Virus record (IMG/VR): IMGVR_UViG_3300045988_163275
Location: 43,752 to 107,751 of that record
DNA length: 64,000 bases
Source: a virus
Lineage: Duplodnaviria > Heunggongvirae > Uroviricota > Caudoviricetes
Reading direction: 5' to 3' (one strand)
Shown here: in pieces, positions 1 through 64,000 of the stretch
Position numbering within the stretch: the stretch's first letter is position 1
How the letters are laid out: each line of letters starts with the position of its first letter
Translations under genes and position numbers: made by a program
The notes under the pieces: model-generated
Seen by the model: only the letters and a program-made list of their open reading frames with translations
Databases searched by the model: none
What the model was told of the DNA's origin: nothing

Positions 1-374
1 AAAGCGGCCAGCAACATCGCCAGAGAAGACTTCAGCCCGGCGATTTCATGATCTTTGCTGGCGTTGGTTTCATCTGCCTTGACTGAATCCAGTGAGCACT
101 TCGGCTTGCTTACCATTTCCAGAGTTGCCTGAAGTTTGTCGGCGCGTTCTTTCTCTTCCAGATACGCTTCGCCGAAATGACGCGCCAGCATCACAATTTC
201 AATCGGATCATCAATCATGCTTGAGAACTTGAGAACGCTGAAAAGGCGGTCAATAGGGGAGGCGTCGTCTTCGTGACCAACCACAAGACCCATGATCTCA
301 ACCAGTTCGGCCGCACCAACTTTTTTAATCACGCTTTCAACTTTGGCATTAGTTTTTTTGCATTTTTCACACAT
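1..374 (-). CDS. hypothetical protein, 3' part runs off the left edge of the window
   Basis: Minus-strand ORF starting at ATG 372-374 (MCEKCKKTNAKVESV...) with AAGGAAG RBS; not in ORF track because no stop within window. Confidence 0.4.
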   Translation of the reverse strand, partial: MCEKCKKTNAKVESVIKKVGAAELVEIMGLVVGHEDDASPIDRLFSVLKFSSMIDDPIEIVMLARHFGEAYLEEKERADKLQATLEMVSKPKCSLDSVKADETNASKDHEIAGLKSSLAMLLAA

Positions 375-392
375 GTGTTCTTCCTTATGCTT

Positions 393-410
393 TTAAACAA
401 GTTGTTTTCT
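393..410. promoter_or_regulatory. class-2 palindromic motif TTAAACAAGTTGTTTTCT
   Basis: About 20 bp upstream of start of left-edge gene; same motif upstream of cobT-like, dnaB-like and parA-like genes. Confidence 0.45.
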
Positions 411-582
411 TAATTGTTTAATTGTCTCAAATTCTATGATGATGTGAAGAGTTGCATTAAGGCGAAAAGACACGCAAAAGGAAAAATCAGGCATACCAGA
501 CATTTATTTAAAGTGGCATTCATAGCAGAATGTTCTCATTGCCGAAGTTCTATTCAGACGTCAGTCCCTAAGAGAGAGCAAA

Positions 583-1542
583 ATGTTTGGTAATCTTTTC
601 AAAACGGAAGAAACTAAGGCCCGGGAGGGCTTGGAGTCTCATTATCAGAAAGTCATGAGCTTCGTTGCTGAAAATGATCTACATGAAGCATGGGAAAAAA
701 CACGCAATATCATTTTTCGAAATATGGAAGTTAGAAGCTACATCACGCAAAACGGCGCGTTCGATCGTAACGATTTTTACTATAAGTCAGCCAAAGAGAA
801 GCTTATTCAAAGCGCCTTCACTTCATACCTACTCATAAAAGTTTTACCTCAGTTCTATGAAATGCATCTCACCACTTTGAAAAGAAAAGAAAAAACACTC
901 ACAACACAGGATGAATACGGGGTCTGGAACTTTGACAAGTGGTTTGATGAAGTAGACTACTTTTATGACAAGGTAGTAAAAGAGAAAGTTTACGATTGGA
1001 TCGAAGAGAACACAGGCCGGCTCAACAACCTTTGGTTGGCAGAGTCGGAGGACAAGAATGCCTGGGGGCGGCCAGTTTACTTTAAATTCCAGTTGCCTGA
1101 ACAATTTGATCGCTGCGCAATAAATCACATTATGACGGTGGTAGACAATACACCAGAACCTGAATTACCTGAGTACACTTCGCTACTGACCGGGCACGAA
1201 TATGAGCATTTTGTCGCTGGGGAGTTTATGAAGTATGGATCCGACACCCAAGTAACTAAGGGCAGCGGCGATCACGGTCTGGATATCCTTGTAACCTATA
1301 GAGAAGTTCGAATGGCTGTTCAGTGCAAACACTACCAGTCTAAAGTAGGCAACAAAGCTATTCAGGAAGCATTTTCCGCGAAACAGTTCTACGATTGCTC
1401 CCTCGCAATAGTAGTCAGCAACAGCGAGTTTACCCCTCACGCCAGACAAGCAGCCAAAAAACTGGACGTTTATCTGTATCACCATGAAGATATACACTTA
1501 ATAATAGACGCCATTAATAATTGGCTGGATGCGCCGGAGTGA
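583..1542 (+). CDS. Mrr-like restriction endonuclease domain protein (N-terminal unknown domain + C-terminal PD-(D/E)xK Mrr_cat-like)
   Basis: C-terminal segment GSGDHGLDILVTY...VQCKHYQSKVGNKAIQEAFSAKQFY...AIVVSNSEFT resembles Mrr catalytic domain; plus strand among minus-strand genes. Confidence 0.55.
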   Translation: MFGNLFKTEETKAREGLESHYQKVMSFVAENDLHEAWEKTRNIIFRNMEVRSYITQNGAFDRNDFYYKSAKEKLIQSAFTSYLLIKVLPQFYEMHLTTLKRKEKTLTTQDEYGVWNFDKWFDEVDYFYDKVVKEKVYDWIEENTGRLNNLWLAESEDKNAWGRPVYFKFQLPEQFDRCAINHIMTVVDNTPEPELPEYTSLLTGHEYEHFVAGEFMKYGSDTQVTKGSGDHGLDILVTYREVRMAVQCKHYQSKVGNKAIQEAFSAKQFYDCSLAIVVSNSEFTPHARQAAKKLDVYLYHHEDIHLIIDAINNWLDAPE

Positions 1543-1775
1543 AGATTGAGGGGCTAATGCCCCCCCCTATTCGTCGGTTAAAAGAACCCGAGGATGCCGC
1601 CCACTGGAACAATGAAAACTCCCACGACACGCGCAAGTGTCACTCCGGCATGAGACTGGAGATCGCCATCGTTCACAAGTTTCACCAGATTCATGATCCA
1701 GCCGCTAAACAAAAAAACGGTAAAGCCAACAATCATCAAGGTGAATTTCTGGAAGTTCCATTTCATACAATAGCC

Positions 1776-2369
1776 TCAGTCACAGCAGAAGGAAGATCCG
1801 GAGTCGCAGGTCGAGCTGGAATCGTGTCCATCAGCATCCCATCCAGAGAGACAGGAGGTCGTTCGGGCAGGGGGGTCATCTGCAAGGCCGTGGTGGCAGT
1901 GGAAGTAGTTGTGCCCGGCATCAAAAGGCTCTGACCGGCTGGTACGGTAACCGCTGCCAGAGTTGCCAAAATCACTCCGTAGGCCATTGGCTTCAGTCGA
2001 TTTCGTTGAAAATTTTCCATGAGAACTGTCCTTGTGTGTCCGGGTTTCACGCAAAACACGAGAAGCAACGCTATTACGCACCTTCTCCATGCCTACTGTC
2101 GTGCCCAGATTAGCTATGGCGGTAGCTTGCGCATTAATGCGCTTCTCCAGTTCAAACACTCGTTCTTCCAGTTCCGCAAGGCGTGCGGAAACACGACCAC
2201 TAAACAGCTCGGTCAGCACCAGGCGAATTGAACGGGGACGTTTATTGAAAGAAGTGAAAGACGTTTGACGGGCCATGTGGATTCCATTCAGTGTCAGAAA
2301 GAGTTGCGGCTGGCCAAGCCGCCTTTTGGCGTTCCATCCTGGAACCGTACCTAACCGGTACTTCGTCAT
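1776..2369 (-). CDS. hypothetical protein with coiled-coil segment; C-terminal half low complexity, possible frameshift
   Basis: ORF with ARLAELEERVFELEKRINAQATAIANL heptad-like region; a second frame (1763..2068) overlaps. Confidence 0.3.
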   Translation of the reverse strand: MTKYRLGTVPGWNAKRRLGQPQLFLTLNGIHMARQTSFTSFNKRPRSIRLVLTELFSGRVSARLAELEERVFELEKRINAQATAIANLGTTVGMEKVRNSVASRVLRETRTHKDSSHGKFSTKSTEANGLRSDFGNSGSGYRTSRSEPFDAGHNYFHCHHGLADDPPARTTSCLSGWDADGHDSSSTCDSGSSFCCD

Positions 2370-2426
2370 CCTGACGATTTATAAGATACCTGATTTATTA
2401 TAGTAGGTAAATACTTACTTATCTTT

Positions 2427-3023
2427 TTATGACAAAAACCCAATGTCATGCTTGTGAGGCATATCAGCTGCGGAATAGGCGGCGATCTTCGCCAGACGGT
2501 CACACATTTCGTTCTCGCGATGACCTGCATGGCCTTTAACCCACTTCCAGCGGACATTATGACGACTGGCGGCCGCGTCGAGACGTTTCCAGAGATCCAC
2601 GTTTTTGACTGGCTTCTTCTCAGACGTGATCCATCCGTTACGCTTCCAGCCTTTCATCCAGAGCGTCATGCCGTTTTTAAGATACTGGCTGTCGGAATGC
2701 AGGATCACGTTGCAGGGGTACTTCAGACGCTCCAGCGCAATCAGGGCGCCCATCATCTCCATCCGATTGTTGGTCGTGCTGTGGAAGCCCTCAGAAAGCT
2801 CGCGCTCTTCGCCTCGATACTGGAGAACGATGCCGTAACCGCCCGGCCCGCCCGGATTTTTGAGGCAGGAGCCATCACTGAATACTTTTACGGTTTTGAG
2901 CTGGGGATTGAACTCGACTACGGGTGTGTTGAAATTGGTACGGGAATGCTGGTGGGTTTGGCATCTGGCTTTAGACTTCGTGCGGCAGCCAGTGCGTTGC
3001 CGGACTGGGTTCTTGGTCGTCAT
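2427..3023 (-). CDS. rnhA: ribonuclease H (RNase HI type), with N-terminal extension
   Basis: FSDGSC...NPGGPGGYG...[16 protein letters not shown]...HSDSQY...[18 protein letters not shown] matches RNase HI catalytic motifs. Confidence 0.85.
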
Positions 3024-3599
3024 TTTGGCTCCAGAATCGTGCGCCGCGACGATTTTTGTTTTCTCGCGCGTGTGCGCACGCGTGCGTGTAAATAATAAAA
3101 AATTTTATAAAAGAAAAACTTACTTCCCAGAACAGGTTTTAATAAAACCTGAACTGAACGAACGAAGTGAGTGAAGTTCACCTCGAACGAAGTGAGAGGT
3201 TGTCTTTTCAGGTAATACTCTCCCAGGGAGGTGAGTACAAAATTTCCTCACCAACCTGGTCGTTTCATAACCTGAAAAGTTATGACCTAAGTCTACTGCC
3301 AGCTTAGGCTTGGGAAGTTATGGATGACAGCACCCCAGAACCGAGATCTTCCCACACTTTATGAAGGGGAGTACTGGAATCAACCTCTCGAAACACTCCA
3401 GACTCGACAATCATAAAGTGACCCTTCTCTCTGCTCACTTTGGTTCCCCCTTCCCCAACCCCTAAACGGTGCTGGTTCTACGCTGGTAGTGAGCTTTTTT
3501 AAACCTGACGCCAGTGACGCAATCCCCCACCCATCAGGTCGAGCTGCCGAAAGTATCCGGAAGCGGATAGATTGTATCACTGGTTAGTGGCGCTTTGAA

Positions 3600-3617
3600 T
3601 GGTAAGTACTTACCTAT
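3600..3617. promoter_or_regulatory. class-1 palindromic motif (GGTAAGTACTTACC core)
   Basis: Perfect palindrome in intergenic DNA; member of a family with about 20 copies. Confidence 0.45.
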
Positions 3618-3847
3618 TATATTGATTGATTAATTTCTCGCCCATGCAGCTGGACATTCAGAGCAAACACCTCATTGATCAGCTCACCCAACAACTGCTC
3701 CACCAGTTCTATGTGCTCGCCTGAATGAAGACACTTGAGCGACCATTCGTAGAGACTGAAAGCCTTATCGCGATCTTTCATCATGTCGCGTATCTTGGCC
3801 AGAAAATCGCTCTCAACGAGCGCTACGACGTTCGTCGGGTATATCAT
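3617..3847 (-). CDS. hypothetical small protein
   Basis: 76-aa ORF, no recognizable motif. Confidence 0.3.
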   Translation of the reverse strand: MIYPTNVVALVESDFLAKIRDMMKDRDKAFSLYEWSLKCLHSGEHIELVEQLLGELINEVFALNVQLHGREINQSI

Positions 3848-4049
3848 GATAATTTTCCTTACTGTGGTTCATAAAATCGATTCTAGAGCGTCTGGAGAGG
3901 GACTCCAGTGGGTTCTGGAGGTGTAAAACGGTCTGGGAGTTGTTTGGAAATCACGTCTTAAAAAGCCTGCGTCTGTATATATTAATAATTAGTACTTAGT
4001 TATTTATATATACGGAAGCAGGTTCTCAAACTAACTCCCAGACTGGTGT

Positions 4050-4643
4050 TTACGCTGCCTTTTTACGTGGTCTCTTCTTCCTGACAACATTGGCAGGGTC
4101 ATAACCACCCAGCTTTTTCATCACCGCCAGCGGTATCTTGCTGATGGTGTGCCCAGCTTCCTGACAGTAGCCACGGAAGATAAGCAACATGCTGCCACCA
4201 GGGTTGATGTTCACCTCCACCAGCCCAAGTTCAACATCCGGCTCAACGAACGCCACGCGGCCGCCAGACAAGATGACGGTTTCGTTGGCGCATTCAGCCG
4301 CACGCTCGTACCACTGCGTATCGAGGGATTGTGGTATCAGCATGACCGTCGTCACTCCACGCGCCTGCTCGCGAATGGCTGCGTCTATCCAGGGGGTGAT
4401 TTTGGAGTAGGGCGGGTTAAGGAACGCCACAGTGCCAGGTTCTCCCCAACTGCACTTGAGCGCATCACGCTCAACACCGATAAAGTTCGGCAGGAGAGCA
4501 TTATCTTTGTTGCAGGCGACGTCCACATCGAACTTTACGCCTATGTAACGTTGGATGGCGACAAACAACCACTGCGGTGTGCGCCAAAGGTCGCGAAGAG
4601 AGGCATCACGCTCTCGCTTTTTGATTTTTTCGGCTGCGATCAT
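4050..4643 (-). CDS. phage-type DNA N6-adenine methyltransferase (Dam-like)
   Basis: FLNPPYS catalytic motif and overall phage Dam-like pattern; palindromic motif 12 nt upstream of ATG. Confidence 0.75.
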   Translation of the reverse strand: MIAAEKIKKRERDASLRDLWRTPQWLFVAIQRYIGVKFDVDVACNKDNALLPNFIGVERDALKCSWGEPGTVAFLNPPYSKITPWIDAAIREQARGVTTVMLIPQSLDTQWYERAAECANETVILSGGRVAFVEPDVELGLVEVNINPGGSMLLIFRGYCQEAGHTISKIPLAVMKKLGGYDPANVVRKKRPRKKAA

Positions 4644-4654
4644 TACTTTACTCT

Positions 4655-4676
4655 GATAGGTAAATACTTACCTATT
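4655..4676. promoter_or_regulatory. class-1 palindromic motif ATAGGTAAATACTTACCTAT upstream of Dam-like gene
   Basis: 8-bp inverted arms ATAGGTAA/TTACCTAT, 12 nt upstream of start codon. Confidence 0.45.
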
Positions 4677-4797
4677 TTTTCATTTAATCCAACGGATAGC
4701 AAACAAAGAAGAACGCGCCAGATTCGCAAACGGGAAGCTCTCTGGCGCGTTTTATCGATGCTGGGTAAGCCAATTCATACCCAGCATCCTAAAGCTC

Positions 4798-5670
4798 TCA
4801 GGGTGCTTTAGATCGTGCAGAGGAACATTGTTCAATGGAATACTCCGCTATGAATTTTTTGACGATCGGCGACTCTTTATTAAGCGTTAGATTTCCACCT
4901 TCTCTGGTGGCAATGCCTGTGGCCGGAAACACAGCCATCATCTGGCCAGCCTGAGTCGAAGCCGTGTTAAGTGGATATGGTTTCTCCGGGTAGCTCATTA
5001 GCGCCAGTTTGATGCTATTGCTGGTCGCCGTGTTCGTATCAAGAATATGGCGCATTGCGATTACCGTGTAGACGCTGATTTCCGGGCCACCACTAAACCA
5101 GTTCAGGAGGTTTAAGATTTTGTCTTTCGCTTTGACCGGCGCGCCTTCAAATGCGGCAGTAAAGCGCTCACTATCCAGACCGGCTGTCACATAGAACGAT
5201 TCATCCTTACCCTCCAGCGTGAAGCGAGGTTTGGTCGGCGCACGCTTTGATTGTGCCTTCTGGTGTTTTGGCTGCTCTTCTTCAGGTTTAGGCCCAGACT
5301 CCACTGAAGGTAAAAGCGTTGGAGCTATATCGGTGGTCTCAGCGCTTCGAGCATCAAGTTCAGGTGTTGGCTCGTCCACTATCTCCGCAATAGGGCCACG
5401 CTCTGGCTCCTCGACCTTCACCGATTCGTGTGCAATCTCAAGCTCTTCCAGAACGCCACTCAGATCGCCGGTAGAGCTGACATTCATGACTTCATCTGCC
5501 ACCGCCTCGACTGGTTTTGCGATTGCATCATCCAGACCAGAAAGAAGATCGTCGATCTCGTCGACACCGCTCATTTTCGCAGCTTTCTGAACCGGTTCTT
5601 CGAGAGATTGCAGCATTGCAGTCAATTCATCCAGGTCATCGTTTTTAACAATGTTTGAAACTGCGCTCAT
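4798..5670 (-). CDS. hypothetical acidic protein
   Basis: ORF; start placed at ATG 5668-5670 preceded by AAGGAG; acidic N-terminal half. Confidence 0.45.
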   Translation of the reverse strand: MSAVSNIVKNDDLDELTAMLQSLEEPVQKAAKMSGVDEIDDLLSGLDDAIAKPVEAVADEVMNVSSTGDLSGVLEELEIAHESVKVEEPERGPIAEIVDEPTPELDARSAETTDIAPTLLPSVESGPKPEEEQPKHQKAQSKRAPTKPRFTLEGKDESFYVTAGLDSERFTAAFEGAPVKAKDKILNLLNWFSGGPEISVYTVIAMRHILDTNTATSNSIKLALMSYPEKPYPLNTASTQAGQMMAVFPATGIATREGGNLTLNKESPIVKKFIAEYSIEQCSSARSKAP

Positions 5671-5798
5671 TTTTAACTCCTTATGTTTTCGTTGGTGCAT
5701 TTCCGCGTTTTGGTTGAGCTTATTCTGGCAAAACCTATCAGGCAGAAAAGTCATAACTACAGGCAGTTAAAGGAACTGGAGGCAAAGAAAAAGCGCCA

Positions 5799-6353
5799 TC
5801 AGGCGCTTTCGAATGGGAGTTTGAAGAAGCCGTATTTCTCTCGGGCTTTGAAGAAACACTGCATCATCAGATCAGTATCGTAGAGAGCACTGTGGGCTTT
5901 CTCACGGTCGTAAGTGAACCCAAGTGAGAATGCCAGCTCTTCCAGGCGTGGGCGCTTCCCATCCTCGGTAGCCCACAGGGAAAATAGAGTGTCAACCAGA
6001 GGGATTTCTGGCAATTTCACTCCATAGCTTCCGAACTCGTGGCGAATGAACGGAAGGTCAAAAGCCTCCCCGTTATGGGCGACTAACGCGCTACATGCCC
6101 CCATATATGCAGCAATCTTACCTGCGTGATCAGCCAACAGCGGTTCAGCAGCCAGTTCTTCCAGAGAGATACCATGTACAGCCTGCGCCTTCGGATCGAT
6201 GCTACGACGCGGGTTGAAGCGCATCTCAAGGCTGTCAATGCGCTTCTGGGTTTCCAGTTCATAACGAGATATCGCGATTTCGATAATTTTGTGGCCGGAT
6301 GTGAAGTCCAGCCCCGTGGACTCAATATCGACGCCACCGACAATCGTGGTCAT
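5799..6353 (-). CDS. DnaQ-like 3'-5' exonuclease (DEDDh)
   Basis: Exo motifs VDIESTGL, HNGEAFDLPF, HSALYDTD. Confidence 0.75.
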   Translation of the reverse strand: MTTIVGGVDIESTGLDFTSGHKIIEIAISRYELETQKRIDSLEMRFNPRRSIDPKAQAVHGISLEELAAEPLLADHAGKIAAYMGACSALVAHNGEAFDLPFIRHEFGSYGVKLPEIPLVDTLFSLWATEDGKRPRLEELAFSLGFTYDREKAHSALYDTDLMMQCFFKAREKYGFFKLPFESA

Positions 6354-6362
6354 TGGTACTCC

Positions 6363-6782
6363 TTACAGCTTCTTCGCGCCTTTCAGCAGTGCGCCACGCA
6401 CAAACTGAGCAGCCTTTTTTAGTGCGTCCTCGCCGCTTTCGCAGACGACCGGCTCACGCCATTCGCCCGTTGACGTGTTGAGGAGCTGAATTTGGTTAGT
6501 CTCCAGGCAAACGGACACATACAAAACCGTACCGCCCGAGAGTTTGAGATGCATAGGAAACAGAGAGCGCTTGGTGCCGCCATTGAATTGCGACATCGCC
6601 GCATTAATGGCTTCACCAACCTCTTCCCCAACAAGACCTTGAACGGACTCAAACACTGCTCGGATAGCCAGACGTGCTTCACGTTCACTCATTAAGGAAC
6701 GGGATTGTTCGTCAGCAATACGGATCAGTGCTTCAATCGCTTTGCGATCTAATTCATCCGACAGGGGAAGTTCATCTATCAT
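6363..6782 (-). CDS. hypothetical protein
   Basis: ORF; start placed at MIDELPL ATG with GAGGA RBS. Confidence 0.4.
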   Translation of the reverse strand: MIDELPLSDELDRKAIEALIRIADEQSRSLMSEREARLAIRAVFESVQGLVGEEVGEAINAAMSQFNGGTKRSLFPMHLKLSGGTVLYVSVCLETNQIQLLNTSTGEWREPVVCESGEDALKKAAQFVRGALLKGAKKL

Positions 6783-6845
6783 TCTGTTTTTCCTCAATTT
6801 ATTTAGCGTGTCTTATTGTCACACTGCCCAACAGGGGAACAACAT

Positions 6846-7490
6846 TCAGTGGAAGGTCACTCGTCCTGTTATACGGCTCTCGATGTTTTCAGTGGCTCTT
6901 TCCAGCACACGCAATACCGATCTGGCTCGCGCCTCAACCGTGCGGCACTTTTCAGAGATAATGAAAACCTGCAAATCGCCGGTATGGGGAAGGGCGCTAA
7001 TTTTCGTCAGCTCGCCACACATAAGTGCATCGATGCGAGCAACATAGAGACGGTCAAGCGATCCTCGCTGGGGACGCGCGAGATCTTTGCTGGAAAGCTC
7101 AACGCCCGGGCGAAGACCCGCTATAGCATTAAAGTTGGAAATGGCCGCTTTGTGGCAAAACTGCTCAATGTCGAGAGCCAGCTCGATGCAGCGGTCTTCG
7201 TTGGTCTGGCCGACCAGGTCAAGCGTATAAGCCATGACATCGGCTGGCGTGCGGTCGATGACAAAACCTTCAACGCCGCGGGTGATCATCTCGATGTGTC
7301 TGGCAATCTCCATCTGAACCTGAAGACGCTCGTAAAGGGGCAAACGCTCGCCAACCTTCACCCCCAGACTGCTCATCAGCTTGCCAACACCGGCATCCAC
7401 ATACGGAATGCCATAGTGCGCATCGATGTACCTTGCCAGGGTTGTTTTCCCACTGCCCTGTGCGCCAGTGATTCCAATCCGGTAATCCAT
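6846..7490 (-). CDS. P-loop nucleotide kinase (putative dNMP kinase)
   Basis: N-terminal Walker A GITGAQGSGKTT; size and context next to DHFR and ThyA. Confidence 0.6.
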   Translation of the reverse strand: MDYRIGITGAQGSGKTTLARYIDAHYGIPYVDAGVGKLMSSLGVKVGERLPLYERLQVQMEIARHIEMITRGVEGFVIDRTPADVMAYTLDLVGQTNEDRCIELALDIEQFCHKAAISNFNAIAGLRPGVELSSKDLARPQRGSLDRLYVARIDALMCGELTKISALPHTGDLQVFIISEKCRTVEARARSVLRVLERATENIESRITGRVTFH

Positions 7491-7966
7491 TACGACCTTC
7501 TGTATACGATCTGCAAAAAGCCAGGCTCATCCTCATTTGCACGTTGGGTATAAGCCGTTTCGACTGGTACGAACCCTAAAGAACGCATCATTGGCGCCGG
7601 GAAGAACGCATCCGCGCCCGACACATCCACGCCAATATGCGACAGCCAGATCTCTTCAACGTGTGGCATAAAGAGCGAGTAAATCTGCCCGCCACCAATC
7701 ACCCAGACCGGATCTGGTAGTTTTAAAACGTCATCGATGCCAGCGGGGTAGAAACCATTGGGGATATAGCCACGAGAGCGCGTCAAAACGAGGTTATGGC
7801 GCTCTGGCAGCGGGCGTTTGAGACTTTCCATCGTCTTACGTCCCATCACGACAGTGGCGTTTTTGGTGAGTTGTTTGAACAGTTTCAGATCGGTCGGGCA
7901 ACGCCAGGGAAGTTCGTTGCCAATGCCGATTTCATAGTTGCGGCCGACAGCTGCAATCATCTTCAT
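7490..7966 (-). CDS. folA: dihydrofolate reductase
   Basis: MIAAVGRNYEIG...LPW...VVMGRKT...VIGGGQIY pattern typical of DHFR. Confidence 0.85.
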   Translation of the reverse strand: MKMIAAVGRNYEIGIGNELPWRCPTDLKLFKQLTKNATVVMGRKTMESLKRPLPERHNLVLTRSRGYIPNGFYPAGIDDVLKLPDPVWVIGGGQIYSLFMPHVEEIWLSHIGVDVSGADAFFPAPMMRSLGFVPVETAYTQRANEDEPGFLQIVYRRS

Positions 7967-8376
7967 TGGCTTACCTCATAGATGGTTGGTCGCTGGTGAG
8001 AATCTGCCAGCGCAGAACGCAGACGCGGATCATGAACCAGTGCGGCGATAAGTAAGTCGCCTTTGTGCTCTGCCAGCGTGCGCTTGATATGGGTTTCAAA
8101 ACTGACACCGCGCGGAACCAGGTGGAGCCAGTCATAATCAATGCCGAAGTCCTTCAGCCAGCGCTTGGTTGGGCCTTCGAGCGCTTCCGGACGACTACTG
8201 ATAAGCACCACTTCAGCACCGGAGCGAGCAAAACCACGCAACATGCGGCTGGTGGGAAAGATGAGTTCATCACCGGCAATGAGAGCGCCTGCATCCGCAT
8301 CAGGCACTGCTTTGCGATGGCTGGCTCTCGCCAGCACACCTTCAATTTCACACAACACATACATCCCTCTGGCCAT
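7963..8376 (-). CDS. hypothetical protein (weak HAD-like resemblance)
   Basis: ORF; upstream part of the 174-aa frame overlaps thyA so start moved to MARGMY; no firm motif. Confidence 0.35.
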   Translation of the reverse strand: MARGMYVLCEIEGVLARASHRKAVPDADAGALIAGDELIFPTSRMLRGFARSGAEVVLISSRPEALEGPTKRWLKDFGIDYDWLHLVPRGVSFETHIKRTLAEHKGDLLIAALVHDPRLRSALADSHQRPTIYEVSQ

Positions 8377-8377
8377 A

Positions 8378-9493
8378 TCACACCGCCACTGGAACCTTGA
8401 TCCACGGAAGAGGGCTGTAGCCGCACACCTGCACACCTTCCCATTTGAAGTCGTCCAGTTCGGCCCATTCATGCGGGAAGATGACAACCGGGTCGGACTC
8501 TTTGGGCGGCTCGCACTTCATCAGTTCCTCAACGCCTTCCATGTGGTTGTCGTAGAGATGAACGTCAAAGCCAAAATGCACGAATGCGCCAGCCATGTGG
8601 CCGGTGATCTTCGCGAGGAAGTGGGTGAGAATGCCGTAACCGGCGATGTTGAACGGCATACCAACAAAGGTATCGACACTGCGTTGAACCAGGCATGAGT
8701 TCAGAATGCGTTTCGGGATGCCCAGCTCGTCCAGCATGTTCTCAGTAATGCCGCCATCTCTTTCCAGAAGACACAGCATCTGGGTGTAAATGGACTCGTG
8801 GCCGTGGCGGTTGTGCTGTATGCCAATGTCGGTGGCCATAGTCAGTCGGGTCTCAAAGTCCAGCTCGCGACTCCACAGTGAAAACACGAAATGGCATGGC
8901 GGCAGCTTCATATCTTCCAGTTCGCCAACATTCCAGGCATTCAGCAGGATGCGACGATCTGTAGGGTTGGTGCGAAGCGTGTCAACGATACGCTGTAGCT
9001 GGTCAATTTCACGGGACAACACAACGCGATCTTCACTTACGCCCAGATACCCCTCGACCTTGTACCCGCGCTCACGGAACGTGTCGATTTTGCGCAGATA
9101 CTCGCTATGGCTCACGATGCGAGTGTCTTCCCACCGACGCCATTGCTTGCCATAGACCGGGCCTAAATCGCCATTTTCATCGGCCCAGGCATCCCAGATT
9201 TTGACGCCATTGTCTTTCAGGAACTGGATGTTGCCTGTTCCTTTGAGATACCACTCCAGCTCAACCAGTAACGGCTTCAGATTGACGGCTTTTCCGGAGA
9301 TAAGTGGAACAGATCCGCCCGTCAGCATGTAGTAGGAAGGGACATATGAAACACTTTTTGTGCCGGTTCCGGTGCGATCACCCGCGTGAACGCCAGTGTT
9401 GAGCACCGTTTCAACCACTTTGGCATACGAATCACTGGCAAACTGACCGTTCGTAAAGTCTCGATTCAGTAGGATAGACAAAATCAACCTCAC
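8378..9493 (-). CDS. thyA: thymidylate synthase with in-frame insertions (371 aa)
   Basis: GPVYGKQWRRW, PPCHFVF, QRSVDTFVGMPFNIAGYGILTHF, HLYDNH motifs; about 45-aa insertion between the PCH motif and the QRS motif; GTG start. Confidence 0.85.
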   Translation of the reverse strand: MRLILSILLNRDFTNGQFASDSYAKVVETVLNTGVHAGDRTGTGTKSVSYVPSYYMLTGGSVPLISGKAVNLKPLLVELEWYLKGTGNIQFLKDNGVKIWDAWADENGDLGPVYGKQWRRWEDTRIVSHSEYLRKIDTFRERGYKVEGYLGVSEDRVVLSREIDQLQRIVDTLRTNPTDRRILLNAWNVGELEDMKLPPCHFVFSLWSRELDFETRLTMATDIGIQHNRHGHESIYTQMLCLLERDGGITENMLDELGIPKRILNSCLVQRSVDTFVGMPFNIAGYGILTHFLAKITGHMAGAFVHFGFDVHLYDNHMEGVEELMKCEPPKESDPVVIFPHEWAELDDFKWEGVQVCGYSPLPWIKVPVAV

Positions 9494-9660
9494 ACAAGAT
9501 AAGTAAGTACATACCTATTATTTTATACAAGTTTATCTGTCAGAAGTGTGTAAGGCTAGGAGGGGAGTAAAAAAAATGGTGGCTCTTCGGCCACCATTGC
9601 AATGAGCAATTAAGAACTTGGACAATAAAACACGCCAAGGCAATATATAATGATAAGTAC

Positions 9661-10539
9661 TCACTTACAATTATTTTTTACCATCTCGTAAAGAGATGAG
9701 GACTTCGCCTTCTCAACAAAGCAAGTCAGATCCACATCGCTGTAGGTTGGGGATTTGAGGATCTTGCCATCAGAAACTCTGAAGCCGATCATCATGTCAG
9801 TCCCTTCAGCATGGCGGAACCCCAGATCTTCCTTATCGTATTTGCAATTCTCTACCGCCACACGACGCTCTTCGGCGTCAGCCGGCCACAGCTTGGTCAT
9901 GTTGGAACGGTGGATTTCTGCCACCAGCTCAACAATATCGATTCCGAGAAAATCAGCCAGACGGTAGGTCATCATGCAGGCAACGTAGATTTTGTTCATC
10001 ACGCGGCGCAGCTCCTGCACCAATTCGGAATCGCTTATCGGCTTCGCTTCAAGTTTGTCAGCCAGCGCATTCAGCATTAATGCAGCTTCTTTTGCTTCTT
10101 CAAACGGGATAGCCATATCGTCAAAGACCGTGTTGCCCGGAACCATGATGGTGTGGATGAAGCGATCAACACTCTGCTCTTGGGTGTAGTAACTCATGCC
10201 CGTCGAGATGCCGCCTTTGATGGCCACCATTGTGCCGACGCCCACGTAAAGGAAGTCAGCCATCGCGTCCAGCAGTGCCGTCATATCCCCATTTTTGGCT
10301 GCCGGGATGCCCTCGGTAACTGCTTCTTCGTGGATCAGCTTGGCACGCAGACGCAGTAATGCCGGATCTGGAATGGCACGGCGTGGGTGCTGAAACAGTG
10401 TGTGGAACTGGTCAACCATCAGGTAGATGCTTTCCGTTGTCTTGCCGAAACCGGGATTCAACTCGTAAGGCTCTGGTTTAAACCCCACGAGTTTGTCTGC
10501 GGCAAGTTTCAGATGATCGGTCAGTTTCGTAAATTTCAT
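9661..10539 (-). CDS. hypothetical protein (possible all-alpha MazG-like NTP pyrophosphatase)
   Basis: HEEAVTE...ALLDAMADFLYVG loosely resembles MazG EExxE/D motifs; weak. Confidence 0.35.
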   Translation of the reverse strand: MKFTKLTDHLKLAADKLVGFKPEPYELNPGFGKTTESIYLMVDQFHTLFQHPRRAIPDPALLRLRAKLIHEEAVTEGIPAAKNGDMTALLDAMADFLYVGVGTMVAIKGGISTGMSYYTQEQSVDRFIHTIMVPGNTVFDDMAIPFEEAKEAALMLNALADKLEAKPISDSELVQELRRVMNKIYVACMMTYRLADFLGIDIVELVAEIHRSNMTKLWPADAEERRVAVENCKYDKEDLGFRHAEGTDMMIGFRVSDGKILKSPTYSDVDLTCFVEKAKSSSLYEMVKNNCK

Positions 10540-10740
10540 GTTTTCTTTCCTTTAGACTTCTCTTGATACGCCAATTTTGACCCAGCAGCGCCAGGCCACA
10601 AAGTGGTTAAACTCGGCTTAGAGGTATTCGAACTGGCTCAGGCCAGTGCAATCGACAGCGAACTTTGTCAGCGCTTCATGCAACTGGCAGCGGCTCGGTG
10701 GGCGTTACGTTTTACGATGCTTATTATGTGTAGCCCAATT

Positions 10741-10765
10741 AAAAAGACCACTATATATAGTGGTC
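10741..10765 (-). terminator. rho-independent terminator downstream of ruvC-like gene
   Basis: Perfect 20-bp palindrome GACCACTATATATAGTGGTC followed on minus strand by TTTTT. Confidence 0.6.
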
Positions 10766-10804
10766 TCATGGTAATAGATAAGCACTTACCTATCAATTAT
10801 CAAC

Positions 10805-11374
10805 TTATAAAATTCCAGCAAGAACATCGCGAACCTGACGGAATTGATCAGTTTGCATACCGGTGTAAATCGATGCGACAGCGTCCGCAAGGTGCTCGTT
10901 TTTATTCACCAGCACTTCCTTGCCCGATTGCTTCCGGCGCAACCACGGGGCGTTTGGCTGCTTCTGCGTAGCCCACTGAATGATCTCTTCTTTCGACGTA
11001 GTCAGCTTATTCCCGACATAGTACTTAATCTCGTTTGGCGTGACCTGTATCAGTGGCTTATCCACACACGCCAGTACGCCAAGACAACCACCATAAGAAA
11101 CCATCGCTCTAGCAGATTGACTGCCTACTGGCAGTTCACAGAACACTAAATGAACTTGGTCAATCAGTGGCTTAATACCACGCCAAATCTCGTTCAACCG
11201 CCGCATATCGTCACTGTTAACGCGAACTTGCTTTTTCGTATCACCAGCTTTCGTCTCAATGAGATGCAACTTATTGACCTGCAATGCACCTGAATCCAGT
11301 TCTATTTCTCCGATGGCAACGCCAAAATTTGACAGAGATGGATCGAGACCTGCAACTTTGATTACTTTTTTCAC
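10805..11374 (-). CDS. RuvC-like Holliday junction resolvase
   Basis: N-terminal VAGLDPSLSNFGVAIGE and C-terminal EHLADAVASIYTG resemble RuvC/YqgF fold motifs. Confidence 0.6.
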   Translation of the reverse strand: MKKVIKVAGLDPSLSNFGVAIGEIELDSGALQVNKLHLIETKAGDTKKQVRVNSDDMRRLNEIWRGIKPLIDQVHLVFCELPVGSQSARAMVSYGGCLGVLACVDKPLIQVTPNEIKYYVGNKLTTSKEEIIQWATQKQPNAPWLRRKQSGKEVLVNKNEHLADAVASIYTGMQTDQFRQVRDVLAGIL

Positions 11375-12147
11375 TCTGTGACCTCCATTTCAACAAAATG
11401 CGGTAGATTGTGCTCTTCGATAAATCGCTTACGCGCTAAGTAAGCCTCCAATTCATCGTGACATTGATACAAGAAGACACACTCTCCTTTCCACACAACT
11501 CTAGCAACCCAAACCTTGTTCGTTTTGCAGTAATGAACGCCAGTAAACTTCGACGTACTACCATCCACTTTCCCTTGTTTATTTGCACTCTGGACGTGCT
11601 TGTCAGCCCACCTCAGATTCCCTGGTTCATATCCCTTGCTGGAGTCGATGCGATCAAGCGTAACCCCCTCTACAACTCTCTCCGTATCGGAAAACGGATA
11701 GCCCTCAAGTACGGAAACATACCTGTAAAAATTATCAAAATCCTCGAACCCGGTGGCGTAAGATATTCCCCGTCCACCATACTTTTCGTATCTTGCCCGA
11801 TTTGGATTGTTACAACGCGCCTTCATACTTGCCCAAGTCCAGTACAGAGGGTTTTCCATGACTTTATATTCTGCGTTCTGGCGATATATCCCGGCACATT
11901 TATTTGAGCAGGTCTTCTGTCTGACTCGCTTCGCGTTCTCAAGGTTTGCAGAGAATCGATGACCGCAGATAAAGCATTCAAGCTCAACAATTCGGCGCTT
12001 ACGCTCCCTTGAATCAAATATTGGCTCCAACTCTCTAATGAAATTTCCGTCGAAATCGTCGGGATTGATAGGTTTCGCATCTTTTCTTAATTTTGTCGCT
12101 CTTCCTCTCACTTTTGGTCTCCTTACCACGTAGCCCAGGTTGGGCAT
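11371..12147 (-). CDS. HNH homing endonuclease with AP2-like DNA-binding domain
   Basis: Zn-finger CFICGH...CSNKC, HNH_3-like YEPGNLRWADKHVQSANK, AP2-like FTGVHYCKTNKVWVARVVWKGE. Confidence 0.7.
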   Translation of the reverse strand: MPNLGYVVRRPKVRGRATKLRKDAKPINPDDFDGNFIRELEPIFDSRERKRRIVELECFICGHRFSANLENAKRVRQKTCSNKCAGIYRQNAEYKVMENPLYWTWASMKARCNNPNRARYEKYGGRGISYATGFEDFDNFYRYVSVLEGYPFSDTERVVEGVTLDRIDSSKGYEPGNLRWADKHVQSANKQGKVDGSTSKFTGVHYCKTNKVWVARVVWKGECVFLYQCHDELEAYLARKRFIEEHNLPHFVEMEVTE

Positions 12148-12869
12148 TCCATTAGTTTCTGTTCAAGTGTCTTCTCCGGCTCGCGAGTTGGCGGCTTCGG
12201 AATGTCGTTAACTACGTGAATGCCATCGTTGATCAGAACGCCTGCAGCAATATCTGCATCAATCATGCTCTGGCCGATGAAATGCCGCATGATGTCAATA
12301 AGTTGGCACGCAGCCTTTTCATTCGCGTTGAATACGTGGGGGAGGAGAACTTCAATAATCGCTACTTCACATCCCTTCTCGTAAAAGCAGAGTTTCGCCC
12401 GCTTTGAAATTGGCGCGTGCCGGTCATAGTCAACAGAGAAGCTGGCGAAGGCAGCACCCGGCATTGCAACGTGATCCGCGCGTGCGTTAGCGTGTCGAAT
12501 CAGATTAGTGAATGCGGTGCTGATGTGCGTCTCCATTGCATTGAAGAGTGCATTTTCTTGGATGTTCAGCGTTCCGGTTTCAGGAATCACAACGAACCCC
12601 GGCCCAGAATGTGGGAGATATCCACCTTCCGTAAATGGATTAATAAGGATCGGCGCAGTGCTTCCTGACGGCAGATTAGCCAAGCTCGGCATCAAAGGAG
12701 TCGATGACAATAGATTGGTTAATACCGAGAACTGGTTGTCGCTGATGTTTACGTTTTTCCACAAAAGTGCAGGCGGAGTTACTTTTGCTGTATGGTTGTT
12801 TATCAGCTTTATAGACTGCATCACGGCAAACATCTGCAAAAACTGCGTGCGGCTCAAGTTAAACGACAT
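12123..12869 (-). CDS. hypothetical protein
   Basis: 248-aa ORF immediately downstream of sbcC-like gene. Confidence 0.45.
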   Translation of the reverse strand: MSFNLSRTQFLQMFAVMQSIKLINNHTAKVTPPALLWKNVNISDNQFSVLTNLLSSTPLMPSLANLPSGSTAPILINPFTEGGYLPHSGPGFVVIPETGTLNIQENALFNAMETHISTAFTNLIRHANARADHVAMPGAAFASFSVDYDRHAPISKRAKLCFYEKGCEVAIIEVLLPHVFNANEKAACQLIDIMRHFIGQSMIDADIAAGVLINDGIHVVNDIPKPPTREPEKTLEQKLMECPTWATW

Positions 12870-14775
12870 AGCTGCGCCCCTCTTTAACTTCGACAGTGAT
12901 AATTTCCCGGAACCACGATTTCATCTCTTTGTGGGAGATGATCATCACTGTGCCACGTTCACGCGCTTTGGCTTCCAGAATCCCCATGAGACGCTCCAGA
13001 CCGGCTGTGTCGAGCGCGTCGTCAATTTCATCACCGATAAATAGCTCGATATTCTTACTGGCGCGACTGGCAACCAGATCCTGCAAAGCCAGAGAGCACG
13101 CAATACGTACCTTACGCTTCTCACCACCAGACAAAGTCTGGAAGGATTTGCTGGAGCCTGTTTTGATTACGCTGATATTGAATTTGTCGCGATACTCACC
13201 TTTCTTCGTTGTCTCCATTGTCGACCATTCGGCAACGATATTGCCGTCCGACAGCGTGTTGAGATACTCCGCAGTCCTGATGTTCAGGAAAGGCGTAACG
13301 GAGGTCAGGATGTGTGAACGCACGCCTGCTGGGGAGTAAACCTGGCGGGCCTTCTCCAGCAACAGAGCCTGTTTCTGAATGCTCTTTAACTCATTTTTAA
13401 GTACTGCATGATTAGATTTATTGGCAGCCAGGTTGTCTTCATGGCGCTTAATAACGGCCAGAAATGGGTTTGCTTCCGCCATGATGCGATTCACTTCAGT
13501 ACGCGCCCGCGCAACCATCGCTTCGACGGCCACAACTTCACGTTCGCGATGACGCAGCGCACTTAGCTCATTGGTCAGGCGTTCTATTGTGGAGATGATT
13601 TCTGAGACGTCGGGTGTGGCTGCGACCAGTGCAGACTCGATACCGAGCGCTTTCTCAAGACGAGCCTTGTGTTGAGCCACTGCCGCTGCTGATGTCTGCG
13701 CAAGGCCGATCTCATTGCGCGCTTGTTCAATGAAGCTCTCCTTCACCGTGGATAAATCTTCTTCGCAGTAGGGCTTTCCGCACGTAATGCAGGGTGCCCC
13801 GATCTTTGTGCTGACCTCTTCAGCTTTGGTTTTAAACGAGCGAGCACGGTTTATCGACTCGTTCTGTGCCGCTTCTGAAGTACGGATGCTTGAGCGGATC
13901 TCAGTAATAGCACTGCGCACCTTCAGCAGTTTGGCGTCATGCTCTTCTTTGGAGGCCAGCTTGCTGCGTTCGCCAGCAATCGCGTTTTCCGTATCACGGA
14001 TCTGTTCCGGCAGCGAGCGAATTTCCATCTCGACTTCAGACAGTGTTACCTCCGCGCCAGCCAAATCGGCTCGGGCCTTGTCCAGACGCTCGCCGCGATC
14101 GCGCTCCCAGCTTTCAGAGGACGCTTTGGCCGCCTCAATCTCTGACTGTGCAGTCTCGATAAGCGTGAGACAGGCGTCCATTTTGGATTTGGTAACGTCC
14201 ATACGTGCGGCAGCTGCATTAGCACGCTCGCGGGCAATGGCATAGGCTCGCGTCAATCGGTCGACGCCAGCAGCTTCTTCAACGATGGTTTTGAGGCTCT
14301 TGTCGGACATACCGGGCAGATCTGGCATCGCTTCCTGACTGGCGTAGATGGACGCCATGAACACCTCTTTCGATGCCCCAATCAGACGTTCTACGAACGT
14401 CTGTGTCAGCGTGTCCTTGCCTTTGGTCATATCACCGTCTTCACCACGGACGATTAGTCGGTTCTTGAACTCTTTGTGTTTACGATGGCGAATGATCGCG
14501 TATTTCTTACCTTCGTCTTCAACTGTAACCATCACACGGCAGTTCTTCTCATGGCCCGTCGACAGCACGTCATCGCCTTTGACGCCATGTGCAGTCTCAC
14601 CATACAGACACCACATTAAGCTATTCATCAGAGTGGATTTCCCGGCGCCATTGCTGGCAGCAGACGTATCGCCACTGTTCACACCCTGGATCAGCACCAG
14701 TCCACGCTGGTCTAACTCGACTTCTGCGCTGGCGATTGCCATAAAATTTTCAACCTGGAGCTTTAAAAACTTCAT
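12859..14775 (-). CDS. sbcC: SbcC/Rad50-like ATPase (short form with zinc hook)
   Basis: Walker A NGAGKST, CxxC hook CITCGKPYC, signature LSGGEKRKV, Walker B LFIGDEID; start placed at MKFLKLQVENF ATG 14773-14775 with GAGGTG RBS. Confidence 0.8.
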   Translation of the reverse strand: MKFLKLQVENFMAIASAEVELDQRGLVLIQGVNSGDTSAASNGAGKSTLMNSLMWCLYGETAHGVKGDDVLSTGHEKNCRVMVTVEDEGKKYAIIRHRKHKEFKNRLIVRGEDGDMTKGKDTLTQTFVERLIGASKEVFMASIYASQEAMPDLPGMSDKSLKTIVEEAAGVDRLTRAYAIARERANAAAARMDVTKSKMDACLTLIETAQSEIEAAKASSESWERDRGERLDKARADLAGAEVTLSEVEMEIRSLPEQIRDTENAIAGERSKLASKEEHDAKLLKVRSAITEIRSSIRTSEAAQNESINRARSFKTKAEEVSTKIGAPCITCGKPYCEEDLSTVKESFIEQARNEIGLAQTSAAAVAQHKARLEKALGIESALVAATPDVSEIISTIERLTNELSALRHREREVVAVEAMVARARTEVNRIMAEANPFLAVIKRHEDNLAANKSNHAVLKNELKSIQKQALLLEKARQVYSPAGVRSHILTSVTPFLNIRTAEYLNTLSDGNIVAEWSTMETTKKGEYRDKFNISVIKTGSSKSFQTLSGGEKRKVRIACSLALQDLVASRASKNIELFIGDEIDDALDTAGLERLMGILEAKARERGTVMIISHKEMKSWFREIITVEVKEGRSYVV

Positions 14776-15004
14776 ATAACACCTCTGATATCGTGTGTTA
14801 ACTTTTGACCATCTTTCAATCTGAACTCCGTATGCGCGGGGAAGGATCTGCGATTCAATAAGCCTTTTCTGGTTAGCCTTCCAAGATAAAACGCTACGGG
14901 ATTTCCTCCTGAAGGGTATGGCTTGTGAAACATAACCGTCTGGCCTTTTTGAAGTTTTTTCATCACGATGGCAAACTCTCGAAAGCTCCCATAATAACGT
15001 TGCC

Positions 15005-16090
15005 TCACACAGCCTCCGCACTCTCTGCTTCGGTCAAGATCTCCTGACACAGTATGTCCAGCTTGCTCAGGTCGAAGCCACCGTCAGTGTCGTGAACGAT
15101 CTTGCAGTACGCCGCAACGGACTCTCCCAGGCTGTCAATTTTGCTGGTTTCCGCAGTACTGGCAGCGCCTTCCATCATCGATGCCTTGCGAATGAAGTTG
15201 CAGACGACACCCTTCGCGCCCATTGTTTTCAGGACATTCTGAAGTTTGATGCCTTCTTCATCGCTCTCAACAACGGCACGGAAGCGCACGTAGTTGCCGC
15301 GAATCTGATCGTCATCTACATCGTCCTCAAGGTTCACGAATTTAGGTGCCGAGGTTTCGTGGTGAGTGAATGAGCCGTCCGGTTTGACGATCATGAAGCC
15401 GGCCAGTGAACCAACATCCCCCCAATTCTGGTGTGTCAGCGCCCCGATACTTACCACTCCAGGCAGCACTTCTTTGTGGTTGTGGTAGTGCCCGGACAAC
15501 AATAAACGGAAGCCGATATCTTTCAGTTCCTGTGCGTCGATGCCGACATCGGGCATGGTGGGGATCGCTTTGTTGATTGAGGTATGTACAACAACATCAT
15601 GGTTGTCACCATCCAGCCCGGAACGCAGCGTTTTGAGATCGCTGATAAGTTCTGCGTGGTTATTACGCCAGCTAATCAGATGGACGGTTACGTCGCCCAT
15701 TTTGATGGAATGAGGACGTTTGCCGCAGACGATTTCCACACCGATTGAGCGCAGAGAGGCTGCTGCATTGGCGCTGTATACGGAATCGTTGGTTTCGAGG
15801 TCGTGGTTGCCAGCCAGCATTACCACCTTGAGACCCAACTCTTTGATGATCCACTCGTAAGTTTCGGTCACGAAATGCAGAACGGAAGGTGATATAGCAC
15901 CGCGAACATGGAAGGTATCACCAGCTACCAGCATGTGCTTACAGCCAGCAGCTTTCATCGCTTTGGCCGCCTCCTTCGTAGCGTCCAATTGGATCTCCAG
16001 CCGAGAGTTAAGCCCGTCAGCGTTTGTTGTCGCAAAAGCATCCCAACGATGATAATGGGGATCTGATATTACCCCGTATGGCAATGTCAT
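15005..16090 (-). CDS. sbcD: SbcD/Mre11-like metallophosphatase nuclease
   Basis: GDTFH and GNHD metallophosphoesterase motifs; adjacent to sbcC-like gene. Confidence 0.8.
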   Translation of the reverse strand: MTLPYGVISDPHYHRWDAFATTNADGLNSRLEIQLDATKEAAKAMKAAGCKHMLVAGDTFHVRGAISPSVLHFVTETYEWIIKELGLKVVMLAGNHDLETNDSVYSANAAASLRSIGVEIVCGKRPHSIKMGDVTVHLISWRNNHAELISDLKTLRSGLDGDNHDVVVHTSINKAIPTMPDVGIDAQELKDIGFRLLLSGHYHNHKEVLPGVVSIGALTHQNWGDVGSLAGFMIVKPDGSFTHHETSAPKFVNLEDDVDDDQIRGNYVRFRAVVESDEEGIKLQNVLKTMGAKGVVCNFIRKASMMEGAASTAETSKIDSLGESVAAYCKIVHDTDGGFDLSKLDILCQEILTEAESAEAV

Positions 16091-16487
16091 GTGTCTTTTC
16101 CTTTGTGGTTATTTTGATACAAATTCTAAGCGTGCATAAGAGGCGTACAACCCAGACAACACGGCACACGAAAGAATATAAAGGCACATGATAATGACAA
16201 AAAAAATAAGTAAGTAAATACCTATCAGATAGGGCAGCAACGATTTCTAAACGTCACAAGCAATTTTATGAGAGCAGTCATTTACTGATGACAAGAAATG
16301 AAAAAGGAGAACGGACGGTGAAGTTGTGAGATGACATTTACGGCGTTTGCGTGCGTCGTCTTCAAACGCATCCGTCGGCCACAGTTTCTGCTCTTGAATA
16401 AAATTCACTCATGCATTAATCCCTAAAGCTCTCAGTGTCTTTCTAAGACACCATATTTTATGCCCGGTAAAAAGCATGAGTTTGCCT

Positions 16488-17132
16488 TTAAAACGTCTCT
16501 GAGGGCTTCTGACGCGCTCTGCTGATGTCTATTACCCCAGCTTTTGGACGAGGGTCTACAAGATTCAACTCTTCAGCACTGTGATACTCCGTGTCGAACT
16601 CCCGATCGACATGGCGAATGTAAATGGCTGTCAGAAGGCTGTTATCATTCAGAAAGTGTCCGTAAGATTTGCGAATTACTTCGCCAACCTTCTCAATCTT
16701 CTCTCCGCCCATGCAGAGATGGTTAAATCGGCTGTGTTTCCGCAGCATTTCATCCACCGGGCCTGAGTAGACCTTATCAACTCTCCCGAACCGGATGACA
16801 TTTCCGGTATCAGCTTCAACCAGACAAACGAGTTTGCCAGGTTCGACACGATCTCGCCAAGTGACACCAGAGCGCAGTGTGTTGAAGTAGGGAGCATCCA
16901 ATCCGATGATCGGTTTACGAAATGCTAGTAGTGGCACGTAACGTATGCAGCTGTTTAGGTGGAAATGCGCACCGGCGTCGTGGAGTTTAAGCCGGGTTTC
17001 GTTAATCGGGCATTTCGAAGCAATGCCGCAAAGGTCGCAGAGCAACTTCTGTTTGTTCAGACTAGTGTTTGATTCAATGGTGTAGGAGCCATCTTCAAGA
17101 CGGCGAACCCAGCGCGTGCGTTTAAGATCCAT
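16488..17132 (-). CDS. hypothetical protein
   Basis: 214-aa ORF, no recognizable motif. Confidence 0.45.
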   Translation of the reverse strand: MDLKRTRWVRRLEDGSYTIESNTSLNKQKLLCDLCGIASKCPINETRLKLHDAGAHFHLNSCIRYVPLLAFRKPIIGLDAPYFNTLRSGVTWRDRVEPGKLVCLVEADTGNVIRFGRVDKVYSGPVDEMLRKHSRFNHLCMGGEKIEKVGEVIRKSYGHFLNDNSLLTAIYIRHVDREFDTEYHSAEELNLVDPRPKAGVIDISRARQKPSETF

Positions 17133-17195
17133 AATTCTTGTTCAAATAATTTTGTCCGGGGCAACGATAACGGATAAGGCGCACCGGAGTTTGCA

Positions 17196-17300
17196 AATGC
17201 CTGTTTACTTATTCACTTTATTCACAGGCCCGATCCAATATTTAGATCCCCAGAGAGATCCTACAGAAGATCAAAAGAGATCCCCGATCGTCTCCAGCGC
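17196..17300. repeat. GATC-rich approx 90-bp direct repeat unit (copy 1), origin-like
   Basis: Segment cacaggcccgatcca...agatccc...aaagagatcccc with 6 GATC sites; second copy at about 17584-17690. Confidence 0.5.
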
Positions 17301-17330
17301 TTGCGGTTACTGGCTTGAGAAGGGGTTACT

Positions 17331-17436
17331 ATCCACTATAGGGAGCAAAATAACCACTGTAGAGAGCATAATAACCGCTATGAAGAGCAAAACAACCTCT
17401 CTGGAGAGTAGTCGGTATCCACTGTAGTGAGTAGGA
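17331..17436. repeat. iteron array (about 5 units of approx 21 bp, core CCACTGTAGnGAG)
   Basis: Tandem units atccactatagggagcaaaata / accactgtagagagcataataa / ... / atccactgtagtgagtaggag. Confidence 0.7.
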
Positions 17437-17583
17437 GACAATGTTTTAACTGGATAACTCCGAGCCTGTTTTTCTGCGGCAGATGGCTGATATTCTTGGA
17501 AATATTGTAAATTTTGCGTTGCGGCGTGTTTATTTCGATCACACATTATCCCCAGAAGGGGAGTGATGCCTGATTTTGTAATT

Positions 17584-17690
17584 ATCTGATTTTTATACAC
17601 AGGCCCGATCCAGTAATTCAGATCCCTGTTAGAACCAAAGAGAACCACAAAGACCCAAAGAGATCCCCGGACCCTGCAAACCGTTGTGCC
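17584..17690. repeat. GATC-containing direct repeat unit (copy 2)
   Basis: Shares cacaggcccgatcca and aaagagatcccc blocks with copy 1. Confidence 0.45.
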
Positions 17691-17713
17691 ACATGGCTTT
17701 AGAGGTTATCGAT

Positions 17714-17840
17714 ATCCACTATAGCGAGAATAACAACCACTATGGAGAGTAAATCAACCACTATGGAGAGTAGAAAAACCGCTGTAGGCGGTAGGATAAC
17801 CACTGTGATGGGTGCTACTATCCACTGTAATCAGTAAAGG
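17714..17840. repeat. iteron array upstream of repA
   Basis: Units atccactatagcgag, accactatggagag (x2), ccgctgtaggcgg, accactgtgatggg, tccactgtaatcag. Confidence 0.7.
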
Positions 17841-17874
17841 CACCCAAGCCGTCGAATAAAAAGAGACATTTGGA

Positions 17875-18930
17875 ATGAGCGTAAACGACAATAAAAACAT
17901 TGCGATAAGCGAAGCATTTTCCGAAACAGACAAAAAGACCGGCGAAGTTGTTACGTTAGTTCCTAACACCAACAACACAGTTCAGCCTGTTGCTCTGATG
18001 CGTCTTGGTCTCTTCGTTCCGACGCTGAAATCGACATCCAGGGGTAGAAAGGGGCAAATGGTCTCTATGGACGCCTCCGCTGAACTCAAACAGCTGTCTC
18101 TGGCCAAAGCCGAAGGGTACGAGGATATAAGGATTGCTGGTCTTCGTCTTGATATGGATAACGATTTCAAAACATGGGTGGGCATCATCCACGCGTTCGC
18201 CAAGCACAAGGTTGTTGGTGACACCGTCACGTTGCCGTTCGTCGAGTTCGTCAGACTTTGTGGCATACCAACAGCCAGATCGTCCGCGAAGTTACGTAAG
18301 CGCCTGGACAGCTCTCTAAGTCGTATCGCCACAAACACCATCTCATTCCGCAGCAAAGGCTCTGAAGAGTATTACGTTACGCACCTTGTGCAGACGGCAA
18401 AGTACAGTACCAAGAATGACACGGTCGAACTGAAGGCCGATCCTAAGATTTTCGAACTTTACCAGTTCGACAAAAAGGTGCTTTTGCAACTTCGGGCCAT
18501 CAACGAACTCTCCAGAAAGGAATCCGCGCAGGCGCTCTACACCTTCATTGAAAGTTTGCCACCAGACCCGGCGCCAATCTCATTGGCTCGCTTACGCGCC
18601 AGACTTAACTTAACCAGCCGCACCATTACCCAGAATGCGACAGTCAGGAAGGCGATGGAGCAACTGCGAGAGATCGGCTATCTCGATTACACTGAAGTGA
18701 AACGCGGCAGCTCGGTCTACTTCGTCATCCACTATAGACGGCCGAAGTTACGTTCGGCACTGCCGCCATCTATGGCCACGCCTGAAGATCCAGAAGATAT
18801 CTTGCCAGGTGATGATCCGGAGGACATTATCGATGTTGCTCCTGAAGAAAAAGACGGGGAAATGGTCATGTTGAGCAAGGAAGAACTGGCGATTCTCGAA
18901 GAGCTGCGCAAGGCAAAGGCTCGCAAATAG
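17875..18930 (+). CDS. repA: replication initiator RepA (P1/RepFIB-like)
   Basis: Blocks [60 protein letters not shown] match my recollection of P1 RepA; flanked on both sides by iterons. Confidence 0.8.
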
Positions 18931-18934
18931 CCCA

Positions 18935-19490
18935 ACCACTGTAGAGAGTAAAAAGGCTCACTATCCACTGTAGTGAGCCTTTTTGTTTATCGGAAATGCA
19001 ATATCCACTGTAGTGAGTAAAAGAAACCGAAGAATAACCACTGTAGGCAGTGCGCACAAATCGCGAAGTAAATGTTAGTGGTTGCAAACATAGATAAAAC
19101 AAGGGCTGAGAGGTTAGCGGTCACTGGGTATCCATGTTAAGTCTACTCTCTACAGCGGTTATCGTCGCTCTCTTCATTGTTGACTATCCACTGTGAAGAG
19201 CAGAATTGGCTGACTTGACCTTTATCCACTGTAGTGAGTGGATATCTGTTTAAAACAGCGAAGATTTACTCTCCATAGTGGATATCCGCTGGAGGAGGCA
19301 TTCCATCACTCTCTATAGTGGTTGTTTGTAGTCAGTGAACGCCTGTTTACTCACTACAGTGGATAGTTGATATCGTGGCAGAGGGTTTGCTCACTACAGT
19401 GGTTGGGGTGCATACCTGAAGGGTGTTCTACTCGCTACAGTGGTTATGAGCCGGATTCACACACGGTGAGCTGGCTACTCACCGCAGTGG
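18935..19490. repeat. downstream iteron field (about 13 units, both orientations)
   Basis: CCACTGTAG(T/A)GAG-type units in direct orientation 18936-19058 and mostly inverted orientation 19148-19490. Confidence 0.7.
18954..18985 (+). terminator. hairpin plus T-run after repA (overlaps an iteron)
   Basis: AGGCTCACTA tccactg TAGTGAGCCT followed by TTTTTG, preceded by AAAAA. Confidence 0.45.
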
Positions 19491-19711
19491 ATAGTGTTAT
19501 CAGTGGATTTTCTTCAGCAGACCCCAGAGTGTCCCGGCCTTCGTTGCGAGCTTACCTGTTTCCGGATCGTACATGTGCCATTCACGTCGCTGGTGGACAA
19601 TATACCCATCTTCACGTTCCAGTCGTTCCAGTACGCCGGACTGCTTGAACCCTTTGGCACGCCAGTAGCCGCTTGTTTTTTCGATTTCCAGACCTGTCAG
19701 TGTAACCGCCA

Positions 19712-20047
19712 TCAACTAATCTCCTTGCAGTCATCGAAAAGGTAGCTGTCGTTCTTCGCGTGAACGCCGTATACATCACCCGATTTGTTGTAAACGAACC
19801 TATCTTTACCTACGCCAGATAGTTCGCCGTTACGTTTAGTGAGAAACGGGGAAGACAGGACGCGATCATCGCGTACCACATAAAACTGTTCGCCGCGGTC
19901 CACAACCATCGCGCCGTAATTAGCTTTAACGACGTTACGGATCAGGCCGTTTTTCGCTTCGACCACAAACATTTCGCACTCATAGACATGTGTGTCCGCA
20001 AAGACGGGGAGAGTGAGCAGCGCCAGTACCAGGGCTGTTTTCTTCAT
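19712..20047 (-). CDS. secreted/periplasmic hypothetical protein
   Basis: N-terminal signal-peptide-like MKKTALVLALLTLPVFA. Confidence 0.5.
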   Translation of the reverse strand: MKKTALVLALLTLPVFADTHVYECEMFVVEAKNGLIRNVVKANYGAMVVDRGEQFYVVRDDRVLSSPFLTKRNGELSGVGKDRFVYNKSGDVYGVHAKNDSYLFDDCKEIS

Positions 20048-20223
20048 GCCACGACTCCTTTGAAAACGCCTAATGCTGAGTCGAAGACCAGTACTACGGC
20101 CAGCGCATTGATCATCACATCATTAACAGGCGCCAGCGCTTTACGGATTGCCTCTGTGAAGATGCAGTCGAGCACAAAGGCTATCGAGATAATAAGTAAC
20201 GTAATATCTAATAAAATTTTCAT
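20044..20223 (-). CDS. small hydrophobic membrane protein (59 aa), not in ORF track
   Basis: Translation MKILLDITLLIISIAFVLDCIFTEAIRKALAPVNDVMINALAVVLVFDSALGVFKGVVA; stop overlaps next start (ATGA). Confidence 0.3.
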   Translation of the reverse strand: MKILLDITLLIISIAFVLDCIFTEAIRKALAPVNDVMINALAVVLVFDSALGVFKGVVA

Positions 20224-20262
20224 GATAGGTAAATGCTAACTTATATATTTTTGCTGTTAATA

Positions 20263-20538
20263 TCACTCAAAAGTGCTGATACCCAAAATGCGCTCAAGAT
20301 GGGCCGCGTCTTCATCGCTTACCAGCATTGTGTCGTCGACGTACCAGCAGCTACCGTTGTGCCAACAAACACCGTCATCATCGATATAAATAGAATCCGT
20401 ATCCATTCCTGTGTATTCAACTAGATTGCGTTCAATTGCCGCTTGAATTTCTTCATCGTTCAGCCCGTCGCACTTGATCATGAACAACGGGTAAACGTCA
20501 TAGTCGCTACTAGATGAAATGCGAACCAAAGTCTTCAT
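20263..20538 (-). CDS. hypothetical acidic protein
   Basis: Start placed at MKTLVRISS ATG with AAGGAG RBS and upstream palindromic motif. Confidence 0.4.
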   Translation of the reverse strand: MKTLVRISSSSDYDVYPLFMIKCDGLNDEEIQAAIERNLVEYTGMDTDSIYIDDDGVCWHNGSCWYVDDTMLVSDEDAAHLERILGISTFE

Positions 20539-21023
20539 GTGTTTTCTCCTTGTTGGTAAGTACTTATCTATCTTAATGGGCGCTATAAGGCGCACAATCA
20601 TTGTGTTCAGGCTGGTGGAAAGAACTTCTCCAGCGTGTGGTTGATAGCCTTATCAATGTGCATCAGGTGGCCAAATTCAGTGTGCCACTTCACTCGAACC
20701 CCAAGACCGGCAATGGAATCGCTTTGTAGAGCTAGAGTTAGTGCCGCATCCTCGTATTGAGCACAGCGAAGCGATTGAGCTAGACTATGGCATGACGGGG
20801 GGCGCTCTAAAGGTTGAGATTAGAGCGGCCTCGGCAGGCTACTTACTCAGACAATGGAATGTGGATTGTTCTACCAACGCCACACTCCAAGATGGTGGAG
20901 CTCAATTGTACTTAAAGAACAGAGCAACACTTTATGGAGTTAAAAACATCATGCTAGCTCCAGGGATTGAAAAAGAACTTGGTAACTAATGCACAAAAAC
21001 GAACTTGGCGCAGAGAATAAATT

Positions 21024-24000
21024 TTGATGAAAATAATCGATAACCTTAACAACCTATTAGGTGACGAGCTTCAACAGACGCTGACACCGAATACAAAGTT
21101 AAAGATTGCTGCGTCTTGCTTTTCTATTTATGCGTATGAGGCTCTCAAAAAGGAGTTAGCGAAGATAGACTCACTTGAGTTCATCTTCACATCACCTACT
21201 TTTGTCGCAGATGAAGTTACCGATAAATTCAAAAAAGAAAAACGAGAGTTCTTTATTCCCAAAGCAGGGCGTGAACGCAGCCTTTACGGAACTGACTTTG
21301 AAATACAGTTAAAGAACAAGCTCACTCAAAAGGCGATCGCCAAAGAGTGTGCAAACTGGATCAGAAAGAAAGCGACATTCAAATCAAACAAAACTGATTC
21401 TCCAATGCAGTCGTTTGTTGTGACGGAAGCACCTAGACAGCAAACAGAGACAATGAGTGCAGTTTTTGCTCCGGTTAGCGGGTTTACGGCGGTTGATCTA
21501 GGGTATCAGCGAGGAAATGCTATTTCGAATTTTGTGCAAAAAATCGATGAGCCAAATTTCACAGCCCAGTACTTACAGTTATTCGACCAAATTTGGAAAG
21601 ACCCTGCGAAGCTTCAAGATGTTACTAAAACAATTTGCGAGCATATAGAGTCTGTCTACCAGGAAAACTCGCCTGAGAAAGTCTATTTCATTATTTTGTA
21701 TAACATTTTTAATGAGTTCCTTGATGATATTACAGAGGATGTATTACCAAATGATCGAACCGGCTATCAGGACACCTTGATTTGGAACAAGTTATTCAAC
21801 TACCAAAAAGATGCCGCGACTGGGATTATCAATAAGTTAGAGACCTATAACGGCTGCATTCTGGCTGATAGTGTTGGTCTTGGTAAAACATTTACAGCGT
21901 TAGCTGTCATCAAGTATTACGAGCTCAGGAACAAGTCCGTACTTCTACTGTGTCCGAAAAAATTGGCAGATAACTGGCTCAACTTTAATCGAAACTTAAA
22001 GACAAATATTTTTGCTAAAGACCGTTTTAGTTACGATGTTTTGTGTCACACAGATTTGAGTCGAACCTCTGGCGAATCCTTCGGTACTCCGTTGAATAGA
22101 ATAAACTGGGGTAACTATGACTTGGTCGTCATTGATGAGTCGCATAACTTTAGAAATAACGATGCAGTGAAAGATCGAGAAACTCGATATCAGAAACTGA
22201 TGAATAAAGTGATTCGCGCTGGCGTAAAAACCAAGGTGCTGATGCTATCAGCGACACCAGTGAATAACAGATTTACTGACCTGAGAAACCAGCTCGCGTT
22301 AGCTTATGAAGGCGAGTCGAGCAATCTCACAAAGCATCTTAAAACCACAAAAAGCGTAGAACAGATCTTCAACCAAGCACAAGCCGCATTTAACGCTTGG
22401 TCCAAACTCGACCCAGAGACGCGAACAGCTAAAGCCATACTCGATGCCTTAGATTTTGACTTTTTTGAACTGCTTGATAGCGTCACTATCGCTCGCTCAC
22501 GAAAGCACATCACAACTTTCTACGACACAACAGATATTGGCCATTTCCCTGAACGTAACAAGCCAATCTCGTTTCATTGTCCGCTTACTACTCGTTCGGA
22601 TGTAGTAAGCCTGAATGAGATCTTTGAACAGCTTAAGCTACTCAAACTATCTGTTTATGCGCCAGTGAGTTATATCCTCCCGAGTAGATTGAAGAAATAT
22701 GAGGAGATGTATGACACGGAAGTTGAAGGCGGAAAAGGTAAGTTAAAGCAAAGCGACCGTGAAAAAAGTTTGGTTGCATTGATGACAACGAACCTCCTAA
22801 AGCGTCTTGAGAGCTCCGTATACTCGTTCAGAAGCACCTTGCAATCTCTCCATGATAACCATGTTCGTGTTCTAGGTATTATCGACGAATTCTATAAGCG
22901 AGACGGGCAAACCGAAGTGAGCAGTCTCGTTGAAGCGCTAGAGTCTATTGAAGCAGATGAAGACGATATGCCTTCTTATCACGATATGGAAATCGGTAAC
23001 AAAATCAAAATTAAGCTAATGGATATGGATCTTCCATCCTGGCAGCAGGATTTAGATGGCGATTTGGAGCTGATCAAAGGGTTACTAGATTCTGTTAGCA
23101 AAATTAAGCCAGAAGAAGATGCTAAGTTGCAGCATCTGAAATCACATATTGCTGCAAAAATAAATAATCCGATAAATCCTGGAAACCGGAAAATCATCGT
23201 GTTCACGGCGTTTGCTGACACCGCTCAGTATCTGTACGAGCAGTTGTCACCTGTGATGTTAAGCGAGCATAGAATCCATACTGCGATGATCACTGGTGGT
23301 GCCAGTTTACCTAAGACCACCTTAAAAACCGGACGAAAAGGTTACGACACACAAGAAGTGCTCACCTTGTTTTCTCCAGTTTCCAAATCGAAAGCCAGTG
23401 TATTACCTGACGAACCCGCTGAAATCGATTTGTTGATTGCTACAGACTGTATCTCTGAAGGGCAGAACTTACAGGATTGCGATTACTTAATTAACTTTGA
23501 TATTCATTGGAATCCAGTTCGGATTGTTCAGCGCTTTGGGCGTGTTGACCGTATTGGCTCGGCGAATAAATGTATTCAGTTAGTTAACTACTGGCCTGAT
23601 ATATCGCTGGATGAGTACATCAACTTAAAAGAACGTGTTGAAAGTCGAATGACGATTGTTGACGTAACAGCGACCGGTGATGACAACGTTCTAAGTTGTC
23701 AAGCGAATGATGTGTCGTACCGTAAAGAGCAGTTAAAGAAACTACAAGAAGAAGTCATCGAGCTTGAAGATTTAAAAACGGGGGTTTCTATCACCGATCT
23801 AGGTCTAAACGAATTTCGAATGGACCTGCTAAATCTAATGAAACTCTACGGCGAACCAAGAAATGCACCAAGCGGCATGCATGCGGTGGTTGAGGCTAAG
23901 CCAGAATTAGGGTTATTGCCTGGCGTGGTGTTTGCGCTGAAAAACGTTAATAACAGTATCGATAGAGATCTGCAAAACAGGCTCCACCCTTATTACCTTG

Positions 24001-24359
24001 TCTATGTATCGAATGAAGGGGACATCGTCGCTAATCATTTTGAGGTAAAGAGACTATTAGATTTAATCCGAAGTAGCTGTAAAGGTCAAACAGCACCGCT
24101 CAGTGAGATTTGTGCTTTATTTAATCGCTTAACGCAAGACGGTCGAGATATGCAGTGTTACTCTCACCTTCTAACAGATGCCATAAAAAGCATGGTTGAA
24201 GTTAAGGAAGAAAAAGATATTGATAGTTTGTTCAATGGTGGCGCTACCTCAGCTTTAGTGAATACATTTGCCGGGCTTGATGACTTTGAATTGCTGGCAT
24301 TTATTGTGATCCAGCAAAAGCAGCTGATGGAAAACAGTGCCCAGGATGAGGTTAGCTAA
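21024..24359 (+). CDS. SNF2-family helicase (1111 aa) with about 280-aa N-terminal domain of unknown function
   Basis: Motif I ADSVGLGKTF, motif II VVIDESHNFRN, motif III LMLSATPVNN, motif V/VI region DCDYLINFDIHWNPVRIVQRFGRVDRIGS. Confidence 0.85.
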   Translation: MMKIIDNLNNLLGDELQQTLTPNTKLKIAASCFSIYAYEALKKELAKIDSLEFIFTSPTFVADEVTDKFKKEKREFFIPKAGRERSLYGTDFEIQLKNKLTQKAIAKECANWIRKKATFKSNKTDSPMQSFVVTEAPRQQTETMSAVFAPVSGFTAVDLGYQRGNAISNFVQKIDEPNFTAQYLQLFDQIWKDPAKLQDVTKTICEHIESVYQENSPEKVYFIILYNIFNEFLDDITEDVLPNDRTGYQDTLIWNKLFNYQKDAATGIINKLETYNGCILADSVGLGKTFTALAVIKYYELRNKSVLLLCPKKLADNWLNFNRNLKTNIFAKDRFSYDVLCHTDLSRTSGESFGTPLNRINWGNYDLVVIDESHNFRNNDAVKDRETRYQKLMNKVIRAGVKTKVLMLSATPVNNRFTDLRNQLALAYEGESSNLTKHLKTTKSVEQIFNQAQAAFNAWSKLDPETRTAKAILDALDFDFFELLDSVTIARSRKHITTFYDTTDIGHFPERNKPISFHCPLTTRSDVVSLNEIFEQLKLLKLSVYAPVSYILPSRLKKYEEMYDTEVEGGKGKLKQSDREKSLVALMTTNLLKRLESSVYSFRSTLQSLHDNHVRVLGIIDEFYKRDGQTEVSSLVEALESIEADEDDMPSYHDMEIGNKIKIKLMDMDLPSWQQDLDGDLELIKGLLDSVSKIKPEEDAKLQHLKSHIAAKINNPINPGNRKIIVFTAFADTAQYLYEQLSPVMLSEHRIHTAMITGGASLPKTTLKTGRKGYDTQEVLTLFSPVSKSKASVLPDEPAEIDLLIATDCISEGQNLQDCDYLINFDIHWNPVRIVQRFGRVDRIGSANKCIQLVNYWPDISLDEYINLKERVESRMTIVDVTATGDDNVLSCQANDVSYRKEQLKKLQEEVIELEDLKTGVSITDLGLNEFRMDLLNLMKLYGEPRNAPSGMHAVVEAKPELGLLPGVVFALKNVNNSIDRDLQNRLHPYYLVYVSNEGDIVANHFEVKRLLDLIRSSCKGQTAPLSEICALFNRLTQDGRDMQCYSHLLTDAIKSMVEVKEEKDIDSLFNGGATSALVNTFAGLDDFELLAFIVIQQKQLMENSAQDEVS

Positions 24360-24362
24360 TCT

Positions 24363-25049
24363 ATGTACTCACCTTGGATATTTCCTGACAAAGCAAAGTT
24401 CGGTCGAGTCGTGCCGAAGAACAAAATATACGAACACAGCGCGGCAAGCGCTGGATTGAAGTCACTTTTTGTAGAGCAAGTAGAGCAAATCCTTTGGGCT
24501 TACAAGCTATCGCCTAGCACGCTGAATATTCCTCAAACCAGTGAGGTCAGTGAAATACAGGTTTTCAGTGTGAAGCTTAAAGGTGACTCGATAGACGACA
24601 GCGTACTAAAAGCCATTGATTTGGCGATACCTTTTCCCATTCTATTTGAGGTATGGGAAGCTCGCGGTGAGCAAGGCCACTACGTTGCTTGCTATAAGCG
24701 TAAGGCAGAAAATGATCAGTCAAAATGGTTTTGTAGCCGCTATTTACGCTCAGAAACCTTCTATTCAAGTGATTCATTAGCAGTGACTTCAGAAGTTTTG
24801 GGGTTGCCTACCGCCATCGATATGGCGGAGCTGTATCAAAAGCTTCTTACTCGCTTGTTACCCATACCCCAACGAGCCGCTGAGAGTATTGAAGAGGTCA
24901 TTGAACGCTTGATGGCAATTCAGGCATTGGAAAAGCAAATCTCGCAATATAAGAAGAAGGTTCATGCCGAGAAACAGTTTAACCGCAAGGTTGAGCTCAA
25001 TAAGCAGTTAAAGAATTTAAGGTGCGAGCTTCAAGAGTTACTCGCATAA
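24363..25049 (+). CDS. hypothetical protein, translationally coupled to the SNF2 helicase gene
   Basis: 228-aa ORF starting 4 bp after helicase stop; C-terminal coiled-coil-like region; no motif I can name. Confidence 0.55.
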   Translation: MYSPWIFPDKAKFGRVVPKNKIYEHSAASAGLKSLFVEQVEQILWAYKLSPSTLNIPQTSEVSEIQVFSVKLKGDSIDDSVLKAIDLAIPFPILFEVWEARGEQGHYVACYKRKAENDQSKWFCSRYLRSETFYSSDSLAVTSEVLGLPTAIDMAELYQKLLTRLLPIPQRAAESIEEVIERLMAIQALEKQISQYKKKVHAEKQFNRKVELNKQLKNLRCELQELLA

Positions 25050-25122
25050 AGAATAAACAATTTCAATCAGTTAAATAGTGCCACATGCTTTTTATGCAAG
25101 GCATCACGCAAAAGGTGAACAC

Positions 25123-27045
25123 ATGGACAAATTAAAGATGCACAGCCCCGACATGACGCAGCAAAACATAGAGAAAATTCAGGCGTTGTTTCCGAACTGC
25201 GTGACGGAATCAAGAGGAGCTAACGGAGAGCTAAAGTTAGTCATTGATTTTGACCAACTTAAACAAGAGCTATCAAATTCAATCGTTGAAGGCCCGCAAG
25301 AGCGCTATCAGCTGAACTGGCCCGGTAAGCGAGAAGCACTACTAACAGCGAACGCACCTATTGCAAAAACATTAAGACCTTGTCGAGAAGAAAGTGTTAA
25401 TTTTGATACCACAGAAAACCTCTTTATTGAAGGTGATAACCTTGATGCGCTAAAAATGTTGCAAGAAACCTATTTGGGCAAGGTTAAGGTGATTTATATA
25501 GATCCGCCCTATAATACGGGTAAGGATTTTATATACGAAGACGATTTTGCTGAAAATTCTGATGGGTTTTTGAAGCGGTCAAATCAAAAGGATGAAGAAG
25601 GCAATCGCCTTGTAGCCAATACCGATTCCAACGGTCGCTTTCACTCAGACTGGTTGAGCATGATATTTTCGAGACTTAAACTTGCACGCAATATACTAAG
25701 TAGTGATGGAATTATCTTTATTAGTATAGATGAAAACGAGCTTGATAACCTCTTGAAAATAGGAAAGGAAATATTTGGTGAAGAGAACCACATAACTACG
25801 TTTTGTTGGGAAAAAAAGAAGAAACCATCTTTTCTTAATAAAAATGTAGGTTCGAAATTCGAGTATATTGTCACCTTTTCAAAGAATCGTGATTACACAG
25901 GTGCATTTTCCATTGATCTTACAACTGAAGGTAAAAAGTACCCCCTGAATAATGCAGGGAACTCACTCGGAAACCTTGTTTTTCCAGCAGGTTCGGTACG
26001 ATTCAACTTGCCAGACCAGATTATAGAACCGCAAGATATGTCTGAGGGTAAAATAAAAACCAGGTTAATTAATAGGTTGGAAATAATTGGAGGTAAAAAC
26101 GTTAATGAATTTATCCTTGAGGGTGAATGGAGATATTCTCAGAATAGATTAAATGAAATTCTAGAAAATCGAGAAGAAATTATAATCAGCAAAGTTCCGT
26201 TTAGGCCAAATCATGTAAAAGCAGGAGGTGAGATAAAAAAAATGCACAACCTCCTAAGTGTCGCTCATTATAAAGTTTCAACTAATGAGGATGCGGATGC
26301 CGAAAGTTCAGAGTTGATGGGGAATAAATACTTTGATTACACCAAGCCTTCAAATTTAATCAAACTATTAATCCAAGCAATAACTTATGACGATCAAGAA
26401 TGTCTAGTATTAGATTTTTTTGCGGGTTCATCAACAACCGCCCATGCCGTGATGCAACTTAATGCAGAAGATGGCGGAAATCGAAAATTTATCATGGTTC
26501 AGTTGCCTGAAGAGTGTGATAAAAAATCAGAAGCCTTCAAAGCTGGCTACAAAACAATTGCTGAGATATCAAAAGAACGCATCCGCCGTGCTGGTGCAAA
26601 AATATTAGAAGGGGAGTGCCACAAAGACTGGAATAAAGACGTTGGTTTCCGAGTGCTTAAAGTTGATACATCCAATATGGCCGATGTCTACTACTCGCCA
26701 GAGCAGGTTTCTCAGGGTTCGTTAGACTTATTGGTAGATAATATTAAATCAGACCGCACTGATGAAGATTTACTTTTCCAGGTTCTACTTGATTGGGGCG
26801 TCGATTTAACCTTGCCAATTAGAAAAGAAACGATTCAAGGTAAATCGGTATTCTTTGTCGATGATGATGCACTGGTGGCCTGTTTTGATCTGCGCATAAA
26901 TGAAGCTTTGATTAAAGAGTTAGCCATAAAAGAACCTCTTCGCGTAGTGTTCCGTGATGACGGCTTTGAATCTGATGCAGTAAAAATCAATGCTGAGCAG
27001 ATTTTCAAGCAAGTGTCGCCATATACTGAAGTTAAAGCGATTTAA
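25123..27045 (+). CDS. N6-adenine DNA methyltransferase, beta-class (Type III Mod-like)
   Basis: Catalytic motif [12 protein letters not shown] near N-terminus and AdoMet motif [14 protein letters not shown] near C-terminus (IV before I order); start at ATG 25123 with AAAGGTGA RBS. Confidence 0.85.
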
Positions 27046-27140
27046 GGGGGGAGCATGACAAATTTTACCGGATTAAAATTTGCACACAGCCTTGTCGCAG
27101 ACAAGGTGTGCCCAAAGGGTTGCGTACAGGGAGGTGCGCA

Positions 27141-30100
27141 ATGAAACTTAAATTCAAAGTCCAGCCTTATCAAACTGTTGCCGTAGAGTCGGTTGTTGAC
27201 TGCTTTGCGGGGCAACCTAATACCTCCGGTATAACCTACCGAATCGATCCTGGCATTGCCAAAGATAAATTTGGCAATGCTGGCTGGGATATGAGTGACC
27301 AGGATGGGTTTAAAAATGCTGAACTTGCGATCACTGAATCGCAGTTATTGCAAAATATCCATGGTGTTCAAAGTAGACAGAACCTCCCTGTTTCAGAAGC
27401 GTTAGCCAGCAATGCTAGCTCTAAGATTAATCTCGATGTTGAAATGGAAACCGGTACAGGTAAGACATATTGCTACATCAAAACTATCTTTGAGATGAAT
27501 AAACGCTATGGCTGGAGCAAATTTATTATCGTAGTGCCTAGCATTGCCATTCGTGAAGGTGTTTACAAGTCGCTACAAATCACAGGTGAGCATTTTGCCC
27601 AGAATTACAACGGTAAAAAGGCACGGTTTTTCATCTATAACTCAAAACAATTGCACCAGTTAGAGAGTTTTTCTTCTGACAGTGGCATCAATGTCATGAT
27701 CATTAATATTCAAGCCTTTAATGCATCAGGAAAAGACAATCGACGTATTTATGAAGAGTTGGATGACTTCCAGTCTAGGCGTCCTATTGATGTTATTAGT
27801 GCAAACCGTCCAATCCTGATTTTGGATGAGCCGCAGAAGATGGAAGGTAAGAAGACATTAGATGCCTTAGCCAAATTCAAACCACTGATGGTACTTCGAT
27901 ATTCGGCCACGCATAAGACAACACATAATAAGGTGCATCGTCTGGATGCTCTTGACGCTTATAACAATAAGCTGGTTAAGAAAATTGCAGTTCGTGGTAT
28001 CTCAGTAAAGGGTTTAGCGGGCACTACAGCCTATCTATATCTGGAATCCATCGAAATCTCAAAAAAAATGCCAGTGGCTCGTATAGAGATCGAGGTTAAA
28101 CAACAAAATGGCATCAAACGCATACCCAAGAAGGTCACTAAGGGCGATAATCTTTTTGATCTTAGTAATGGTTTGGACCAGTACCGTGATTTTGTGGTTA
28201 CTGATGTCAACGCGATTAACGACACAGTTGAATTCAAAAATGGCCATGTTTTAACCGCGGGCGATGCCACGGGAGACGTGACCGAAGAGACCATTCGCCG
28301 CATACAGATTCGCGAGACAATTAAAGCACACCTTGAAAAAGAAAAAATACTTTTTAACCAGGGTATAAAGGTTCTCTCTCTCTTTTTTATTGACGAAGTC
28401 GCAAAGTATAGGGACTACTCTCAAGCCGATGAAAAAGGTGATTATGCTCGCGTTTTTGAAGAAGAGTATTCCTTGCTTGTACAGGAGTATCTTGATGAGT
28501 TGTCCCTTTTGCCAAGTGAGCAGACTGATGCCTATAAAGCCTATCTATCGGCCATTGAAGGCTCTAGAACGCATAATGGTTACTTCTCAATTGATAAGAA
28601 ATCAAATCGTCTTCAGAACCCCGGCTTTAAAGTCCGTGGTGAAGATGCCGGGCTATCAGACGATGTAGATGCCTATGATTTGATTTTAAAAGATAAGGAA
28701 AAGTTACTTTCGTTTGAAGAGCCTACTCGATTTATCTTTTCACACTCGGCCTTGCGCGAGGGGTGGGATAATCCAAACGTATTTGTCATGTGTATGTTGA
28801 AACACAGCGACAATACTATCTCTCGTCGTCAAGAAGTTGGACGTGGTTTACGTCTGGCCGTCAATAAACATGGTGACAGACAAGATCATCCGGCAACTGT
28901 GCATGAAATTAATGTCTTGTCGGTGATTGCAAGTGAAAGCTATAAAGACTTTGTCACGAATCTGCAAAAAGAGATCAGCGAGTCTCTCTCAGCGAGACCT
29001 AGAAAAGCAGATGAAGCTTATTTTACGGGTAAGACAATTACAACAGCTGATGGACCTGTAGAAGTAACACCTGTCATGGCTAAGCAAATTTATAAGTATT
29101 TGCTTAAAAATGATTATACCAATGACGTTGACGATTCAATTGCGCCATCATTCCACCAGGCTAAGGCTAGTGGGCAGTTAGCGCCAATGCCTGCTGAGTT
29201 AGAGCCTTACCGCGAGCAAATATTGACCCTGATTGACGGTGTTTATAGTGAAGCGCAATTGCCAGGTGTTGGTGATGATCGTAAACCTAAAAACAATCCG
29301 TTGAATGCTAATTTTGATAAGAAAGAGTTTCAGGAGCTTTGGCACAAAATCAATCGCAAAGCGGTTTATAAGGTTGATTTTGATTCGTCTGAGTTGATTA
29401 AAAATTGTATTCGGGTACTCAATAAAGAGCTTAAGGTAACGCCTCTTCAGTACACGATTCAAGATGGTGTTCAATTGGATGGCATTACCGACGAACAACT
29501 CAAAGCTGGACAAAGTTTCAAGGTGAAAAACACTGAGACTGAAACTCATCAATCGAGCATTCATTCTGCTGTTCGTTATGACTTGGTTGGTAAGTTGGCT
29601 GAAAATTGTGTGCTGACTCGCAAAACAGTCGCCGAAATACTGATGGGTATAGAACCTGTAGTATTTGCACAATTTAAGCAGAACCCTGAGCATTTTCTCG
29701 CTGAGGCTTCACGCCTTGTGAAAGAGCAAAAGGCATCTGTGATCATCGAGAAGCTATCATATGATCCAACGAACGAATCTTATGATGTTGATATATTCAC
29801 GGCAGAGCAAAAAATCACTGATATGACAAAAGCCGTTAGTGGCGTTAATAAGCATATTTATGATTATGTTGTCGTTGATTCACAAGGCATTGAACGGGAC
29901 TTTGTTACCGAGCTTGATACAAGCAAAGAAGTCGTGGTTTATGCAAAACTGCCTCGTGGTTTTCTGATACCGACGCCTGTTGGCGACTACAACCCTGATT
30001 GGGCGATTTCTTTCAAAGAAGGAAGTGTTAAACACATTTACTTTATTGCAGAGACTAAAGGAACGATGTCTTCGCTTGAATTGCGTGGCATAGAAGATCG

Positions 30101-30218
30101 CAAGATTGAATGTGCTAGGAAATTCTTTGAAAAAATTAATGCAGAGATAACGAGTGAAAACGTCAAATATGATGTTGTAACGAGTTACTCGAAATTAATG
30201 GAAGTCATAAGCGGTTAG
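27141..30218 (+). CDS. Type III restriction Res-like helicase-nuclease
   Basis: Helicase motif [10 protein letters not shown], motif [11 protein letters not shown], motif [12 protein letters not shown]; C-terminal PD-ExK-like GDYNPDW...IAETKG; start at ATG 27141 with GGGAGGTG RBS. Confidence 0.85.
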
Positions 30219-30239
30219 TTGTTTTCGTTTTTATATCGG

Positions 30240-30274
30240 GCTGTCAGTTCATCTGGCTGACAGCTCACTTTTAG
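30240..30274 (+). terminator. hairpin terminator-like element after the Res-like gene
   Basis: GCTGTCAG ttcatctgg CTGACAGC followed by tcactttt. Confidence 0.4.
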
Positions 30275-30519
30275 TTACATAAAAATAATTGAAAAATTGA
30301 GTCAGCAGATTGAGTCTAAATGTCGCTCACTCATGCGGTTATATTTTAAGTATGGTTGTTGACATGACGGAGAAATAGCATGAATCCTGAAAAGTGAATC
30401 GCCACTGCCATCAGATAGAGTTTGATCATGTGTTTTCCTATGTGGCTATTGTGTGTAGATGATAAGTAAGTGATTATATATTTTCAAGGTATAAAGACGT
30501 CCATTCGGACGCCTGAAAA

Positions 30520-32859
30520 TTAATCTTCTAATTCATCTGTCGGTGATGTCTTCTCGCGCCTGTCATCTATTGCCTGTAACGCAGCAATGATTTCAGCTAA
30601 TGGCTTCTCCCGGTACATCTCGACGATCTGTGATTTGGTGTATTTCTTCTCGCCAATTTCCACACGCCCGCTGGCGCTCTTGGGCAGGTATCCTTCCTCC
30701 AGCATGTATTCAACCAGAGACTCGACGACGTCCAGCCCGCGAGTCGGGTCGAAGTAGAATTTCCATGAGCATTTGCCAAACGGAGGCGCGACTTTGTTTT
30801 TAATGCACTCGGCGCCAACGTCCTGTCCGATCTTCTCTTTGCCATCCTTCATGACGGATGCACCCAGACGGATGCGCACCGACGCGTAGAACTTCGGAGA
30901 GTCGCCACCCGGAGACGTAGTCGGATCGCCAAACATCACACCAATTTTGGTACGCACCTGGTTCAAGAAGATGATGCACGCGTTGTACTTACGCGCCCAA
31001 AGCGCCAGAGTAGGGAAGTTCGCACTTGTCGCGCGCGCCAGCGCCGTGTTGTCGTTCATGTTCAGCTGATCTTTGTCCTTCGCAGTGCCTTCTGCCATCT
31101 TGTCGAACTTCTCAGCCTTCGAGTTCGGAACCATCGACGCCAGAGAGTCGGCTACGATGCAGATAGGGGCTGTTTCCGGAATAAGCTCTTCGTCGCGCAC
31201 CAGCTTGAGGATTGTGCCGATCAGCTCTACGGAGTCTTCGAAGGTATCCGGCTGTTTGTAGACCCACTGACCGTCGTCTTCGTCGGCGTTCAGTCCGTTC
31301 GCTACCGCCAGACCAACGTCGAAACTGTTTTCGTGGTCAAGGAATACGGCCAGACCATCCTGTTTTTGTGCTGACACCATCGCAGCTGTCGCGAGGAATG
31401 TGTTGTGGCTGATAATCCCGTTAGACCAGAAAGAGTGTGTTTCCGGCATCGCTACGTCGAACGTTGGTGCTTCACCTTCCTCAATAGCCACGACTTCGTC
31501 GTAGAACAAGTTAGAGTCAATTACCGCTGCCAGTTGTGCAAACAGATGCTCGTTAAAACGATTCTTTCTGCTAATGAAGGAGACATAGATTTCTCGCAGT
31601 TTGTCTATTCCGACACGATCGCCGCGGCCAATAACGTGATCTACCAGAACGTAGTCTTTACGAGAGGTCTTGGTGAGTGACTCGTAGAGTGATTTCACTA
31701 AGCCGCTGATGTGCGGAACGTAGCCTAAATAAGTGCGGTCAAAACTAATGTCCCGTTTGGTTGCCACTGCTAAACGAGCCGGAGACTCGAACCCAATCGT
31801 TGACAGGAAAAGGTCGTAGTTAGAGCCACTGAATGACAGCCGGTAATATATGTTTTTATAACCTGCGACGTGTTTTTCAGAGATAGTTGACGTAATCCCC
31901 AGATTCAGGAGCATGAGGCGAATTTGCTGTAGCAGCAGCCCACTCGCGCTCACAACCTCAATGCAGCGACCATCATTGATGTGGCATTCCAGCTCAAAGT
32001 AGCCGCGAAGGAATGCAATTTGAGCCTCGCTATTGGCGCGACGCACACTCAACGGAACCTGCTTGCCAGCAGCTTTCTCATACTCCAGACCATATTCTTT
32101 AAAAAGCAGCGAACGCACCTCTTTGCTAAACAGCACATGGTCTTCCGAGCCGTTATGTTTTCTCGTAACTGGCATCTTGTCTGATACCAGCGAAATGAGG
32201 CGGTAGTACTCATCCTTGATGAATGGATCTGTGTTAGAAAAATGCACAGAATTTTCAGAGGCCACGTATCCGTCAGCAATTAAATAGCCCATCAGTTTTG
32301 CGATATTGGCATCCAAGTGCTGATCGCCGAATTGATGTGTGCCAACCATTGAAGGAATCGTGTCGCCTACACTGATTTTTTCAGCATACCGCCAGACGAT
32401 ATTGCCTAAGTCGTCAACCACACGAATTGGGTGACGGAACGTAGCCTCGATGTAACCCCCTGATGCCAGCTTAATGCGCTTGAATTTGCGACGGTTGTTC
32501 CATGTCAGGTGTGAGGTCTTCTCTATCACGCCATTTTCATTGATGAGTCCAACGTTATGCTCTACATCGCGAGTAGTGCATGTTGCTTTGTGCCCCTCAA
32601 TCTCAAACAGTTCTTTCACTGTTACCATTCCACGCTCCGTCAGCAGCATGGTGTCTGCGGTAACACATTTCCCCGCGCTTGGTGGCCCGAAGACTTCAAC
32701 GATACGCCCACACGGAAAACCACCGTCGTAACGTCCGGAAATGGCTTTGTTCAGTGGAGGGAAACCGGAGTCAATCCAGTGGGAGACCTTCTGAATCTCG
32801 TCATTGCTGCCGATTTTCTTTTTCAGCGCCAGTGCCAGTGCGGATTTGCCTTTTGCCAT
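30520..32859 (-). CDS. RecA/UvsX-like recombinase interrupted by an intein
   Basis: N-extein ends GRIVEVFGPPSAGK; C-extein resumes TFLATAAM... and contains IIFLNQVR; 422-aa insert begins with Cys and ends HN. Confidence 0.8.
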   Translation of the reverse strand: MAKGKSALALALKKKIGSNDEIQKVSHWIDSGFPPLNKAISGRYDGGFPCGRIVEVFGPPSAGKCVTADTMLLTERGMVTVKELFEIEGHKATCTTRDVEHNVGLINENGVIEKTSHLTWNNRRKFKRIKLASGGYIEATFRHPIRVVDDLGNIVWRYAEKISVGDTIPSMVGTHQFGDQHLDANIAKLMGYLIADGYVASENSVHFSNTDPFIKDEYYRLISLVSDKMPVTRKHNGSEDHVLFSKEVRSLLFKEYGLEYEKAAGKQVPLSVRRANSEAQIAFLRGYFELECHINDGRCIEVVSASGLLLQQIRLMLLNLGITSTISEKHVAGYKNIYYRLSFSGSNYDLFLSTIGFESPARLAVATKRDISFDRTYLGYVPHISGLVKSLYESLTKTSRKDYVLVDHVIGRGDRVGIDKLREIYVSFISRKNRFNEHLFAQLAAVIDSNLFYDEVVAIEEGEAPTFDVAMPETHSFWSNGIISHNTFLATAAMVSAQKQDGLAVFLDHENSFDVGLAVANGLNADEDDGQWVYKQPDTFEDSVELIGTILKLVRDEELIPETAPICIVADSLASMVPNSKAEKFDKMAEGTAKDKDQLNMNDNTALARATSANFPTLALWARKYNACIIFLNQVRTKIGVMFGDPTTSPGGDSPKFYASVRIRLGASVMKDGKEKIGQDVGAECIKNKVAPPFGKCSWKFYFDPTRGLDVVESLVEYMLEEGYLPKSASGRVEIGEKKYTKSQIVEMYREKPLAEIIAALQAIDDRREKTSPTDELED
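31402..32667 (-). mobile_element. intein with LAGLIDADG homing endonuclease domain inside the Walker A motif
   Basis: Insert CVTADTML...GIISHN followed by Thr +1; two LAGLIDADG-like blocks LMGYLIADGYV and IAFLRGYFELECH; excision gives GPPSAGKT. Confidence 0.7.
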
Positions 32860-32861
32860 GA

Positions 32862-33134
32862 TTAGGCTCCTTTTGATTCGTTGATTCGCTTCGAAGCAGC
32901 GGCTTCGTCAAACTTGATTGCGTCGTGGTTCAGGTGTTTGGCGACGCGAGCGATGATCTTCACGACCTGCTCACTGACCAGCGCGAACTCACGCTCAGTA
33001 GCAGAAATGCCAGCAGCGCCCAGAATGTTCGGCAGCGCTACCACAGCGTGCTCGCCGTGGCAGAAAACAATCTCCTTTGCCAGCATGGTTGGCGTAGTTG
33101 CCCCGCCATTAATGATGGATTTCAGCATCAGCAA
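32862..33134 (-). CDS. hypothetical small protein
   Basis: 90-aa ORF between flap endonuclease and recA-like gene. Confidence 0.35.
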   Translation of the reverse strand: MLMLKSIINGGATTPTMLAKEIVFCHGEHAVVALPNILGAAGISATEREFALVSEQVVKIIARVAKHLNHDAIKFDEAAASKRINESKGA

Positions 33135-34123
33135 TACCTCTCAAACGGCAGAACAAACACTTCCAGATCTTCCAGAAACGAACGGAAATTCAGCTCGTAA
33201 CACATCTGTTCAAAGGCGCTCATATCGCGTGCGCCTTTAATCGACTCGATTTCGCTGGGTGGGAATTTTGTGTCGATAAGGTTCATCAGCATCATGTTGC
33301 GCTTAAAGGCTTCGAGCATCCGGCAGCCCGTCTTCTCGTTGAAGGCGTTCTTTGCCAGCTTGTTGAATGCCGTCTTATAGCGACCTTTGTTGATGACAAT
33401 GGAACCGTCGTTAATGCCGCGTACCATTGCGGCCACGCTTCCCCATTCATGAAGCAGCTCTTTCGCGCCACCATCACCAATGCCACCTACGCCTTTGATG
33501 TTGTCCGAGTTATCGCCCTGCAACGCTTTCGCTTCCAGAAACGCGCGTGGGGTCGGCAGACCGGTCAGCTCTGCGAACTGTTCGAAGTTCACCTGCTTGT
33601 GCTTGGCGTCTTCACGCAGGCTTATCCAGCTCACGTTCTCACGAACAAGCTGGAGCCAGTCGCCATCGCCCGTTAGCAGATAGATATGGTCAACAGTCGG
33701 CTGCGGAGCCAGACGAGAGACCAGCATTCCAGCCAGGTCATCCGCTTCTGCGTCCTTTGCAATGAGTTGGTTAACGCCCAGCGCGGTCATCATTTTCAAG
33801 ATGTACGGCTTCTGGATGGCAAAGCCTTCTTTCATCTTCTTCATGTCCGGGTCGTCGTCGCGGTTCGCTTTGTACTCCGGGTAGAAGTCGCGACGTTTGT
33901 CGCTGAATCCATCCCACAAGATCATTGGCCGGGCATGGAGAATTGAGGCGTAACGACGAACGTTCTTCACGAAGCCAAAAGTCGCCTGAACTTCCATCTC
34001 GCCGTTGTGTAATTTGTCGGATTGCTGGTGGTAATAGCCCAGGCTGTTACCGTCCACAAAGAGATAATTCACCGGTACACTCCTTCCAAAAAGTAAGGCG
34101 TCCGCAGACGCCTTACTGGTCAC
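33128..34123 (-). CDS. flap endonuclease / 5'-3' exonuclease
   Basis: N-terminal LFVDGNSLGY, central AKDAEADDLAGM, H3TH-like GDNSDNIKGVGGIG motifs. Confidence 0.85.
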   Translation of the reverse strand: MTSKASADALLFGRSVPVNYLFVDGNSLGYYHQQSDKLHNGEMEVQATFGFVKNVRRYASILHARPMILWDGFSDKRRDFYPEYKANRDDDPDMKKMKEGFAIQKPYILKMMTALGVNQLIAKDAEADDLAGMLVSRLAPQPTVDHIYLLTGDGDWLQLVRENVSWISLREDAKHKQVNFEQFAELTGLPTPRAFLEAKALQGDNSDNIKGVGGIGDGGAKELLHEWGSVAAMVRGINDGSIVINKGRYKTAFNKLAKNAFNEKTGCRMLEAFKRNMMLMNLIDTKFPPSEIESIKGARDMSAFEQMCYELNFRSFLEDLEVFVLPFERYC

Positions 34124-34132
34124 GTTATGGGA

Positions 34133-35149
34133 TTACAGAGCGTCCAGTTCAGCCAGCAGGTTATCGAGACCTTCATCAGCTGGTACAGATGCAGCGGCAG
34201 CAGATGCTGAAGCACTTGCGGCTTCGGTGGCTTCCGGAGCTTTCGCTTCTTCCGGTTTGAACTCAGCTTCAGCTGCACGCAGGATCTCTTCATCAACCAG
34301 GCTGGTGGACTCTGGCGCCGGAGTATGTGCTGTAGCGACAGCAGCTGCGCCTTCCGTATGTCCAGTGATAGAGCCAAAGCCTGGCAGTCCAGCTGCGGCT
34401 GATTTTGCAGCGGAAGAAATGGCTGGTGAGGACATAGTTGCTGCCGGAGCCGCAATACCAATCAGACGACCCATAGTGCGAGCCGTGGACAGCAAACGAG
34501 TTTCGTCAGACTGGTTCGCATATGCGATCAGATCGTGTTGGGTAGTCCAGAGCTTCTCAGGAATGTCGCCTTTGTAGACTTTACGTTTCGGGGATACGTC
34601 GTACTTGGTGTCACGACCGGAACCGGTGCGTTTAATCAGGAACGCATAGCCTTCTTCTTTGCTCAGTGGGTTGCCAATATCGTCCGCAATATCTTCGGAC
34701 ATCACTTTGCAGATATCGTCGAAGACCGTAGACGGCAGCTCAATTAGCTGGCATTTCTCTGCGTCCGCAAAGTCTTCACGCGCAGACAGAACACCGTTGA
34801 CCAGATAACGCGGCGTAGCACGCATACTATTAATGCGCTCTTCCATCGCTTTGTTGCCCTTAAAGCGAGCGCGACCTTCCATAACCATCTCACACAGCTG
34901 GCAAGCGTGGCCGTGGGTGTGTTGTTCGCAGATATAGGCGGTGGTTACATCTTTGCCTTCCTCATTCTGATGCTTAACGTAGTGCATACCGAAAGTCTGG
35001 AAGAACACGCCATTCGGATCGTCCTTGTTCGGAAAAATGCGCAGATAGTTATTGCCATCTTTCAGACGGGTCAAATCAATGTTATTGCCACGTTTGGAAG
35101 CAATATCGCCACGGGTCTTGTTAAGCAGATCAAGTAATGACTTAGACAT
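34133..35149 (-). CDS. single-stranded DNA-binding protein (T4 gp32-like)
   Basis: LRIFPNK block, putative zinc ligands CEQHTHGHACQLC, Ala/Ser-rich linker and acidic tail DEGLDNLLAELDAL. Confidence 0.65.
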   Translation of the reverse strand: MSKSLLDLLNKTRGDIASKRGNNIDLTRLKDGNNYLRIFPNKDDPNGVFFQTFGMHYVKHQNEEGKDVTTAYICEQHTHGHACQLCEMVMEGRARFKGNKAMEERINSMRATPRYLVNGVLSAREDFADAEKCQLIELPSTVFDDICKVMSEDIADDIGNPLSKEEGYAFLIKRTGSGRDTKYDVSPKRKVYKGDIPEKLWTTQHDLIAYANQSDETRLLSTARTMGRLIGIAAPAATMSSPAISSAAKSAAAGLPGFGSITGHTEGAAAVATAHTPAPESTSLVDEEILRAAEAEFKPEEAKAPEATEAASASASAAAASVPADEGLDNLLAELDAL

Positions 35150-35268
35150 GTATTTCTCCTTGTTGTGATTGTGGCCATTGGCGCTATGCGCATTGGGCGT
35201 TCGTTTGTTCGTGGCTCTTTCGAGCGAGAAGAATGATAGATCAGTACTTACTTACTATCTAGCATAAA

Positions 35269-35742
35269 TTAACGGGGTAAATGGAATCGTTCGGCCCCCA
35301 GACGCTCTATCTCTACGATAGCCATCTTCGACGCCTGGACAATCATATCGCGGCGGTGGGAGAAGGCGGCTACAGCGTGCTTGTACAGGTCTGCAATGTG
35401 TCGAGCATCGTCGAGTTTCTGGCGCTTTGCGAGGTATTGCGGGTTGGTTCTAACCTTCGCTTCCAGTACTGATTCATTAAACTTAATTCCATTCATACTC
35501 AAGCTCTTACGCTCGTTGTCATAGATTTTTGCCTCGATCGCGTCGAGAGAGAGTTTTGCATCTGCAACCTCACGTTCTGCCCGTGCCAGCTTAGAGCCAT
35601 ACTCCATCAACAGACGCGGTTGCTGACGCCAGACTTCCTCCAGATTGTCGCGGTCGAACTCCAGATCGGACATGATTTTTTCGTAGATATCGGTGCTCAT
35701 AAAGTTATCTATATACTTATTTTCGTATATCAATTTTATCAT
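35269..35742 (-). CDS. hypothetical protein (possible recombination mediator, unverified)
   Basis: 157-aa ORF located between SSB and polymerase genes. Confidence 0.35.
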   Translation of the reverse strand: MIKLIYENKYIDNFMSTDIYEKIMSDLEFDRDNLEEVWRQQPRLLMEYGSKLARAEREVADAKLSLDAIEAKIYDNERKSLSMNGIKFNESVLEAKVRTNPQYLAKRQKLDDARHIADLYKHAVAAFSHRRDMIVQASKMAIVEIERLGAERFHLPR

Positions 35743-35809
35743 GTTGGAATCAGGCGGTGGAGCTGGCTTGCTGAAGAACTTGAGGGCTGACGTAGATAAG
35801 CTGATGTAA

Positions 35810-36370
35810 ATGGGGATAATTCTGATAACCTGTAGTCAGTACTGCGTAGTCGCAGATGCTCTGTATAGCCACGGTTGCGATGATGCGCTCATTTGCTACT
35901 ACGGAAACTCAGTGTATGTAGAATTTGACCGAGAAGCTAAATCTTTAGATGAAGCAATCGAATCGGCAATCCTTGATATTGAAACAGCAGGCATTGGCGC
36001 AGTGGTGGAATCGGTAGATTCAGCACTGGTAGGCTTGAGCGATATTGCTCAACTCTCTGGCTTAACGCGCCAGGCTATTACTCTGCTTAAAGACGGATTA
36101 CGTGGCAAAGGTGATTTTCCTTGCCCTGTTCAGCGTATCAGCGGTCAGTCTCCACTCTGGGACTGGGCGGAAGTCGCTAAATGGTTGAATGACTGCGGTC
36201 GTCTTGACAGCAAAGACGAAAAAGCACGGGAAGAACTGGTGCGTAACGCGCGCACATTGAGTACGTGGAATCTTGCCCTGCGTATAAGATCGTTGGGCGA
36301 CATTCATGAGGTGGAGAGAGTTACTCGCTCACTCAGTCACTCGCAAGACTGCGAAAAAATTTGCGCATAA
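35810..36370 (+). CDS. hypothetical protein with HTH-like segment
   Basis: LSDIAQLSGLTRQAITLL helix-turn-helix-like; plus-strand gene ending at a terminator hairpin. Confidence 0.4.
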   Translation: MGIILITCSQYCVVADALYSHGCDDALICYYGNSVYVEFDREAKSLDEAIESAILDIETAGIGAVVESVDSALVGLSDIAQLSGLTRQAITLLKDGLRGKGDFPCPVQRISGQSPLWDWAEVAKWLNDCGRLDSKDEKAREELVRNARTLSTWNLALRIRSLGDIHEVERVTRSLSHSQDCEKICA

Positions 36371-36395
36371 AACCCGCCAAATGGCGGGTTTTTCT
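36371..36395. terminator. bidirectional rho-independent terminator
   Basis: CCCGCC aaat GGCGGG flanked by AAAA and TTTTT, between convergent genes. Confidence 0.65.
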
Positions 36396-36398
36396 TTA

Positions 36399-39300
36399 TT
36401 ACTTATTTATCGTCTCCGCAATATCAGTCAGAATGGCCTCCAGTCGCTCTCCTTCTTCCGGTCGGAAGTAAAGGATATTCGGGTTAAATCCGTAGAAAAC
36501 GGTCGCATCCAGCTCCGGCAGATACTCTTTGCGTCCAACCAGGTCGGATGGTTTGCTCTTGTTGTTGAAGAGCGACGTCGCCCGGCTGCCACACGTCAGT
36601 ACATAGGTCGGACGCACCAGATTGATCTCTTCACGCATAAAGTCGGTGAACTGGCCGATCTCGTCTTTGGTGTAGTCCTTCTCTTTGTCCTTCACCTTTT
36701 TGCACACGCCGGTGACGTAGAGATCGCCCATACGCAGATCGCCGGCAGTAAGCAACTTCGCCTTAAAGTCGTCGTAGCCGTTCTCCATGAAGTAGCCGGT
36801 ACGCCCATCATTGCCGTTCGCGTTGTCCAGAATGACCATGATTTTCGGCTTAATGCCAATGCTTGGGCGGATCAGGTCGTCTCCCAGACCCATTTCGGCC
36901 GCCATGCGAGTCATCAGTGCATTCACCTCGGCAGAGCGCTTAGGGTTCATCTCGAACGGTCGAGAGGCTTTTACAGCGTCGATCACCAGATTGCCCATCA
37001 ACTCTGCCTGGTCGCGCAGTCGTTCCGGATCTGTCGCTGGCAGACTGCCAGACTCAATCGATGCGAACGCACCGACTCTTTGCAGTGATTCGCGTACCCG
37101 GCTGTTACATGCACGCTTCTCGACCGCTTCCTCAAATTGCTCAAGTGACTCGAATTTGCCGCCAACTTTCTCACGCGCTCTCATGATGGCCTGGCAACCA
37201 TTCTCAGAGCAGCCTTTCACAGCAGAGAATGGTGCATACAGAACCTGACTGCCGTCTTCCAGCGTGCGGATCTCAATTCGGTTAGATGACACGTTAACGT
37301 CTGGTGGCAATACGCGAATGCCATAGGTCAGCGCATCCTTAACCAGCCCCTGGTGCTTATCCTCGCCCAGAATGGTGAGCGCAGCAGCGAAGAACTCAGC
37401 AGGGTAATGTGTCTTTAACCACATAGACTGATAGCTGATTAAAGAATAAGCAACACTGTGTGATTTGTTGAAGGCATATCCACCGAACTTCTCAAAGGCG
37501 TCCCATATTTCTTGGGCTTTTTCCTTACTGAGACCTTCTTGTTCAGAGACGATCTCCACGTAGTCTATGCCGTCACTAATAGCCTCGCTGTAGCTTCTAC
37601 GCTTACCGTCTGAGCAATCCAATTTTGCGTGTTTGTGAACCTCTACAGTACCTCCATTTTTGAGTGACAGTGTCACCCAGCCTGCTTGTGCTCGTTCTAC
37701 AAAATCGCTGCCGATCGCTTTCATCTTATCCATGTTCTTTTTACCGATAGCGGAACGCAGAGCGTCTGCTTCGGCCATAGAGAACCCGGCAAGTACTCGG
37801 GAACTTTGCATGATTTGTTCCTGATAGAGCAAAACACCATTAGTCTCCCGGGTGACTTCCTCAAGACGCGGATGAATTGAATGTGGAGCCATGAAGCCTT
37901 TGGCCACGGAGACATAGTCGTCCAACATGCCGGATTGGATCGGGCCAGGTCGGAAGAGTGCGGTCGTGGCGACAACGGTTTTGAAGCTCATTGGCTCAAT
38001 GCCACCGCCCAGATCTTTAAGCAGCTTGCGCATGGGGCCGGACTCCAGCTGGAATACGCCTTGCGTGTACCCTGCAGCGAACCCATCCAGAACCTTACGA
38101 TCGTCCAGTGGAATAGCATCGAGATTGATGTCTTCCCCGGTACTCTCTTTGATGTAGCGTTTCGCGCTATCCAGCAGATCGAGCGTTGCCAGACCGAGAA
38201 CGTCCAGCTTAATCAGCCCCATCGCCTCGCAGTAACGTTTATCGAACGCAATACAGCGAGCGTTGCCACGCAGCTCGACGGGCGTGCGCTCTACCAGTGG
38301 AACGCCAGCGACGATCATCCCCGCAGCGTGACGACCAAAACCACGCATCAGGCTTTGCAGCTTACACGCCGCTTTGAACGCTTCCGGGTTTTTCGTGGCG
38401 TATTTGTCCAGGCTGGCCAGTTGCTCGCGCAGCTCTTCCAGAGACAGGCTATCGTCTTCCAGATTCTTGAACTCTTTGGATACCGCCATATCCGCAGCGT
38501 CGACACCGTAAATACGCGCAGTGTCTCGCAGCGCAGAAGCGGCGCCCAGATAGGTGAAGTTTGGAATACCGGCAACGTAATCTTCGCCATAGCGTTCATT
38601 CAGATACTCGATCACCTCATGACGACGTGCCTGGCTGAAGTCCAGATCCGCATCCGGTAAGTCAAGACGTTCAGGGTTGATGAAACGCTCAAACAGAAGA
38701 CCGTGACGGATAGGATCGACGTTGGTTATGCCTATGCACCACGCTACCAGAGAACCCGCTGACGAACCACGCCCTGGCCCAACCGGTATTCCTGTTTCAC
38801 GGCTGTGATTCATCAGATCGCGTACCATCAGGAAGTAGCCACAGAAGCCCAGACGGGTCAGTGTGTCCATTTCGTACTTCAGTCGCTCAACATACACTCG
38901 GTGCTCAGAAGCCGGTGGTGTGTAGCCAAACTCTTTAGTAGTTAGACGCTTGCGTAGCCCCGCGACAGCCAGCTTCAGCAGCGTTGCAGGCTCGTCGTCT
39001 GCCATCTTGGGCAGTGCTGGTGGCAGTTCATGCCAGCGCCATGTGCAGGCTTCAATAATGGTGTCCTGCGTTGTTGAGGCCATTGCAGCTGTTACCGGTA
39101 CGCCCATGCGAACGGAGAAGGCCTTCAGCGCTTCAAGGAGATGGCGACGACCATTAACAGCGTTATCTCGCTGGTGGGGGATGCGCAGACGATGCGGCTG
39201 GTCGATTTTGATGTTGTTCGTAACCATGTGCGCAATGTCTTTAATGTCAGCGTCGTCGATCGCTTCGTAATAAGCGGGATAGAACGCCACTGGCTCTATT

Positions 39301-39905
39301 TTCAGTGCGCTCGCCACTTTCATCGCCCGGACGTTAATCTGGTCGTAGAATGGGGTAGGGTGCGGATAAACCACGCTGTAGAAGTTATCGCGACCGCCAG
39401 CTGTGACCAGCGTACCGATAATTTTTGCGAAGTCCCGGCGCTGGAATACACTGCCAATGTCGGACGTCAGCAGGATGATGTTGCCTTTGGCATATGCGGC
39501 TGCCAGCTGCTCAAGCGCCAGACGCGGGACAAAGTAGAATTGCTCGCGCTTGTTCGCTAAGGTCATCAGTTCGCACACGTCGCGATAACCTTGTTCATTC
39601 TTTATCAGTGCCGTGAAGCAGTAGCTGCGATCACGAACTAATGATTCCATACATCTTCCTGACTCTTTCGCCAAGCGAGCGCGGTGCTCGTATGTCGGAT
39701 CGTCGACAACATTCAGCTTAACGCCACAAATTACCGACATGTCGTCGCCAGCGGCACGTTGCAGAGGGATTACACTGGCAATATTCATGCTGTCGGCGGA
39801 AATGACAGCGGTGTAGCCAGCGTCTCTCGCGATTTTCACCGCGTTTTCTGCTTTTAGAGCTGACTCTCCCAGGGAGAAGTCAGTTCTGACCATCAGAGCC
39901 TTCAT
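36399..39905 (-). CDS. dnaE: DNA polymerase III alpha subunit-like replicative polymerase (DnaE family)
   Basis: PHP-like N-terminus, GPGRGSSAGSLVAWCIGITNVDPIRHGLLFERFINPER palm motif, 1168 aa. Confidence 0.9.
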   Translation of the reverse strand: MKALMVRTDFSLGESALKAENAVKIARDAGYTAVISADSMNIASVIPLQRAAGDDMSVICGVKLNVVDDPTYEHRARLAKESGRCMESLVRDRSYCFTALIKNEQGYRDVCELMTLANKREQFYFVPRLALEQLAAAYAKGNIILLTSDIGSVFQRRDFAKIIGTLVTAGGRDNFYSVVYPHPTPFYDQINVRAMKVASALKIEPVAFYPAYYEAIDDADIKDIAHMVTNNIKIDQPHRLRIPHQRDNAVNGRRHLLEALKAFSVRMGVPVTAAMASTTQDTIIEACTWRWHELPPALPKMADDEPATLLKLAVAGLRKRLTTKEFGYTPPASEHRVYVERLKYEMDTLTRLGFCGYFLMVRDLMNHSRETGIPVGPGRGSSAGSLVAWCIGITNVDPIRHGLLFERFINPERLDLPDADLDFSQARRHEVIEYLNERYGEDYVAGIPNFTYLGAASALRDTARIYGVDAADMAVSKEFKNLEDDSLSLEELREQLASLDKYATKNPEAFKAACKLQSLMRGFGRHAAGMIVAGVPLVERTPVELRGNARCIAFDKRYCEAMGLIKLDVLGLATLDLLDSAKRYIKESTGEDINLDAIPLDDRKVLDGFAAGYTQGVFQLESGPMRKLLKDLGGGIEPMSFKTVVATTALFRPGPIQSGMLDDYVSVAKGFMAPHSIHPRLEEVTRETNGVLLYQEQIMQSSRVLAGFSMAEADALRSAIGKKNMDKMKAIGSDFVERAQAGWVTLSLKNGGTVEVHKHAKLDCSDGKRRSYSEAISDGIDYVEIVSEQEGLSKEKAQEIWDAFEKFGGYAFNKSHSVAYSLISYQSMWLKTHYPAEFFAAALTILGEDKHQGLVKDALTYGIRVLPPDVNVSSNRIEIRTLEDGSQVLYAPFSAVKGCSENGCQAIMRAREKVGGKFESLEQFEEAVEKRACNSRVRESLQRVGAFASIESGSLPATDPERLRDQAELMGNLVIDAVKASRPFEMNPKRSAEVNALMTRMAAEMGLGDDLIRPSIGIKPKIMVILDNANGNDGRTGYFMENGYDDFKAKLLTAGDLRMGDLYVTGVCKKVKDKEKDYTKDEIGQFTDFMREEINLVRPTYVLTCGSRATSLFNNKSKPSDLVGRKEYLPELDATVFYGFNPNILYFRPEEGERLEAILTDIAETINK

Positions 39906-40085
39906 GTGCTTTTACCTTTCTGGTTTTCTTGATTTTATCATTGGGGAAGCCAACGAACTTCCCATACATCGAAATCGCAACCTCTTTGGCTGACTGGTGG
40001 CACTCGGGTCTATCCGGACATGCCAAACAAGCACTGCCAGTTTCAGACGCTGCGATAAGAGAGCCGAAACATCCTTTACGCACGA

Positions 40086-41321
40086 TTAACCAAAGATCTT
40101 CTGAACCACTTCACGCGCTGCCTGTGCAGACGTGGATGGAAGTTTATTGATAAACGACTTTTCGATGCCGGCAGAGAAATCACCGCGCATCATTCCGATT
40201 TTGGCGGACAGCAGCAGCTCACGAGGCCCGATTGGCTGGCTAATCTGATGCTTTTCATAACCTTCACGGATAAGATTCGCGAACTTCACCATCTTCTCGG
40301 CGTATTCGCGGATGACGCCTGCTTCAGCCAGCATGTTGACTTCTGCCTTCGTACTCATGTACTTCACGTTTGAAACAATGCCAAAACGCGAGAAGTTCGC
40401 TGCGTTCTGGATGTTTGTGCCTTGATAGAGACCTGTTTCGTCGCCAGAGCCGTTAGTGTTGCCAGTGCCAATGAAGGCAAAGCGTTTATGCGGGGTGATG
40501 CGGCGCCAGTCCGCAGTTGCCTCTTTGATGATCAGCGGCTCTCCTTCAAGAACTGGCTGATACACACCCAGAATCTGCGGGAACGCGAAGTCATATTCAT
40601 CAGCGAGGTAAACCCAACCATTTTTCATCGCCAGCGCTAGTAAACCCGGTTCGAAATAGGTGGAACCATCGCGAGCGAGGATCTGGCCTGTAACGTGCGC
40701 TTCCTCCATAGACGCCGTATGCTGGGCGCGGATCAGTGGTCGATTTAGCAGGGCACATAGCTGCGTAGGAAGAGAAGATTTACCGGTTCCTGCATGGCCC
40801 CAGAGATAACCCGGGATTCCGATTTCCAGCATCATAAAGATGTCTTTGATCAGGTCGAAGTCGCCATACACATAGTTTTTCTTCGCTTCCGGTACGAACT
40901 CCGGATAGGGCGTGTTGACGTTGACTGTCACCTGTAGTGGCTTTCCGCGTGGCGTTCCCAGCTCTTTGATCGTTACGCCAAGCAGCTCGTGCGCGGCCAC
41001 CAGTTCGGTCTTGTATTCGACCGTTCCTGCGTAGCCCGGATGTGCGCTAATCTCCGCTACTTTTCCTTCGCCTGAATGCTTTTCGGCACGCTTCTCATTG
41101 AGTTTGGCCAGTGCCGTGCGAGAGATCGTTGGTTCATCTGGAAACGCAGAGGTGTACATCTTCACCACTTCGTCCACGTCCAGACCCTTCGCAGACTCAG
41201 GAATATTCTCGCAACGGCCCATAGAGATATGGGATTTCAGGTAATGAAAGGATTTGCCACACCACTTGCAGACGATGGCTTCCGGCAAATGTTCTTCTTG
41301 CTGTAGTGCAGTAGCGGTCAT
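40086..41321 (-). CDS. AAA+ ATPase, MoxR/CobS-like
   Basis: Walker A LWGHAGTGKSSL, Walker B VYLADEYD. Confidence 0.7.
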   Translation of the reverse strand: MTATALQQEEHLPEAIVCKWCGKSFHYLKSHISMGRCENIPESAKGLDVDEVVKMYTSAFPDEPTISRTALAKLNEKRAEKHSGEGKVAEISAHPGYAGTVEYKTELVAAHELLGVTIKELGTPRGKPLQVTVNVNTPYPEFVPEAKKNYVYGDFDLIKDIFMMLEIGIPGYLWGHAGTGKSSLPTQLCALLNRPLIRAQHTASMEEAHVTGQILARDGSTYFEPGLLALAMKNGWVYLADEYDFAFPQILGVYQPVLEGEPLIIKEATADWRRITPHKRFAFIGTGNTNGSGDETGLYQGTNIQNAANFSRFGIVSNVKYMSTKAEVNMLAEAGVIREYAEKMVKFANLIREGYEKHQISQPIGPRELLLSAKIGMMRGDFSAGIEKSFINKLPSTSAQAAREVVQKIFG

Positions 41322-41416
41322 GTTTTTTCCTTACTGTTTGTCGTTTGTGGGGTATATCTTATAGAAATATATTAGGCTGTATAGTAAGTAGTTACTTATT
41401 TTTAAGGGTAAAGCTA

Positions 41417-43648
41417 TTACCAAAGAATGATACGAGATAACTCAGTGACGACTGACGGCCCTAACTCTTCAACACTGTTAACCAGTGCGTAATTTTTGTA
41501 GTAACGCCGTGGTTCGTCGGTCAGAATGCCGATAGCCATCAGTTCGATGTCGCTCAAGGTCTCAATTTCTTTGGTGACGGTTCGTAAATGCTGATGGAAT
41601 CCACTACCTGTAGCACATGGCTCCCCATCACTCATAACCAGCATGATCTTTTTGTCCTCCATTCGCCCTGCAAACAGGGTAGCCAGTTGCGCGACACTCT
41701 CACCATCGACGTTATTGAGCAGGGGGAACGTCTCACATACGCATCCCATGCGAGCACGGATCTCTGGAGAGTTTGCTTTCTCATTCCAGTTTTTGATAAT
41801 GGGCAGCATGAGCGCCTCGAAGCGTGTAAACCCGCGCTTCGACCTGGTTTCATAATCTGGGCTACCGAACGTGGTAAAGCCGGTGATGATGTTGGGGACA
41901 TTGATACGATCTAAAGCATCCGCAATGGTATAGGCACTGGCTAGGGCCAGTTGAATCTTCACGCCATCCATTGAGCCGGACAAGTCGATGACCTGCTGGA
42001 CACACGCATTCACCGCTCTATGGTCTTCCTTCTTGCGGAACACTCGGTCGTCGTTCATTGCCAGACGATACAGGCTCGCGCCATGTATCCGCCCACGCCT
42101 CTGACCAGGTATAAACTGAACTCGGTTGCGGCTGGCGATGGCCCGCTCCAGGTCTTTGGCCAGCGTCGAAGAAACGCCTGCAGACAGATGTTTTTCGATT
42201 TTCAGTTCAAAGAGTTTTCTGCCTTCTGGCACCATACGGTAGCGGTCGACTGGTGAGTGCATTGGTATTGCACCGAACGTCTTTCTGGTGCGCTTCACAT
42301 GCTCTTCGGCTCCATCAATCAACCCGATAAAGTCGTATGATCGATCGTATGGCCGATAATCAGAAGGTGAGACGCTCATAAGCTCTTTGCTGATGGTGGC
42401 CGACAGTGCGTCTTCGGTCATTTCACCGATTCCGTCTTCCATCTCGTCGAGCGCCTTTAGCGCCTCCTCCAGAGTCATTTCATCCGGCGCAGGAACAAAG
42501 CCAGACTCACTGTCTTTGGGCACTTCCGCACCATCTTTATTTTTTTTGCCTTCGACGTCTTCTTCTTCAGTTTCCCCACGATCAGTATCGGAGTCCTCAC
42601 CGCCATCACCATCGGTGTCAGAGTCACTTGATTTCATGCCGATAGCATCGGATTCTGGGGTGTCTCCTGACTCTTCGTGGCCTGCTTCTGTATATTTACT
42701 TTCTGTATCACTAATATCTTTAACGTGTGTAGGTAAGTCCTTATCTAACGAATCAGGCAAATCGGAATCCCCAGAATCTTCCTCTTCTGATGCATCATCT
42801 TCTCGTTCTTCCTTGTCATCGCCTTCGCCTTTGGCAGGCTTAGATGCAGAGTCACCATGAGATGGCTCGTCACCTGATTCTGGCGTTTCCTCGGACTCGT
42901 CTTTGCTCTCCGACGGATTTCTGGCAGATGATTTAAGTTCTGGTAATTTGCCCTCTGGCTTGTCTTTCATATCCTGCATGATTTGGGCTATAGCAGCAGC
43001 GACCTTCACGCAATCCTCAGTGTTCGACATATTGCGAACGGCCACGTCTATACCATGCTCCTTTAGTAAGGCTACCGGCCTCTCGATAAGGCGCCAGTGT
43101 TCTTCCATAAAATCGATGAAGGGGCTTTGTCCATCCCAGGCGCGGACGACCGGGCAAAGGAAGAATTTCAAAAACAATTCACGCTGGTCTCCGTGACAGG
43201 CTAAAACCGCTTCTGGTACTTTATTCCTGAAGTATTTGTCGATAACCAGACTCTGTGTTGCAAGTAAATTACGCCGGGTTCCGTTAAAGACCTGCCCCAT
43301 TCTGCGTTCAATAAAAACGTCTTCCAGCGCATTCCAAAGCCCCGTAGACGGAGCCTTTCCTCTTTCGCGCATCTGCATTGCGACTTTCGGTTCAGTAAAG
43401 AGAATATGGGCCACCTCATGGTCGAGAAAACCACGCACTGCGTTCATGAGGGTTGGCGACGCGTCGTCCGGTATAGATGGGATGTTTACCAGCACTGGTT
43501 CGCCGCGCCGGTTATAGCGGACATATGCTTCATTGCCTCGTTCTGCAACAGGTATCTGTTTACCTGAAAGCATCGCTACAACTCGTTTTACACAGTCGCG
43601 AAAATCCTGCACCTCTTTCAGTACAGCTTTGGTGGTTTTTTTGGACAT
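41417..43648 (-). CDS. von Willebrand factor A domain protein (CobT-like partner of the AAA+ ATPase), with long acidic central region
   Basis: C-terminal MIDAS motif VIDLSGSMDG; acidic Asp/Glu/Ser-rich linker; start placed at MSKKTTKAV ATG 43646-43648 with AAGGGA RBS. Confidence 0.65.
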   Translation of the reverse strand: MSKKTTKAVLKEVQDFRDCVKRVVAMLSGKQIPVAERGNEAYVRYNRRGEPVLVNIPSIPDDASPTLMNAVRGFLDHEVAHILFTEPKVAMQMRERGKAPSTGLWNALEDVFIERRMGQVFNGTRRNLLATQSLVIDKYFRNKVPEAVLACHGDQRELFLKFFLCPVVRAWDGQSPFIDFMEEHWRLIERPVALLKEHGIDVAVRNMSNTEDCVKVAAAIAQIMQDMKDKPEGKLPELKSSARNPSESKDESEETPESGDEPSHGDSASKPAKGEGDDKEEREDDASEEEDSGDSDLPDSLDKDLPTHVKDISDTESKYTEAGHEESGDTPESDAIGMKSSDSDTDGDGGEDSDTDRGETEEEDVEGKKNKDGAEVPKDSESGFVPAPDEMTLEEALKALDEMEDGIGEMTEDALSATISKELMSVSPSDYRPYDRSYDFIGLIDGAEEHVKRTRKTFGAIPMHSPVDRYRMVPEGRKLFELKIEKHLSAGVSSTLAKDLERAIASRNRVQFIPGQRRGRIHGASLYRLAMNDDRVFRKKEDHRAVNACVQQVIDLSGSMDGVKIQLALASAYTIADALDRINVPNIITGFTTFGSPDYETRSKRGFTRFEALMLPIIKNWNEKANSPEIRARMGCVCETFPLLNNVDGESVAQLATLFAGRMEDKKIMLVMSDGEPCATGSGFHQHLRTVTKEIETLSDIELMAIGILTDEPRRYYKNYALVNSVEELGPSVVTELSRIILW

Positions 43649-43655
43649 TAGAATT

Positions 43656-43673
43656 CCCTTGTTGTTAAAACAA
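43656..43673. promoter_or_regulatory. class-2 palindromic motif upstream of VWA/CobT-like gene
   Basis: ttaaaacaatttgttttct immediately 5' of RBS. Confidence 0.45.
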
Positions 43674-43760
43674 TTTGTTTTCTGATGTGCGTAATTTATC
43701 ACTGTACGAACAGGCATCTAATCTGTTCGTACAGGCGCTAGAGAGGATGGGAGGGGGGTG

Positions 43761-43973
43761 TTAAATTGTGCGGACGGCTACTGAACCGCAGCCGGTATTG
43801 ATGAGAGTGAAGCACTTGCCCTTTAGCTCAAAGATGTATGCGGTTGCGTCTTTCATGCCAAGTAACAAAGACTTTGTTGGCAGTTCAGTGAGTATGGCTG
43901 CTGCCCCGTCAGCGTCAATTGAAACCGTATGTCCGACCTTAAGGGCGATCAAATTAGAAGTTATTTTTTTCAT
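43761..43973 (-). CDS. hypothetical small protein
   Basis: 70-aa ORF. Confidence 0.3.
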   Translation of the reverse strand: MKKITSNLIALKVGHTVSIDADGAAAILTELPTKSLLLGMKDATAYIFELKGKCFTLINTGCGSVAVRTI

Positions 43974-44229
43974 TTCATATCATCCAACTGAACACGTAAA
44001 TGCCTTGCAATACTACTACCTATTGTATCAATACGGAATACTTATATATCAAATACAACTTAGTTTTAAGTTCTTAAATGAGTTGTTTTTTAGATAGTTG
44101 TCTATTAATGAAGCCTTTTGCGGTCAATAACTCTACGAAAAAAAATAGATAAGTCTTTACAACACTAACCTTTGATGTAATATCAGTAAGCACTTACCAT
44201 ATAAAATCAAAACACGCAGGTTGATAATT

Positions 44230-44619
44230 ATGGCTACCAACGAAATAACAGAAGCTAAAGTAGGTCGCTATGCTGCTTACATTGACGCTTTAATCGCGAT
44301 TTCTCCGAAAAGCCAGGCGACCATCGCGAAAGAAGCAGGCTATAAAAATCCTAACAATCTTTCACTTATCAAGAGCGGCAAAATCCCGCTTCCGATCGAC
44401 AAGGTCAGAGCGTTGGCTAAAGCATTGGATGCCGATTCGGTCCGATTGATGCTAATGGTGCTGGAAGAGCGTCATCCAGAGCTGTTAGCGTTTTTTCGCG
44501 ACGAAGGCACAGCCCCTCTGACTAAAGATGAAAAACTAGTTCTGGAAGCCTTCCGTCGACGTTTCGGTGACCAACGTGGTGCGTCGGAGCGGGTTGTTGA
44601 GGCAATCAAGTCGCTATGA
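44230..44619 (+). CDS. HTH DNA-binding protein (XRE-like)
   Basis: SQATIAKEAGYKNPNNLSLIKSG helix-turn-helix pattern; divergent from integrase gene. Confidence 0.5.
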   Translation: MATNEITEAKVGRYAAYIDALIAISPKSQATIAKEAGYKNPNNLSLIKSGKIPLPIDKVRALAKALDADSVRLMLMVLEERHPELLAFFRDEGTAPLTKDEKLVLEAFRRRFGDQRGASERVVEAIKSL

Positions 44620-45717
44620 GAAATTTACACGGATTAGCTCAGTAGCGAGTCGATCTCCCTTGAACTTATGATCTATCTCCTCTAAATCCTGTTTCTCTAC
44701 GATTGATGCGATGTACGCCGAAAAACTGTTTAAGGCGTCTCGCATCTCGTCTATATAATCGTGTCGATCGTATACTCGATCTATCCCCTCAAGACTGTGG
44801 TTCATAATTTTGCGGGATACCTCCTGACTTATGCCTAACGCGGGGAAGTAACTACGCGCAGTACGACGCAAATCTCGGGGGGTAAATGGCTCAAGCTCCA
44901 TCAACTCTGGACGTTCTAAAATCCTTCTCAACGCCTGTGATATGGCCACCTTAGACATTGGCACATCCTCACCCTGTTTCTTGTTTGAAGGAACAAGCCA
45001 CTGGCTGCCTTTTCCGTATTTGATCAGCTCCTCAACACATTTGCGCATTAGCGGGCTTAATGGTAACGAGTGCTGGCGAGCCGATTTATTCCTCGTTCCT
45101 TGATTCCATAAATTATATTCGAGGTTGAATTCTGATCTTTTAGCTCGGAGCACTTCATCTGGTCGTCTGGCCGCTACAAGGCATAATCTGGCCGCCCACT
45201 TTGTACCCTCACATACGTTGAAGTAGTCCCATACATTCCAAAAGACCCAGACCTCTGCGTCGGTCAGTTTGCGCTCGCGCGGCGTGGGCTTCGCGCCACC
45301 GGCTACTCTGTTAAGCGACATATCGTTCAATGGGGATGTATCAATTAAGCCCTGAAATGCACACCAACTGAGAAACTGCTTCATCAGCGAGAACACACGT
45401 CTGCCCTGGACGATCTTACCTTCCAGTATCAGTGGGTTCACCAGCTGGTTGACCAAGACCCTACTTATATCACTTACCTTTACATCAGAGATATGCGGCA
45501 TTACATGTATCAAAACACAATGAACGGCTATTTCAGGTCGACGCCTCGTTATCAGTAAAGATAAGCGAGTGAATAACATGAAGGCAGAAGAAAACGACAT
45601 GTCTCCGTCGAATTTGGCGGTCGACACTGCCGACAAACCGGAAGCGCGTTCGAGGTACTCGATGGCTTCCCGAGAGGTATTTTCTGCTGCGCGTGCTTTA
45701 TCAAAGGTGTTTTTCAT
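44614..45717 (-). CDS. tyrosine recombinase / integrase-like protein (N-terminus atypical)
   Basis: C-terminal catalytic region FTPRDLRRTARSYF...NHS...RVYDRHDY; first about 70 aa do not resemble an integrase arm domain. Confidence 0.6.
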   Translation of the reverse strand: MKNTFDKARAAENTSREAIEYLERASGLSAVSTAKFDGDMSFSSAFMLFTRLSLLITRRRPEIAVHCVLIHVMPHISDVKVSDISRVLVNQLVNPLILEGKIVQGRRVFSLMKQFLSWCAFQGLIDTSPLNDMSLNRVAGGAKPTPRERKLTDAEVWVFWNVWDYFNVCEGTKWAARLCLVAARRPDEVLRAKRSEFNLEYNLWNQGTRNKSARQHSLPLSPLMRKCVEELIKYGKGSQWLVPSNKKQGEDVPMSKVAISQALRRILERPELMELEPFTPRDLRRTARSYFPALGISQEVSRKIMNHSLEGIDRVYDRHDYIDEMRDALNSFSAYIASIVEKQDLEEIDHKFKGDRLATELIRVNFS

Positions 45718-45889
45718 CGTCCACTCACTGAGTGAAGCCTTTTACTGTATATATAAACAGTATATTAGGCATAAGTTTTTGTATGATCAACCATAAAATA
45801 GCCTGTTTTATACAATGATTCCATACTTAATAGGTATGGAATCATTTAAGGACGGAAATTTAAATTCTGAGATTTTATTAGCGTGATTG

Positions 45890-46300
45890 TCACGGATTAG
45901 TGAGAGCTTGAAATGCGGCGGCGTATGCAGCGATATCGGCCATAATTTTTGGATCTTTCGCAAACTGATGTGCGTTGTTAGGGAAGATTGCCAATAGGCT
46001 ATACACATCTTGGAAATGTGCATGTTGACTGTAAACGAGTGCGCGGTCGCTTGTGCAATTGAATCTGTTGCGGCTGCTGGTTCGTTCTTGCTTCGTGAGC
46101 AAGAGATGAACGTGATAAACGCGGGAGGACACAATAGCACCCGGAGCCGTATACGGGCCATCTTTCCCGAATACGGTTGGGTACATGCCTTGTTTAAGCG
46201 ACGTGAAATCGTTGAGTAACGTGATCTTTAAATCAGGCTTTATATCGAAGGTCGGCTGTAAAAATTGGGCGTAACTATCACTGTTCCATGTGACCTTCAT
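45890..46300 (-). CDS. hypothetical protein (possible toxin-like, unverified)
   Basis: 136-aa ORF; weak impression of YafO-type toxin from memory only. Confidence 0.3.
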   Translation of the reverse strand: MKVTWNSDSYAQFLQPTFDIKPDLKITLLNDFTSLKQGMYPTVFGKDGPYTAPGAIVSSRVYHVHLLLTKQERTSSRNRFNCTSDRALVYSQHAHFQDVYSLLAIFPNNAHQFAKDPKIMADIAAYAAAFQALTNP

Positions 46301-46309
46301 CGATCAACC

Positions 46310-46918
46310 TCAATGGAATGAGAAGTTGGCGAAGACGTCCTCATCGATGAGGCCAGTCTGCGATTCGATGACGTCTACGTCGTTAAAACACTGATTTAAA
46401 ATCAATAGCAGATCAGAGATAGCCAAACGATACTCAGTTACAGAATCGCTCAGGCGTTTCAAGTAGGGATGAGGTTGCTCAGAGTCACGAATCAACTTGT
46501 TAACGAATCCCTCCAAACCACGAATGGTCAGGTCAACGTTCTTCAATTCTTCGTAACGGCTTTCACCGAAGCTGGTGCGAATCTTTTCCGCTTTCCATCC
46601 AGAGATGGCATGAGCCAGGCGAACGTGTTTCGCCGTCAATTCTGCGAGCTTGCTTTCGATCTCCGCCAGCTGCGCCGCATCGCTGTTCTCTTGAACAGGT
46701 ATACCTGCGGTTCTCACATAGGCTTGTTCTTTGAATCCAGCAAATTTCGCAGAGTGCTTCACCGTGCCACGGAAGCGTCGATAGCCAAGCGGCTCAATAA
46801 AGGCACGCCCAAATTTAGCTTTAGGCTTTGCAGTTGAAAAGCGCGAGGCGTTAGAGGTCACAGTAGCAAGGGCATTGCTAATGACACTCATATCTTCCAG
46901 GCAATTTTCTAAACGCAT
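46310..46918 (-). CDS. hypothetical protein
   Basis: 202-aa ORF. Confidence 0.45.
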   Translation of the reverse strand: MRLENCLEDMSVISNALATVTSNASRFSTAKPKAKFGRAFIEPLGYRRFRGTVKHSAKFAGFKEQAYVRTAGIPVQENSDAAQLAEIESKLAELTAKHVRLAHAISGWKAEKIRTSFGESRYEELKNVDLTIRGLEGFVNKLIRDSEQPHPYLKRLSDSVTEYRLAISDLLLILNQCFNDVDVIESQTGLIDEDVFANFSFH

Positions 46919-47013
46919 AAAACCTCTTAACTACTCAATGGCTCGTAACTAAGTGTACGCTGTGTTGATGAAAGCGACAAATAATAAACGGCCCCAAAAG
47001 GAGCCGTATTGTA

Positions 47014-47262
47014 TTACAGAGTGCTCGCAAAAGCAGCAAATTCTGTATAGCCGCCGATAGGATCACCATTAACGAACACCTGCGGTATGGTTTCCACCGG
47101 TTTGCCAACCAGGTCGCTCAACTTCTCTTTGTCGATGCCGGCAGACACAATATCGATGTATTCGTAATCGCCAAAGCCGTGGCCGTGCAGCTGCTTCGCC
47201 AGCTCGACCGCACGTTTGCAGTATGAGCAATTATCGCGTCCGTAGATAACGACCTTCATCAC
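47014..47262 (-). CDS. glutaredoxin-like protein
   Basis: VVIYGRDNCSYCKRA CxxC thioredoxin-fold motif. Confidence 0.75.
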   Translation of the reverse strand: MMKVVIYGRDNCSYCKRAVELAKQLHGHGFGDYEYIDIVSAGIDKEKLSDLVGKPVETIPQVFVNGDPIGGYTEFAAFASTL

Positions 47263-47879
47263 TTCGCCTCGTGCAGCTGCTGCTTGAGAAGATAGCCTTC
47301 CAGCGGCCAGATTTTGGCAATCGCGTTCTGACGTGTAATTTTACGCCCGATCTCCGGGTCAAAGTTCTCCGGGCTGGCGCACGCAGACTCGCCGGTTACG
47401 GTAAAGCCGTTCTTGGCCACCTCTGGCTTTAAGCAATATTCAAGGAATGAGCCACCCAAACGCTTCTGTAGCACGTCATAGACGGGCCGGAAGAACGGAG
47501 CGAACTTCTCGCTCATGTCGCCCGGAAGGAAGCCCAGATCTTCTTCTGCTTGCAATACCGGACGCGTCACGATGATCTTCCCGACTTCCTTATCCAGCAG
47601 ACGCTGCGCTGCGACGGCAGCAGCCAGGTAGGTTTTGCCGCAGCCGGCTTCACCAGTGGCGAACGTCAGAGATTTGGTGTCGAGGGAGATAAGATAGTGG
47701 GCCTGGGCCTCGTTTCGCGCTTCGATGGGAGAGTTGTCGCGTTTAGGTTTTGGTGGCAGAGCAGGGGCGACAGCCAGCTCGTCAACGATGATTGTGTCAA
47801 TTTCGTAGCCGTGGATGCGTGGCTTTGACTTCAGTGCCTGACGAGCTGCGCGACGCGCCTGTTTACGTTTGTTTCCCAT
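47259..47879 (-). CDS. PhoH-like ATPase
   Basis: Walker A GEAGCGKTYLA and PhoH-like downstream blocks; start placed at MGNKRKQ ATG with AAAGGA RBS. Confidence 0.75.
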   Translation of the reverse strand: MGNKRKQARRAARQALKSKPRIHGYEIDTIIVDELAVAPALPPKPKRDNSPIEARNEAQAHYLISLDTKSLTFATGEAGCGKTYLAAAVAAQRLLDKEVGKIIVTRPVLQAEEDLGFLPGDMSEKFAPFFRPVYDVLQKRLGGSFLEYCLKPEVAKNGFTVTGESACASPENFDPEIGRKITRQNAIAKIWPLEGYLLKQQLHEAK

Positions 47880-47926
47880 ATTGAGTCCTTTCAAGTGAGT
47901 AACTGAAAGAACTATACCGACAAATA

Positions 47927-47946
47927 ATAGGTAAGTCATTACCTAT
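47927..47946. promoter_or_regulatory. class-1 palindromic motif ATAGGTAAGTCATTACCTAT upstream of phoH-like gene
   Basis: Same arms as other copies. Confidence 0.45.
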
Positions 47947-47992
47947 TTTTCGTGCATTATCCCTCTACCATGTAGAGGGATATCGTCATGAC

Positions 47993-48805
47993 TCACGGCA
48001 GTTTTGCTCTAATTTCGAGTAATTTCTGTGCCGTTATGCTGATTTCATACGCCAAATCTTGTGTTTGGTTAATGATTCCGTAATAGCGCTCAACCTGATC
48101 AGGATAAAAACGTCTGATATGGGGGATATCGATATAATCATAATACCCAAGCCCTCCAGCAGAATGTTCTCTGAACAGCGCCCAAAAGTTGTTCACTTTC
48201 CCGACCAACTCCATACGGATTGTTTCTAAAACAACATCATTGAAGCTGTAAAAGGGGTTATGGGCAATATTATCAAATGCGTAGAGAGGGTCGGTAATGT
48301 CGGTGCTAACTTTTGCCCGGAACTGTTCGCTCTTCAGAATTTGGAGGTAGTTGTAATTAAAAATATCAGTAATGGCTTTTAAAACACCGACATCTCTTTC
48401 TGAGTAATTGTTCTGACTCACCTGGTGCGTCATCTGAAGCAGAAGAGATTGTTGAGTTTCGGCCAGCTGCTTCCAGTTTTTCAATTGCTCAACGGAATAG
48501 ATAGTGTAGTCAGAGTCAATGAGTGCGCCATGTGAACGACACATCCATATACCGTTATCAATCGAGCTTCGCTGTTCTGGGGTCAAGCTAGGATCATATC
48601 TCGGTCCACCCGGCGCTGCTGCTGTAATATGTGCCGCGATACCATTATTAATCCTGCCGTTTGTATCACTGCTATCTGGGCCGACTGTTACCTGGTTGCA
48701 TCCAAGAAAAGAGCACTTCCAGCCTACGCGTTCGGCTAGTGTTCGCTTCACCGATGGAGAAAAATCATCTCTGTTACTCACGTTTACCTCGCTGTGTTTA
48801 AACAA
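47993..48805 (-). CDS. HNH nuclease domain protein (N-terminal HNH, C-terminal unknown)
   Basis: CSFLGC...AHITAAAPGGPRYDPSLTPEQRSSIDNGIWMCRSHGALID HNH-like pattern. Confidence 0.45.
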   Translation of the reverse strand: MFKHSEVNVSNRDDFSPSVKRTLAERVGWKCSFLGCNQVTVGPDSSDTNGRINNGIAAHITAAAPGGPRYDPSLTPEQRSSIDNGIWMCRSHGALIDSDYTIYSVEQLKNWKQLAETQQSLLLQMTHQVSQNNYSERDVGVLKAITDIFNYNYLQILKSEQFRAKVSTDITDPLYAFDNIAHNPFYSFNDVVLETIRMELVGKVNNFWALFREHSAGGLGYYDYIDIPHIRRFYPDQVERYYGIINQTQDLAYEISITAQKLLEIRAKLP

Positions 48806-48820
48806 TCTTATGGCTATTTG

Positions 48821-49375
48821 TTAGTGGCGTTTATCTTCTTCCAGACGAGCCGTTTTTAATTGTTTATCGGTAAAGGTAAGCAACGTTACGCCCTCTTTTT
48901 CGTTCAAAAGGCCTGCACCGTTAATCACCATTACTAACCGATCCTTCCCTCGATAGACTTCATAATACTTGCCCGCACCACAGGTCTTTGTCTCAATACA
49001 GTCCATACCAGATATAGCTTCTTGGTCGAAAATTCTGTCTTTCGTTGCTACCGGTTTTCCGTACTCCTTTGTCAGCATTTCACCGATCTGCATGAACGTA
49101 TACTTGCCGACATTTGTCGTTAAAGACGATTCAACCTTTCCATCAATGAGATTGCCATACGTATGCGGTTCCTGCTCCTTCGGTGCATTTTTATCTTGAA
49201 GTGCGAAGGCTTCAATATTGGGTGTTTGCTCTTGGAACTGGGCTTTATAGTTCTGTGCAAGATCGCTTTTATCTCTACCTATTAAGGTGATTTTGTCGAT
49301 CTCCGACTCGTTACATCCCGTCAGAGCGAACGCGATCACCAGAGATGCGAGAATATTGAGGTTGCGCTTTTTCAT
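48821..49375 (-). CDS. lipoprotein
   Basis: Signal peptide with lipobox MKKRNLNILASLVIAFALTGC. Confidence 0.6.
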   Translation of the reverse strand: MKKRNLNILASLVIAFALTGCNESEIDKITLIGRDKSDLAQNYKAQFQEQTPNIEAFALQDKNAPKEQEPHTYGNLIDGKVESSLTTNVGKYTFMQIGEMLTKEYGKPVATKDRIFDQEAISGMDCIETKTCGAGKYYEVYRGKDRLVMVINGAGLLNEKEGVTLLTFTDKQLKTARLEEDKRH

Positions 49376-49502
49376 TGGCTTATCTCCATGTTTTACTGCC
49401 ACATCCTATCACCCACATGCAGGCAGTCTAATGCTGCCGTTGCTAAATGAAGGCCCAAAGGTGGTAAAACCATACGTGGAAATATTCTGGAGTCAACCCA
49501 GC

Positions 49503-49530
49503 AAAAAAGGGGCCGAAGCCCCTTTGATTT
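49503..49530 (-). terminator. rho-independent terminator downstream of tRNA
   Basis: GGGGC cgaa GCCCC hairpin with TTTTTT on minus strand. Confidence 0.6.
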
Positions 49531-49677
49531 TTGCGCTAAAAAGTGTTGGTACAATGCTAAGAAGCAATGGTTAAGAACGTCTGCCGTGTCTATCACAGCG
49601 CTGAACGGTCTGGCGACATTTGCGGAGTCTTTCCGTTCGGACGGTGGTGGCGAACTCCAAACCGTTCAGCGCTATGT

Positions 49678-49752
49678 TGGCGATGGTGGGTGGACTCGAA
49701 CCACCGACCAGTTGATTAACAGTCAACCGCTCTACCACTGAGCTACACCATC
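49678..49752 (-). tRNA. tRNA-Asn (anticodon GTT), CCA encoded
   Basis: Cloverleaf by hand: acceptor GATGGTG/CACCATC, D-stem GCTC/GAGC, anticodon stem GTTGA/TCAAC with loop CTGTTAA, T-arm GGTGG TTCGAGT CCACC, discriminator G then CCA. Confidence 0.85.
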
Positions 49753-50500
49753 ATTTTTCGCGGCGGTACTTGTTCATGGACAACCAGGCAACCAAGAACT
49801 TTCCCGCAACTTGCACTTTACGTTAGTGCCAGACGAGGCTTGTGGCTCGCTCACATAGAGCGAAGATCTGGAATCCTTCTCGGCTGTTGATGGCCGCCAG
49901 ACTCTTCGATCTTATTGGATGTATGGAATCATCCATGTTGTGAAACCAGGGGCTACATAGGCAACAATGATTTCACCAGAGGGTTAAAGAATCCTGCTTT
50001 CACAACGTTGAGGCCACTGAACCGATTTATGTTCGACCCAACATATTGATCAGTCACTACAGCTCTGTGGAATCACCTGTATGATTAAAAGAAAAACAGT
50101 GACCTCAACGTTGTGCGCTGGCTAACCAAGCCAGCCGGGTTACGTCGCCGCTTTTAACCCAAGATTAAACGACATAAGTAATGGAAATGACGTAACAGGA
50201 TGGACGGTCAGCTGGCTGAAACCGGGATGATGGAATGGAATGAGGAAACCAACCGCCCATCCTGTTACTTCATCGAATAGGGCATGGGTGGTGCAACATG
50301 CCCTATCCTGCGTTCTGCAATCACACTCGCTCAGTGTGTCCCATTTCGGTGACGAGGCTGGAAACTGACCTCGCTGGTGTTTGGCTTCTTAGGCTACTGC
50401 CAGGTATGCATCTTCGTTTGCAGTTATATTTAACGTTCAAACAGTCGCATCTCAACGAAAACAAAGTGATCTTATACATATTAGATAAGTAAGTAAATAC

Positions 50501-50806
50501 TTATCTATCTGTAATGCGTTTAGTTGCTATCTTTTTGATCAGGCTCCCCTTTTGTTCCGGAGTTCTCGTGATGATGGCGGTAAAACGCTTCGCTTGAATA
50601 GTGATAGTTTCGTTTTCCTTGAGTTCGCCGTAATGCGTCTCTAACAGGGACCCCAGACGCCACAGACCGTCGTCTATGCGTTTATGGCTGGCGAATCTTA
50701 TCAGCAGTAGCTTTACGATTAACTGACCAACGTAAAAGGCAAATCCGAAGCCGGCCGCAACAAGGTAGGTTGCCAGCCACCAGTCGAAGGAAGTCAAATT
50801 GCTCAT
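50501..50806 (-). CDS. hypothetical membrane protein
   Basis: N-terminal hydrophobic segment WWLATYLVAAGFGFAFYVGQLIV. Confidence 0.35.
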   Translation of the reverse strand: MSNLTSFDWWLATYLVAAGFGFAFYVGQLIVKLLLIRFASHKRIDDGLWRLGSLLETHYGELKENETITIQAKRFTAIITRTPEQKGSLIKKIATKRITDR

Positions 50807-51326
50807 TTTCGCACTCCCGTCTCGTGAACAACCCGATACACACGCTTACCGACACGAAGTGTTTTGGTTTTCAGTTCCTGCTGGACCAGGGCGCGGCAGA
50901 TTGCGAGGCCGAGACCCACGCCACCAGTGAATGATAAAATGATGTATGGAATCATCAGTATGCCCCCGCCTCAGTCAATTGCTGCAACAACAAATAACCT
51001 TTTTCAGTCAGTTGATAGTTCTCAATACATCCCTTTGGAGAAACGTTGGCGACAAGATTCATGCGCTCCAGTTTGGCTCTGGTCTTCGGCTTCCAGTTGG
51101 CATAGAACTCCTTCCACTTGCTAATTTCACGCAGGGTTTCCTTCTCTCGTTTACTTAACATGATCATCCTTAATCTCCTTCAGTGTGTCCGTGATATCTA
51201 CTATGCGATAAATACGACCTCGCCTTTGCATGACACCGGCTTTTACGTAATCGTGGATACAGCTGGACATAACCAGACTTCCGATAACAATGCCGACGAC
51301 TAAAAATACAAACATCCAGCCGAGCA

Positions 51327-52649
51327 TCATTCTTTATCTCCAATACGATCTTCGGTATCTCGAAGACATTTAGGCCACTTCAGACGTGGATGACGCAAGC
51401 TACCATCTGGCGTTTTCTCATGGCAGTGAACCTCAACGATGCGTCCACGATACTTCTCCTGATTGTTCCAGATTTCATCCAGGTATTTATGCTTGATACC
51501 GCTGGCACGAACGATGACGCCGTTCTCCAGACGAATCACTATCTTGCCTAGCGTATGCGCAAATCCAGAATCCGGATCGCCAGGCTCGAAGTCGATGATT
51601 TCACCGTCTTCTGAATCCTCGTCTTTCAGCTTCCACCAGCTGCGGGTACGTTTGAACTCGTAAACTGAATCCGGATCTTTGCCCATCTCTCCCTCTTCAT
51701 TCTCGTCCAGTCGCTTCATGAAACGTTCGATGAAATCTTCGTGGCTATGGATGATGTAGAACGGATGAAGGTGGATATCTTGCGCATAATCTTCCACGCA
51801 AGTGTTGCGGAACAACGCCACCAGCATAGCCAGGCGCTCTTTCAGCTTCATACCGGTCTTCAGGTACTCTTTGCTTTTTGCCTGAGCACGCCACTCCGGT
51901 AAGAAGAAATCGAAAATGTGGTAAACGGCACCAATGGCTTTCACGTTCTTCTTACGAAGCGCCGACACTGACTGGTTGAATGTACCTGCAGTGCCCTCTC
52001 CATCGAAGAAGATGTGATTGAAGCCGGAGAGTCTGCCCCGCTCCAGCATGGCTGGTTTAAGGTGATCGAGTGACGTAATCGGATTGCCGGTGCGCGTCAG
52101 GAAATTGACCTCACCCTCGTCCACGATGACTTCGCAGATAACCCGGAGACCATCGAGTTTGAGACTGCCGATCATTGGCCACTTGGCCTTTGGATTTGGT
52201 TTAAATGGGTATTTGTCGCCTTTCTCCTTGTACGGAGACGCCAGCTGTACCTCAAACTTCGGAATTGGGTTTTCGAACACCTTGTTGCACAGGCTGATGC
52301 CGACACCGGCTTTCGGATCTTTCAGCAGGAAGCGACGAAACACGTCCTGCCCGTCAGCGCACATCGAGGCAACGAGTGATTCGACAGCAGCAATAGCGAT
52401 GTTCCCGGTCAGTTCGCGCGCTGCCAGCTTCTCCAGCAGATCTACTACCTTCTGGTCGCTGGGTACGGAAGTATCGAGTGGCTCGGCCACTTTGTACTTC
52501 TTCACACCGAATCGAATGAATGGATTGAGCATTAGCGAGACCATGCTCTGTTCAAATTCATCCAGATTGGCCAGTGCCTCTTTCTTGGCGTTGGTTCCCA
52601 TCGTTTTAATAGCATCCAGCTTGTGCTTTAGGGCGATCAGTTTTTCCAT
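51327..52649 (-). CDS. ATP-dependent DNA ligase
   Basis: Motif I KLDGLR (KxDGxR adenylation lysine), motif V-like WWKLK. Confidence 0.8.
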   Translation of the reverse strand: MEKLIALKHKLDAIKTMGTNAKKEALANLDEFEQSMVSLMLNPFIRFGVKKYKVAEPLDTSVPSDQKVVDLLEKLAARELTGNIAIAAVESLVASMCADGQDVFRRFLLKDPKAGVGISLCNKVFENPIPKFEVQLASPYKEKGDKYPFKPNPKAKWPMIGSLKLDGLRVICEVIVDEGEVNFLTRTGNPITSLDHLKPAMLERGRLSGFNHIFFDGEGTAGTFNQSVSALRKKNVKAIGAVYHIFDFFLPEWRAQAKSKEYLKTGMKLKERLAMLVALFRNTCVEDYAQDIHLHPFYIIHSHEDFIERFMKRLDENEEGEMGKDPDSVYEFKRTRSWWKLKDEDSEDGEIIDFEPGDPDSGFAHTLGKIVIRLENGVIVRASGIKHKYLDEIWNNQEKYRGRIVEVHCHEKTPDGSLRHPRLKWPKCLRDTEDRIGDKE

Positions 52650-52683
52650 TAGTGTTTAACCTCCATCGGTCGCTCGGGAGTTT

Positions 52684-53160
52684 TCATGTGTTTTCTTTGG
52701 TTGCTTCTTCAATGAGTGCCGCGTACACGTCAGTGACCGGCGCCAGTGAATCGGTGAGCTTGGTTTCGGATTTAGCAGGTTCTGTTTTCTTCGTGCGATG
52801 AATAAGACTGTCAATTGTCGCGGTGTTTCGCTTCCGGGGGAGCGTTCTGGCATGGTCGTTTTGCTCTTCCACTTCTTTGATAAGTGAAGACATATCGATG
52901 AAGTAGAGCTGTTCGTCTTTGCGGATCTCTTCGACCATCATTTTCAGTGCCTGACATTTACCAGCAGCAATAGCCGCAGCGCAGGACTGGAACGATGTAG
53001 CCGGGAGACGTTTTTCTTTATAGGCGAGGATCGTGTGTTGGCAGACTGTATAGCTGCAATGAGCCTCATGGCCGTTGAGCTTCACTTCCGGGCAGCGCAG
53101 CGAATAACCGTTGTTTCCGGAGATAGACGGGATTTTCGACAAATCTGTTCTTGTGGACAT
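52684..53160 (-). CDS. hypothetical Cys/His-containing protein
   Basis: 158-aa ORF with CPEV...HEAHCSYTVCQH cluster; palindromic motif upstream. Confidence 0.4.
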   Translation of the reverse strand: MSTRTDLSKIPSISGNNGYSLRCPEVKLNGHEAHCSYTVCQHTILAYKEKRLPATSFQSCAAAIAAGKCQALKMMVEEIRKDEQLYFIDMSSLIKEVEEQNDHARTLPRKRNTATIDSLIHRTKKTEPAKSETKLTDSLAPVTDVYAALIEEATKENT

Positions 53161-53240
53161 GCTTCTAACCGTAATCTTGTACTTACTTATTAATCGCAGT
53201 TTAAAGAAGCCCCACGAGGGGCTAAATGTTTTATCGAGGC

Positions 53241-54053
53241 TTACCAGGTCGCCCAGCCAGTCATTTTGTCCTGAGCAGCTTCGAACCGGTATGGGTCCAG
53301 TAAATCGTTGGTACGATGAACGGCGTAGGATTTGGCTTCTTGTTTAATCATGGGTAATTCGTTGGCCATACGAGCCACTTGCCCTGCAAAACTGGCGAGT
53401 ACTCCGTCACATGCCTGACCCGCGTCGACAATGATGCGCACCAGGTCTAAGTCGCTGCGGCACATATCGCAGATAATGCCGTATTCCACCTCACGAATGC
53501 GCTCAACGGCTTTTTTGATATCGCCACTGACCACCAATTCCAGCAAACCAGGTGGAGTTGTCAGATCTGTTACGCGCTCGGTAACTTCAGACTGTTCGAC
53601 AATACTCAGGAACGCCGCGATGGACGGGTCATCCGCCACACCAGCTCTGACTTTGAGCGTGCGAAGAGTTGCGTCGACAATATCCTCAAACCGTTCACCT
53701 TCATCGCACACAGTCTGATTGGTGTAGACAGTCTGATTAGTGTAGACAATGCGACCGTCGTACCATGCACCGGTACTCACTTCGACCGTTGCGTCTTTCA
53801 TCTCGCGAGAGAACGCCACAAGTGCCGCGCGTTTCTGCTTAACACCTGGCAACTCCGGGGACTCTCCAAAACGAACCCAGACCTGCATGTATTTCGAGCC
53901 TTCCGAAAGAGGTACGGTGCTCACGGACGTGGCGATATGCTCCAGTGCAGTTTGGATCGCCTCGTCGATAATCTTCTGGCGCTCTTCTGTATCAATTTCT
54001 ACGCCTGATTTGTCGATGATTTCGGTAACGGACTTCTGAATATCTGCTTTCAT
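53241..54053 (-). CDS. hypothetical protein containing an 18-bp tandem duplication
   Basis: 270-aa ORF; YTNQTVYTNQTV encoded by duplicated tctgatt(g/a)gtgtagaca. Confidence 0.45.
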   Translation of the reverse strand: MKADIQKSVTEIIDKSGVEIDTEERQKIIDEAIQTALEHIATSVSTVPLSEGSKYMQVWVRFGESPELPGVKQKRAALVAFSREMKDATVEVSTGAWYDGRIVYTNQTVYTNQTVCDEGERFEDIVDATLRTLKVRAGVADDPSIAAFLSIVEQSEVTERVTDLTTPPGLLELVVSGDIKKAVERIREVEYGIICDMCRSDLDLVRIIVDAGQACDGVLASFAGQVARMANELPMIKQEAKSYAVHRTNDLLDPYRFEAAQDKMTGWATW

Positions 54054-54133
54054 AAAGGTTCCTCAATTCCTTCTTCGCGCATATTCTTACAGAAAAATAA
54101 GTATGTATCTACTTATCATTGGCGGCGTGCAAT

Positions 54134-55318
54134 TTATACAAGAGCTTTAATGCCGAGTACCTTGCTTTGTAGCTCCAACTGTCTGGAGTACGGTTTGGCA
54201 CGATAATAGGCTTTGAGGATCTGCTCTGGTGTCGCGTCGCCGGGGTCGAGACCTTCCTCGCCCAGACAGGCCACTTTGACATTCAGTCCTATGCTGGTGA
54301 GACGTTTGGCCGCCGACATGGTGTTGCGGATCGCTTGCTTCTCGCTATCCCACATCATGATGACGTTGCGTAATCCACGCGCCTTGAGCGTCAGGAACGC
54401 GCCCAACTGATCTTCAGCGTCCTCATTCATATTTCCGGACAAGTGCATCCCGAACGTGCCAATTGGCTCCACGTAATCCCGCAGCGTCTCTTCGTCGAAG
54501 ATGGCACGCTTCACGCCCATTACGTCAAATGCCCCTTCACACACAACGACCGTTTGTTTTCCGACTGCGTTGTGGCCGTTGTAGAGAAACTTACCCGACG
54601 CCGGCAACTGCATGGGGAAGAGATAACGGCGTTCTGCTGCACCGGTAATGTCACGCCCCTGGAAGGTCTTCATCACGCCATCCAGATCGTAAACCGGTAT
54701 CAGGATGCGCATATCAAACACCTGCCCTTTGACCTGGTCTGTGTACGGATCGACGTATGCGTGCTTGCCTTCGACGCAGTAACGCAGATCAAAGTATTTG
54801 GCCAGCTCCGGGGAAATATGGCGCTCCACCAGATAATCAGGAAGACGACCGTCAATGGGGAGTTCGTAATGGCGCGGGAGAGCTACTGGCCCTTCGAGTT
54901 CAACCTTGCTGGCCAGCACGATCTCTTCCTTCTTCGGCGCCCAACCTTGTGAGATCAGCGCGTTCTGGACGTACTCTTCAAAATCGCGACGGGATTTGCC
55001 GCTGTAGTGCTTGAGGAAGACCAGCTTATTGAACTGAATCTCTTCGGGATGATCACCAGCAAAGCATTTGCCGACGCCATTGGTCAGGTTGAAATAAACC
55101 TTCCAGTTTGAGCTGCCGCATACCGGACACTCTTTAATGTTGACCTCTCGTCCGCGAGTACTGACTCCACCACGACGGTAGATGATCCCTTCCATATCGA
55201 GCCATTGCTCAAAATCCAGCTCGGTCAGTAATTCTTTCAAGTCGCTCACGTTCTTACCCCTGTTTTTTGCAGGTAATATCTTGATAAGCCTCGGTATTTG
55301 AATACCATAAAGGCTCAT
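54134..55318 (-). CDS. dnaG: DNA primase (zinc-binding + TOPRIM)
   Basis: Zn-binding CPVCGSSNW...CFAGDH and TOPRIM-like VVVCEGAFDVMG; start placed at ATG 55316-55318. Confidence 0.7.
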   Translation of the reverse strand: MSLYGIQIPRLIKILPAKNRGKNVSDLKELLTELDFEQWLDMEGIIYRRGGVSTRGREVNIKECPVCGSSNWKVYFNLTNGVGKCFAGDHPEEIQFNKLVFLKHYSGKSRRDFEEYVQNALISQGWAPKKEEIVLASKVELEGPVALPRHYELPIDGRLPDYLVERHISPELAKYFDLRYCVEGKHAYVDPYTDQVKGQVFDMRILIPVYDLDGVMKTFQGRDITGAAERRYLFPMQLPASGKFLYNGHNAVGKQTVVVCEGAFDVMGVKRAIFDEETLRDYVEPIGTFGMHLSGNMNEDAEDQLGAFLTLKARGLRNVIMMWDSEKQAIRNTMSAAKRLTSIGLNVKVACLGEEGLDPGDATPEQILKAYYRAKPYSRQLELQSKVLGIKALV

Positions 55319-55405
55319 GTGTTTTTTCTTTTGTGGTTTTGGCAAAAGAGAAATTTGTTCTCTTCTGGAGACAGGCGTGGAGAGTGTTTCCCCACGCCTT
55401 CTTTT

Positions 55406-56746
55406 TTAGAGGACGTCCATAATGCGTTCGATGAATCGCATTTGTTCGAGGTTCTGCTTAACGCGGATGCTTACGCCGCCTTTCTGGTTACGTGAACCAG
55501 CGAAGTAAAGACGCGCTTCGCCTTTCGCTTCTTCTTCTTCCGTTTTGTTGATAGTGATAACGAGGTCAGCGATACGCACCTTCTCGATGTTGTCCGCTGC
55601 GTGCATCATTGTAGCCACCTCAGAAGCGCCACCTTCTCTGTTAGTCTGCGATGCCGTGATGCCGGCAACGTTGTGTTTGTCGTACAGCGCACGCAGGTCA
55701 GTGTAGATGCTGCGAATGTTAGCGCGGTCGTCGCGGAGGTCGTAGCTGGCACGCATCAGGTCAGCGTAGTCGACCACAACCATATCGGGGACCATACCGT
55801 TGGCTTTCATGCTGCCCAACATACGGTCCAGATCTGCGGGCGACATGCTTCCGGAGGGTCGTTCAACAATCCACAAACTTCCCACGCCTTTCGTCGCACC
55901 CAGCTCTGCCAGTTTGCGATGGACGTCATCGCGACGTTCCACCAGCCTGGACATTTCGGTCTCAGACAGACGGGCGTCAAAGCGATCTGACAGAATGGAG
56001 GTGTGAACTTCCAGCGACAGATACAGGACGTTGTAACCGGCAAGCGTGGCGTTGATGGAAAACTCCCCCATCGCCGTCGATTTACCAGACTTAGCGAAGC
56101 CCATAAATAGCACCATTTCACGCTTTGCCCAGCCTTTCTGGTAAAGCAGCTTGTCGAGCAGCGGGAGGCCGGTAGTGATGCTGTTTGGCACGTAATCGTC
56201 GGACGCTTCGTACTCACGGGCCTTGTAACGCTCCGCTGATTCTGCGAAGTAATCGTAAATGCCGGTCGCTTCGTTAGAGCCGATTTGCTGGACCTTAGCC
56301 ATGATTGCCATCGCGCCCTGGAAATCGCCCTTCTCTTTCATCTCAGCCGCTTTAATCAGCGCGTCGTCGAACGCTACGCTTTTAGCAAATGTCGCGACCT
56401 GGTCGACCATGTACGCCGTATCTGACAGCTTCTCAGCGAGAATGCGCTTAAACGCCTCAACAACGTCAGGGAACAGCTCTTCGCGGATCGTCTTATCGCG
56501 TTTGGCGCGTTTGAGCATGTCGAGGATGGCTGATGATGATGGTGCGCTCTTATACATTCTGTAGTAGCCCGACACCATGTTAACCAGAATGGAGTTAGCC
56601 GCATTAGAGAACTGGTTTGGGGCAACCAGATCGCCTGCGCGAGTCAGAAACTCATGGTCGCGACAGAAGTAGGCAGCGAGTCTATTCTGGAAGTCGTCGT
56701 CGAACTCTTCAGACAACCCTCGTCCTGTGTGGCAAAGTTCGGTCAT
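55406..56746 (-). CDS. dnaB: replicative DNA helicase (DnaB-like)
   Basis: Walker A GFAKSGKST, Walker B VVVDYADLM, arginine-finger region typical of DnaB/gp41 helicases. Confidence 0.8.
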   Translation of the reverse strand: MTELCHTGRGLSEEFDDDFQNRLAAYFCRDHEFLTRAGDLVAPNQFSNAANSILVNMVSGYYRMYKSAPSSSAILDMLKRAKRDKTIREELFPDVVEAFKRILAEKLSDTAYMVDQVATFAKSVAFDDALIKAAEMKEKGDFQGAMAIMAKVQQIGSNEATGIYDYFAESAERYKAREYEASDDYVPNSITTGLPLLDKLLYQKGWAKREMVLFMGFAKSGKSTAMGEFSINATLAGYNVLYLSLEVHTSILSDRFDARLSETEMSRLVERRDDVHRKLAELGATKGVGSLWIVERPSGSMSPADLDRMLGSMKANGMVPDMVVVDYADLMRASYDLRDDRANIRSIYTDLRALYDKHNVAGITASQTNREGGASEVATMMHAADNIEKVRIADLVITINKTEEEEAKGEARLYFAGSRNQKGGVSIRVKQNLEQMRFIERIMDVL

Positions 56747-56764
56747 GTGCTTTCCTTTGATACT

Positions 56765-56782
56765 TAAACAAATTGTTTTCTA
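56765..56782. promoter_or_regulatory. class-2 palindromic motif upstream of dnaB-like gene
   Basis: ttaaacaaattgttttct about 20 bp upstream of ATG. Confidence 0.45.
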
Positions 56783-56806
56783 ATACTAAAAAATCCAGAT
56801 AGGGGA

Positions 56807-57532
56807 TCAACAGAATCGCCGTGCTTCTTCCAGTTCTTCCGGGAAATGCGCATAAATTACACGCTCAGGTACGATTTCCATCAACCAGACTGCGGAGAAG
56901 ATGATGCGGATGCGTTTATCTCGGGTAATGCCACGCAGACGCTCCAGAATCCACTCAAAATAGCGTTCCTGAATCGGGTCACGCTGCATGTCTCCAAGAT
57001 GCTTAAAACTCACCAGAGAGTCATCCAGACGGGTTACAGCGCGTTTGGCTAACTTCTCTTCGAATATCTCGATCAACTCGGGCTGCCAGAGATGCTGGGG
57101 GCGCGGTAATTTGTCCCACAGCCGTCGTGCAGCTGCGGAAAGAACGGTGGAGATAAAGTAGTCGTATGAGCAGCAATAGCGGTCAGCAAACTGGCGTGCT
57201 TTCCATAGAGACGTTTTATTGGCAGTCGACAACTCCTGATATGGCACACGCTTCAGACCGGTTGTGAATGGAGCCGTCTCATAGTGTTCACGACCATGCG
57301 ACAGCATGATGTATGAGTACTGGCGCTTGTATGCCTCAGTGAAAAGGCATGTGGCCATGAGCGGGTGCATATCGCGATAGTCAAACCATTTGGTTTCGAA
57401 CAGTTCCGCCTCGTCCTTGCAACGTGACAGGCCAATGTTCTCCGCTACCCACTTATCCATGACTGCGGTGTTCCACTCTGTCATGAAATCGTACTGGTCA
57501 TTGTCGATAGTGTTGAAGAAGATCTGGCTCAC
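56807..57532 (-). CDS. hypothetical protein
   Basis: 241-aa ORF. Confidence 0.45.
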   Translation of the reverse strand: MSQIFFNTIDNDQYDFMTEWNTAVMDKWVAENIGLSRCKDEAELFETKWFDYRDMHPLMATCLFTEAYKRQYSYIMLSHGREHYETAPFTTGLKRVPYQELSTANKTSLWKARQFADRYCCSYDYFISTVLSAAARRLWDKLPRPQHLWQPELIEIFEEKLAKRAVTRLDDSLVSFKHLGDMQRDPIQERYFEWILERLRGITRDKRIRIIFSAVWLMEIVPERVIYAHFPEELEEARRFC

Positions 57533-57544
57533 ATGATTCCCTTT

Positions 57545-57570
57545 AATAGGTATGTACTTACTTATCTAAG
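57545..57570. promoter_or_regulatory. class-1 palindromic motif upstream of 56807..57532 gene
   Basis: aataggtatgtacttacttatctaag. Confidence 0.4.
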
Positions 57571-57814
57571 TGGGCGAATCATAGCGACTGGAGATATTTT
57601 TGGGAAGTGGAAACGGAAGGGAGTTGTTCTGGTGGGTGTCTTTTAAAAGACCTGCTTCCGTATATATTTAATAAGTTACTTATTATTTATATACAGAAAC
57701 AGGCATAACTTGTCGTCTTAGACACCCAGAAGCTCTACACTTTGAGCCTGTAAAATTGATTAAAAACTTATGTGTAAAATAGAACGCATTAGTCAGTAGC
57801 TAAGAGATGCAATA

Positions 57815-58582
57815 ATGGACGATTTATCGGTATACGCGAGATCATTGGATAAGGCTAAATACTATGTTTACTGTCTCTATGATACAGAAGACAAGATGAA
57901 AAGACCGTTTTACATAGGAAAAGGCAAATCGACTCGTTGTCTCGATCACATCAAGTATCCCGATGACTCTCCCAAATCCATGCGGATCAAAGAACTTTTG
58001 GCTAATAAAAAATTAGGCATAGATATTCTTCGTCATGGTATGGATGAAACCACAGCCAAACTTGTTGAGGCGACATGCATCGACCTTATGGGGGTCGGAG
58101 AGCTTACGAATAAGGTACGAGGAAGTGGTTCCATGATGGGCAGAATATCACTGGACGCCTACCATCACTTAGTGCTGCAAGAGGAATCTGAAATTGCTCC
58201 TGAGCACGCCGGTCTTGCCTTCCTGCTAAACAGCACCTACAAGTCAGGAATGTCCGCTCTGGCATTATATGAAGCTACGCGTGGCGTATGGGCAAAGGTT
58301 CCAAGAGACGAGAATCTCAAATATGCCTACGCTACATATGGGGGCCTGATAATGGAAGTTTATCAGATTGAATGCTGGGTCAAAGCCGGTTCTCAGCAGT
58401 ACTTTACAAGGGATATAGCTCTTGGCCCCGACACAAAACGTTATGAATTTGTTGGCAGAATAGCCGATGAGCATATTAGAAAACTGTATGTAGGCAAATT
58501 AATCAAGAAGCCACCAAGCTACGGCAGCCCTTTTGTGAAGGTTGGGGTGGTTAGGAATGAACATAGTGTTAGCGCGGCATAA
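57815..58582 (+). CDS. GIY-YIG nuclease domain protein
   Basis: YVYCLYD...PFYIGKGKSTRCLDH GIY-YIG motif; isolated plus-strand gene. Confidence 0.55.
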   Translation: MDDLSVYARSLDKAKYYVYCLYDTEDKMKRPFYIGKGKSTRCLDHIKYPDDSPKSMRIKELLANKKLGIDILRHGMDETTAKLVEATCIDLMGVGELTNKVRGSGSMMGRISLDAYHHLVLQEESEIAPEHAGLAFLLNSTYKSGMSALALYEATRGVWAKVPRDENLKYAYATYGGLIMEVYQIECWVKAGSQQYFTRDIALGPDTKRYEFVGRIADEHIRKLYVGKLIKKPPSYGSPFVKVGVVRNEHSVSAA

Positions 58583-58634
58583 AGCTGACACTGTACTTAT
58601 GCATTGGCGCAATGTACGCGCCAATGCATAATTT

Positions 58635-58994
58635 TTAACCTTTCTTCATCAACTCTCGTTTGATTTCGTCGGTACGCATCGTGACGTCGGCAGCAGTGAT
58701 CGCCTCGTTCAGTTTCACGATGTCTTCGATTTCCTGCGGTGACTTCTCTGCCAGATGGAAAATGGCTGCACGAATCACATCAGAACGGGTGAACTTCTCA
58801 AAACGAGGGATAAACTTCATCATCTCCAACAGTTCGAAGTACTCGTCTTCCAGCGACATTGTGCGGCTTTTAATCTTCTCTTTGCCACGAGTCGGACGCC
58901 CCTGCGGTCTGACTGGCTGGCGCAGTGGAGTGCTGCTTTTGGCCGGTTCTTTAGGCTCATTGCGCTTTGCAAGGTCTCCCATTCTCATGGACAT
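58635..58994 (-). CDS. small partition partner protein (ParG/ParB-like, putative centromere binding)
   Basis: 119-aa basic N-terminus, immediately downstream of parA-like gene with overlapping stop/start. Confidence 0.45.
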   Translation of the reverse strand: MSMRMGDLAKRNEPKEPAKSSTPLRQPVRPQGRPTRGKEKIKSRTMSLEDEYFELLEMMKFIPRFEKFTRSDVIRAAIFHLAEKSPQEIEDIVKLNEAITAADVTMRTDEIKRELMKKG

Positions 58995-59659
58995 TATTCT
59001 TCCTCCAGACTCAAGATGTAATCTACAAACTCTTCGAACTCGGCTTCTGCCTTCTTATCGCGTTCAGCGCCAGTCATTTCAAAGATAGAACGACCTGCCT
59101 CTTCCGCATCGTCATAAACGTTACGGTTGTACAGGTTAACCGGCGCAGCCTCGATGCCGAAAGTTTCGACAATTTCCTTCGCGGCCAGAATACGTGATAC
59201 CTGGGAAGGCAATGACGGACACTGGTTTATTACCGCGCGGATCTTAACTTTCTCGTTCACATTGCGAACGTTGTCGATAATCGGGTCGATATCACGCAGA
59301 GATTTCAAATCACGACGTTTAGGGCGCAGCGGGATGATGATTACATCAGCCATAAGCATCGCCAGACGCTGAATTTCGGAGTCAAAGCCACCAGCATCTA
59401 CCACTACATAATCAGTTCGCCCCTGAAGCGATTTAAGATGTTTGACGATGTCGTCCTGCACATAAGCGAACGGGATCAGTTCAAGATCTTCGTTCTGGCG
59501 ACGGTCTTCACACCAGCTGGTCGTGGTGCGCTGGATATCGATATCGGTGACGTGAACCTTCTTTTTCTTTTTAACTTTGAGACATACCGCAATTTGCTGG
59601 GCAACGGTAGATTTGCCTGGGCCGCCTTTTGTGCCGCCAACCACAATGATCTTGGTCAT
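58994..59659 (-). CDS. parA: ParA/ParF-type partition ATPase
   Basis: Deviant Walker A GGTKGGPGKST, Walker B DYVVVDAGG. Confidence 0.8.
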   Translation of the reverse strand: MTKIIVVGGTKGGPGKSTVAQQIAVCLKVKKKKKVHVTDIDIQRTTTSWCEDRRQNEDLELIPFAYVQDDIVKHLKSLQGRTDYVVVDAGGFDSEIQRLAMLMADVIIIPLRPKRRDLKSLRDIDPIIDNVRNVNEKVKIRAVINQCPSLPSQVSRILAAKEIVETFGIEAAPVNLYNRNVYDDAEEAGRSIFEMTGAERDKKAEAEFEEFVDYILSLEEE

Positions 59660-59692
59660 TGGTGAGTTTCCTTTGCGTGAATTATTGTCGTA

Positions 59693-59709
59693 TGAAACAA
59701 CTTGTTTTC
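59693..59709. promoter_or_regulatory. class-2 palindromic motif upstream of parA-like gene
   Basis: aaacaacttgttttct about 35 bp upstream of ATG. Confidence 0.45.
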
Positions 59710-59978
59710 TTATATGCGATATAGCCTAAATGCCTACGGCTGCGGTGTAAAGGTTATTTAGTAGGTTGTTATTGCCTATTGCTAGTAACTGTTTTCATTT
59801 GTCTGTTGAAAAAAGTGACAATCACCTCTATATTACGAGTACGGTAAATTGCCGTACACAATTTGATGACACATACGCAATGGGCTATAGCCCAGTTAAA
59901 TAACCTTTGAGTCGAAAACTCAATTTAAATAGAGAGCAATGATGGCCTTCCTACATCACCGGCCATCAGGGGGTACAC

Positions 59979-60248
59979 ATGTCCGCACTGAAAAAGCAGC
60001 GCATCGATTTGAGATTAACCGATGACGATAAAAGCATCATCGAGGAAGCTGCCGCAATGTCTAACCAGAGCATTACCCAGTTCATGGTTAGCAGTGCATC
60101 CGAACGTGCCGTGAAGGTGATAGAGCAACACCGTAGACTGGTTCTAAGTGAAGAGTCCTGGAATCTGGTTATGGATGCTATAAGCAATCCTCCGGCACCG
60201 AACGACAAGCTGAAACGAGCTGCCAATCGTCTGAAAAGCATGGAGTAA
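59979..60248 (+). CDS. DUF1778-type antitoxin (TacA-like)
   Basis: 89-aa protein with RIDLRLTDDDKSIIEEAA N-terminal pattern directly upstream of a GNAT gene. Confidence 0.75.
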   Translation: MSALKKQRIDLRLTDDDKSIIEEAAAMSNQSITQFMVSSASERAVKVIEQHRRLVLSEESWNLVMDAISNPPAPNDKLKRAANRLKSME

Positions 60249-60255
60249 TTTACTC

Positions 60256-60777
60256 GTGAGCAATACGACGATCGAGATTTTCTCTGGAGAGAAAGATTAT
60301 GATCTAAACGGTTTTGATTGCGGCGAAGAGTCGCTAAACGCATTTTTGACCAACCACTTAAAAAGACAGCATGAGGGAAAAATTCTTCGCGCTTATGTGC
60401 TTTGCACTAAAGAAGAAATACCAAAGGTATTAGGTTATTACACTTTGTCAGGCAGCTGCTTTGAGAAAGAAACCTTACCTTCAAAGAGTCAGCAAAAGAA
60501 AGTGCCTTATCGGAATGTCCCAAGTATCACTTTAGGCAGACTGGCTTTGGACAAATCTCTTCAAGGTCAGGGGCTTGGCTCAATGCTTGTAACTCACGCA
60601 ATGCGTGTTGTGTACAATGCATCTCTTGCGGTAGGCATTCATGGGCTTTTCGTTGAGGCGTTGAACGATAAAGCCAGGGCGTTTTATAAAAGTTTGGGCT
60701 TTATCCAGCTGGTTGGTAACAACGATCGTTCTTTGTTCTATCCAACAAAATCTATCGAAAAATTGTTCGAAGAATAA
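60256..60777 (+). CDS. GNAT-family acetyltransferase toxin (TacT-like)
   Basis: GNAT fold motifs LQGQGLGSMLV and ARAFYKSLGF; 8-bp downstream of antitoxin, GTG start. Confidence 0.75.
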   Translation: MSNTTIEIFSGEKDYDLNGFDCGEESLNAFLTNHLKRQHEGKILRAYVLCTKEEIPKVLGYYTLSGSCFEKETLPSKSQQKKVPYRNVPSITLGRLALDKSLQGQGLGSMLVTHAMRVVYNASLAVGIHGLFVEALNDKARAFYKSLGFIQLVGNNDRSLFYPTKSIEKLFEE

Positions 60778-60945
60778 TGTGTCCCCCTCATTTGAGGGGA
60801 ACTTCGACATCACCAACCGCAAACTCTCTCTCCCATCGTATTGTGAAAAAGGATTTGGCGTTCGGTTTCTTCGGTCATTACATCGTCATTGCTGATATAA
60901 ATAGGTTCAGCGCCATCGCAGAACAACACGCTGGTGGTCTGTGGC

Positions 60946-61197
60946 TTAATTACGCACCCACTTATCATGCAGCTCACGATGAATGACAGAAGCATCTTTC
61001 TGACGTATTTCACTGTTCGTCTCATTCACCACTTCCACTGTGCTTTGAAGACGCTTGTTATCTTCCCGCCGTTCTTTCTCTTCCATACTGCGTCTGGCCA
61101 TATACCCGCCATAGGAGTATGCGCCGACAAGGACTAGAATGACGGCGGCCAGAGTGAACAAAGCGGATTTCATTTTGAACAACAGGCCGCCGAACAT
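60946..61197 (-). CDS. small membrane protein (spanin-like candidate)
   Basis: N-terminal TM LFTLAAVILVLVGAY followed by charged region. Confidence 0.35.
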   Translation of the reverse strand: MFGGLLFKMKSALFTLAAVILVLVGAYSYGGYMARRSMEEKERREDNKRLQSTVEVVNETNSEIRQKDASVIHRELHDKWVRN

Positions 61198-61199
61198 AC

Positions 61200-61892
61200 T
61201 TACACTAATCCTTTCTGGTACTTGCGAACCTGGGACCAGGCAATGAATGCTGCCACAAGAATGGTAGCTACGCCAAAGATGATGCGTACCGTATCTCCAC
61301 TGGAGATATTGCCTTGCGCTTTATCCATTGCGGCAGAAACTTGAGGCATAACGTCGGCAATTTGTGCAAGGCCAATACCTGCAGTGACTGTAGCACCTGC
61401 GGTTTCTTTTGTTACAGGAACGGCTTTTACAGCCTTTACCGGTTTGACAATGCCGGCACGCCGCAGACCTTCTTCGATAAGTTCTGGTGTATACCAGCTA
61501 TTGGGGGTTTTCAGCGGACCTCGGCCATTTTCATGTCTAATGATCGCCTCTACCAGCGGTCTTAAGGTCTCGTAGTCATGCAGATCGATAATCATATCTG
61601 GTGCTACTCCAACGGCTTTGGATACCTCGTTCACATAAGCCAAAGTGTTGTTCTCATGTGGAGGCGCCCAGCGTTCGATGACTTCGCGGATCGTATCAAT
61701 GCTGGAGCCATCTTTTGCGCGGCGCTTGTCGTGGTAAGTAATGAGTGTCACTGCCAATGCCCGAATCCCCCACACGGGGTCTTTAAACGTGCAGAAGCGC
61801 GGTTCTGAAGAGTTGTTGACTAAGCCCTGCCACGGCGCTCCTTTATCAAGATTACCGGGGTTGTTATTACGAATGCCTCTCGGAGTTTTCAT
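61200..61892 (-). CDS. putative lysis-cassette protein (possible peptidoglycan hydrolase) with C-terminal TM
   Basis: GIRNNNPGNL...WQG block and position between holin-like and spanin-like genes; start at ATG 61890-61892 with AGGAGA RBS; function not verified. Confidence 0.35.
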   Translation of the reverse strand: MKTPRGIRNNNPGNLDKGAPWQGLVNNSSEPRFCTFKDPVWGIRALAVTLITYHDKRRAKDGSSIDTIREVIERWAPPHENNTLAYVNEVSKAVGVAPDMIIDLHDYETLRPLVEAIIRHENGRGPLKTPNSWYTPELIEEGLRRAGIVKPVKAVKAVPVTKETAGATVTAGIGLAQIADVMPQVSAAMDKAQGNISSGDTVRIIFGVATILVAAFIAWSQVRKYQKGLV

Positions 61893-61905
61893 CCTTGATC
61901 TCCTG

Positions 61906-62241
61906 TTATTGCAATCCATTTTTTACGCCATACGCGGCCAATCCTAAAAGCAGTACGGTAATAATGAACGACGTTATTTTCGAAACAATGCCGCCAAAGA
62001 ACCCACTGGAGATGGTGTCGAGCCGGTTAAGAAGTTTGTCCAGATTGGAGTGCTGAATGCTGTGTTGTGCGGGCGTCATATCGCCAAAGTAGGTTTTGAG
62101 CTGGTCATTGACCTCCTGACCAATTTCCTCGCGTATTTCTTTACCTAATTTGCCTACGACTTCCCGAGCAACGATTGAGGCGATGCGCTCAACCTGTTCA
62201 GTTGTGACTCCCGCCATCTCGTTCGACATGTTTTCCTCCAT
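61906..62241 (-). CDS. holin-like small membrane protein
   Basis: C-terminal TM ITSFIITVLLLGLAAYGV. Confidence 0.35.
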   Translation of the reverse strand: MEENMSNEMAGVTTEQVERIASIVAREVVGKLGKEIREEIGQEVNDQLKTYFGDMTPAQHSIQHSNLDKLLNRLDTISSGFFGGIVSKITSFIITVLLLGLAAYGVKNGLQ

Positions 62242-62289
62242 GAAAAGTCAAATCGGGATGGCGTGTTTATATCATATTTTAACCATTTG

Positions 62290-62315
62290 TAGTAGGTATG
62301 TACTTACCTACTATA
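62290..62315. promoter_or_regulatory. class-1 palindromic motif TAGTAGGTATGTACTTACCTACTA upstream of holin-like gene
   Basis: 9-bp inverted arms around TGTAC. Confidence 0.45.
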
Positions 62316-62362
62316 TATCTTACAAACTAATCGTTGTTAATAATGCAGATATAATCTGCCCC

Positions 62363-62950
62363 TTACTCTGCTGGTATTGTTGGCCAGTCAATATCCGGTG
62401 CCGTTGATGTGTCAATGCGGTTCAATAAAACTCTATACTTCTTCCATGCAGTCAGCAACGATGCTTCTTCCTCCGTTGCAATCTCCAAATCTACAGCATC
62501 CTGAAGTGGCGCAATGTGCTCGCTGGCTACCTGCATCAGACTTTTTTTTGTTTCTTCCGCTTCCCGTATCTGAAACAATTTTTCTGTTTCCTCATCCTTC
62601 TCCCAGGATGTGCCGTCCCACTTCTGATATTCCCCATCCGGTGATAACCAGGTGACATTTTCCGGTAATGGCCCAAGTTCAGAAATAAACAACGCGTCCC
62701 CTGATTCCACGTCATAGACCGTTTTACCCCTGTGGTCTTCAACGAGACTCCATGATTTATTTTCGCTATTGAATACGGCCACGAAGCCAGCAGGTACATC
62801 CGGTGGCGCTATATCCGTAGAATAAGCTGGCAGCCCTGTATGAGGTGGAATATATGCATCACCTTCACCAATAAATTCATTGGTTCCGGCCAACAGATTA
62901 TAAATTTTTATGGTCCGTGGTTGTTCACTCATTGTGAAGTCCATGTTCAC
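62363..62950 (-). CDS. tail fiber assembly protein (Tfa-like chaperone)
   Basis: N-terminal [28 protein letters not shown] and C-terminal WPTIP typical of Tfa proteins. Confidence 0.75.
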
Positions 62951-62952
62951 CT

Positions 62953-63855
62953 CTACTTAATATCAAAGACAGTATGTTGTTTATTGAGTGTATGGGTGTG
63001 AGCACCAACAGTGATGCCCCTTCCGTGATTATATGCGCCAGTGGCGATATTGCTTCCGGTATTTTCCGGATTAATCCGGTGTATATGCGAACCAGGGCGA
63101 AACCGGTTATTAGCCTGATGTTGTATCAGTACATCATCAGCCTGATGTTCAGGGTTAATACAGATCTGCCCTGAACGTGAGCAATACGTCCGGGAATCGC
63201 CACAGCCAATATATTTAGTATCCGCATAACGGCAAACAGAATTACCTGGACAGTATGCATATGTGCTAAATACTGCCGACTGGCGAGATTGTGCATATTC
63301 CCAGTTAATTGCTTCTGTTTTTTTATTAAAGTTATCCCACGCCTGCTTCATCTGCCGGGCAACACTTTCAAACGGCACCTGACCGCATCCGGCCCCCATT
63401 GCAGGGAATACGACCGTTTTTATTTTCCTGTCTGTCGTTGCGTTTTTATTATGCTGAAAGATGGCAAGCAGAGCGGCCCAGGTTGCGTTATATACAGCCT
63501 CTGTTCCGTCAATTGTCAGCGGAACACGCATTGTTGGCGCATGTACCAGCCAGGGGTGATGATTATGCCCCGTTTCAATGACAAATGCAGAACCTACAGG
63601 CTGTTCGCCGAGATATTCACAAATAATATGATTCTGAACGCGGGACTGTAACTGAGTACCGAAGAATGCGGTAATGGCGGCATCAACGCCGCCATCCATC
63701 AAGCCGAAACTATTTGCCGCACTTACCATGCAGTCAAATTCTCTGATTGCTTCAAATGGTTTTCCGACAATATTCACATTGTCTGCATTTGCGAATACTC
63801 GCTTAAATGCTTCAGTCATTTCTTTTACTGGAGCAGAAAGAATGAGATTAATCAT
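62953..63855 (-). CDS. macro domain protein with Cys/His-rich tail-fiber-tip-like C-terminus
   Basis: Macro motifs [22 protein letters not shown] and [21 protein letters not shown]; C-terminal GAHTHTL HxH-like segment; start overlaps upstream stop (ATGA). Confidence 0.55.
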
Positions 63856-64000
63856 GCAAGCCTCACAATATAGTTAAATGCAATGTTTTTGACGGTGTTT
63901 TCCGCGTTACCAGCAGCGTTAACAGTGATGGTGTGTCCATGTGAGCCAATCGCAACGGAGTGCGTATGAGCACCAATACCGACAGTATGTGCATGTGCGC
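63853..64000 (-). CDS. tail fiber protein, C-terminal end only (5' part beyond window)
   Basis: Minus-strand translation ...[48 protein letters not shown] with HxH repeats. Confidence 0.55.

What the first reader, a model, noticed from the sequence alone, without database searches (positions are those of the whole stretch)
49560..49677. Long nested hairpin immediately downstream of tRNA-Asn
A perfect 13-bp inverted repeat (AGCGCTGAACGGT at 49588-49600 and ACCGTTCAGCGCT at 49652-49664) encloses a 51-nt segment that itself contains smaller stems (GGAGT/ACTCC and CCGT/ACGG), between the tRNA 3' end and the terminator at 49503-49530. It could be a small RNA co-transcribed with the tRNA, a processing signal, or a tRNA remnant.
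Basis: seen in the sequence. Interest (0 to 1): 0.4.

Follow-up and report, generated by a model that had tools for sequence, protein, structure and literature searches.

The report
Conserved RNA hairpin ending phage-plasmid tRNA operon
The hairpin after the tRNA is real and is one of a family of conserved, unannotated 20-base-pair RNA stems that sit beside tRNA genes in SSU5-like and P1-like phage-plasmids of enterobacteria; they most likely act as RNA-processing elements, but their function is untested.

Summary
The 13-mers lie at 49597-49609 and 49661-49673. The tRNA-Asn (49678-49752) is on the minus strand.

On that strand the stem is 20 contiguous pairs, two of them G·U (these are A·C on the plus strand). 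It folds far better than shuffles (z -5.9). The window is an SSU5-like phage-plasmid.

The same hairpin follows the last tRNA of variable arrays in dozens of relatives. After it come a conserved tail and the same intrinsic terminator, giving a 175-nt trailer. Two stem positions show compensatory changes.

A covariance model then found two sister stems upstream of the tRNA on the same strand: U2 (about 49980-50116) and U1 (50180-50268). Each has four compensatory positions. Phage P1 carries related modules after its tRNA-Thr. Only five such hairpins exist in the 64 kb window, and three of them are here.

Rfam 15 has no match and no record annotates the element. It is not a tRNA remnant and not coding.

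Best reading, which is inferred: double-strand-specific (RNase III-type) processing stems in a tRNA/ncRNA transcript, with the last one releasing a terminator-ended tail RNA. The element is dispensable: SSU5 has lost half of it.

The parts
49678..49752 (-). tRNA-Asn (GTT) with encoded CCA. The element starts 1 nt after its 3' end.
   Evidence: ARAGORN; Rfam tRNA model, 76.2 bits
49657..49676 (-). 5' arm of the 20-bp stem of hairpin H (CAUAGCGCUGAACGGUUUGG)
   Evidence: pair table
49614..49656 (-). Interior of H (43 nt). It holds a type-specific small hairpin plus the conserved motif AAAGACUCCGC (49622-49632).
   Evidence: folds; alignments A1 and A2
49594..49613 (-). 3' arm of the 20-bp stem of H (CCAGACCGUUCAGCGCUGUG)
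49574..49591 (-). Small tail hairpin T1 (AGACACG-GCAGA-CGUUCU), nearly invariant among relatives. It leads into the conserved UUCUUAACCAU.
   Evidence: Part of the sample was selected with this motif, but copies found through the tRNA alone also have it.
49552..49569 (-). Small tail hairpin T2, variable in sequence
   Evidence: fold; alignment A1
49523..49551 (-). A/U-rich, predicted single-stranded linker (…ACACUUUUUAGCGCAAAAAUCAAA) ahead of the terminator
   Evidence: fold; conserved in A1
49503..49522 (-). Intrinsic terminator GGGGC-UUCG-GCCCC followed by U6. This is the end of the conserved unit; relatives diverge completely beyond it.
   Evidence: sequence; (the scan reports the same stem on the + strand)
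49980..50116 (-). Sister module U2. Its 19-bp stem (50097-50115 with 50001-50019) has one G·U pair. Its tail UGUGAAAGCAGGAUUCUUUAACC resembles H's tail.
   Evidence: covariance model R1: 35.3 bits, E 3e-5; fold z -3.86; 4 compensatory pairs among relatives
50180..50268 (-). Sister module U1. Its 22-bp stem (50247-50268 with 50192-50213) has four G·U pairs. The top of the stem, GCGGUUGG/CUGACCG, resembles that of H.
   Evidence: model R1: 20.5 bits; fold z -7.06; 4 compensatory pairs

Best explanation
The hairpin is the folded 5' part of a conserved 175-nt RNA trailer (window 49677 to 49503, minus strand). This trailer ends a tRNA/non-coding-RNA operon of an SSU5-like phage-plasmid. It is the last of at least three stems of about 20 bp (U1, U2, H) transcribed on the tRNA strand.

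Proposed mechanism. The stems are perfect helices of about two turns that begin 0-3 nt after a tRNA's CCA, so no single-stranded RNA is left there for RNase E. They would therefore serve as cutting sites for a double-strand-specific nuclease (host RNase III) that divides the long transcript into units. A cut in H would leave tRNA-Asn with a short 3' extension, which exonucleases can trim back to the encoded CCA. The cut would also release a tail RNA of about 95-105 nt. That tail has two small hairpins, an A/U-rich linker, and a terminator with a U-tract, which is the look of an Hfq-type small RNA.

Shown: the structure, its strand, its conservation and covariation, its fixed place before the terminator, and its family relations.

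Inferred: transcription as one unit, RNase III cleavage, and any activity of the tail RNA.
For: Structure and strand:
- H has 20 contiguous pairs. MFE is -42.5 kcal/mol, z -5.89; the whole trailer gives z -5.95.
- In H, U2 and U1 the non-Watson-Crick pairs are 7 G·U against 0 A·C in the tRNA sense.

Conservation:
- The same hairpin, tail and terminator follow the last tRNA in arrays of differing content (Asn; Asn-Thr-Ser; Asn-Ser; Asn-Tyr-Thr-Ser). It can also follow another module.
- 44 distinct full copies were found.
- 97.4% of stem cells are paired, against 24-47% when the partner column is slid. Two positions change on both sides, and the four one-sided changes in the stem (C-G to U-G, U·G to U-A, G-C to G-U) keep a standard pair in the tRNA sense.
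- Sister stems U2 and U1 each have 4 compensatory positions, with 98.4% and 96.9% of cells paired.
- Across 71 distinct long hairpins in array regions, most stems are 19-23 bp (overall 15-27).

Clustering and context:
- 3 of the 5 long hairpins in the 64 kb window lie within 680 nt of the tRNA.
- No promoter-like site lies inside or just upstream. The only one follows the terminator.
- The plus-strand ORF through the element (49567-49719) is not conserved: there are indels of 0, 3 or 4 nt, and Cyrano has a stop at codon 14.

Precedents:
- Papers on tRNA 3'-ETS-derived sponge RNAs and on an RNase III-processed sRNA were listed by the search, title and abstract only.
Against: - No expression or cleavage data exist for any copy.
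- The H family is closely related (effective sequence number 1.42), so its two covarying positions may reflect only one or two events. Several copies carry hybrid arms with a C·A mismatch.
- The element is dispensable. SSU5, a viable phage, lacks the 3' arm, the tail and the terminator. L117 and L075 are truncated as well.
- In P1, knock-down of trnT, plp and upl, which overlie related modules, scored non-essential.
- E. coli tRNA operons are normally matured without RNase III (my own knowledge).
- The tail shows no significant complementarity to any translation start in the window.
- G·T wobble is also tolerated in single-stranded DNA hairpins, so the strand test does not strictly exclude a DNA-level fold.
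Confidence: 0.42

Rival explanations
1. Each long-stem module (H, U1, U2 and the X modules of relatives) is an autonomous stable non-coding RNA. The conserved stem would be a protein-binding scaffold and the variable interior would give specificity. Possible roles are a decoy or adaptor for a host or phage RNA-binding protein or nuclease, in the manner of Y RNAs, or of T4 RNAC/RNAD, whose role is unknown.
For: - Stems are conserved while interiors vary strongly, apart from a short motif (AAGACUCCGC in H).
- Some modules in relatives contain a canonical T-arm or end in a hairpin followed by CCACCA, which mimics a tRNA.
- One module class gives recurrent sub-threshold matches to the prophage sRNA STnc100 (36-38 bits against a gathering score of 47).
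- The modules sit with tRNAs, which in phages often counter tRNA-targeting defences (my own knowledge).
Against: - H has no match to YrlA, Y RNA or any other Rfam family.
- No Ro/Rsr-like or other RNA-binding protein was recognised among the neighbours.
- H has no tRNA-like arm.
- This reading does not exclude processing: such RNAs would still have to be cut out of the transcript.
Confidence: 0.25
2. The whole 175-nt trailer is a single small RNA derived from a 3' external transcribed spacer. It would be released from the tRNA by RNase E or exonucleases, without RNase III. H would be a protective 5' stem. The RNA would act through Hfq as a base-pairing regulator or as a sponge for host sRNAs, like 3'ETS-leuZ of E. 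coli.
For: - It lies between the last tRNA and the intrinsic terminator.
- It has a conserved segment that is largely single-stranded in the predicted fold (UUCUUAACCAU), an A/U-rich linker, and a terminator with 4-7 U.
- Papers on sponge RNAs derived from tRNA 3'-ETS regions were listed by the search, title and abstract only.
Against: - No single-stranded RNA lies between the CCA and the stem where RNase E could cut (sequence).
- The in-window target search was not significant: the best duplex, -29.1 kcal/mol, was matched by 2 of 25 shuffles and is interrupted.
- Host targets could not be searched.
- Some relatives keep H but have a different tail (L075, L091, L096, L119).
Confidence: 0.18
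3. The inverted repeats act at the DNA level. They would be recombination hot spots or cassette boundaries (cruciforms or single-strand hairpins) that shuffle tRNA genes and mark the edge of a variable region.
For: - Array content differs greatly among relatives.
- Homology breakpoints cluster in or next to the element: SSU5 at window 49635, L117 before the 3' arm, L075 right after the stem, L091/L096/L119 in the tail. All relatives diverge right after the terminator.
- A survey reports transposon insertions 'near tRNA loci' in SSU5-like elements.
- Some copies have hybrid arms.
Against: - Breakpoints fall at different positions, not at one crossover point.
- There are no extrahelical bases and no attC-type core sites at the base of H (sequence).
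- All mismatches are wobble pairs on the transcribed strand.
- Compensatory substitutions keep the pairing while the primary sequence changes.
- Scattered breakpoints are what homologous recombination between conserved segments would give.
Confidence: 0.08
4. It is a decayed tRNA gene or a chance palindrome with no function.
For: - It sits where relatives carry further tRNAs (Thr, Ser, Tyr).
- In this sequence type the interior begins GGAGUUCG, which resembles half of a T-arm.
- The element is dispensable in SSU5.
Against: - No tRNA-model match even at E up to 10.
- In relatives that have the extra tRNAs, the hairpin is still present after them, so it is not their remnant.
- It folds far better than shuffles and is conserved with covariation.
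- The GGAGUUCG segment is absent from the other sequence types.
Confidence: 0.03

Closest known systems
Phage T4 stable RNAs RNAC and RNAD ('species 1' and 'species 2')
   Same: They are small structured RNAs transcribed from a phage tRNA region, without an assigned function (PMC3014915; PMC9697503). From memory, not checked here: they lie at the end of the tRNA cluster, are co-transcribed with the tRNAs, and T4 species 1 RNA is cleaved by RNase III.
   Different: No sequence or structural homology was tested. The T4 RNAs are discrete, abundant species known from gels, whereas no transcript has been observed for this element. T4 is strictly lytic, while this element lives in phage-plasmids.
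tRNA 3' external-transcribed-spacer RNAs such as 3'ETS-leuZ of E. coli
   Same: Same position, between the last tRNA of an operon and its intrinsic terminator. Both would be a by-product of tRNA maturation that may act in trans (papers on such sponge RNAs listed, title and abstract only).
   Different: From my own knowledge, 3'ETS-leuZ is short, is released by RNase E, and has no 20-bp stem. Here the trailer is 175 nt and starts with a long helix directly after the CCA. Its Hfq binding and targets are unknown.
RNase III processing stems (rRNA operon stems, T7 early-transcript sites, the dicF precursor)
   Same: An uninterrupted helix of about 20 bp (two turns) placed between functional RNAs of a polycistronic transcript. 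This length is the minimal RNase III substrate (my own knowledge).
   Different: Cleavage has not been shown. Classical T7 sites have an internal loop and are cut once. The interiors here are 24-82 nt and partly conserved, which a simple spacer would not need.
STnc100 (RF02076) / PasD prophage sRNAs
   Same: They are carried by enterobacterial phages and are frequent close to other prophage sRNA genes in prophages and phages (10.64898/2026.05.13.724894). A module after tRNA-Ser in relatives matches model positions 31-147 at 36-38 bits. The match includes the closing stem UGGUGAAU…CACCA.
   Different: H and its tail do not match STnc100 at any threshold tried. A sequence profile of H finds no such modules. 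The relationship, if any, is at the level of a superfamily of modules.
Bacterial Y RNAs (YrlA, RF02553)
   Same: A long stem formed by distant segments encloses a variable or tRNA-like domain, and they are found in some phages (my own knowledge).
   Different: No YrlA match to H. The only weak hit in relatives overlaps a real tRNA. No rsr gene was seen among the neighbours scanned.

Membership tests
tRNA / tRNA remnant (RF00005) | Cloverleaf recognisable by ARAGORN or the Rfam tRNA covariance model | tested here: not met
   Only tRNA-Asn at 49678-49752 is found. Nothing is found over 49503-49677, even at E up to 10.
tRNA 3'-ETS-derived small RNA | Lies between the last tRNA of an operon and its intrinsic terminator, on the same strand | tested here: met
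   tRNA 3' end at 49678, element 49677-49523, terminator 49522-49503, all on the minus strand. The order is the same in relatives.
tRNA 3'-ETS-derived small RNA | Accumulates as a discrete RNA, binds Hfq, and pairs with sRNAs or mRNAs | not testable with these tools
   No expression data. The in-window target scan was not significant.
RNase III processing site | Uninterrupted double-stranded RNA of about 20 bp or more on the transcribed strand | tested here: met
   H has 20 contiguous pairs, U2 19 and U1 22. The pairing is maintained in relatives.
RNase III processing site | Staggered cleavage in vivo or in vitro that depends on rnc | not testable with these tools
   Needs end-mapping in wild-type and rnc hosts, or an in-vitro cleavage assay.
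STnc100 / PasD sRNA family (RF02076) | Score at or above the Rfam gathering threshold (47 bits) | tested here: not met
   No hit in the window at E up to 0.1, or in 49000-50300 at E up to 10. Other modules in relatives reach only 27.5-38.4 bits.
Y RNA / YrlA (RF02553) | Match to the model, a tRNA-like domain, and a neighbouring rsr gene | tested here: not met
   No match. Recognised neighbours are a DNA ligase, a PhoH-like protein and a glutaredoxin; the rest have no Pfam match.
Self-cleaving ribozymes placed after tRNAs (HDV-like 'theta', hammerhead, twister and others) | Match to the corresponding Rfam models | tested here: not met
   No ribozyme family appears at E up to 10 over the element.
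Integron attC-like single-strand recombination site | RYYYAAC/GTTRRRY core sites at the stem base, extrahelical bases, a fixed crossover point, and an integrase | tested here: not met
   The base of H is CAUAGC/GCUGUG, with no unpaired bases. Natural breakpoints fall at different positions. Integrase presence was not examined.
Protein-coding gene (plus-strand ORF 49567-49719, 50 aa) | Reading frame conserved among relatives | tested here: not met
   Indels of 0, 3 or 4 nt in the tail, and a stop at codon 14 in Cyrano-type copies.
T4 RNAC / RNAD | Sequence or structural homology to the T4 RNAs | not tested
   No T4 sequence was compared. The resemblance is in genomic setting only.

The most novel reading that the evidence does not exclude
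The long-stem modules (H, U1 and U2 here; X1-X3 in relatives and in P1) could be a previously unrecognised class of phage-plasmid non-coding RNAs that work together with the phage tRNAs. They might be decoys or adaptors that neutralise host nucleases aimed at tRNAs or structured RNA. Alternatively they might be a modular scaffold that displays variable interior loops as regulatory seeds. This would explain why stems are conserved while interiors diversify, and why array content is reshuffled between elements.
Probability: 0.15. Interest if true: 0.8.

Novelty: new member of a known kind. Interest (0 to 1): 0.5.

Why it matters
SSU5-like and P1-like phage-plasmids are common in clinical Enterobacteriaceae. 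This element alone is on plasmids of 245 of 5,426 complete E. coli genomes. Their tRNA regions are annotated only as tRNAs plus hypothetical ORFs.

This work shows that the 'empty' DNA around the tRNAs holds a family of conserved structured RNAs. That corrects the annotation; P1's predicted lipoprotein gene plp, for example, lies antisense over two such modules. It also defines candidates for new phage sRNAs or processing signals. And it offers a tractable E. coli and P1 system for a question open since T4's RNAC and RNAD were found: what do the stable RNAs embedded in phage tRNA clusters do? If the stems are RNase III sites, they would also be an unusual route to tRNA 3'-end maturation in enterobacteria.

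Tried and rejected
1. Rfam 15 over the element (E up to 10) and over the whole window (E up to 0.1): only the tRNA, plus an unrelated IS009 RNA. An STnc130 hit at E 9.3 is chance.
2. tRNA remnant: rejected.
3. Plus-strand ORF, and a plus-strand promoter (TGGTACAAT read by eye): the ORF frame is not conserved. The promoter-like sequence is absent in other types and was not found by the scan.
4. Sequence-profile search (nhmmer) linking H to other spacer modules: nothing beyond truncated copies and the hairpin's own reverse strand. My by-eye impression of paralogy with X2 and X3 is therefore supported only by the covariance model's weak hits of 15-35 bits.
5. Targets of the conserved tail and of the interior motif among 168 translation starts in the window: not significant. 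An earlier attempt timed out. Host targets could not be searched.
6. Species-representative genomes searched with a pattern made only of the two arms: 6 hits, of which 2 are real (Buttiauxella, Kluyvera), both of the window's type. No new diversity was gained.
7. Y-RNA idea: no support.
8. Literature on phage-plasmid or pHCM2 transcriptomes: nothing about this region.
9. attC-like recombination site: features not met.
10. The terminator scan reported the stem only on the plus strand, because its stem extension absorbed the U-tract. Read directly, the terminator works on the minus strand.

Full report
**1. The observation.** They lie at 49597-49609 and 49661-49673, nine bases higher than reported. 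ARAGORN places tRNA-Asn(GTT) at 49678-49752 on the minus strand, with an encoded CCA. The hairpin is therefore downstream of the tRNA only in minus-strand terms, and it starts one nucleotide after the CCA.

On that strand the stem extends to 20 contiguous pairs (49657-49676 with 49594-49613), including two G·U pairs that would be A·C mismatches on the plus strand. As RNA, the minus strand folds at -42.5 kcal/mol. Its z-score is -5.89 and none of 200 dinucleotide shuffles does as well; the plus strand gives z -3.34. On the minus strand it reads GGGGC-UUCG-GCCCC followed by six U, from 49522 to 49503. A window-wide enumeration finds only five hairpins of this class (stem of at least 16 pairs, loop 20-130 nt), against a mean of 0.4 in shuffles. 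Only its coordinates and strand description needed correcting.

**2. What the window is.** The 521 bases around the element match plasmids of Enterobacter, Salmonella and E. coli at 96.5-99.4% over essentially their full length, and part of Salmonella phage SSU5 at 99%. The window is an SSU5-like phage-plasmid. Recognised neighbours on the same strand are an ATP-dependent DNA ligase, a PhoH-like ATPase and a glutaredoxin. Just after the terminator lies an ORF whose N-terminus reads like a lipoprotein signal peptide, preceded by its own promoter-like site.

**3. The element in relatives.** In phages Cyrano, vB_KpnS_p4727 and CMS-2020a the tRNA array is longer: Asn-Thr-Ser, Asn-(spacer)-Ser and Asn-Tyr-Thr-(spacer)-Ser. 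In each, the same hairpin follows the last tRNA. After it come a conserved tail (UGUGAUAGACA…ACGGCAGACGUUCUUAACCAU…) and the same terminator.

I made two scans of viral contigs. The first was seeded on the tail. The second was seeded only on the 3' end of the tRNA-Asn, so it is unbiased with respect to the element. Together they gave 44 distinct full-length copies among 79. The element can follow tRNA-Asn, tRNA-Ser, another hairpin module or a terminator-like stem. Whenever the tail is intact, the terminator comes next. Beyond the terminator the relatives share nothing. In complete E. coli genomes the element occurs on plasmids only: 246 places in 245 of 5,426 genomes, never on a chromosome and never annotated. 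Among species-representative genomes, the only real copies are in Buttiauxella and Kluyvera.

**4. Is the structure selected?** In an alignment of 21 distinct copies, 97.4% of the cells of the proposed pairs form standard pairs. The figure is 24-47% when the 3' partner is slid by one to three columns. Two stem positions change on both sides (U-A to C-G, and G-C to A-U), and the four one-sided changes in the stem (C-G to U-G, U·G to U-A, G-C to G-U) all keep a standard pair in the tRNA sense.

The family is closely related, with an effective sequence number of 1.42, so these may represent only one or two events. Four copies carry hybrid arms with a C·A mismatch. The interior is hypervariable in length and sequence apart from the motif AAAGACUCCGC (49622-49632). 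Most types contain some small hairpin there, but with unrelated sequences.

**5. It is one of a family.** A covariance model of the hairpin plus the first tail hairpin (R1) finds two further full-length matches on the same strand, in the non-coding stretch upstream of the tRNA.
- **U2 (49980-50116):** 35.3 bits, E about 3e-5 in a 466-kb search. Its stem is 19 bp with one G·U. Its tail, UGUGAAAGCAGGAUUCUUUAACC, parallels H's tail.
- **U1 (50180-50268):** 20.5 bits. Its stem is 22 bp with four G·U. The top of the stem, GCGGUUGG/CUGACCG, parallels that of H.

Both fold well beyond shuffles, with z -3.86 and -7.06. Both are conserved in relatives and show clearer covariation than H. Each has four positions that change on both sides, with 98.4% and 96.9% of cells paired. 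Taken together, the three stems in the window have 7 G·U and 0 A·C pairs in the tRNA sense. Three of the five long hairpins in the window lie within 680 nt of the tRNA.

In relatives with larger arrays, the long inter-tRNA spacers (147-621 nt in the loci examined) are filled with modules of the same design. A stem starts 0-3 nt after a CCA, the interior is 24-82 nt, and a UGUG(A/G)UGAA-type tail follows. Some have a canonical T-arm inside, or end in a hairpin followed by CCACCA. Across 71 distinct hairpins, most stems are 19-23 bp long. Phage P1 carries two such modules directly after its tRNA-Thr, on the tRNA strand, beneath and antisense to the predicted gene plp. One module class gives recurrent sub-threshold matches to the prophage sRNA STnc100, at 36-38 bits against a gathering score of 47. 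STnc100 and PasD are prophage-encoded sRNAs. A pure sequence profile of H does not detect the other modules. Their kinship with H therefore rests on the shared design and on weak covariance-model scores.

**6. What it is not.**
- Not a tRNA remnant. There is no tRNA-model match, and the hairpin coexists with the extra tRNAs in relatives.
- Not any Rfam 15 family, including ribozymes, Y RNA and STnc100.
- Not coding. The 50-aa plus-strand ORF is broken by indels and by a stop codon in other types.
- Not an independent transcription unit as far as a σ70 scan can tell.
- Not an attC-like site. It has no core sites and no extrahelical bases, and natural breakpoints are scattered.

**7. How it probably works.** The points below are shown:
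- a strand-specific, conserved RNA helix of about two turns begins immediately after the CCA of the last tRNA;
- a conserved tail follows, predicted to form two small hairpins and an A/U-rich single-stranded linker;
- an intrinsic terminator follows the tail;
- sister helices lie upstream in the same orientation.

The rest is inferred. All of this would be one transcript. The helices leave no single-stranded RNA next to the tRNA for RNase E, so a double-strand-specific nuclease, namely host RNase III, would cut them. That would free the tRNA's 3' side for exonucleolytic trimming and release a terminator-ended tail RNA of about 100 nt with the look of an Hfq-type sRNA. I give this about 0.4.

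The main rivals are:
- the modules are autonomous protein-binding or decoy RNAs (0.25);
- the whole trailer is a 3'-ETS-type Hfq sRNA or sponge made without RNase III (0.18);
- the repeats act at the DNA level in recombination (0.08). Breakpoints do cluster here, and the G·T wobble argument does not strictly exclude single-stranded DNA folding.

The first three readings are not mutually exclusive.

Whatever the function, it is accessory. SSU5 has lost the 3' arm, the tail and the terminator. Other natural copies are truncated or carry a different tail. P1's trnT, plp and upl scored non-essential for plaque formation. A search for targets of the tail among translation starts in the window was not significant.

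**8. Comparison with known systems, and novelty.** The closest analogues are four.
- **T4's RNAC and RNAD:** small RNAs transcribed from its tRNA region whose roles remain unknown. From my own memory only, they lie at the end of the cluster and 'species 1' RNA is cut by RNase III.
- **tRNA 3'-ETS-derived sRNAs.**
- **Classical RNase III processing stems.**
- **The STnc100/PasD prophage sRNAs.**

The element meets the positional definition of a 3'-ETS RNA and the structural requirement of an RNase III substrate. It fails membership of every sequence-defined family tested. I rate it a new member of a known kind: an undescribed, conserved structured-RNA family in phage tRNA operons. Interest is moderate (0.5). 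The structure and its family are solid and unannotated in widespread clinical phage-plasmids and in P1, but the function is inferred and the element is dispensable.

Noticed in passing
window 62403-62601 (-): A full-length, high-scoring match to the Rfam family IS009 (RF02111): 191 bits against a gathering score of 117. [quoted passage not shown]
   Followed up: no
window 59591-59671 (+): A second tRNA gene, tRNA-Lys (TTT), lies on the opposite strand about 10 kb from tRNA-Asn. No long-stem modules were detected next to it.
   Followed up: partly
window 19185-19365: The only other long hairpins in the window are two overlapping inverted repeats built from TATCCACTGT(A/G)… units, with stems of 20 and 22 bp. 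They look like iterons or operators, possibly a replication or partition site.
   Followed up: no
L070 (phage P1, NC_005856) locus 1072-1423, i.e. record about 69502-69853: Two long-stem modules (X1, which has a T-arm inside, and X2) lie immediately after P1 tRNA-Thr on the tRNA strand. They sit underneath and antisense to the predicted CDS plp ('putative lipoprotein'), so that ORF call may be spurious.
   Followed up: partly
L102 and L111, just after tRNA-Asn: A tRNA-Thr-like gene appears to carry an insertion of about 60 nt in the anticodon region (GCCGGTTTAGCTCAGTGGGAGAGCACGAGAGCC…GGTCAGCGGTTCGAATCCGTTAACCGGCACCA). ARAGORN does not call it. It could be an intron or a disrupted tRNA.
   Followed up: no
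L074 4285-4405, L077 5180-5291, L078 6647-6767: The module downstream of tRNA-Ser in larger arrays matches STnc100 (RF02076) at 36-38 bits, below the gathering score of 47. This suggests that tRNA arrays of phage-plasmids carry distant relatives of the STnc100/PasD prophage sRNAs.
   Followed up: partly
window 49900-49985 (-): The tail of U2 contains CUCUGGUGAAAUC, which resembles the 5' end of DicF (as I recall it) and the UGGUGAAU of STnc100. P1 has a 'dicF-like region' annotated at the equivalent place upstream of its tRNA-Asn. No Rfam DicF match was found here.
   Followed up: partly
window 49469-49496 (-): A promoter-like site (TTGACT, 16-nt spacer, TATGGT) lies directly after the terminator, in front of the ORF with a lipoprotein-like signal peptide (ATG at 49375). 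This marks the start of the region that varies among relatives.
   Followed up: no
L071, L074, L077, L078, upstream of tRNA-Asn: Weak matches (22.8-25.2 bits, E 0.24-0.86) to the permuted tmRNA model recur at the same relative position in four loci. They are probably chance or tRNA-like fragments.
   Followed up: no

Follow-up and report, generated by a model that had tools for sequence, protein, structure and literature searches.

The question raised by this locus is whether an 18-bp sequence that occurs twice in tandem, in frame, inside a phage gene is an established part of the encoded protein, a site that acts at the level of DNA, a switch between protein states, or a duplication that arose in a single lineage. 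The locus lies in a stretch of 64,000 nucleotides that was analyzed as a whole and that we call the window.

Position and Phase of the Repeat

The repeat occupies positions 53710-53748 of the window and comprises 2.2 copies of an 18-bp unit, with a single synonymous mismatch between the copies. On the plus strand the order is acagtctgattGgtgtag (53710-53727), acagtctgattAgtgtag (53728-53745), and aca (53746-53748). Tandem Repeats Finder (TRF) described the repeat with a period of 18, 2.2 copies, a 95% match, and a score of 71, and a second repeat search of the window recovered the same 18-bp pair. The repeat is in frame in the minus-strand ORF at 53241-54053, where it is translated as RIVYTNQTVYTNQTVC (...DGRI-VYTNQT-VYTNQT-VCDEG...). 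On the coding strand the copies read GTC TAC ACT AAT CAG ACT and GTC TAC ACC AAT CAG ACT, and the one base that differs falls in a Thr codon (ACT/ACC). In gene order, copy 1 (53728-53745 on the minus strand, or 53730-53747 in the GTCTACACTAATCAGACT phase) encodes VYTNQT as residues 103-108 and has the derived T at the synonymous site (ACT). Copy 2 (53710-53727 on the minus strand, or 53712-53729 in the GTCTACACCAATCAGACT phase) encodes VYTNQT as residues 109-114 and carries the ancestral ACC, as do all single-copy outgroup alleles. Each 18-bp unit opens with TGT. The TGT immediately upstream of copy 1 in gene order (53746-53748, minus strand; aca on the plus strand) accounts for 0.2 of TRF's 2.2 copies, and a further TGT stands after the last unit (plus-strand positions 53707-53709).

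The initial annotation of this DNA had reported a tandem, in-frame 18-bp duplication of the peptide YTNQTV, which is equivalent to VYTNQT, and the sequence, TRF, and the translation all confirm it. The two strings given there, 53714-53731 and 53732-53749, belong to the same repeat but were set 4 nt late in phase, with two mismatches between them rather than one.

The repeat is beyond chance expectation. Only 5e-5 tandem 18-bp pairs with at most one mismatch are expected per 64-kb window. No other tandem pair of period 12-30 was present in the window, and Markov simulations (n = 30) gave 0.07 such pairs on average. A search of both strands of the window for further copies of the 18-bp unit, with up to three mismatches allowed, found none.

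Gene Family and Genomic Setting

The gene that carries the repeat (53241-54053, minus strand) encodes a 270-aa homolog of SSU5_042 of unknown function (PHROG 4248). The window protein matched phrog_4248 with an E-value of 3.6e-141, with residues 1-270 aligned to profile positions 1-266 of 266, and it shares 91% protein identity and 88% DNA identity with SSU5_042 of Salmonella phage SSU5. Judged by this profile match and by gene position, the protein is a member of the PHROG 4248/SSU5_042 family. Searches of Pfam and PADLOC with the window protein gave no matches. In NCBIfam the only hit was a sub-threshold DksA-like match at residues 178-209 (17.7 bits; cutoff, 105), and a PDB sequence search returned a chance match only (E = 0.26). 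A profile search of 1.84 billion representative proteins (50% identity) yielded 31 matches, all of them from the same narrow family or fragments.

The gene forms part of a replication module encoded on the minus strand. Its upstream neighbor is a DnaG/Toprim-type DNA primase gene (54134-55345), and a DnaB-like helicase is encoded at 55406-56746. Downstream of the gene lies an ATP-dependent DNA ligase gene (51327-52649), with a 158-aa ORF of unknown function between the two (52684-53160). The downstream order of repeat-bearing gene, 158-aa ORF, and ligase is common to the window, SSU5, pLAO18, and several contigs. The best plasmid matches to the gene, at up to 98.6% identity, are genes for hypothetical proteins, chiefly from E. 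coli, and the plasmids concerned are non-mobilizable, about 100-115 kb in size, and mostly typed as IncFIB. Because the gene resembles both SSU5_042 and genes on IncFIB plasmids of about 100-115 kb, we take the window to be an SSU5-like phage-plasmid. The SSU5 supergroup of phage-plasmids comprises the SSU5_pHCM2, pMT1, pKpn, and pSLy3 groups (PMC7969092).

Copy Number among Homologs

A single copy of the unit (gene length 795 bp, 264 aa) was found in every checked homolog outside one E. coli-associated sublineage, including those from SSU5, Y. pestis pMT, Salmonella, Enterobacter, Citrobacter, Cronobacter, and Klebsiella. SSU5 aligns to the entire 813-bp query over 795 bp. Protein and DNA alignments contained a clean gap of 6 aa or 18 nt in all outgroup sequences, down to 42% protein identity. 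Among 40 protein clusters (90% identity; 5.8 billion sequences) just one, P0001, has two copies; it is 270 aa long and has 80 members.

In the plasmid database PLSDB, where roughly 750 records carry the gene, the 813-bp allele is present in 37 plasmids, 35 of them at 97-98.6% identity and 2 at 94.5%. Three records at 95.8% identity span 796 bp. All listed records with about 90% identity or less span 795 bp, as does every member of a spread sample reaching down to 69% identity and drawn from Salmonella, Enterobacter, Citrobacter, Yersinia (Y. pestis pMT), and Cronobacter; for the 80-90% identity band, which holds about 200 records, the single-copy statement covers the listed records and the spread sample. 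The gene was present in 47 of 5,426 complete E. coli genomes and was always plasmid-borne. In 34 of these 47 it is the 813-bp allele (812 bp in one), in 3 it spans 796 bp, and in the remaining 10 it is the 795-bp SSU5-type allele. Six IMG/VR contigs from independent projects contain the duplicated structure. Hosts of the duplicated allele are E. coli, E. fergusonii, and an Enterobacter isolate, and its sources are humans, livestock, pets, birds, frogs, and wastewater. Neither IMG/VR nor the best-ranked matches in complete E. coli genomes yielded an allele with three copies.

On these alignments the repeat is not a conserved feature of the SSU5_042/PHROG 4248 family. The initial annotation had suggested slippage or recent duplication and had named a repeat conserved in homologs as the observation that would speak against this. 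The homologs instead have a single copy throughout the outgroup, and this, together with the TGT/TGT microhomology at the unit boundaries described below, supports the suggestion.

Origin of the Duplication

Single-copy alleles read ...CGC(A/G)T TGTCTACACCAATCAG(A/G)C TGTGTGC.... The ancestral single-copy gene has TGT at either boundary of the unit, at a spacing of 18 bp (..CAT TGTCTACACCAATCAGNC TGTG..). Microhomology of the TGT/TGT type is the usual footprint of slipped-strand mispairing. We infer slippage as the mechanism of duplication: the second unit would have come from slipped-strand mispairing between the two TGTs or from an unequal exchange equivalent to it.

The arrangement of the two Thr codons bears on how often this happened. 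In all 11 of the duplicated alleles extracted (the window, four plasmid records, the P0001-encoding contig, and five IMG/VR contigs), copy 1 carries ACT and copy 2 carries ACC; the outgroup alleles all have ACC. The pattern indicates a single origin of the duplication followed by one C>T change in copy 1, because independent duplications would each give identical copies and not a shared ACT/ACC asymmetry. Independent recurrent gains were rejected on account of this asymmetric arrangement, which is common to all duplicated alleles. The gain would have occurred once, in an E. coli-associated sublineage that already had Ile102 and Thr (..CGCAT TGTCTACACCAATCAGAC TGTG..). Copy 1 would later have acquired the synonymous C>T change, and the resulting [..ACT..][..ACC..] allele would have spread with SSU5-like plasmids through E. 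coli, E. fergusonii, and an Enterobacter isolate.

Probable Losses of One Unit

A neighbor-joining tree was built from 43 aligned gene sequences with the repeat masked. No sub-branch of the E. coli-associated clade, basal branches included, lacked duplicated alleles, and single-copy alleles were nested at two places within that clade. At the first of these, the single-copy alleles L013 and L014 (ACC) match the duplicated pLAO18 allele (L001) base for base across the other 795 positions. At the second, L018 is the duplicated counterpart: the single-copy allele L024 (ACT) departs from it only by the 18-bp indel, and L016 and L017 depart from it by one base more. The two nested backgrounds, L001-type and L018-type, differ from each other at 7 sites. 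Outside the single-copy L024-type allele, the T variant was seen only in copy 1 of duplicated alleles.

On the simplest reading, the tandem duplication is unstable and has lost precisely one unit on at least two occasions, each in a different register. These nested events would be losses and not gains, since a gain from the nested single-copy alleles would give ACC-ACC or ACT-ACT arrangements, and neither was seen among the 11 duplicated alleles extracted. Conversion from outgroup alleles was excluded as a source of the nested single-copy alleles, which retain clade-specific flanking bases (CGCAT, ACT). Within the clade, part of the count of at least two losses could reflect gene conversion over short patches between co-resident plasmids. 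These elements are visibly mosaic, both in pNT1F34 and at the 5′ end of the window's gene.

Predicted Structure of the Single-copy and Duplicated Proteins

Two AlphaFold2 models were computed from family alignments, one for a single-copy protein (P0002) and one for the window protein. The predicted fold consists of two N-terminal helices, an antiparallel β-sheet, and a C-terminal helical domain, with a pTM of about 0.75 and an overall pLDDT of 86-89. The single-copy model has a mean pLDDT of 89.1. It contains a tight β-hairpin formed by strands at residues 90-98 and 101-110 (RIVYTNQTVC) with a DG turn, the corresponding blocks having pLDDT values of 94 and 92. The model of the window protein has a mean pLDDT of 85.7 and the same overall fold, with the hairpin strand fragmented. 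Residues 105-108 are its sole stretch below a pLDDT of 50, and the block 101-110 has a mean of 53. Copy 2 (residues 111-117) occupies the strand position beside the conserved Cys-116 in this model. The insertion is predicted to duplicate most of one hairpin strand and to bulge out. The six added residues (VYTNQT) would be tolerated in the second strand of the hairpin, which lies in the N-terminal α/β domain.

Foldseek searches against BFVD and the PDB returned nothing at E ≤ 1e-3, and the modeled protein is a candidate for an orphan fold within the SSU5-type replication module. Four cysteines of the window protein, Cys-116, Cys-195, Cys-198, and Cys-215, are invariant or near-invariant. Cys-116 directly follows the duplicated segment, the next two form a CxxC motif, and the fourth cysteine lies 16 residues farther on. 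Together they may constitute a putative zinc site.

Mosaicism and Inactivation of the Gene

The gene in the window is itself mosaic. Its first ~50 nt (54006-54046, gene positions 8-48) are of the SSU5/pMT-type haplotype. The other close E. coli-clade alleles extracted have a different 5′ haplotype in common, with the exception of pNT1F34, which is also mosaic. Ten of the 11 differences between the window gene and the pLAO18 gene fall in the 5′ segment. Upstream, a primase gene is found in the window, in pNT1F34, and, after one extra ORF on the opposite strand, in SSU5. The pLAO18-type plasmids have at this position a 162-aa ORF and a 1558-aa HAD/DUF559/DEAD helicase fusion. Because the switch of 5′ haplotype matches the different upstream neighbor, we place a recombination breakpoint at the 5′ end of the gene.

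The allele of pNT1F34-108k (L002; NZ_CP075488.1, gene 101-913) is a recombinant with 94.5% identity. Up to and including the duplication it resembles the window gene, and beyond that it is of the SSU5 type. The last codon of its copy 2 is GCT (Ala) and not ACT (Thr), which locates the haplotype switch at or just after the repeat.

Several relatives carry broken versions of the gene. The 796-bp single-copy allele (L003, pE16EC1016-4) has a +1 A frameshift near gene position 536, and its 177-aa product, P0032, is recorded on 203 contigs. Plasmid p1 of E. coli C1 (L011) has a −1 frameshift deletion at gene position 137. In a metagenome contig from IMG/VR (L022, 9100-10409) a 1310-bp IS3-family element has inserted at gene positions 358-360, 3′ of the repeat. 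The element encodes an orfA product of 108 aa (HTH_Tnp_1) and an orfB product of 296 aa (rve) and is flanked by a 3-bp target duplication. Since the gene is broken by frameshifts or an insertion sequence in several relatives, selection on it in the plasmid state would appear not to be strict.

Alternative Explanations

The account as a whole, a lineage-specific in-frame slippage duplication with one gain, nested losses, and near-neutral effect, is in our judgment very likely correct. The six-residue insertion is probably close to neutral, and the breakage of the gene in relatives fits this view. Close alleles in complete E. coli genomes are duplicated in 34 cases and single-copy in 3, and this dominance of the duplicated allele could be due to selection in its favor and not to drift or hitch-hiking. 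The insertion would then be non-neutral, with a lengthened hairpin before the conserved Cys-116 selected in the E. coli sublineage and reverting where the pressure is absent; an adapted interaction with the host or with a plasmid replication partner may serve as an example of such selection. We consider this unlikely. The preserved reading frame and the commonness of the duplicated allele in E. coli plasmids would also agree with an old, selected repeat in which two YTNQTV modules are needed for folding or binding. Against this stand the outgroup homologs, which are all single-copy across 42-92% protein identity, the divergence of the copies by only one synonymous base, and the better modeling of the single-copy protein (hairpin pLDDT >90, against a segment mean of 53 for the duplicated one), and it is extremely improbable that the repeat is a conserved structural or functional element.

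The location of the gene in a replication module, between primase and ligase genes, raises the possibility that the 18-bp units are sites at the DNA level, such as iterons or operators of an origin comparable to that in the λ O gene, and that the peptide duplication is a by-product. The λ origin provides a precedent for origin repeats inside a gene. However, there are two units only, and one in nearly all relatives; the window holds no other copy of the unit; no adjacent A+T-rich tract is apparent by eye in the sequence; the inverted repeats found in the region are short or imperfect; and a separate Rep3-type initiator has its own 21-bp iteron arrays at 17.3-17.8 kb. A role of the units as DNA sites is hardly credible in this light. 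That both copy-number states occur on otherwise identical backgrounds, in two sub-branches, means that indel turnover is faster than point substitution, and it might point to a reversible contingency switch in which gain and loss of a unit toggle two functional protein states under selection, in a phase-variation-like manner. The change is in frame, however, and hence has no on/off effect; the copy number is one or two, and a third copy was seen neither in IMG/VR nor in the best-ranked complete E. coli genomes. One gain lies behind all of the duplicated alleles, and only losses recur, as the passive instability of a tandem duplication predicts. The frameshifts and insertion sequence in several relatives likewise suggest weak constraint in the plasmid state, and we regard a switch as very unlikely. 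The chance that the repeat is a sequencing or assembly artifact in the window is negligible, since independent projects have recovered exactly this structure in at least 37 PLSDB plasmids, 34 complete E. coli genomes, and 6 IMG/VR contigs.

Comparison with Known Systems and Significance

The repeat resembles the short tandem duplications that arise by slippage or microhomology in bacterial and phage coding sequences. It is likewise short, a multiple of 3 in length, and arranged head to tail, with near-identical copies, a 3-bp direct repeat bounding the ancestral unit, and precise reversion by a single unit. Its copies, its clean single-unit indels, and its microhomology would place it in this class. 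VNTR and contingency loci expand, whereas the repeat has two copies and no sign of further expansion. It was not assigned to the contingency (phase-variable) loci, as it is always in frame and has one or two copies. Like the λ-type origin, with its iterons inside O, the repeat consists of direct repeats of about 18-19 bp within a gene of a replication module. λ O has four units, but the window gene has two and its relatives have one, and we do not consider the window gene a member of that type. The broader iteron or λ ori-type class, defined by at least three to four conserved repeats and an A+T-rich flank, was set aside in the same way. Compared with the 264-aa proteins of the SSU5_042/PHROG 4248 family, the window protein has 270 aa, owing to the VYTNQT insertion. 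Its gene occupies the same position in the primase-to-ligase module as other family members, with an upstream neighbor that varies among relatives.

Overall, the repeat is an ordinary in-frame indel polymorphism, widespread within a single E. coli sublineage of SSU5-like phage-plasmids. It can serve conveniently to mark this E. coli-associated sublineage and has little importance beyond such bookkeeping. It also offers a clear natural example of a tandem duplication that would have been gained once and precisely reverted at least twice. The protein that carries it is of more interest than the repeat itself. It belongs to a narrow family, has a confidently predicted fold with no structural relative detected in the searches above, and is an uncharacterized product of the replication module in a group of phage-plasmids that is clinically widespread.

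A Rep3-family initiator gene lies elsewhere in the window, in the plus-strand ORF at 17875-18930 (Pfam Rep3_N, E = 2.4e-11). Just upstream of it are two arrays of a 21-bp direct repeat with the consensus CCACTATAGAGAGCAAAATAA, at 17333-17408 (3.6 copies) and 17716-17780 (3.1 copies). The arrays most likely serve as iterons at the origin that the window phage-plasmid uses in its plasmid mode.

What the first reader, a model, noticed from the sequence alone, without database searches (positions are those of the whole stretch)
58635..60777. Partition operon adjacent to a GNAT/DUF1778 toxin-antitoxin pair
The ParA-type ATPase (deviant Walker A) and its small partner on the minus strand are followed about 300 bp away by a plus-strand antitoxin-toxin pair (89 aa, then 173-aa GNAT starting 8 bp later). 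These are plasmid-style stabilization functions inside a phage genome. GNAT toxins of this family, as far as I recall, acetylate aminoacyl-tRNA, which is notable given the element also encodes its own tRNA.
Basis: partly seen in the sequence, partly recalled or inferred. Interest (0 to 1): 0.4.

Follow-up and report, generated by a model that had tools for sequence, protein, structure and literature searches.

The report
Phage-plasmid partition genes beside toxin-antitoxin
This is the plasmid-maintenance corner of a well-known kind of E. coli phage-plasmid (SSU5/pHCM2 family): a conserved two-gene partition operon next to a swapped-in copy of the well-studied AtaRT/KacAT toxin-antitoxin pair. 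It is ordinary, and the suggested link to the element's own tRNA does not hold.

Summary

The window is an SSU5/pHCM2-type phage-plasmid of E. coli, 99.9% identical to pGS04EC-1 across this region. The pair is a close paralogue of AtaR/AtaT (75% and 69% identity) and of KacA/KacT. It keeps the catalytic Tyr, the DNA-contact residues, and the GTACGG-N7-CCGTAC operator just after its own promoter.

ParA is ParF-like (type Ib) and core to the family. The TA is accessory cargo in a variable slot between the parA promoter and the lysis cassette. It is found in 152 of 5426 complete E. coli genomes, always on plasmids; the par operon is in 260.

The tRNA idea fails. The only real tRNA is tRNA-Asn, and it is 100% identical in SSU5, which lacks the TA. 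Published AtaT/KacT targets are Gly- and hydrophobic aminoacyl-tRNAs.

Still unresolved are the centromere and the fold of the 119-aa partner, for which there are only sub-threshold RHH hints.

One thing seen in passing is the most unusual result: the parA promoter carries one copy of a palindrome, AAACAAnTTGTTT, enriched across the whole family.

The parts
58635..58994 (-). 119-aa partner of ParA, the presumed centromere-binding/adaptor protein ('ParB-like', PHROG 5111). It has a disordered basic N-terminal half and a helical C-terminal half.
58994..59659 (-). ParA, a small Walker-type (type Ib, ParF-like) partition ATPase with deviant Walker A KGGPGKST.
   Evidence: NCBIfam ParA_partition covers the full profile at 3.7e-34 but scores 118.1 bits, below its 180-bit cut-off. 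PHROG 164 'ParA-like partition protein' 8.9e-53. Best solved relatives are ParF/ParA of TP228, 4DZZ and 5U1G, E about 5e-12 over residues 3-200. Conserved in SSU5, Cyrano, PhiR41_1 and Klebsiella phages.
59660..59766 (-). par regulatory region, about 107 bp and almost invariant across the family. It has a candidate promoter (TTTACA-17-TAGGCT on the - strand), two TAGGC direct repeats and the 13-bp palindrome. This is the most likely place for the ParB operator or centromere, but none was identified.
   Evidence: Alignments: near-identical in window, Cyrano, SSU5, PhiR41_1 and Klebsiella pJN2-26, although the parA coding sequences are only 82-94% identical (pS 0.59 window vs Cyrano). Homology to TA-less relatives ends at about 59766.
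59695..59707 (.). One copy of the family-wide palindrome AAACAAnTTGTTT (in parA sense: TATAAGAAAACAAGTTGTTTCA), 35 nt upstream of the parA ATG. Probably the operator of a shared phage regulator.
59806..59834 (+). Promoter of the TA operon, TTGAAA-17-TATATT.
   Evidence: 10 of 12 consensus match, the best in the scanned region. Conserved in the Cyrano allele.
59839..59857 (+). AtaR/KacA-type operator palindrome GTACGGTAAATTGCCGTAC, starting 5 nt after the -10 hexamer.
   Evidence: Unique in the window. The same GTACGG..CCGTAC arms stand upstream of chromosomal ataRT of O157:H7 (GTACGGTgacatACCGTAC) and of an IncF-plasmid homologue (GTACGGTatttttCCGTAC). KacAT and AtaRT are published to bind a palindrome spanning the transcription start (PMC6698736).
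59979..60248 (+). [quoted passage not shown]
   Evidence: Pfam TacA1 3.5e-26. KacA 5ZGN 2.5e-41 and AtaR 6AJM 5.2e-40. 75% identical to AtaR. R8, D10 and R12, the DNA contacts in KacA, are conserved.
60256..60777 (+). GNAT toxin, 173 aa, AtaT/KacT clade: an aminoacyl-tRNA N-acetyltransferase by homology.
   Evidence: phmmer against AtaT 6GTS 1.1e-78 and KacT 5ZGN 6e-76. 69% identical to AtaT over the full length. Tyr144 aligns with the tyrosine at the same position in AtaT; the corresponding KacT residue is Y145, the site of the published Y145F variant. The LQGQGLG acetyl-CoA loop is present.
60781..60802 (.). GC-rich hairpin between the toxin stop and the Rz1 stop. This is the right edge of the cassette and a likely terminator.
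   Evidence: 9-bp stem, 6 GC pairs. Homology with TA-less relatives resumes just beyond it.
58597..58631 (.). Perfect 14-bp-stem hairpin between the convergent GIY-YIG gene and the parB-like gene, a likely terminator.
   Evidence: (I2).
57815..58582 (+). Neighbouring cargo gene in the second variable slot, downstream of par: a 255-aa GIY-YIG protein matching the anti-phage defence protein PD-T4-3.
   Evidence: PADLOC PD-T4-3 1.6e-23, residues 11-231 on profile 11-238 of 256. Pfam LEM-3 GIY-YIG 5.6e-07. In Cyrano and SSU5 DUF2971 genes occupy this slot. PD-T4-3 is reported in E. coli/Shigella SSU5-type elements (bioRxiv 10.1101/2025.09.12.675607).

Best explanation
The locus is the maintenance corner of an SSU5/pHCM2-type phage-plasmid. 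It has two parts.

(1) parA plus the 119-aa gene form a type Ib (ParF/ParG-style) partition operon that is core to the family. By inference, the small protein binds a centromere and stimulates the ParA ATPase through its flexible basic N-terminal half, so prophage-plasmid copies are placed in both daughter cells.

(2) The divergent 89-aa/173-aa pair is a self-contained AtaRT/KacAT-type type II toxin-antitoxin cassette sitting in a variable cargo slot. By homology, the antitoxin's N-terminal RHH binds the GTACGG-N7-CCGTAC operator and represses the operon, and its C-terminus blocks the toxin. Still by inference, in cells that lose the element the labile antitoxin decays. The GNAT then acetylates the amino group of charged tRNAs (Gly, hydrophobic and initiator Met), which stops translation and penalises cured cells. 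This is post-segregational addiction.

Shown here: gene identities, conserved catalytic and DNA-contact residues, the conserved operator, purifying selection, core versus accessory distribution.

Inferred: toxicity, neutralisation, addiction, and the partner's role as centromere binder.
For: Element identity:
- 99.9% identical to E. coli plasmid pGS04EC-1.
- 87-94% identical to phages SSU5, Cyrano and PhiR41_1 over par.

TA:
- Searches give family, identity and residues.
- The operator is conserved in three independent genomic contexts, matching the published KacAT/AtaRT-operator structures.
- dN/dS is 0.04-0.06.
- A GNAT-RHH pair, GmvAT, is cited on the Shigella pINV plasmid. That it stabilises pINV is from my own knowledge of McVicker and Tang 2016.

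Par:
- ParF-like ParA.
- A coupled small downstream ORF confined to this phage-plasmid family.
- An ultra-conserved 107-bp upstream region.

Core versus cargo:
- The par operon is found in 260 E. coli genomes and the TA cassette in 152, all on plasmids and none on chromosomes.
- In PLSDB the wider region matches 736 plasmids across Klebsiella, Escherichia, Enterobacter and Salmonella. The cassette matches only 145, of which 143 are Escherichia or Shigella.
- The same slot holds other genes in SSU5, PhiR41_1 and Klebsiella pJN2-26.

Parallel case: the related plasmid pMT1 shows the same divergent par/TA layout built from non-homologous parts, a type Ia ParAB and Phd/YefM-RelE/ParE 301 bp apart.
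Against: - No function was tested.
- No iterated centromere repeats were found near par.
- The RHH assignment of the 119-aa protein rests only on sub-threshold hits. The AF2 model is poor (pLDDT 65) and a profile comparison with AtaR-family RHH was negative.
- About 30% of E. coli chromosomes carry ataRT at 65% nucleotide identity. Its antitoxin might neutralise the phage-plasmid toxin and blunt addiction.
- The cassette sits among fast-changing cargo that includes a defence gene. That would also fit a role in defence or competition rather than stabilisation.
Confidence: 0.78

Rival explanations
1. The TA cassette is mainly a weapon rather than a stabiliser. It would act as an abortive-infection or anti-phage module, or as a means for TA-bearing phage-plasmids to displace TA-less incompatible relatives.
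For: - It occupies a hypervariable slot. The alternative occupants, a PHROG 2594 + 3307 pair, are only 31-36% identical between SSU5 and PhiR41_1, although the neighbouring par operon is 91-94% identical to the window in both.
- The other flank of par carries a PD-T4-3-like defence gene.
- Only about 58% of E. coli members carry it, so it is dispensable for maintenance.
Against: - Neither protein hits any PADLOC defence model.
- I found no report of phage defence by a GNAT-RHH pair in the held literature.
- Plasmid stabilisation by a GNAT-RHH pair has precedent (GmvAT).
- Competition between plasmids and addiction are not mutually exclusive.
Confidence: 0.2
2. The element's own tRNA is functionally tied to the GNAT toxin, for example as a decoy or a resistant substitute for an acetylated tRNA.
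For: Only the co-presence in one element. The tRNA-Asn acceptor stem does have G4-C69 and G5-C68, and the published AtaT determinant is a run of consecutive G-C pairs in the lower half of the acceptor stem.
Against: - tRNA-Asn is 100% identical in SSU5, which lacks the TA, and is present in Klebsiella relatives and in P1, P7 and D6.
- It lies about 10 kb from the TA.
- Asn-tRNA is not a reported substrate of the AtaT/KacT clade.
- The second 'tRNA' beside the TA is a false call.
Confidence: 0.03
3. ParA does not work with the 119-aa protein. Either its partner is one of the two ParB-N-terminal-domain proteins encoded near the packaging genes, or this ParA/MipZ-like ATPase has a non-partition role.
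For: - The 119-aa protein has no significant family or fold match.
- pGS04EC-1 encodes two 'ParB N-terminal domain' proteins elsewhere.
- No centromere was found next to par.
Against: - The 119-aa gene is translationally coupled to parA.
- It accompanies parA in every relative inspected.
- It is under purifying selection.
- It is absent together with this ParA from pMT1, which keeps the ParB-N-domain pair beside its terminase genes while using a separate type Ia ParAB.
- ParF-type ATPases classically pair with a small downstream protein.
Confidence: 0.08
4. The GNAT is an ordinary, non-toxic acetyltransferase, and the pair is not a working TA.
For: NCBIfam gives only weak generic GNAT hits such as RimI. 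RefSeq names it simply 'GNAT family N-acetyltransferase'.
Against: - 69% full-length identity to AtaT and about 1e-76 to KacT, both experimentally toxic (PMC9177977).
- A cognate DUF1778 partner, a conserved operator and the tyrosine aligned with AtaT's.
- dN/dS 0.055.
Confidence: 0.03

Closest known systems
AtaR-AtaT of E. coli O157:H7 and KacA-KacT of Klebsiella pneumoniae (GNAT-RHH type II TA, clade A of PMC9177977)
   Same: - Gene order, sizes (89/173 aa against 88/175 aa) and short spacer.
- 75% (antitoxin) and 69% (toxin) identity to AtaR/AtaT.
- The tyrosine aligned with AtaT's, the acetyl-CoA loop, and antitoxin DNA contacts R8/D10/R12.
- GTACGG..CCGTAC operator next to the -10.
   Different: - Carried on a phage-plasmid, not on the chromosome. 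No chromosomal copy at 80% nucleotide identity or more in 5426 E. coli genomes.
- The untranslated stretch between operator and start codon is about 120 nt, against about 30 nt in ataRT. It is not unusually structured (z -1.46).
- Substrate range and toxicity are untested.
ParF-ParG of plasmid TP228 (type Ib partition)
   Same: A small ParA without an N-terminal DNA-binding domain, and the best solved match (4DZZ and 5U1G, E about 5e-12). It is followed by a small co-translated partner with a flexible basic N-terminal half.
   Different: - The partner has no detectable sequence similarity to ParG.
- RHH is only hinted at.
- It carries two extra C-terminal helices in a low-confidence model.
- No array of short repeats like parH was found upstream.
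Other phage-plasmid maintenance modules: pMT1 par/Phd-RelE seen here; P1 parAB with phd-doc and N15 sopAB recalled from my own knowledge
   Same: Temperate phages kept as low-copy plasmids by a partition system plus a type II TA. In pMT1 par and TA are likewise divergent and about 300 bp apart. The close relative pGS04EC-1 additionally carries Phd/Doc.
   Different: The proteins are not homologous: type Ia ParAB or SopAB, and Doc or RelE/ParE toxins. This window itself lacks the Phd/Doc insertion.

Membership tests
GNAT-RHH (AtaRT/KacAT/TacAT) type II toxin-antitoxin | Toxin is a GNAT-fold acetyltransferase with an acetyl-CoA loop and the catalytic tyrosine | tested here: met
   Pfam Acetyltransf_1. 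E 1e-78 to AtaT and 6e-76 to KacT. Tyr144 aligns with AtaT's tyrosine, and LQGQGLG is present.
GNAT-RHH (AtaRT/KacAT/TacAT) type II toxin-antitoxin | Antitoxin of the DUF1778/TacA family with N-terminal RHH DNA contacts | tested here: met
   TacA1 3.5e-26. KacA 2.5e-41. R8, D10 and R12 conserved.
GNAT-RHH (AtaRT/KacAT/TacAT) type II toxin-antitoxin | Antitoxin-first bicistronic operon with a palindromic operator at its own promoter | tested here: met
   7-nt spacer. Promoter at 59806-59834. Palindrome at 59839-59857, shared with ataRT and an IncF homologue. Binding itself was not tested.
GNAT-RHH (AtaRT/KacAT/TacAT) type II toxin-antitoxin | Toxin arrests growth by acetylating aminoacyl-tRNA; antitoxin neutralises it | not testable with these tools
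   Known for AtaT and KacT (PMC7595197, PMC9177977). Inferred here from 69% identity.
Type Ib (ParF/ParG-like) plasmid partition system | Small ParA (about 200-230 aa) with deviant Walker A and no N-terminal HTH | tested here: met
   221 aa, KGGPGKST. ParF 5.3e-12. The ParA_partition profile is covered end to end at 3.7e-34 but scores below its curated cut-off, 118 against 180 bits.
Type Ib (ParF/ParG-like) plasmid partition system | Small downstream centromere-binding partner with an RHH fold | tested here: inconclusive
Type Ib (ParF/ParG-like) plasmid partition system | Centromere of iterated short repeats at or near the operon | tested here: inconclusive
   No repeat array near par. There is only an ultra-conserved 107-bp upstream region with two TAGGC repeats. 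The 13-bp palindrome there persists in pMT1, which lacks these proteins, so it is unlikely to be the centromere.
Type Ib (ParF/ParG-like) plasmid partition system | Stabilises a low-copy replicon | not testable with these tools
   Needs a plasmid-loss assay.
SSU5/pHCM2-group phage-plasmid | Synteny and high identity with SSU5-type phage and plasmid genes: helicase-primase, par, lysis cassette, tail fibre, repA with iterons | tested here: met
   Classification follows PMC7969092.

The most novel reading that the evidence does not exclude
Partition in SSU5-type phage-plasmids is wired into the phage's global regulatory circuit.

The parA promoter carries one copy of a 13-bp palindrome (AGAAAACAAnTTGTTT in gene sense). 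That palindrome marks at least 18 promoter-proximal sites across the 106-kb genome, including the helicase operon, the CobT/DnaE region, many early genes and the small-terminase operon. A single still-unidentified regulator would therefore co-control partition, replication and lytic genes.

The AtaRT cassette lacks the site and runs on its own operator, as an autonomous swap-in at a cargo hotspot.
Probability: 0.4. Interest if true: 0.45.

Novelty: new member of a known kind. Interest (0 to 1): 0.2.

Why it matters
It matters little as a discovery. Both modules belong to well-characterised families, are already annotated in RefSeq and in phage Cyrano, and sit in a phage-plasmid group whose plasmid-type maintenance genes are well documented.

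The practical value is in three points:
- A clean map of what is core (par and its ultra-conserved promoter) and what is exchangeable cargo (the AtaRT-like TA on one side, PD-T4-3 or DUF2971 genes on the other) in a clinically widespread E. coli phage-plasmid.
- A testable pointer that chromosomal AtaR, present in roughly 30% of E. coli, may cross-neutralise the phage-plasmid toxin.
- The family-wide operator-like palindrome, which could give a handle on the unknown lysis-lysogeny and maintenance control of SSU5-type elements.

Tried and rejected
1. tRNA link: rejected.

2. The inverted repeat AAAGGTTATTTA/TAAATAACCTTT (59749-60 and 59897-908) looked like cassette boundaries. It is not conserved in the Cyrano allele, so it is probably chance.

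3. Structured leader of the TA mRNA: folding energy is not unusual (z -1.46).

4. Fold of the 119-aa protein:
- The AF2 model is poor (pLDDT 65).
- A PDB profile search gives only noise.
- hhalign against the AtaR family is negative.
- An exhaustive profile search found only 18 clusters and no link to a named family.

5. The palindrome AAACAAnTTGTTT as a dispersed centromere for the 119-aa protein (by analogy with N15 or pSM19035 omega): disfavoured. pMT1 keeps the sites but has neither this ParA nor the 119-aa protein.

6. Centromere search by direct, inverted and tandem repeats around par: nothing convincing.

7. Cyrano's annotation of the 119-aa protein as a 'RelE/ParE putative toxin': no support in Pfam, NCBIfam, PADLOC or PDB searches.

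8. The alternative slot genes of SSU5, PhiR41_1 and pJN2-26 have no Pfam or PADLOC match. Their function stays unknown.

9. Literature search for this TA or this par system in SSU5-type elements: nothing specific in the held library.
Full report
**1. Observation**

The four ORFs are exactly as described:
- a 119-aa ORF at 58635-58994 (-)
- ParA, 221 aa, at 58994-59659 (-)
- an 89-aa ORF at 59979-60248 (+)
- a 173-aa ORF at 60256-60777 (+), GTG start

ParA begins MTKIIVVGGTKGGPGKST, which is the deviant Walker A. The parA stop and the start of the 119-aa ORF overlap as TAATG, with GGAGGA upstream, so the two are translationally coupled. The divergent gap between parA and the antitoxin gene is 319 bp. 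The toxin starts 8 nt after the antitoxin stop.

Pfam gives AAA_31, MipZ and CbiA for ParA, TacA1 (DUF1778) at 3.5e-26 for the 89-aa protein, and GNAT families for the 173-aa protein. Between two natural alleles, the window and phage Cyrano, dN/dS is 0.028 (parA), 0.057 (119-aa gene), 0.038 (antitoxin) and 0.055 (toxin). All four are functional genes.

**2. What the element is**

The region is 99.9% identical to E. coli plasmid pGS04EC-1. The par operon is 87-94% identical to those of Salmonella phage SSU5, Escherichia phages Cyrano, PhiR41_1 and CMS-2020a, and 82% to Klebsiella phage-plasmids.

The neighbours are a DnaB-like helicase and primase on one side. On the other are a spanin/endolysin/holin lysis cassette, a tail-fibre assembly gene and a tail-fibre gene. 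repA with 21-bp iterons lies at 17.3-18.9 kb.

This is therefore an SSU5/pHCM2-group phage-plasmid, a described group (PMC7969092). Plasmid-style maintenance genes are expected in it.

**3. The toxin-antitoxin pair**

- The toxin matches the solved structures of AtaT (6GTS, 1.1e-78) and KacT (5ZGN, 6e-76). It is 69% identical to AtaT of O157:H7 over its full length.
- The antitoxin matches KacA (2.5e-41) and AtaR (5.2e-40) and is 75% identical to AtaR.
- Tyr144 aligns with AtaT's tyrosine (the corresponding KacT residue is Y145), the QGQGLG loop is present, and the antitoxin's DNA-contact residues R8, D10 and R12 are conserved.
- A good sigma-70-type promoter, TTGAAA-17-TATATT at 59806-59834, is followed 5 nt later by the palindrome GTACGGTAAATTGCCGTAC. 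That palindrome is unique in the window.
- The same arms stand in front of chromosomal ataRT (GTACGGTgacatACCGTAC) and of an IncF-plasmid homologue (GTACGGTatttttCCGTAC).
- KacAT and AtaRT hexamers are published to bind a palindrome spanning the transcription start, with conditional cooperativity shown for KacAT (PMC6698736).

The cassette thus has every sequence-level hallmark of an AtaRT/KacAT-type module. By homology the toxin should acetylate Gly-tRNA and hydrophobic aminoacyl-tRNAs, including initiator Met-tRNA (PMC7595197 and PMC9177977).

**4. The partition operon**

ParA's best solved relatives are ParF/ParA of TP228 (4DZZ and 5U1G, about 5e-12). The NCBIfam ParA_partition profile is covered end to end at 3.7e-34 but scores below its curated cut-off. 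PHROG 164 is annotated 'ParA-like partition protein'. This is a type Ib ATPase.

Its partner belongs to a very small family. Homologues occur only in SSU5-type elements, with 18 representative clusters among 1.84 billion proteins. The family shows:
- a conserved MGDLAK N-terminus
- a variable linker
- an invariant basic stretch, RPQGRPTRGK
- a conserved core, I-K-S-R-T-x-S-x-E-D-E ... F-T-R-S-D-V-I-R-A-A-I

This core reads like a ribbon-helix-helix. Support for that is only sub-threshold:
- RHH_1 at E 0.005 and 0.11 in two homologues
- the RHH family aCcr1 at 2.4e-4

I treat the RHH fold as likely but unproven.

No iterated centromere was found. What stands out is the roughly 107 bp upstream of parA (59660-59766). 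It is almost invariant even in Klebsiella pJN2-26, whose parA is only 82% identical. The promoter, the operator and possibly the centromere should lie there.

**5. Core versus cargo**

Homology with SSU5 and PhiR41_1 stops at about 59766 and resumes at the Rz1 gene beyond 60802. The slot between holds different contents in different relatives:
- the TA cassette in the window and Cyrano
- a two-gene pair of unknown function (PHROG 2594 + 3307), only 31-36% identical between SSU5 and PhiR41_1
- a 185-aa orphan in Klebsiella pJN2-26

The cassette is in 152 of 5426 complete E. coli genomes, always on plasmids and never on chromosomes. The par operon is in 260. These are megablast counts, so about 58% is approximate. 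In PLSDB the cassette is essentially restricted to Escherichia and Shigella members.

The other flank of par is also variable. Here and in PhiR41_1 it holds a GIY-YIG protein matching the defence protein PD-T4-3 (1.6e-23). In Cyrano and SSU5 it holds DUF2971 and other genes.

pMT1, a related plasmid, has the same divergent par/TA layout made of unrelated parts.

**6. The tRNA idea**

ARAGORN reports two tRNAs. Rfam confirms only tRNA-Asn at 49678-49752 (76 bits). The 'tRNA-Lys' across the parA start is not supported.

The tRNA-Asn segment is 100% identical in SSU5, which lacks the TA. Related copies occur in Klebsiella relatives and in P1, P7 and D6. Asn-tRNA is not a reported AtaT/KacT substrate. 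There is no evidence of a link.

**7. Mechanism and rivals**

The most likely reading is that par actively segregates the low-copy prophage-plasmid, and the AtaRT-like cassette adds post-segregational addiction under its own autoregulated promoter.

The main rival is that the cassette serves defence or competition between elements, given its hotspot location. Against this, there is no PADLOC hit and I found no published phage-defence role for GNAT-RHH pairs.

One complication is chromosomal ataRT. It sits in about 1627 E. coli chromosomes at 65% nucleotide identity. Cross-neutralisation between chromosomal and plasmid GNAT-RHH pairs has been seen in Klebsiella (PMC9431474). Whether that happens here is untested.

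**8. Seen in passing**

The palindrome AAACAAnTTGTTT upstream of parA is one of four exact copies in the window. With up to 2 mismatches, the window gives 10 matches counted on both strands, against 2.6 expected. In the whole of pGS04EC-1 there are 10 exact copies and 18 with at most one mismatch, against 0 and 0.5 in Markov simulations.

All four copies in the window lie 19-35 nt upstream of a minus-strand ATG, in one orientation (AGA-AAACAA...). Most of the other sites in pGS04EC-1 show the same layout, and several have a recognisable -10-like hexamer just upstream, by my reading of the sequence.

pMT1 keeps such sites at orthologous promoters although it lacks this ParA and the 119-aa protein. 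The motif is therefore more likely the operator of a family-wide regulator than a dispersed centromere. The TA promoter has no copy.

**9. Verdict**

The system is a new, uncharacterised member of well-known kinds in a known phage-plasmid family. Interest is low.

Noticed in passing
window 395-407, 43668-43680, 56766-56778, 59695-59707; also pGS04EC-1 (L007/L008/L009) and pMT1 (L012/L013): A 13-bp palindrome, AAACAAnTTGTTT (AGAAAACAAnTTGTTT in gene sense). In the window it sits 19-35 nt upstream of minus-strand start codons: parA, the DnaB-like helicase, the CobT-like 766-aa gene and one more. The whole plasmid has 10 exact copies and 18 with at most one mismatch, against 0 and 0.5 expected. 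It persists in pMT1, which lacks this par system. It looks like the operator of a family-wide regulator. I found no description of it in the held literature.
   Followed up: partly
window 57815-58582 (+): A 255-aa GIY-YIG protein immediately downstream of par matches the anti-phage defence protein PD-T4-3 (PADLOC 1.6e-23). It occupies a second variable slot, which holds DUF2971 genes in Cyrano and SSU5.
   Followed up: partly
L003 (SSU5) 6178-7334; L004 (PhiR41_1) 7329-8504; L010 (pJN2-26) 5846-6403: In relatives without the TA, the same slot holds either a two-gene pair of unknown function (PHROG 2594 + 3307) or a 185-aa orphan. The pair is only 31-36% identical between SSU5 and PhiR41_1, although the par operon next to it is over 90% identical to the window in both. 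These may be another fast-evolving addiction or defence cassette.
   Followed up: partly
window 59591-59671 (+): ARAGORN calls an 81-nt tRNA-Lys(UUU) across the parA start codon on the opposite strand. Rfam finds no tRNA there. Treated as a false positive.
   Followed up: yes
window 49678-49752 (-): tRNA-Asn(GUU) has an acceptor stem (GAUGGUG) that, from memory, differs from that of host tRNA-Asn. The segment is 100% identical in SSU5 and about 90% in P1, P7 and D6. A tRNA-Asn is thus shared across unrelated phage-plasmid families.
   Followed up: partly
L013 (pMT1) 17988-21016: In pMT1 a type Ia ParA/ParB operon is divergent from a Phd/YefM-RelE/ParE pair, 301 bp apart. This is the same architecture as here, built from non-homologous genes.
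   Followed up: no
window 62403-62601 (-): A full-length Rfam hit to IS009 (RF02111, 191 bits) lies inside the tail-fibre assembly gene.
   Followed up: no
window 17333-17408 and 17716-17780: Two clusters of 21-bp repeats (CCACTATAGAGAGCAAAATAA, 3-4 copies each) lie just upstream of repA (17875-18930 +). They are presumably the replication iterons. They are about 41 kb from par, so the replication and partition modules are not adjacent.
   Followed up: partly
window about 52650-54130, compared with pGS04EC-1 record 21900-29300 (L009): The nearly identical plasmid pGS04EC-1 carries about 7.4 kb that the window lacks, between the DNA ligase and primase genes: a fimbrial operon, IS remnants and a Phd/Doc TA pair. 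It also has a YafO-family toxin near the tRNA.
   Followed up: partly
L002 (Cyrano) 3999-4358: The GenBank record of phage Cyrano annotates the homologue of the 119-aa ParA partner as a 'RelE/ParE putative toxin'. No Pfam, NCBIfam, PADLOC or PDB search here supports that name.
   Followed up: yes

Follow-up and report, generated by a model that had tools for sequence, protein, structure and literature searches.

What is a macro domain protein doing between the genes for a phage tail fibre and its assembly chaperone? ADP-ribose is read and erased chiefly by macrodomains, and a gene encoding one was originally predicted at the fibre locus of the window (the whole 64,000 nt stretch of viral DNA analysed here) from its sequence alone. 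It was suggested that the product might reverse ADP-ribosylation-based host defences or degrade ADP-ribose-derived signals, perhaps after delivery with the virion, or else might form a novel receptor-binding tip. This region of the window is 99.4% identical to the ~110 kb IncFIB phage-plasmids of E. coli and E. fergusonii, such as pTB212, which have lambda-like tail genes together with SSU5-type replication genes.

The 300 aa ORF lies exactly where it was predicted, between the tail fibre gene and tfa (Table 1), and its ATG does overlap the TGA stop codon of the fibre ORF (63854-63852), in the form ATGA. In the near-identical plasmid pTB212, the full-length upstream fibre gene encodes 1050 aa. 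Downstream, the tfa product of 193 or 195 aa matches PHROG 105 (E = 5.4e-97), and the gene has ~85% DNA identity to lambda tfa. This gene had been placed 3 bp after the macro ORF: the adjacency holds, whilst the spacing was approximate, being 2 nt if tfa starts at the GTG at 62950 and 8 nt if it starts at the ATG at 62944. The latter aligns with Met1 of lambda Tfa, and is the codon preceded by the GAGGTG site.

Table 1. Features of the macro gene locus and of the protein it encodes, by position in the window.
Feature	Position	Strand	Details
Macro domain ORF, 300 aa	62953..63855	minus	ATG 63855-63853; TAG stop 62955-62953
3' end of upstream stf (T4 gp37/lambda Stf-type fibre)	63852..64000	minus	Encodes GxHxH needle repeats; runs off the window
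GAGG ribosome-binding site for macro gene	63861..63864	minus	5 nt upstream of macro ATG
GAGGTG ribosome-binding site for tfa	62948..62953	minus	Overlaps macro stop codon
tfa, tail fibre assembly gene (lambda Tfa/T4 gp38 type)	62363..62944	minus	Pfam Caudo_TAP, 2.2e-44
Ymx7-type macro domain, aa 1-195	63271..63855	minus	AF2, Foldseek and profile match
Loop 1, N48 to D58, Nx6GG[VLI]D signature	63682..63714	minus	Invariant in the phage family
Loop 2, G154-AGCGQVP161, diphosphate-binding glycine loop	63373..63396	minus	Alignment and conservation
Cys module, aa 198-241, C202-x5-C208 ... C225-x6-C232-x4-H237	63133..63264	minus	Phage-specific
Variable G-x-H-x-H repeat tail, aa 255-300, GSHIH ... GAYNH ... 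GAHTH	62956..63093	minus	hhalign

Identity and fold of the macro domain

The protein matches the Pfam Macro model (PF01661) far above chance (E = 5.5e-19; 68.7 bits against a cut-off of 22), with all of the model (positions 1-118 of 118) aligned to aa 44-169. There is also a match to PHROG 2613 (2.6e-145), a family described as having 'unknown function'. The cut-off for Pfam Macro_2 (PF14519) is missed by the window protein (24.4 bits versus 27), yet precomputed PF14519 matches exist for many of its close homologues. An AF2 model built on an alignment of 78 sequences has the three-layer alpha/beta/alpha macro fold with intact loops, the pLDDT being ~97 over aa 1-200; an earlier run using 17 close homologues had given a pLDDT of 59. 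Both of the computational checks proposed along with the original prediction, a profile search and a structure prediction, therefore bear out the macro domain. The two signature blocks quoted at that time are present, at aa 46-61 and 149-161, but the domain is larger than the 170 aa assigned to it, extending over approximately aa 1-195.

When the model was compared with the PDB using Foldseek, there were 203 matches at E ≤ 0.001, the best 50 of which were macrodomains or designs based on one. The top match was to 1NJR, the yeast ADP-ribose-1''-monophosphatase Ymx7 (1.4e-11 over 201 columns), followed by TTHA0132, macroH2A, MacroD2, YmdB and DarG macrodomains; a profile of the phage family likewise placed 1NJR first in the PDB (1.7e-16, profile positions 3-179). 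Ymx7 (YMR087W; structures 1NJR, 1TXZ and 1TY8) and the phage protein have in common an N-terminal beta-alpha-beta extension and the motifs VS-x-x-NS[FY]G...GG[VF]D, PT-x-x-x-P and G-x-x-TG-x-x-G-VP. However, they are only ~21% identical, and Ymx7 has neither the Cys/His tail nor the phage context. Ymx7-type enzymes are ADP-ribose binders that cleave off a group attached to the distal ribose at its 1'' position.

Loop 1 (N48-x6-GGVD58) is an exact MacroD signature, and MacroD-type proteins (YmdB, human MacroD1/2, Af1521 and an Oceanobacillus macrodomain) share both this signature and the fold. They differ in loop 2, which in the phage protein reads GAGCGQVP, with G156-C-G-Q and no aromatic residue in place of the MacroD-type G[VIA][YF]G motif, and their matches have E values of only 1e-5 to 1e-6. 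The corresponding loop is G-T-G-x-G in the cellular relatives, and that of the phage protein aligns with GLCTGYAGVPP in Ymx7 and GTGVGGLP in TTHA0132. Within loop 2, the phage family shows no variation at G154, A155, G156 or G158, the last of these being found in all 78 homologues as well; N48, G51, M53, G56, D58, P107, T108, M109, P112 and G158 are each at least 90% conserved across the 78 phage and cellular sequences. The dN/dS ratio over aa 1-195 is 0.15. The window ORF is thus confirmed as a true, well-conserved macro domain gene with intact predicted ADP-ribose-binding loops, and the domain looks catalytically competent on the basis of its sequence. Membership of the DarG/AdfM (ALC1-like) group was considered and rejected: the protein scored 13 bits against a cut-off of 250 for the NCBIfam DarG model, and the match to the PADLOC DarG model (E = 0.0026) covered only 39 residues.

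Free-standing homologues of ~200 aa, with 47-55% identity to the phage protein, are found in Chloroflexota, cyanobacteria, Acidobacteriota, Bacteroidota and Planctomycetota. These bacterial proteins, like TTHA0132 of Thermus (2DX6), resemble the phage protein over aa 1-195, but end at 200-210 aa, have no Cys or HxH modules and are not neighboured by Tfa. No neighbouring gene of the cellular homologues was conserved beyond 10 of the 72 loci compared, hence these give no clue to the substrate. The same macro subtype is present in giant viruses and jumbo phages in BFVD, and some homologues of the domain are apparently eukaryotic multidomain proteins.

A cassette between stf and tfa

The extent of the insertion was defined by aligning the junction with those of lambda and of pRHB03-C12_2, a phage-plasmid that lacks the macro gene and has flanks 99.2% identical to those in the window. 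The macro ORF plus ~11 nt (TAGAGGTGAAC), around 0.9 kb in total, forms a clean insert between the ...GCA-stop of stf and the ATG of tfa, whereas the lambda-type junction without the gene is GCATAATG. The GAGG preceding the macro ATG is the site that serves tfa in lambda, and the insert itself supplies the replacement GAGGTG for tfa, which is absent from the macro-less junctions of lambda and pRHB03-C12_2. As neither lambda nor a 99%-identical phage-plasmid has it, the macro gene must be dispensable for fibres.

Neither promoter-like sites (4, versus 4.4 expected) nor terminator-like sites (1, versus 1.7 expected) exceed chance in the region of the macro gene, tying its expression to that of the late operon; the ATGA overlap and the shared ribosome-binding site also point to expression as part of an operon. 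Of the features used to recognise phage 'morons', the gene exhibits the polymorphism in presence and absence, but not a promoter or terminator of its own. Judged by this arrangement of sequence signals, the macro gene belongs to the late fibre operon as an optional component, with predicted translational coupling to stf.

The family is large, a search of cluster representatives at 90% identity having yielded 1,697 matches (E ≤ 0.001), and its hosts include E. coli, Salmonella, Erwinia, Citrobacter and Enterobacter. Among 5,426 complete E. coli genomes, 128 have the gene, with 109 of its positions being on chromosomes and 22 on plasmids. It is carried by the lambdoid phage Gifsy-1, by the P2-like SEN4 and SEN5, by Chuche, at a locus with a P2-type arrangement of baseplate and fibre genes, and by a P1-like plasmid prophage. 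The Stf-macro-Tfa triad is therefore common to four unrelated temperate phage types (lambdoid, P2-like, P1-like and SSU5-like), and the cassette has spread by recombination among these lineages. The original prediction held that a macro domain is unusual at a fibre locus, and so it is, yet the databases already contain such proteins: the window protein is 98% identical to a RefSeq 'macro domain-containing protein', and the Gifsy-1 record notes pfam01661. Consequently, the assignment of the domain is not new.

Synteny is strict. In all of the approximately 75 enterobacterial loci with enough sequence for comparison, the upstream fibre ends in ...NIA[FY]NY[IL]VRLA*, the macro gene overlaps it by the 4 nt ATGA, and the start of a Tfa homologue falls -11 to +33 nt from the macro stop codon. 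Conversely, when 120 IMG/VR contigs containing the 3' end of stf were inspected, this was directly followed by tfa in 112 and by the macro gene in seven, with the remaining one having tfa cut at the contig end. The possibility that the junction is a general hotspot for cargo was rejected, as no other cargo was found at any of these 120 junctions; hence the insertion represents one specific cassette.

The C-terminal extension and its affinities

Within the family, sequence beyond aa ~200 is confined to the enterobacterial phage proteins. The closest relative without this tail, P0121 (63% identity), belongs to another phage, in which its gene lies upstream of the terminase and has ParB and methyltransferase genes as neighbours; being at such an accessory position, it indicates that the tail goes with location at the fibre locus. 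The extension had been described as Cys/His-rich with an HxH segment like those of fibre tips, and this is borne out by the five Cys and eight His residues among the last 105 aa, which finish with ...HTVFDIK, and by the comparison with fibre needles described below.

The first part is the Cys module, in which C202, C208, C225, C232 and H237 are invariant across 17 diverse members of the family. It has a dN/dS of 0.28, and is modelled by AF2 as two beta-hairpins and a helix with a pLDDT of 63-82. It has no match in Pfam or the PDB and is absent from the cellular homologues; a tblastn search of 50,697 phage genomes matched only macro genes, and a search of a set of 5.8 billion proteins returned only fragments of the family, with no fibre bearing such a module found in either. 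In Izhakiella, the module is replaced by an unrelated sequence, again rich in Cys and His, whilst the Stf tip and Tfa are as in Erwinia. A frameshift was rejected as the origin of this C-terminus, since the DNA is unrelated at nt 590-845 and the frame is unchanged, making it a replacement of the module. Searches with the Izhakiella sequence gave only non-significant matches (E of about 1-6), although 19 of the 20 listed are in tail or tail fibre genes. The recurrence of a Cys/His-rich sequence suggests selection for a metal-binding property; that the exchange occurred with an unchanged Stf tip and Tfa argues against specific co-evolution with either. The Cys4 module and the GxHxH repeats that follow probably bind metal, and might be what makes the protein oligomerise or associate with the machinery for Stf/Tfa assembly.

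His- and Cys-rich tails are typical of metallochaperones, and such a function could be envisaged for a protein encoded between a client and its chaperone: the tail, as a metallochaperone or a competitor, would deliver Fe or Zn to the Stf needle or tune the availability of Tfa, with the macro domain acting as a nucleotide-sensing regulator. We consider this very improbable, given that most Stf/Tfa pairs have no macro gene and that the catalytic-type macro loops are strictly conserved; we also know of no precedent.

The second part of the extension consists of between two and four G-x-H-x-H units, the number of repeats and the length varying between family members. Two matches to G[AS]HxH occur in this short tail, compared with one in the other 149 ORFs of at least 80 aa in the window (28,491 aa). 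Aligned using hhalign, the tail profile matches the profile of the Stf needle with a probability of 92.9% (E = 3.8e-7) over 30 columns having the same 9-residue spacing, whilst a profile of the neighbouring Stf tips matches the T4 gp37 tip (PDB 2XGF) at 3.9e-40. In the gp37 tip, iron is coordinated by HxH motifs along the axis of the trimer. The likeness to a gp37/Stf tip accompanied by gp38/Tfa thus comprises the G-x-H-x-H repeats, their spacing and the position at the g37/g38 (stf/tfa) junction. However, it amounts to a 30-column repeat match, with no shaft, head domain or collar end, and the tail profile itself matched no PDB entry, fibres included. The idea that the protein is a novel receptor-binding tip consequently appears unlikely: it has neither a fibre shaft nor an N-terminal region for attachment, it shares ~50% identity over aa 1-195 with cellular enzymes that are free-standing, and its gene is dispensable.

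The needle-like repeats might instead place the enzyme on the particle. With the help of Tfa, they would fold into a short, iron-bound, trimeric gp37-like needle that anchors the macro domain to the side tail fibre, or otherwise retains it in the virion. In addition to the shared repeat spacing and the homology of the Stf tip with an iron-binding needle, this is consistent with the strict co-translation with Stf and Tfa, and with the disorder of the repeat tail in the monomer model (pLDDT below 50), as expected if it becomes folded only on oligomerisation. Nevertheless, tail fibres attach by their N-termini, and the macro protein has no attachment domain; the Cys module does not co-vary with its supposed partners, as the exchange between Izhakiella and Erwinia demonstrates; and fibres work without the macro gene. 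Furthermore, we know of no route by which a fibre-tip protein could reach the cytoplasm, nor of any extracellular ADP-ribose substrate. A virion-associated enzyme is therefore judged unlikely.

Alternatively, the extension could be a relic. A cellular-type macro gene might have landed in the 3' part of a gp37/Stf-type fibre gene, with the Cys/His tail being a remnant of the fibre end. The enzyme would have some generic activity, such as clearing ADP-ribose-1''-phosphate or O-acetyl-ADP-ribose, scarcely connected, if at all, with fibres or defence. The cassette would persist and spread because it lies between the 3' end of stf and tfa, which are among the most widely shared recombination arms of enterobacterial phages. 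A number of observations fit such a history: the repeat tail appears relaxed, with a dN/dS of 0.62; its length, repeat number and stop position vary, that of Salmonella reading into the start of tfa; single HxH units are broken in several lineages (GAYNH in the window, GTPTH elsewhere); the flanks are near-identical across phage types; and N-terminally truncated macro fragments are common in Salmonella. These have to be set against the purifying selection on the Cys module with its four invariant Cys residues, the conservation of the first GxHxH in at least 90% of sequences, and the Cys/His-rich nature of the Izhakiella replacement, which argues for selection on that property. Nor did the searches described above find any fibre with such a Cys module. 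Recent duplication of the flanking stf 3' end was also rejected as the source of the tail, since blastn-short gave only chance matches of 9-14 nt; with no DNA similarity to stf left, the tail is not a recent copy. We regard this explanation as possible, but on balance doubtful.

A proposed role in counter-defence

The reading we prefer, at a probability of roughly 0.45, is that the protein is a late-expressed hydrolase or binder of an ADP-ribose derivative, used in counter-defence. The analysis establishes the fold, the conservation of the loops, the layout of the insertion, the synteny and the purifying selection; the substrate, this role and the function of the tail we infer. As a cassette inserted precisely at the stf-tfa junction, the gene would be translated by coupling within the late tail fibre operon, such that production of the protein would roughly match that of the fibre and its chaperone in both timing and level, whilst the protein would be optional for fibre assembly. 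It would then act in the cytoplasm late in infection, on a 1''-substituted ADP-ribose species that may be either a modification on a protein or nucleic acid or a small-molecule signal. Through removing the modification, or destroying or sequestering the ADP-ribose-derived molecule, it would prevent phage production from being aborted.

The intact loops, the purifying selection, the clean insertion with expression tied to the late operon, the accessory nature of the gene and its spread across phage types all count in favour of a counter-defence enzyme, as does the location of P0121 in an accessory region. Several points count against it. Known anti-defence genes are usually expressed early, unlike this late gene; the junction carries no other cargo and is not a typical anti-defence hotspot; the protein is not DarG- or AdfM-like; the cellular homologues lack conserved neighbours; and a purely cytoplasmic enzyme leaves the fibre-like tail unexplained. 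No ART, TIR or SIR2 partner is annotated in the portion of the ~110 kb pTB212 that was covered, its first 50 kb. A full-text search of the literature found no study of the function of this family, and no experimental or proteomic record of it.

The AdfM phage macrodomains, such as Tk.4 of T4 and gp104 of the chimallivirus PhiKZ, reverse the ADP-ribosylation of DNA by DarT2, and so provide a functional precedent for a phage-encoded macrodomain directed against an ADP-ribosylating defence. However, these are DarG-like, are not found in fibre operons and have no fibre-like tail, and the Tk.4 homologue is only a distant fold match to the domain described here (rank 28, 5e-5). Possible functional analogues acting on 1''-linked ADP-ribose signals are the Tad1 and Tad2 sponges and the RyDEP glycosidase, although their folds are unrelated to that of the macro protein.

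Two preprints from 2026 may be leads for this family. One reports that the side tail fibre and its chaperone determine the sensitivity of Pseudomonas phages to type II Thoeris, which uses His-ADPR; the other describes RyDEP as the only known cleaver of 2'/3'cADPR. It could be speculated from these that the Stf-Tfa pair, or its assembly, is itself sensed by an ADP-ribose-based immune system, with the co-translated macrodomain cleaving or soaking up the resulting signal (His-ADPR or 2'/3'cADPR), or reversing ADP-ribosylation, and the HxH tail keeping it where the trigger forms. This more elaborate scheme we consider quite unlikely, but if true, it would mark two firsts: inhibition of ADPR signalling by a macrodomain, and a counter-defence gene embedded in the locus of its own trigger.

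As far as we could find, the strict Stf-macro-Tfa cassette, the affiliation of its enzyme with the Ymx7 type rather than the DarG type, and the chimeric tail of a Cys4 module and needle repeats have not been described. The involvement of phage macrodomains in counter-defence has only just been demonstrated, by the activity of AdfM against DarT2; the present family is distinguished from AdfM by its Ymx7-like subtype, its Cys4 and needle-repeat fusion, and its late fibre-chaperone location. Activity on an immune signal or modification, and display on the virion, are both easy to test in genetically tractable phages. Recombination moves the fibre-chaperone cassette freely among the lambdoid, P2-like, P1-like and SSU5-like phages of E. 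coli and Salmonella, Gifsy-1 being one of these. If virion-borne, the protein would be an example of enzyme display by means of a fibre-type needle; if active on an immune signal or modification, it would represent a new class of anti-defence enzyme, and would mean that structural operons can carry their own antidotes.

Further features of the window and of pTB212

Besides the side tail fibre gene, the macro gene and tfa, which encodes a tail fibre assembly protein, the window contains several further features, the positions of which are collected in the table. A match to the Rfam family IS009 (RF02111), scoring 191 bits against a gathering score of 117, falls wholly within the tfa coding sequence; on the basis of this sequence overlap, the 'sRNA' family model here represents conserved tfa coding DNA. 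ARAGORN also called a tRNA-Lys(ttt) overlapping the ParA-like ATPase ORF on the opposite strand; as the Rfam tRNA model gave no report for this sequence at its gathering score, the call is probably a false positive. The toxin-antitoxin pair is directly downstream of the fibre/lysis block, adjoining the ParA-like ATPase gene.

Features annotated in the window
Feature	Position	Strand	Source
tRNA-Asn	49678-49752	-	ARAGORN and Rfam agree
ParA-like ATPase	58994-59659	-	RefSeq annotation of near-identical phage-plasmid pTB212
tRNA-Lys(ttt)	59591-59671	+	ARAGORN
DUF1778 antitoxin and GNAT-family toxin pair	59979-60777	+	RefSeq annotation of pTB212
IS009 (RF02111) match	62403-62601	-	Rfam

In the phage-plasmid pTB212 (locus L288), IS3 remnants and toxin-antitoxin pairs border a chaperone-usher fimbrial operon of the yehD type (24879-29688). 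The operon is complete, and is an unusual cargo for a phage-plasmid.

Altered and degraded copies of the macro gene

The genome of Izhakiella australiensis contains three copies of the macro gene, on three contigs (L007, L008 and L009), each having an unrelated Cys/His-rich segment, composed of CGC..CDCGCG..CRC and HxH repeats, in place of the usual Cys module. Homology with the Erwinia gene is retained over 590 nt at the start and 59 nt at the end. Locus L123 has, in addition to its intact cassette, a second, broken copy further upstream (4069-5288). In this frameshifted macro gene, aa ~53-161 continue in frame into aa 27-194 of a Tfa, giving a deletion fusion of macro and Tfa that lacks the Cys/His tail. 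As the contig contains an N, an assembly error is possible. Shorter pieces are found in Salmonella, where 'hypothetical proteins' of 101-117 aa (P0271, P0290 and P0273, the first two each present in ~100 contigs) correspond to N-terminally truncated macro proteins starting at the internal Met169 or at later positions, suggesting that the gene is often decayed or mis-called in Salmonella prophages.

Relatives of the macro domain outside the fibre locus

The closest relative of the macro domain without the Cys/His tail (63% identity) is found in a different phage (L167, 2104-5487), directly upstream of a GpA-type terminase gene and flanked by a ParB_N/methyltransferase pair and a further ParB_N gene; the site resembles an island of accessory or anti-defence-type genes. 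The same macro subtype also forms part of fusion proteins (P0134, P0139 and P0221), joined either to WD40 repeats or to rhodanese and dual-specificity phosphatase-like domains, the latter two recognised by eye. These proteins appear to be eukaryotic, and hence the subfamily appears to span bacteria, eukaryotes, giant viruses and phages.
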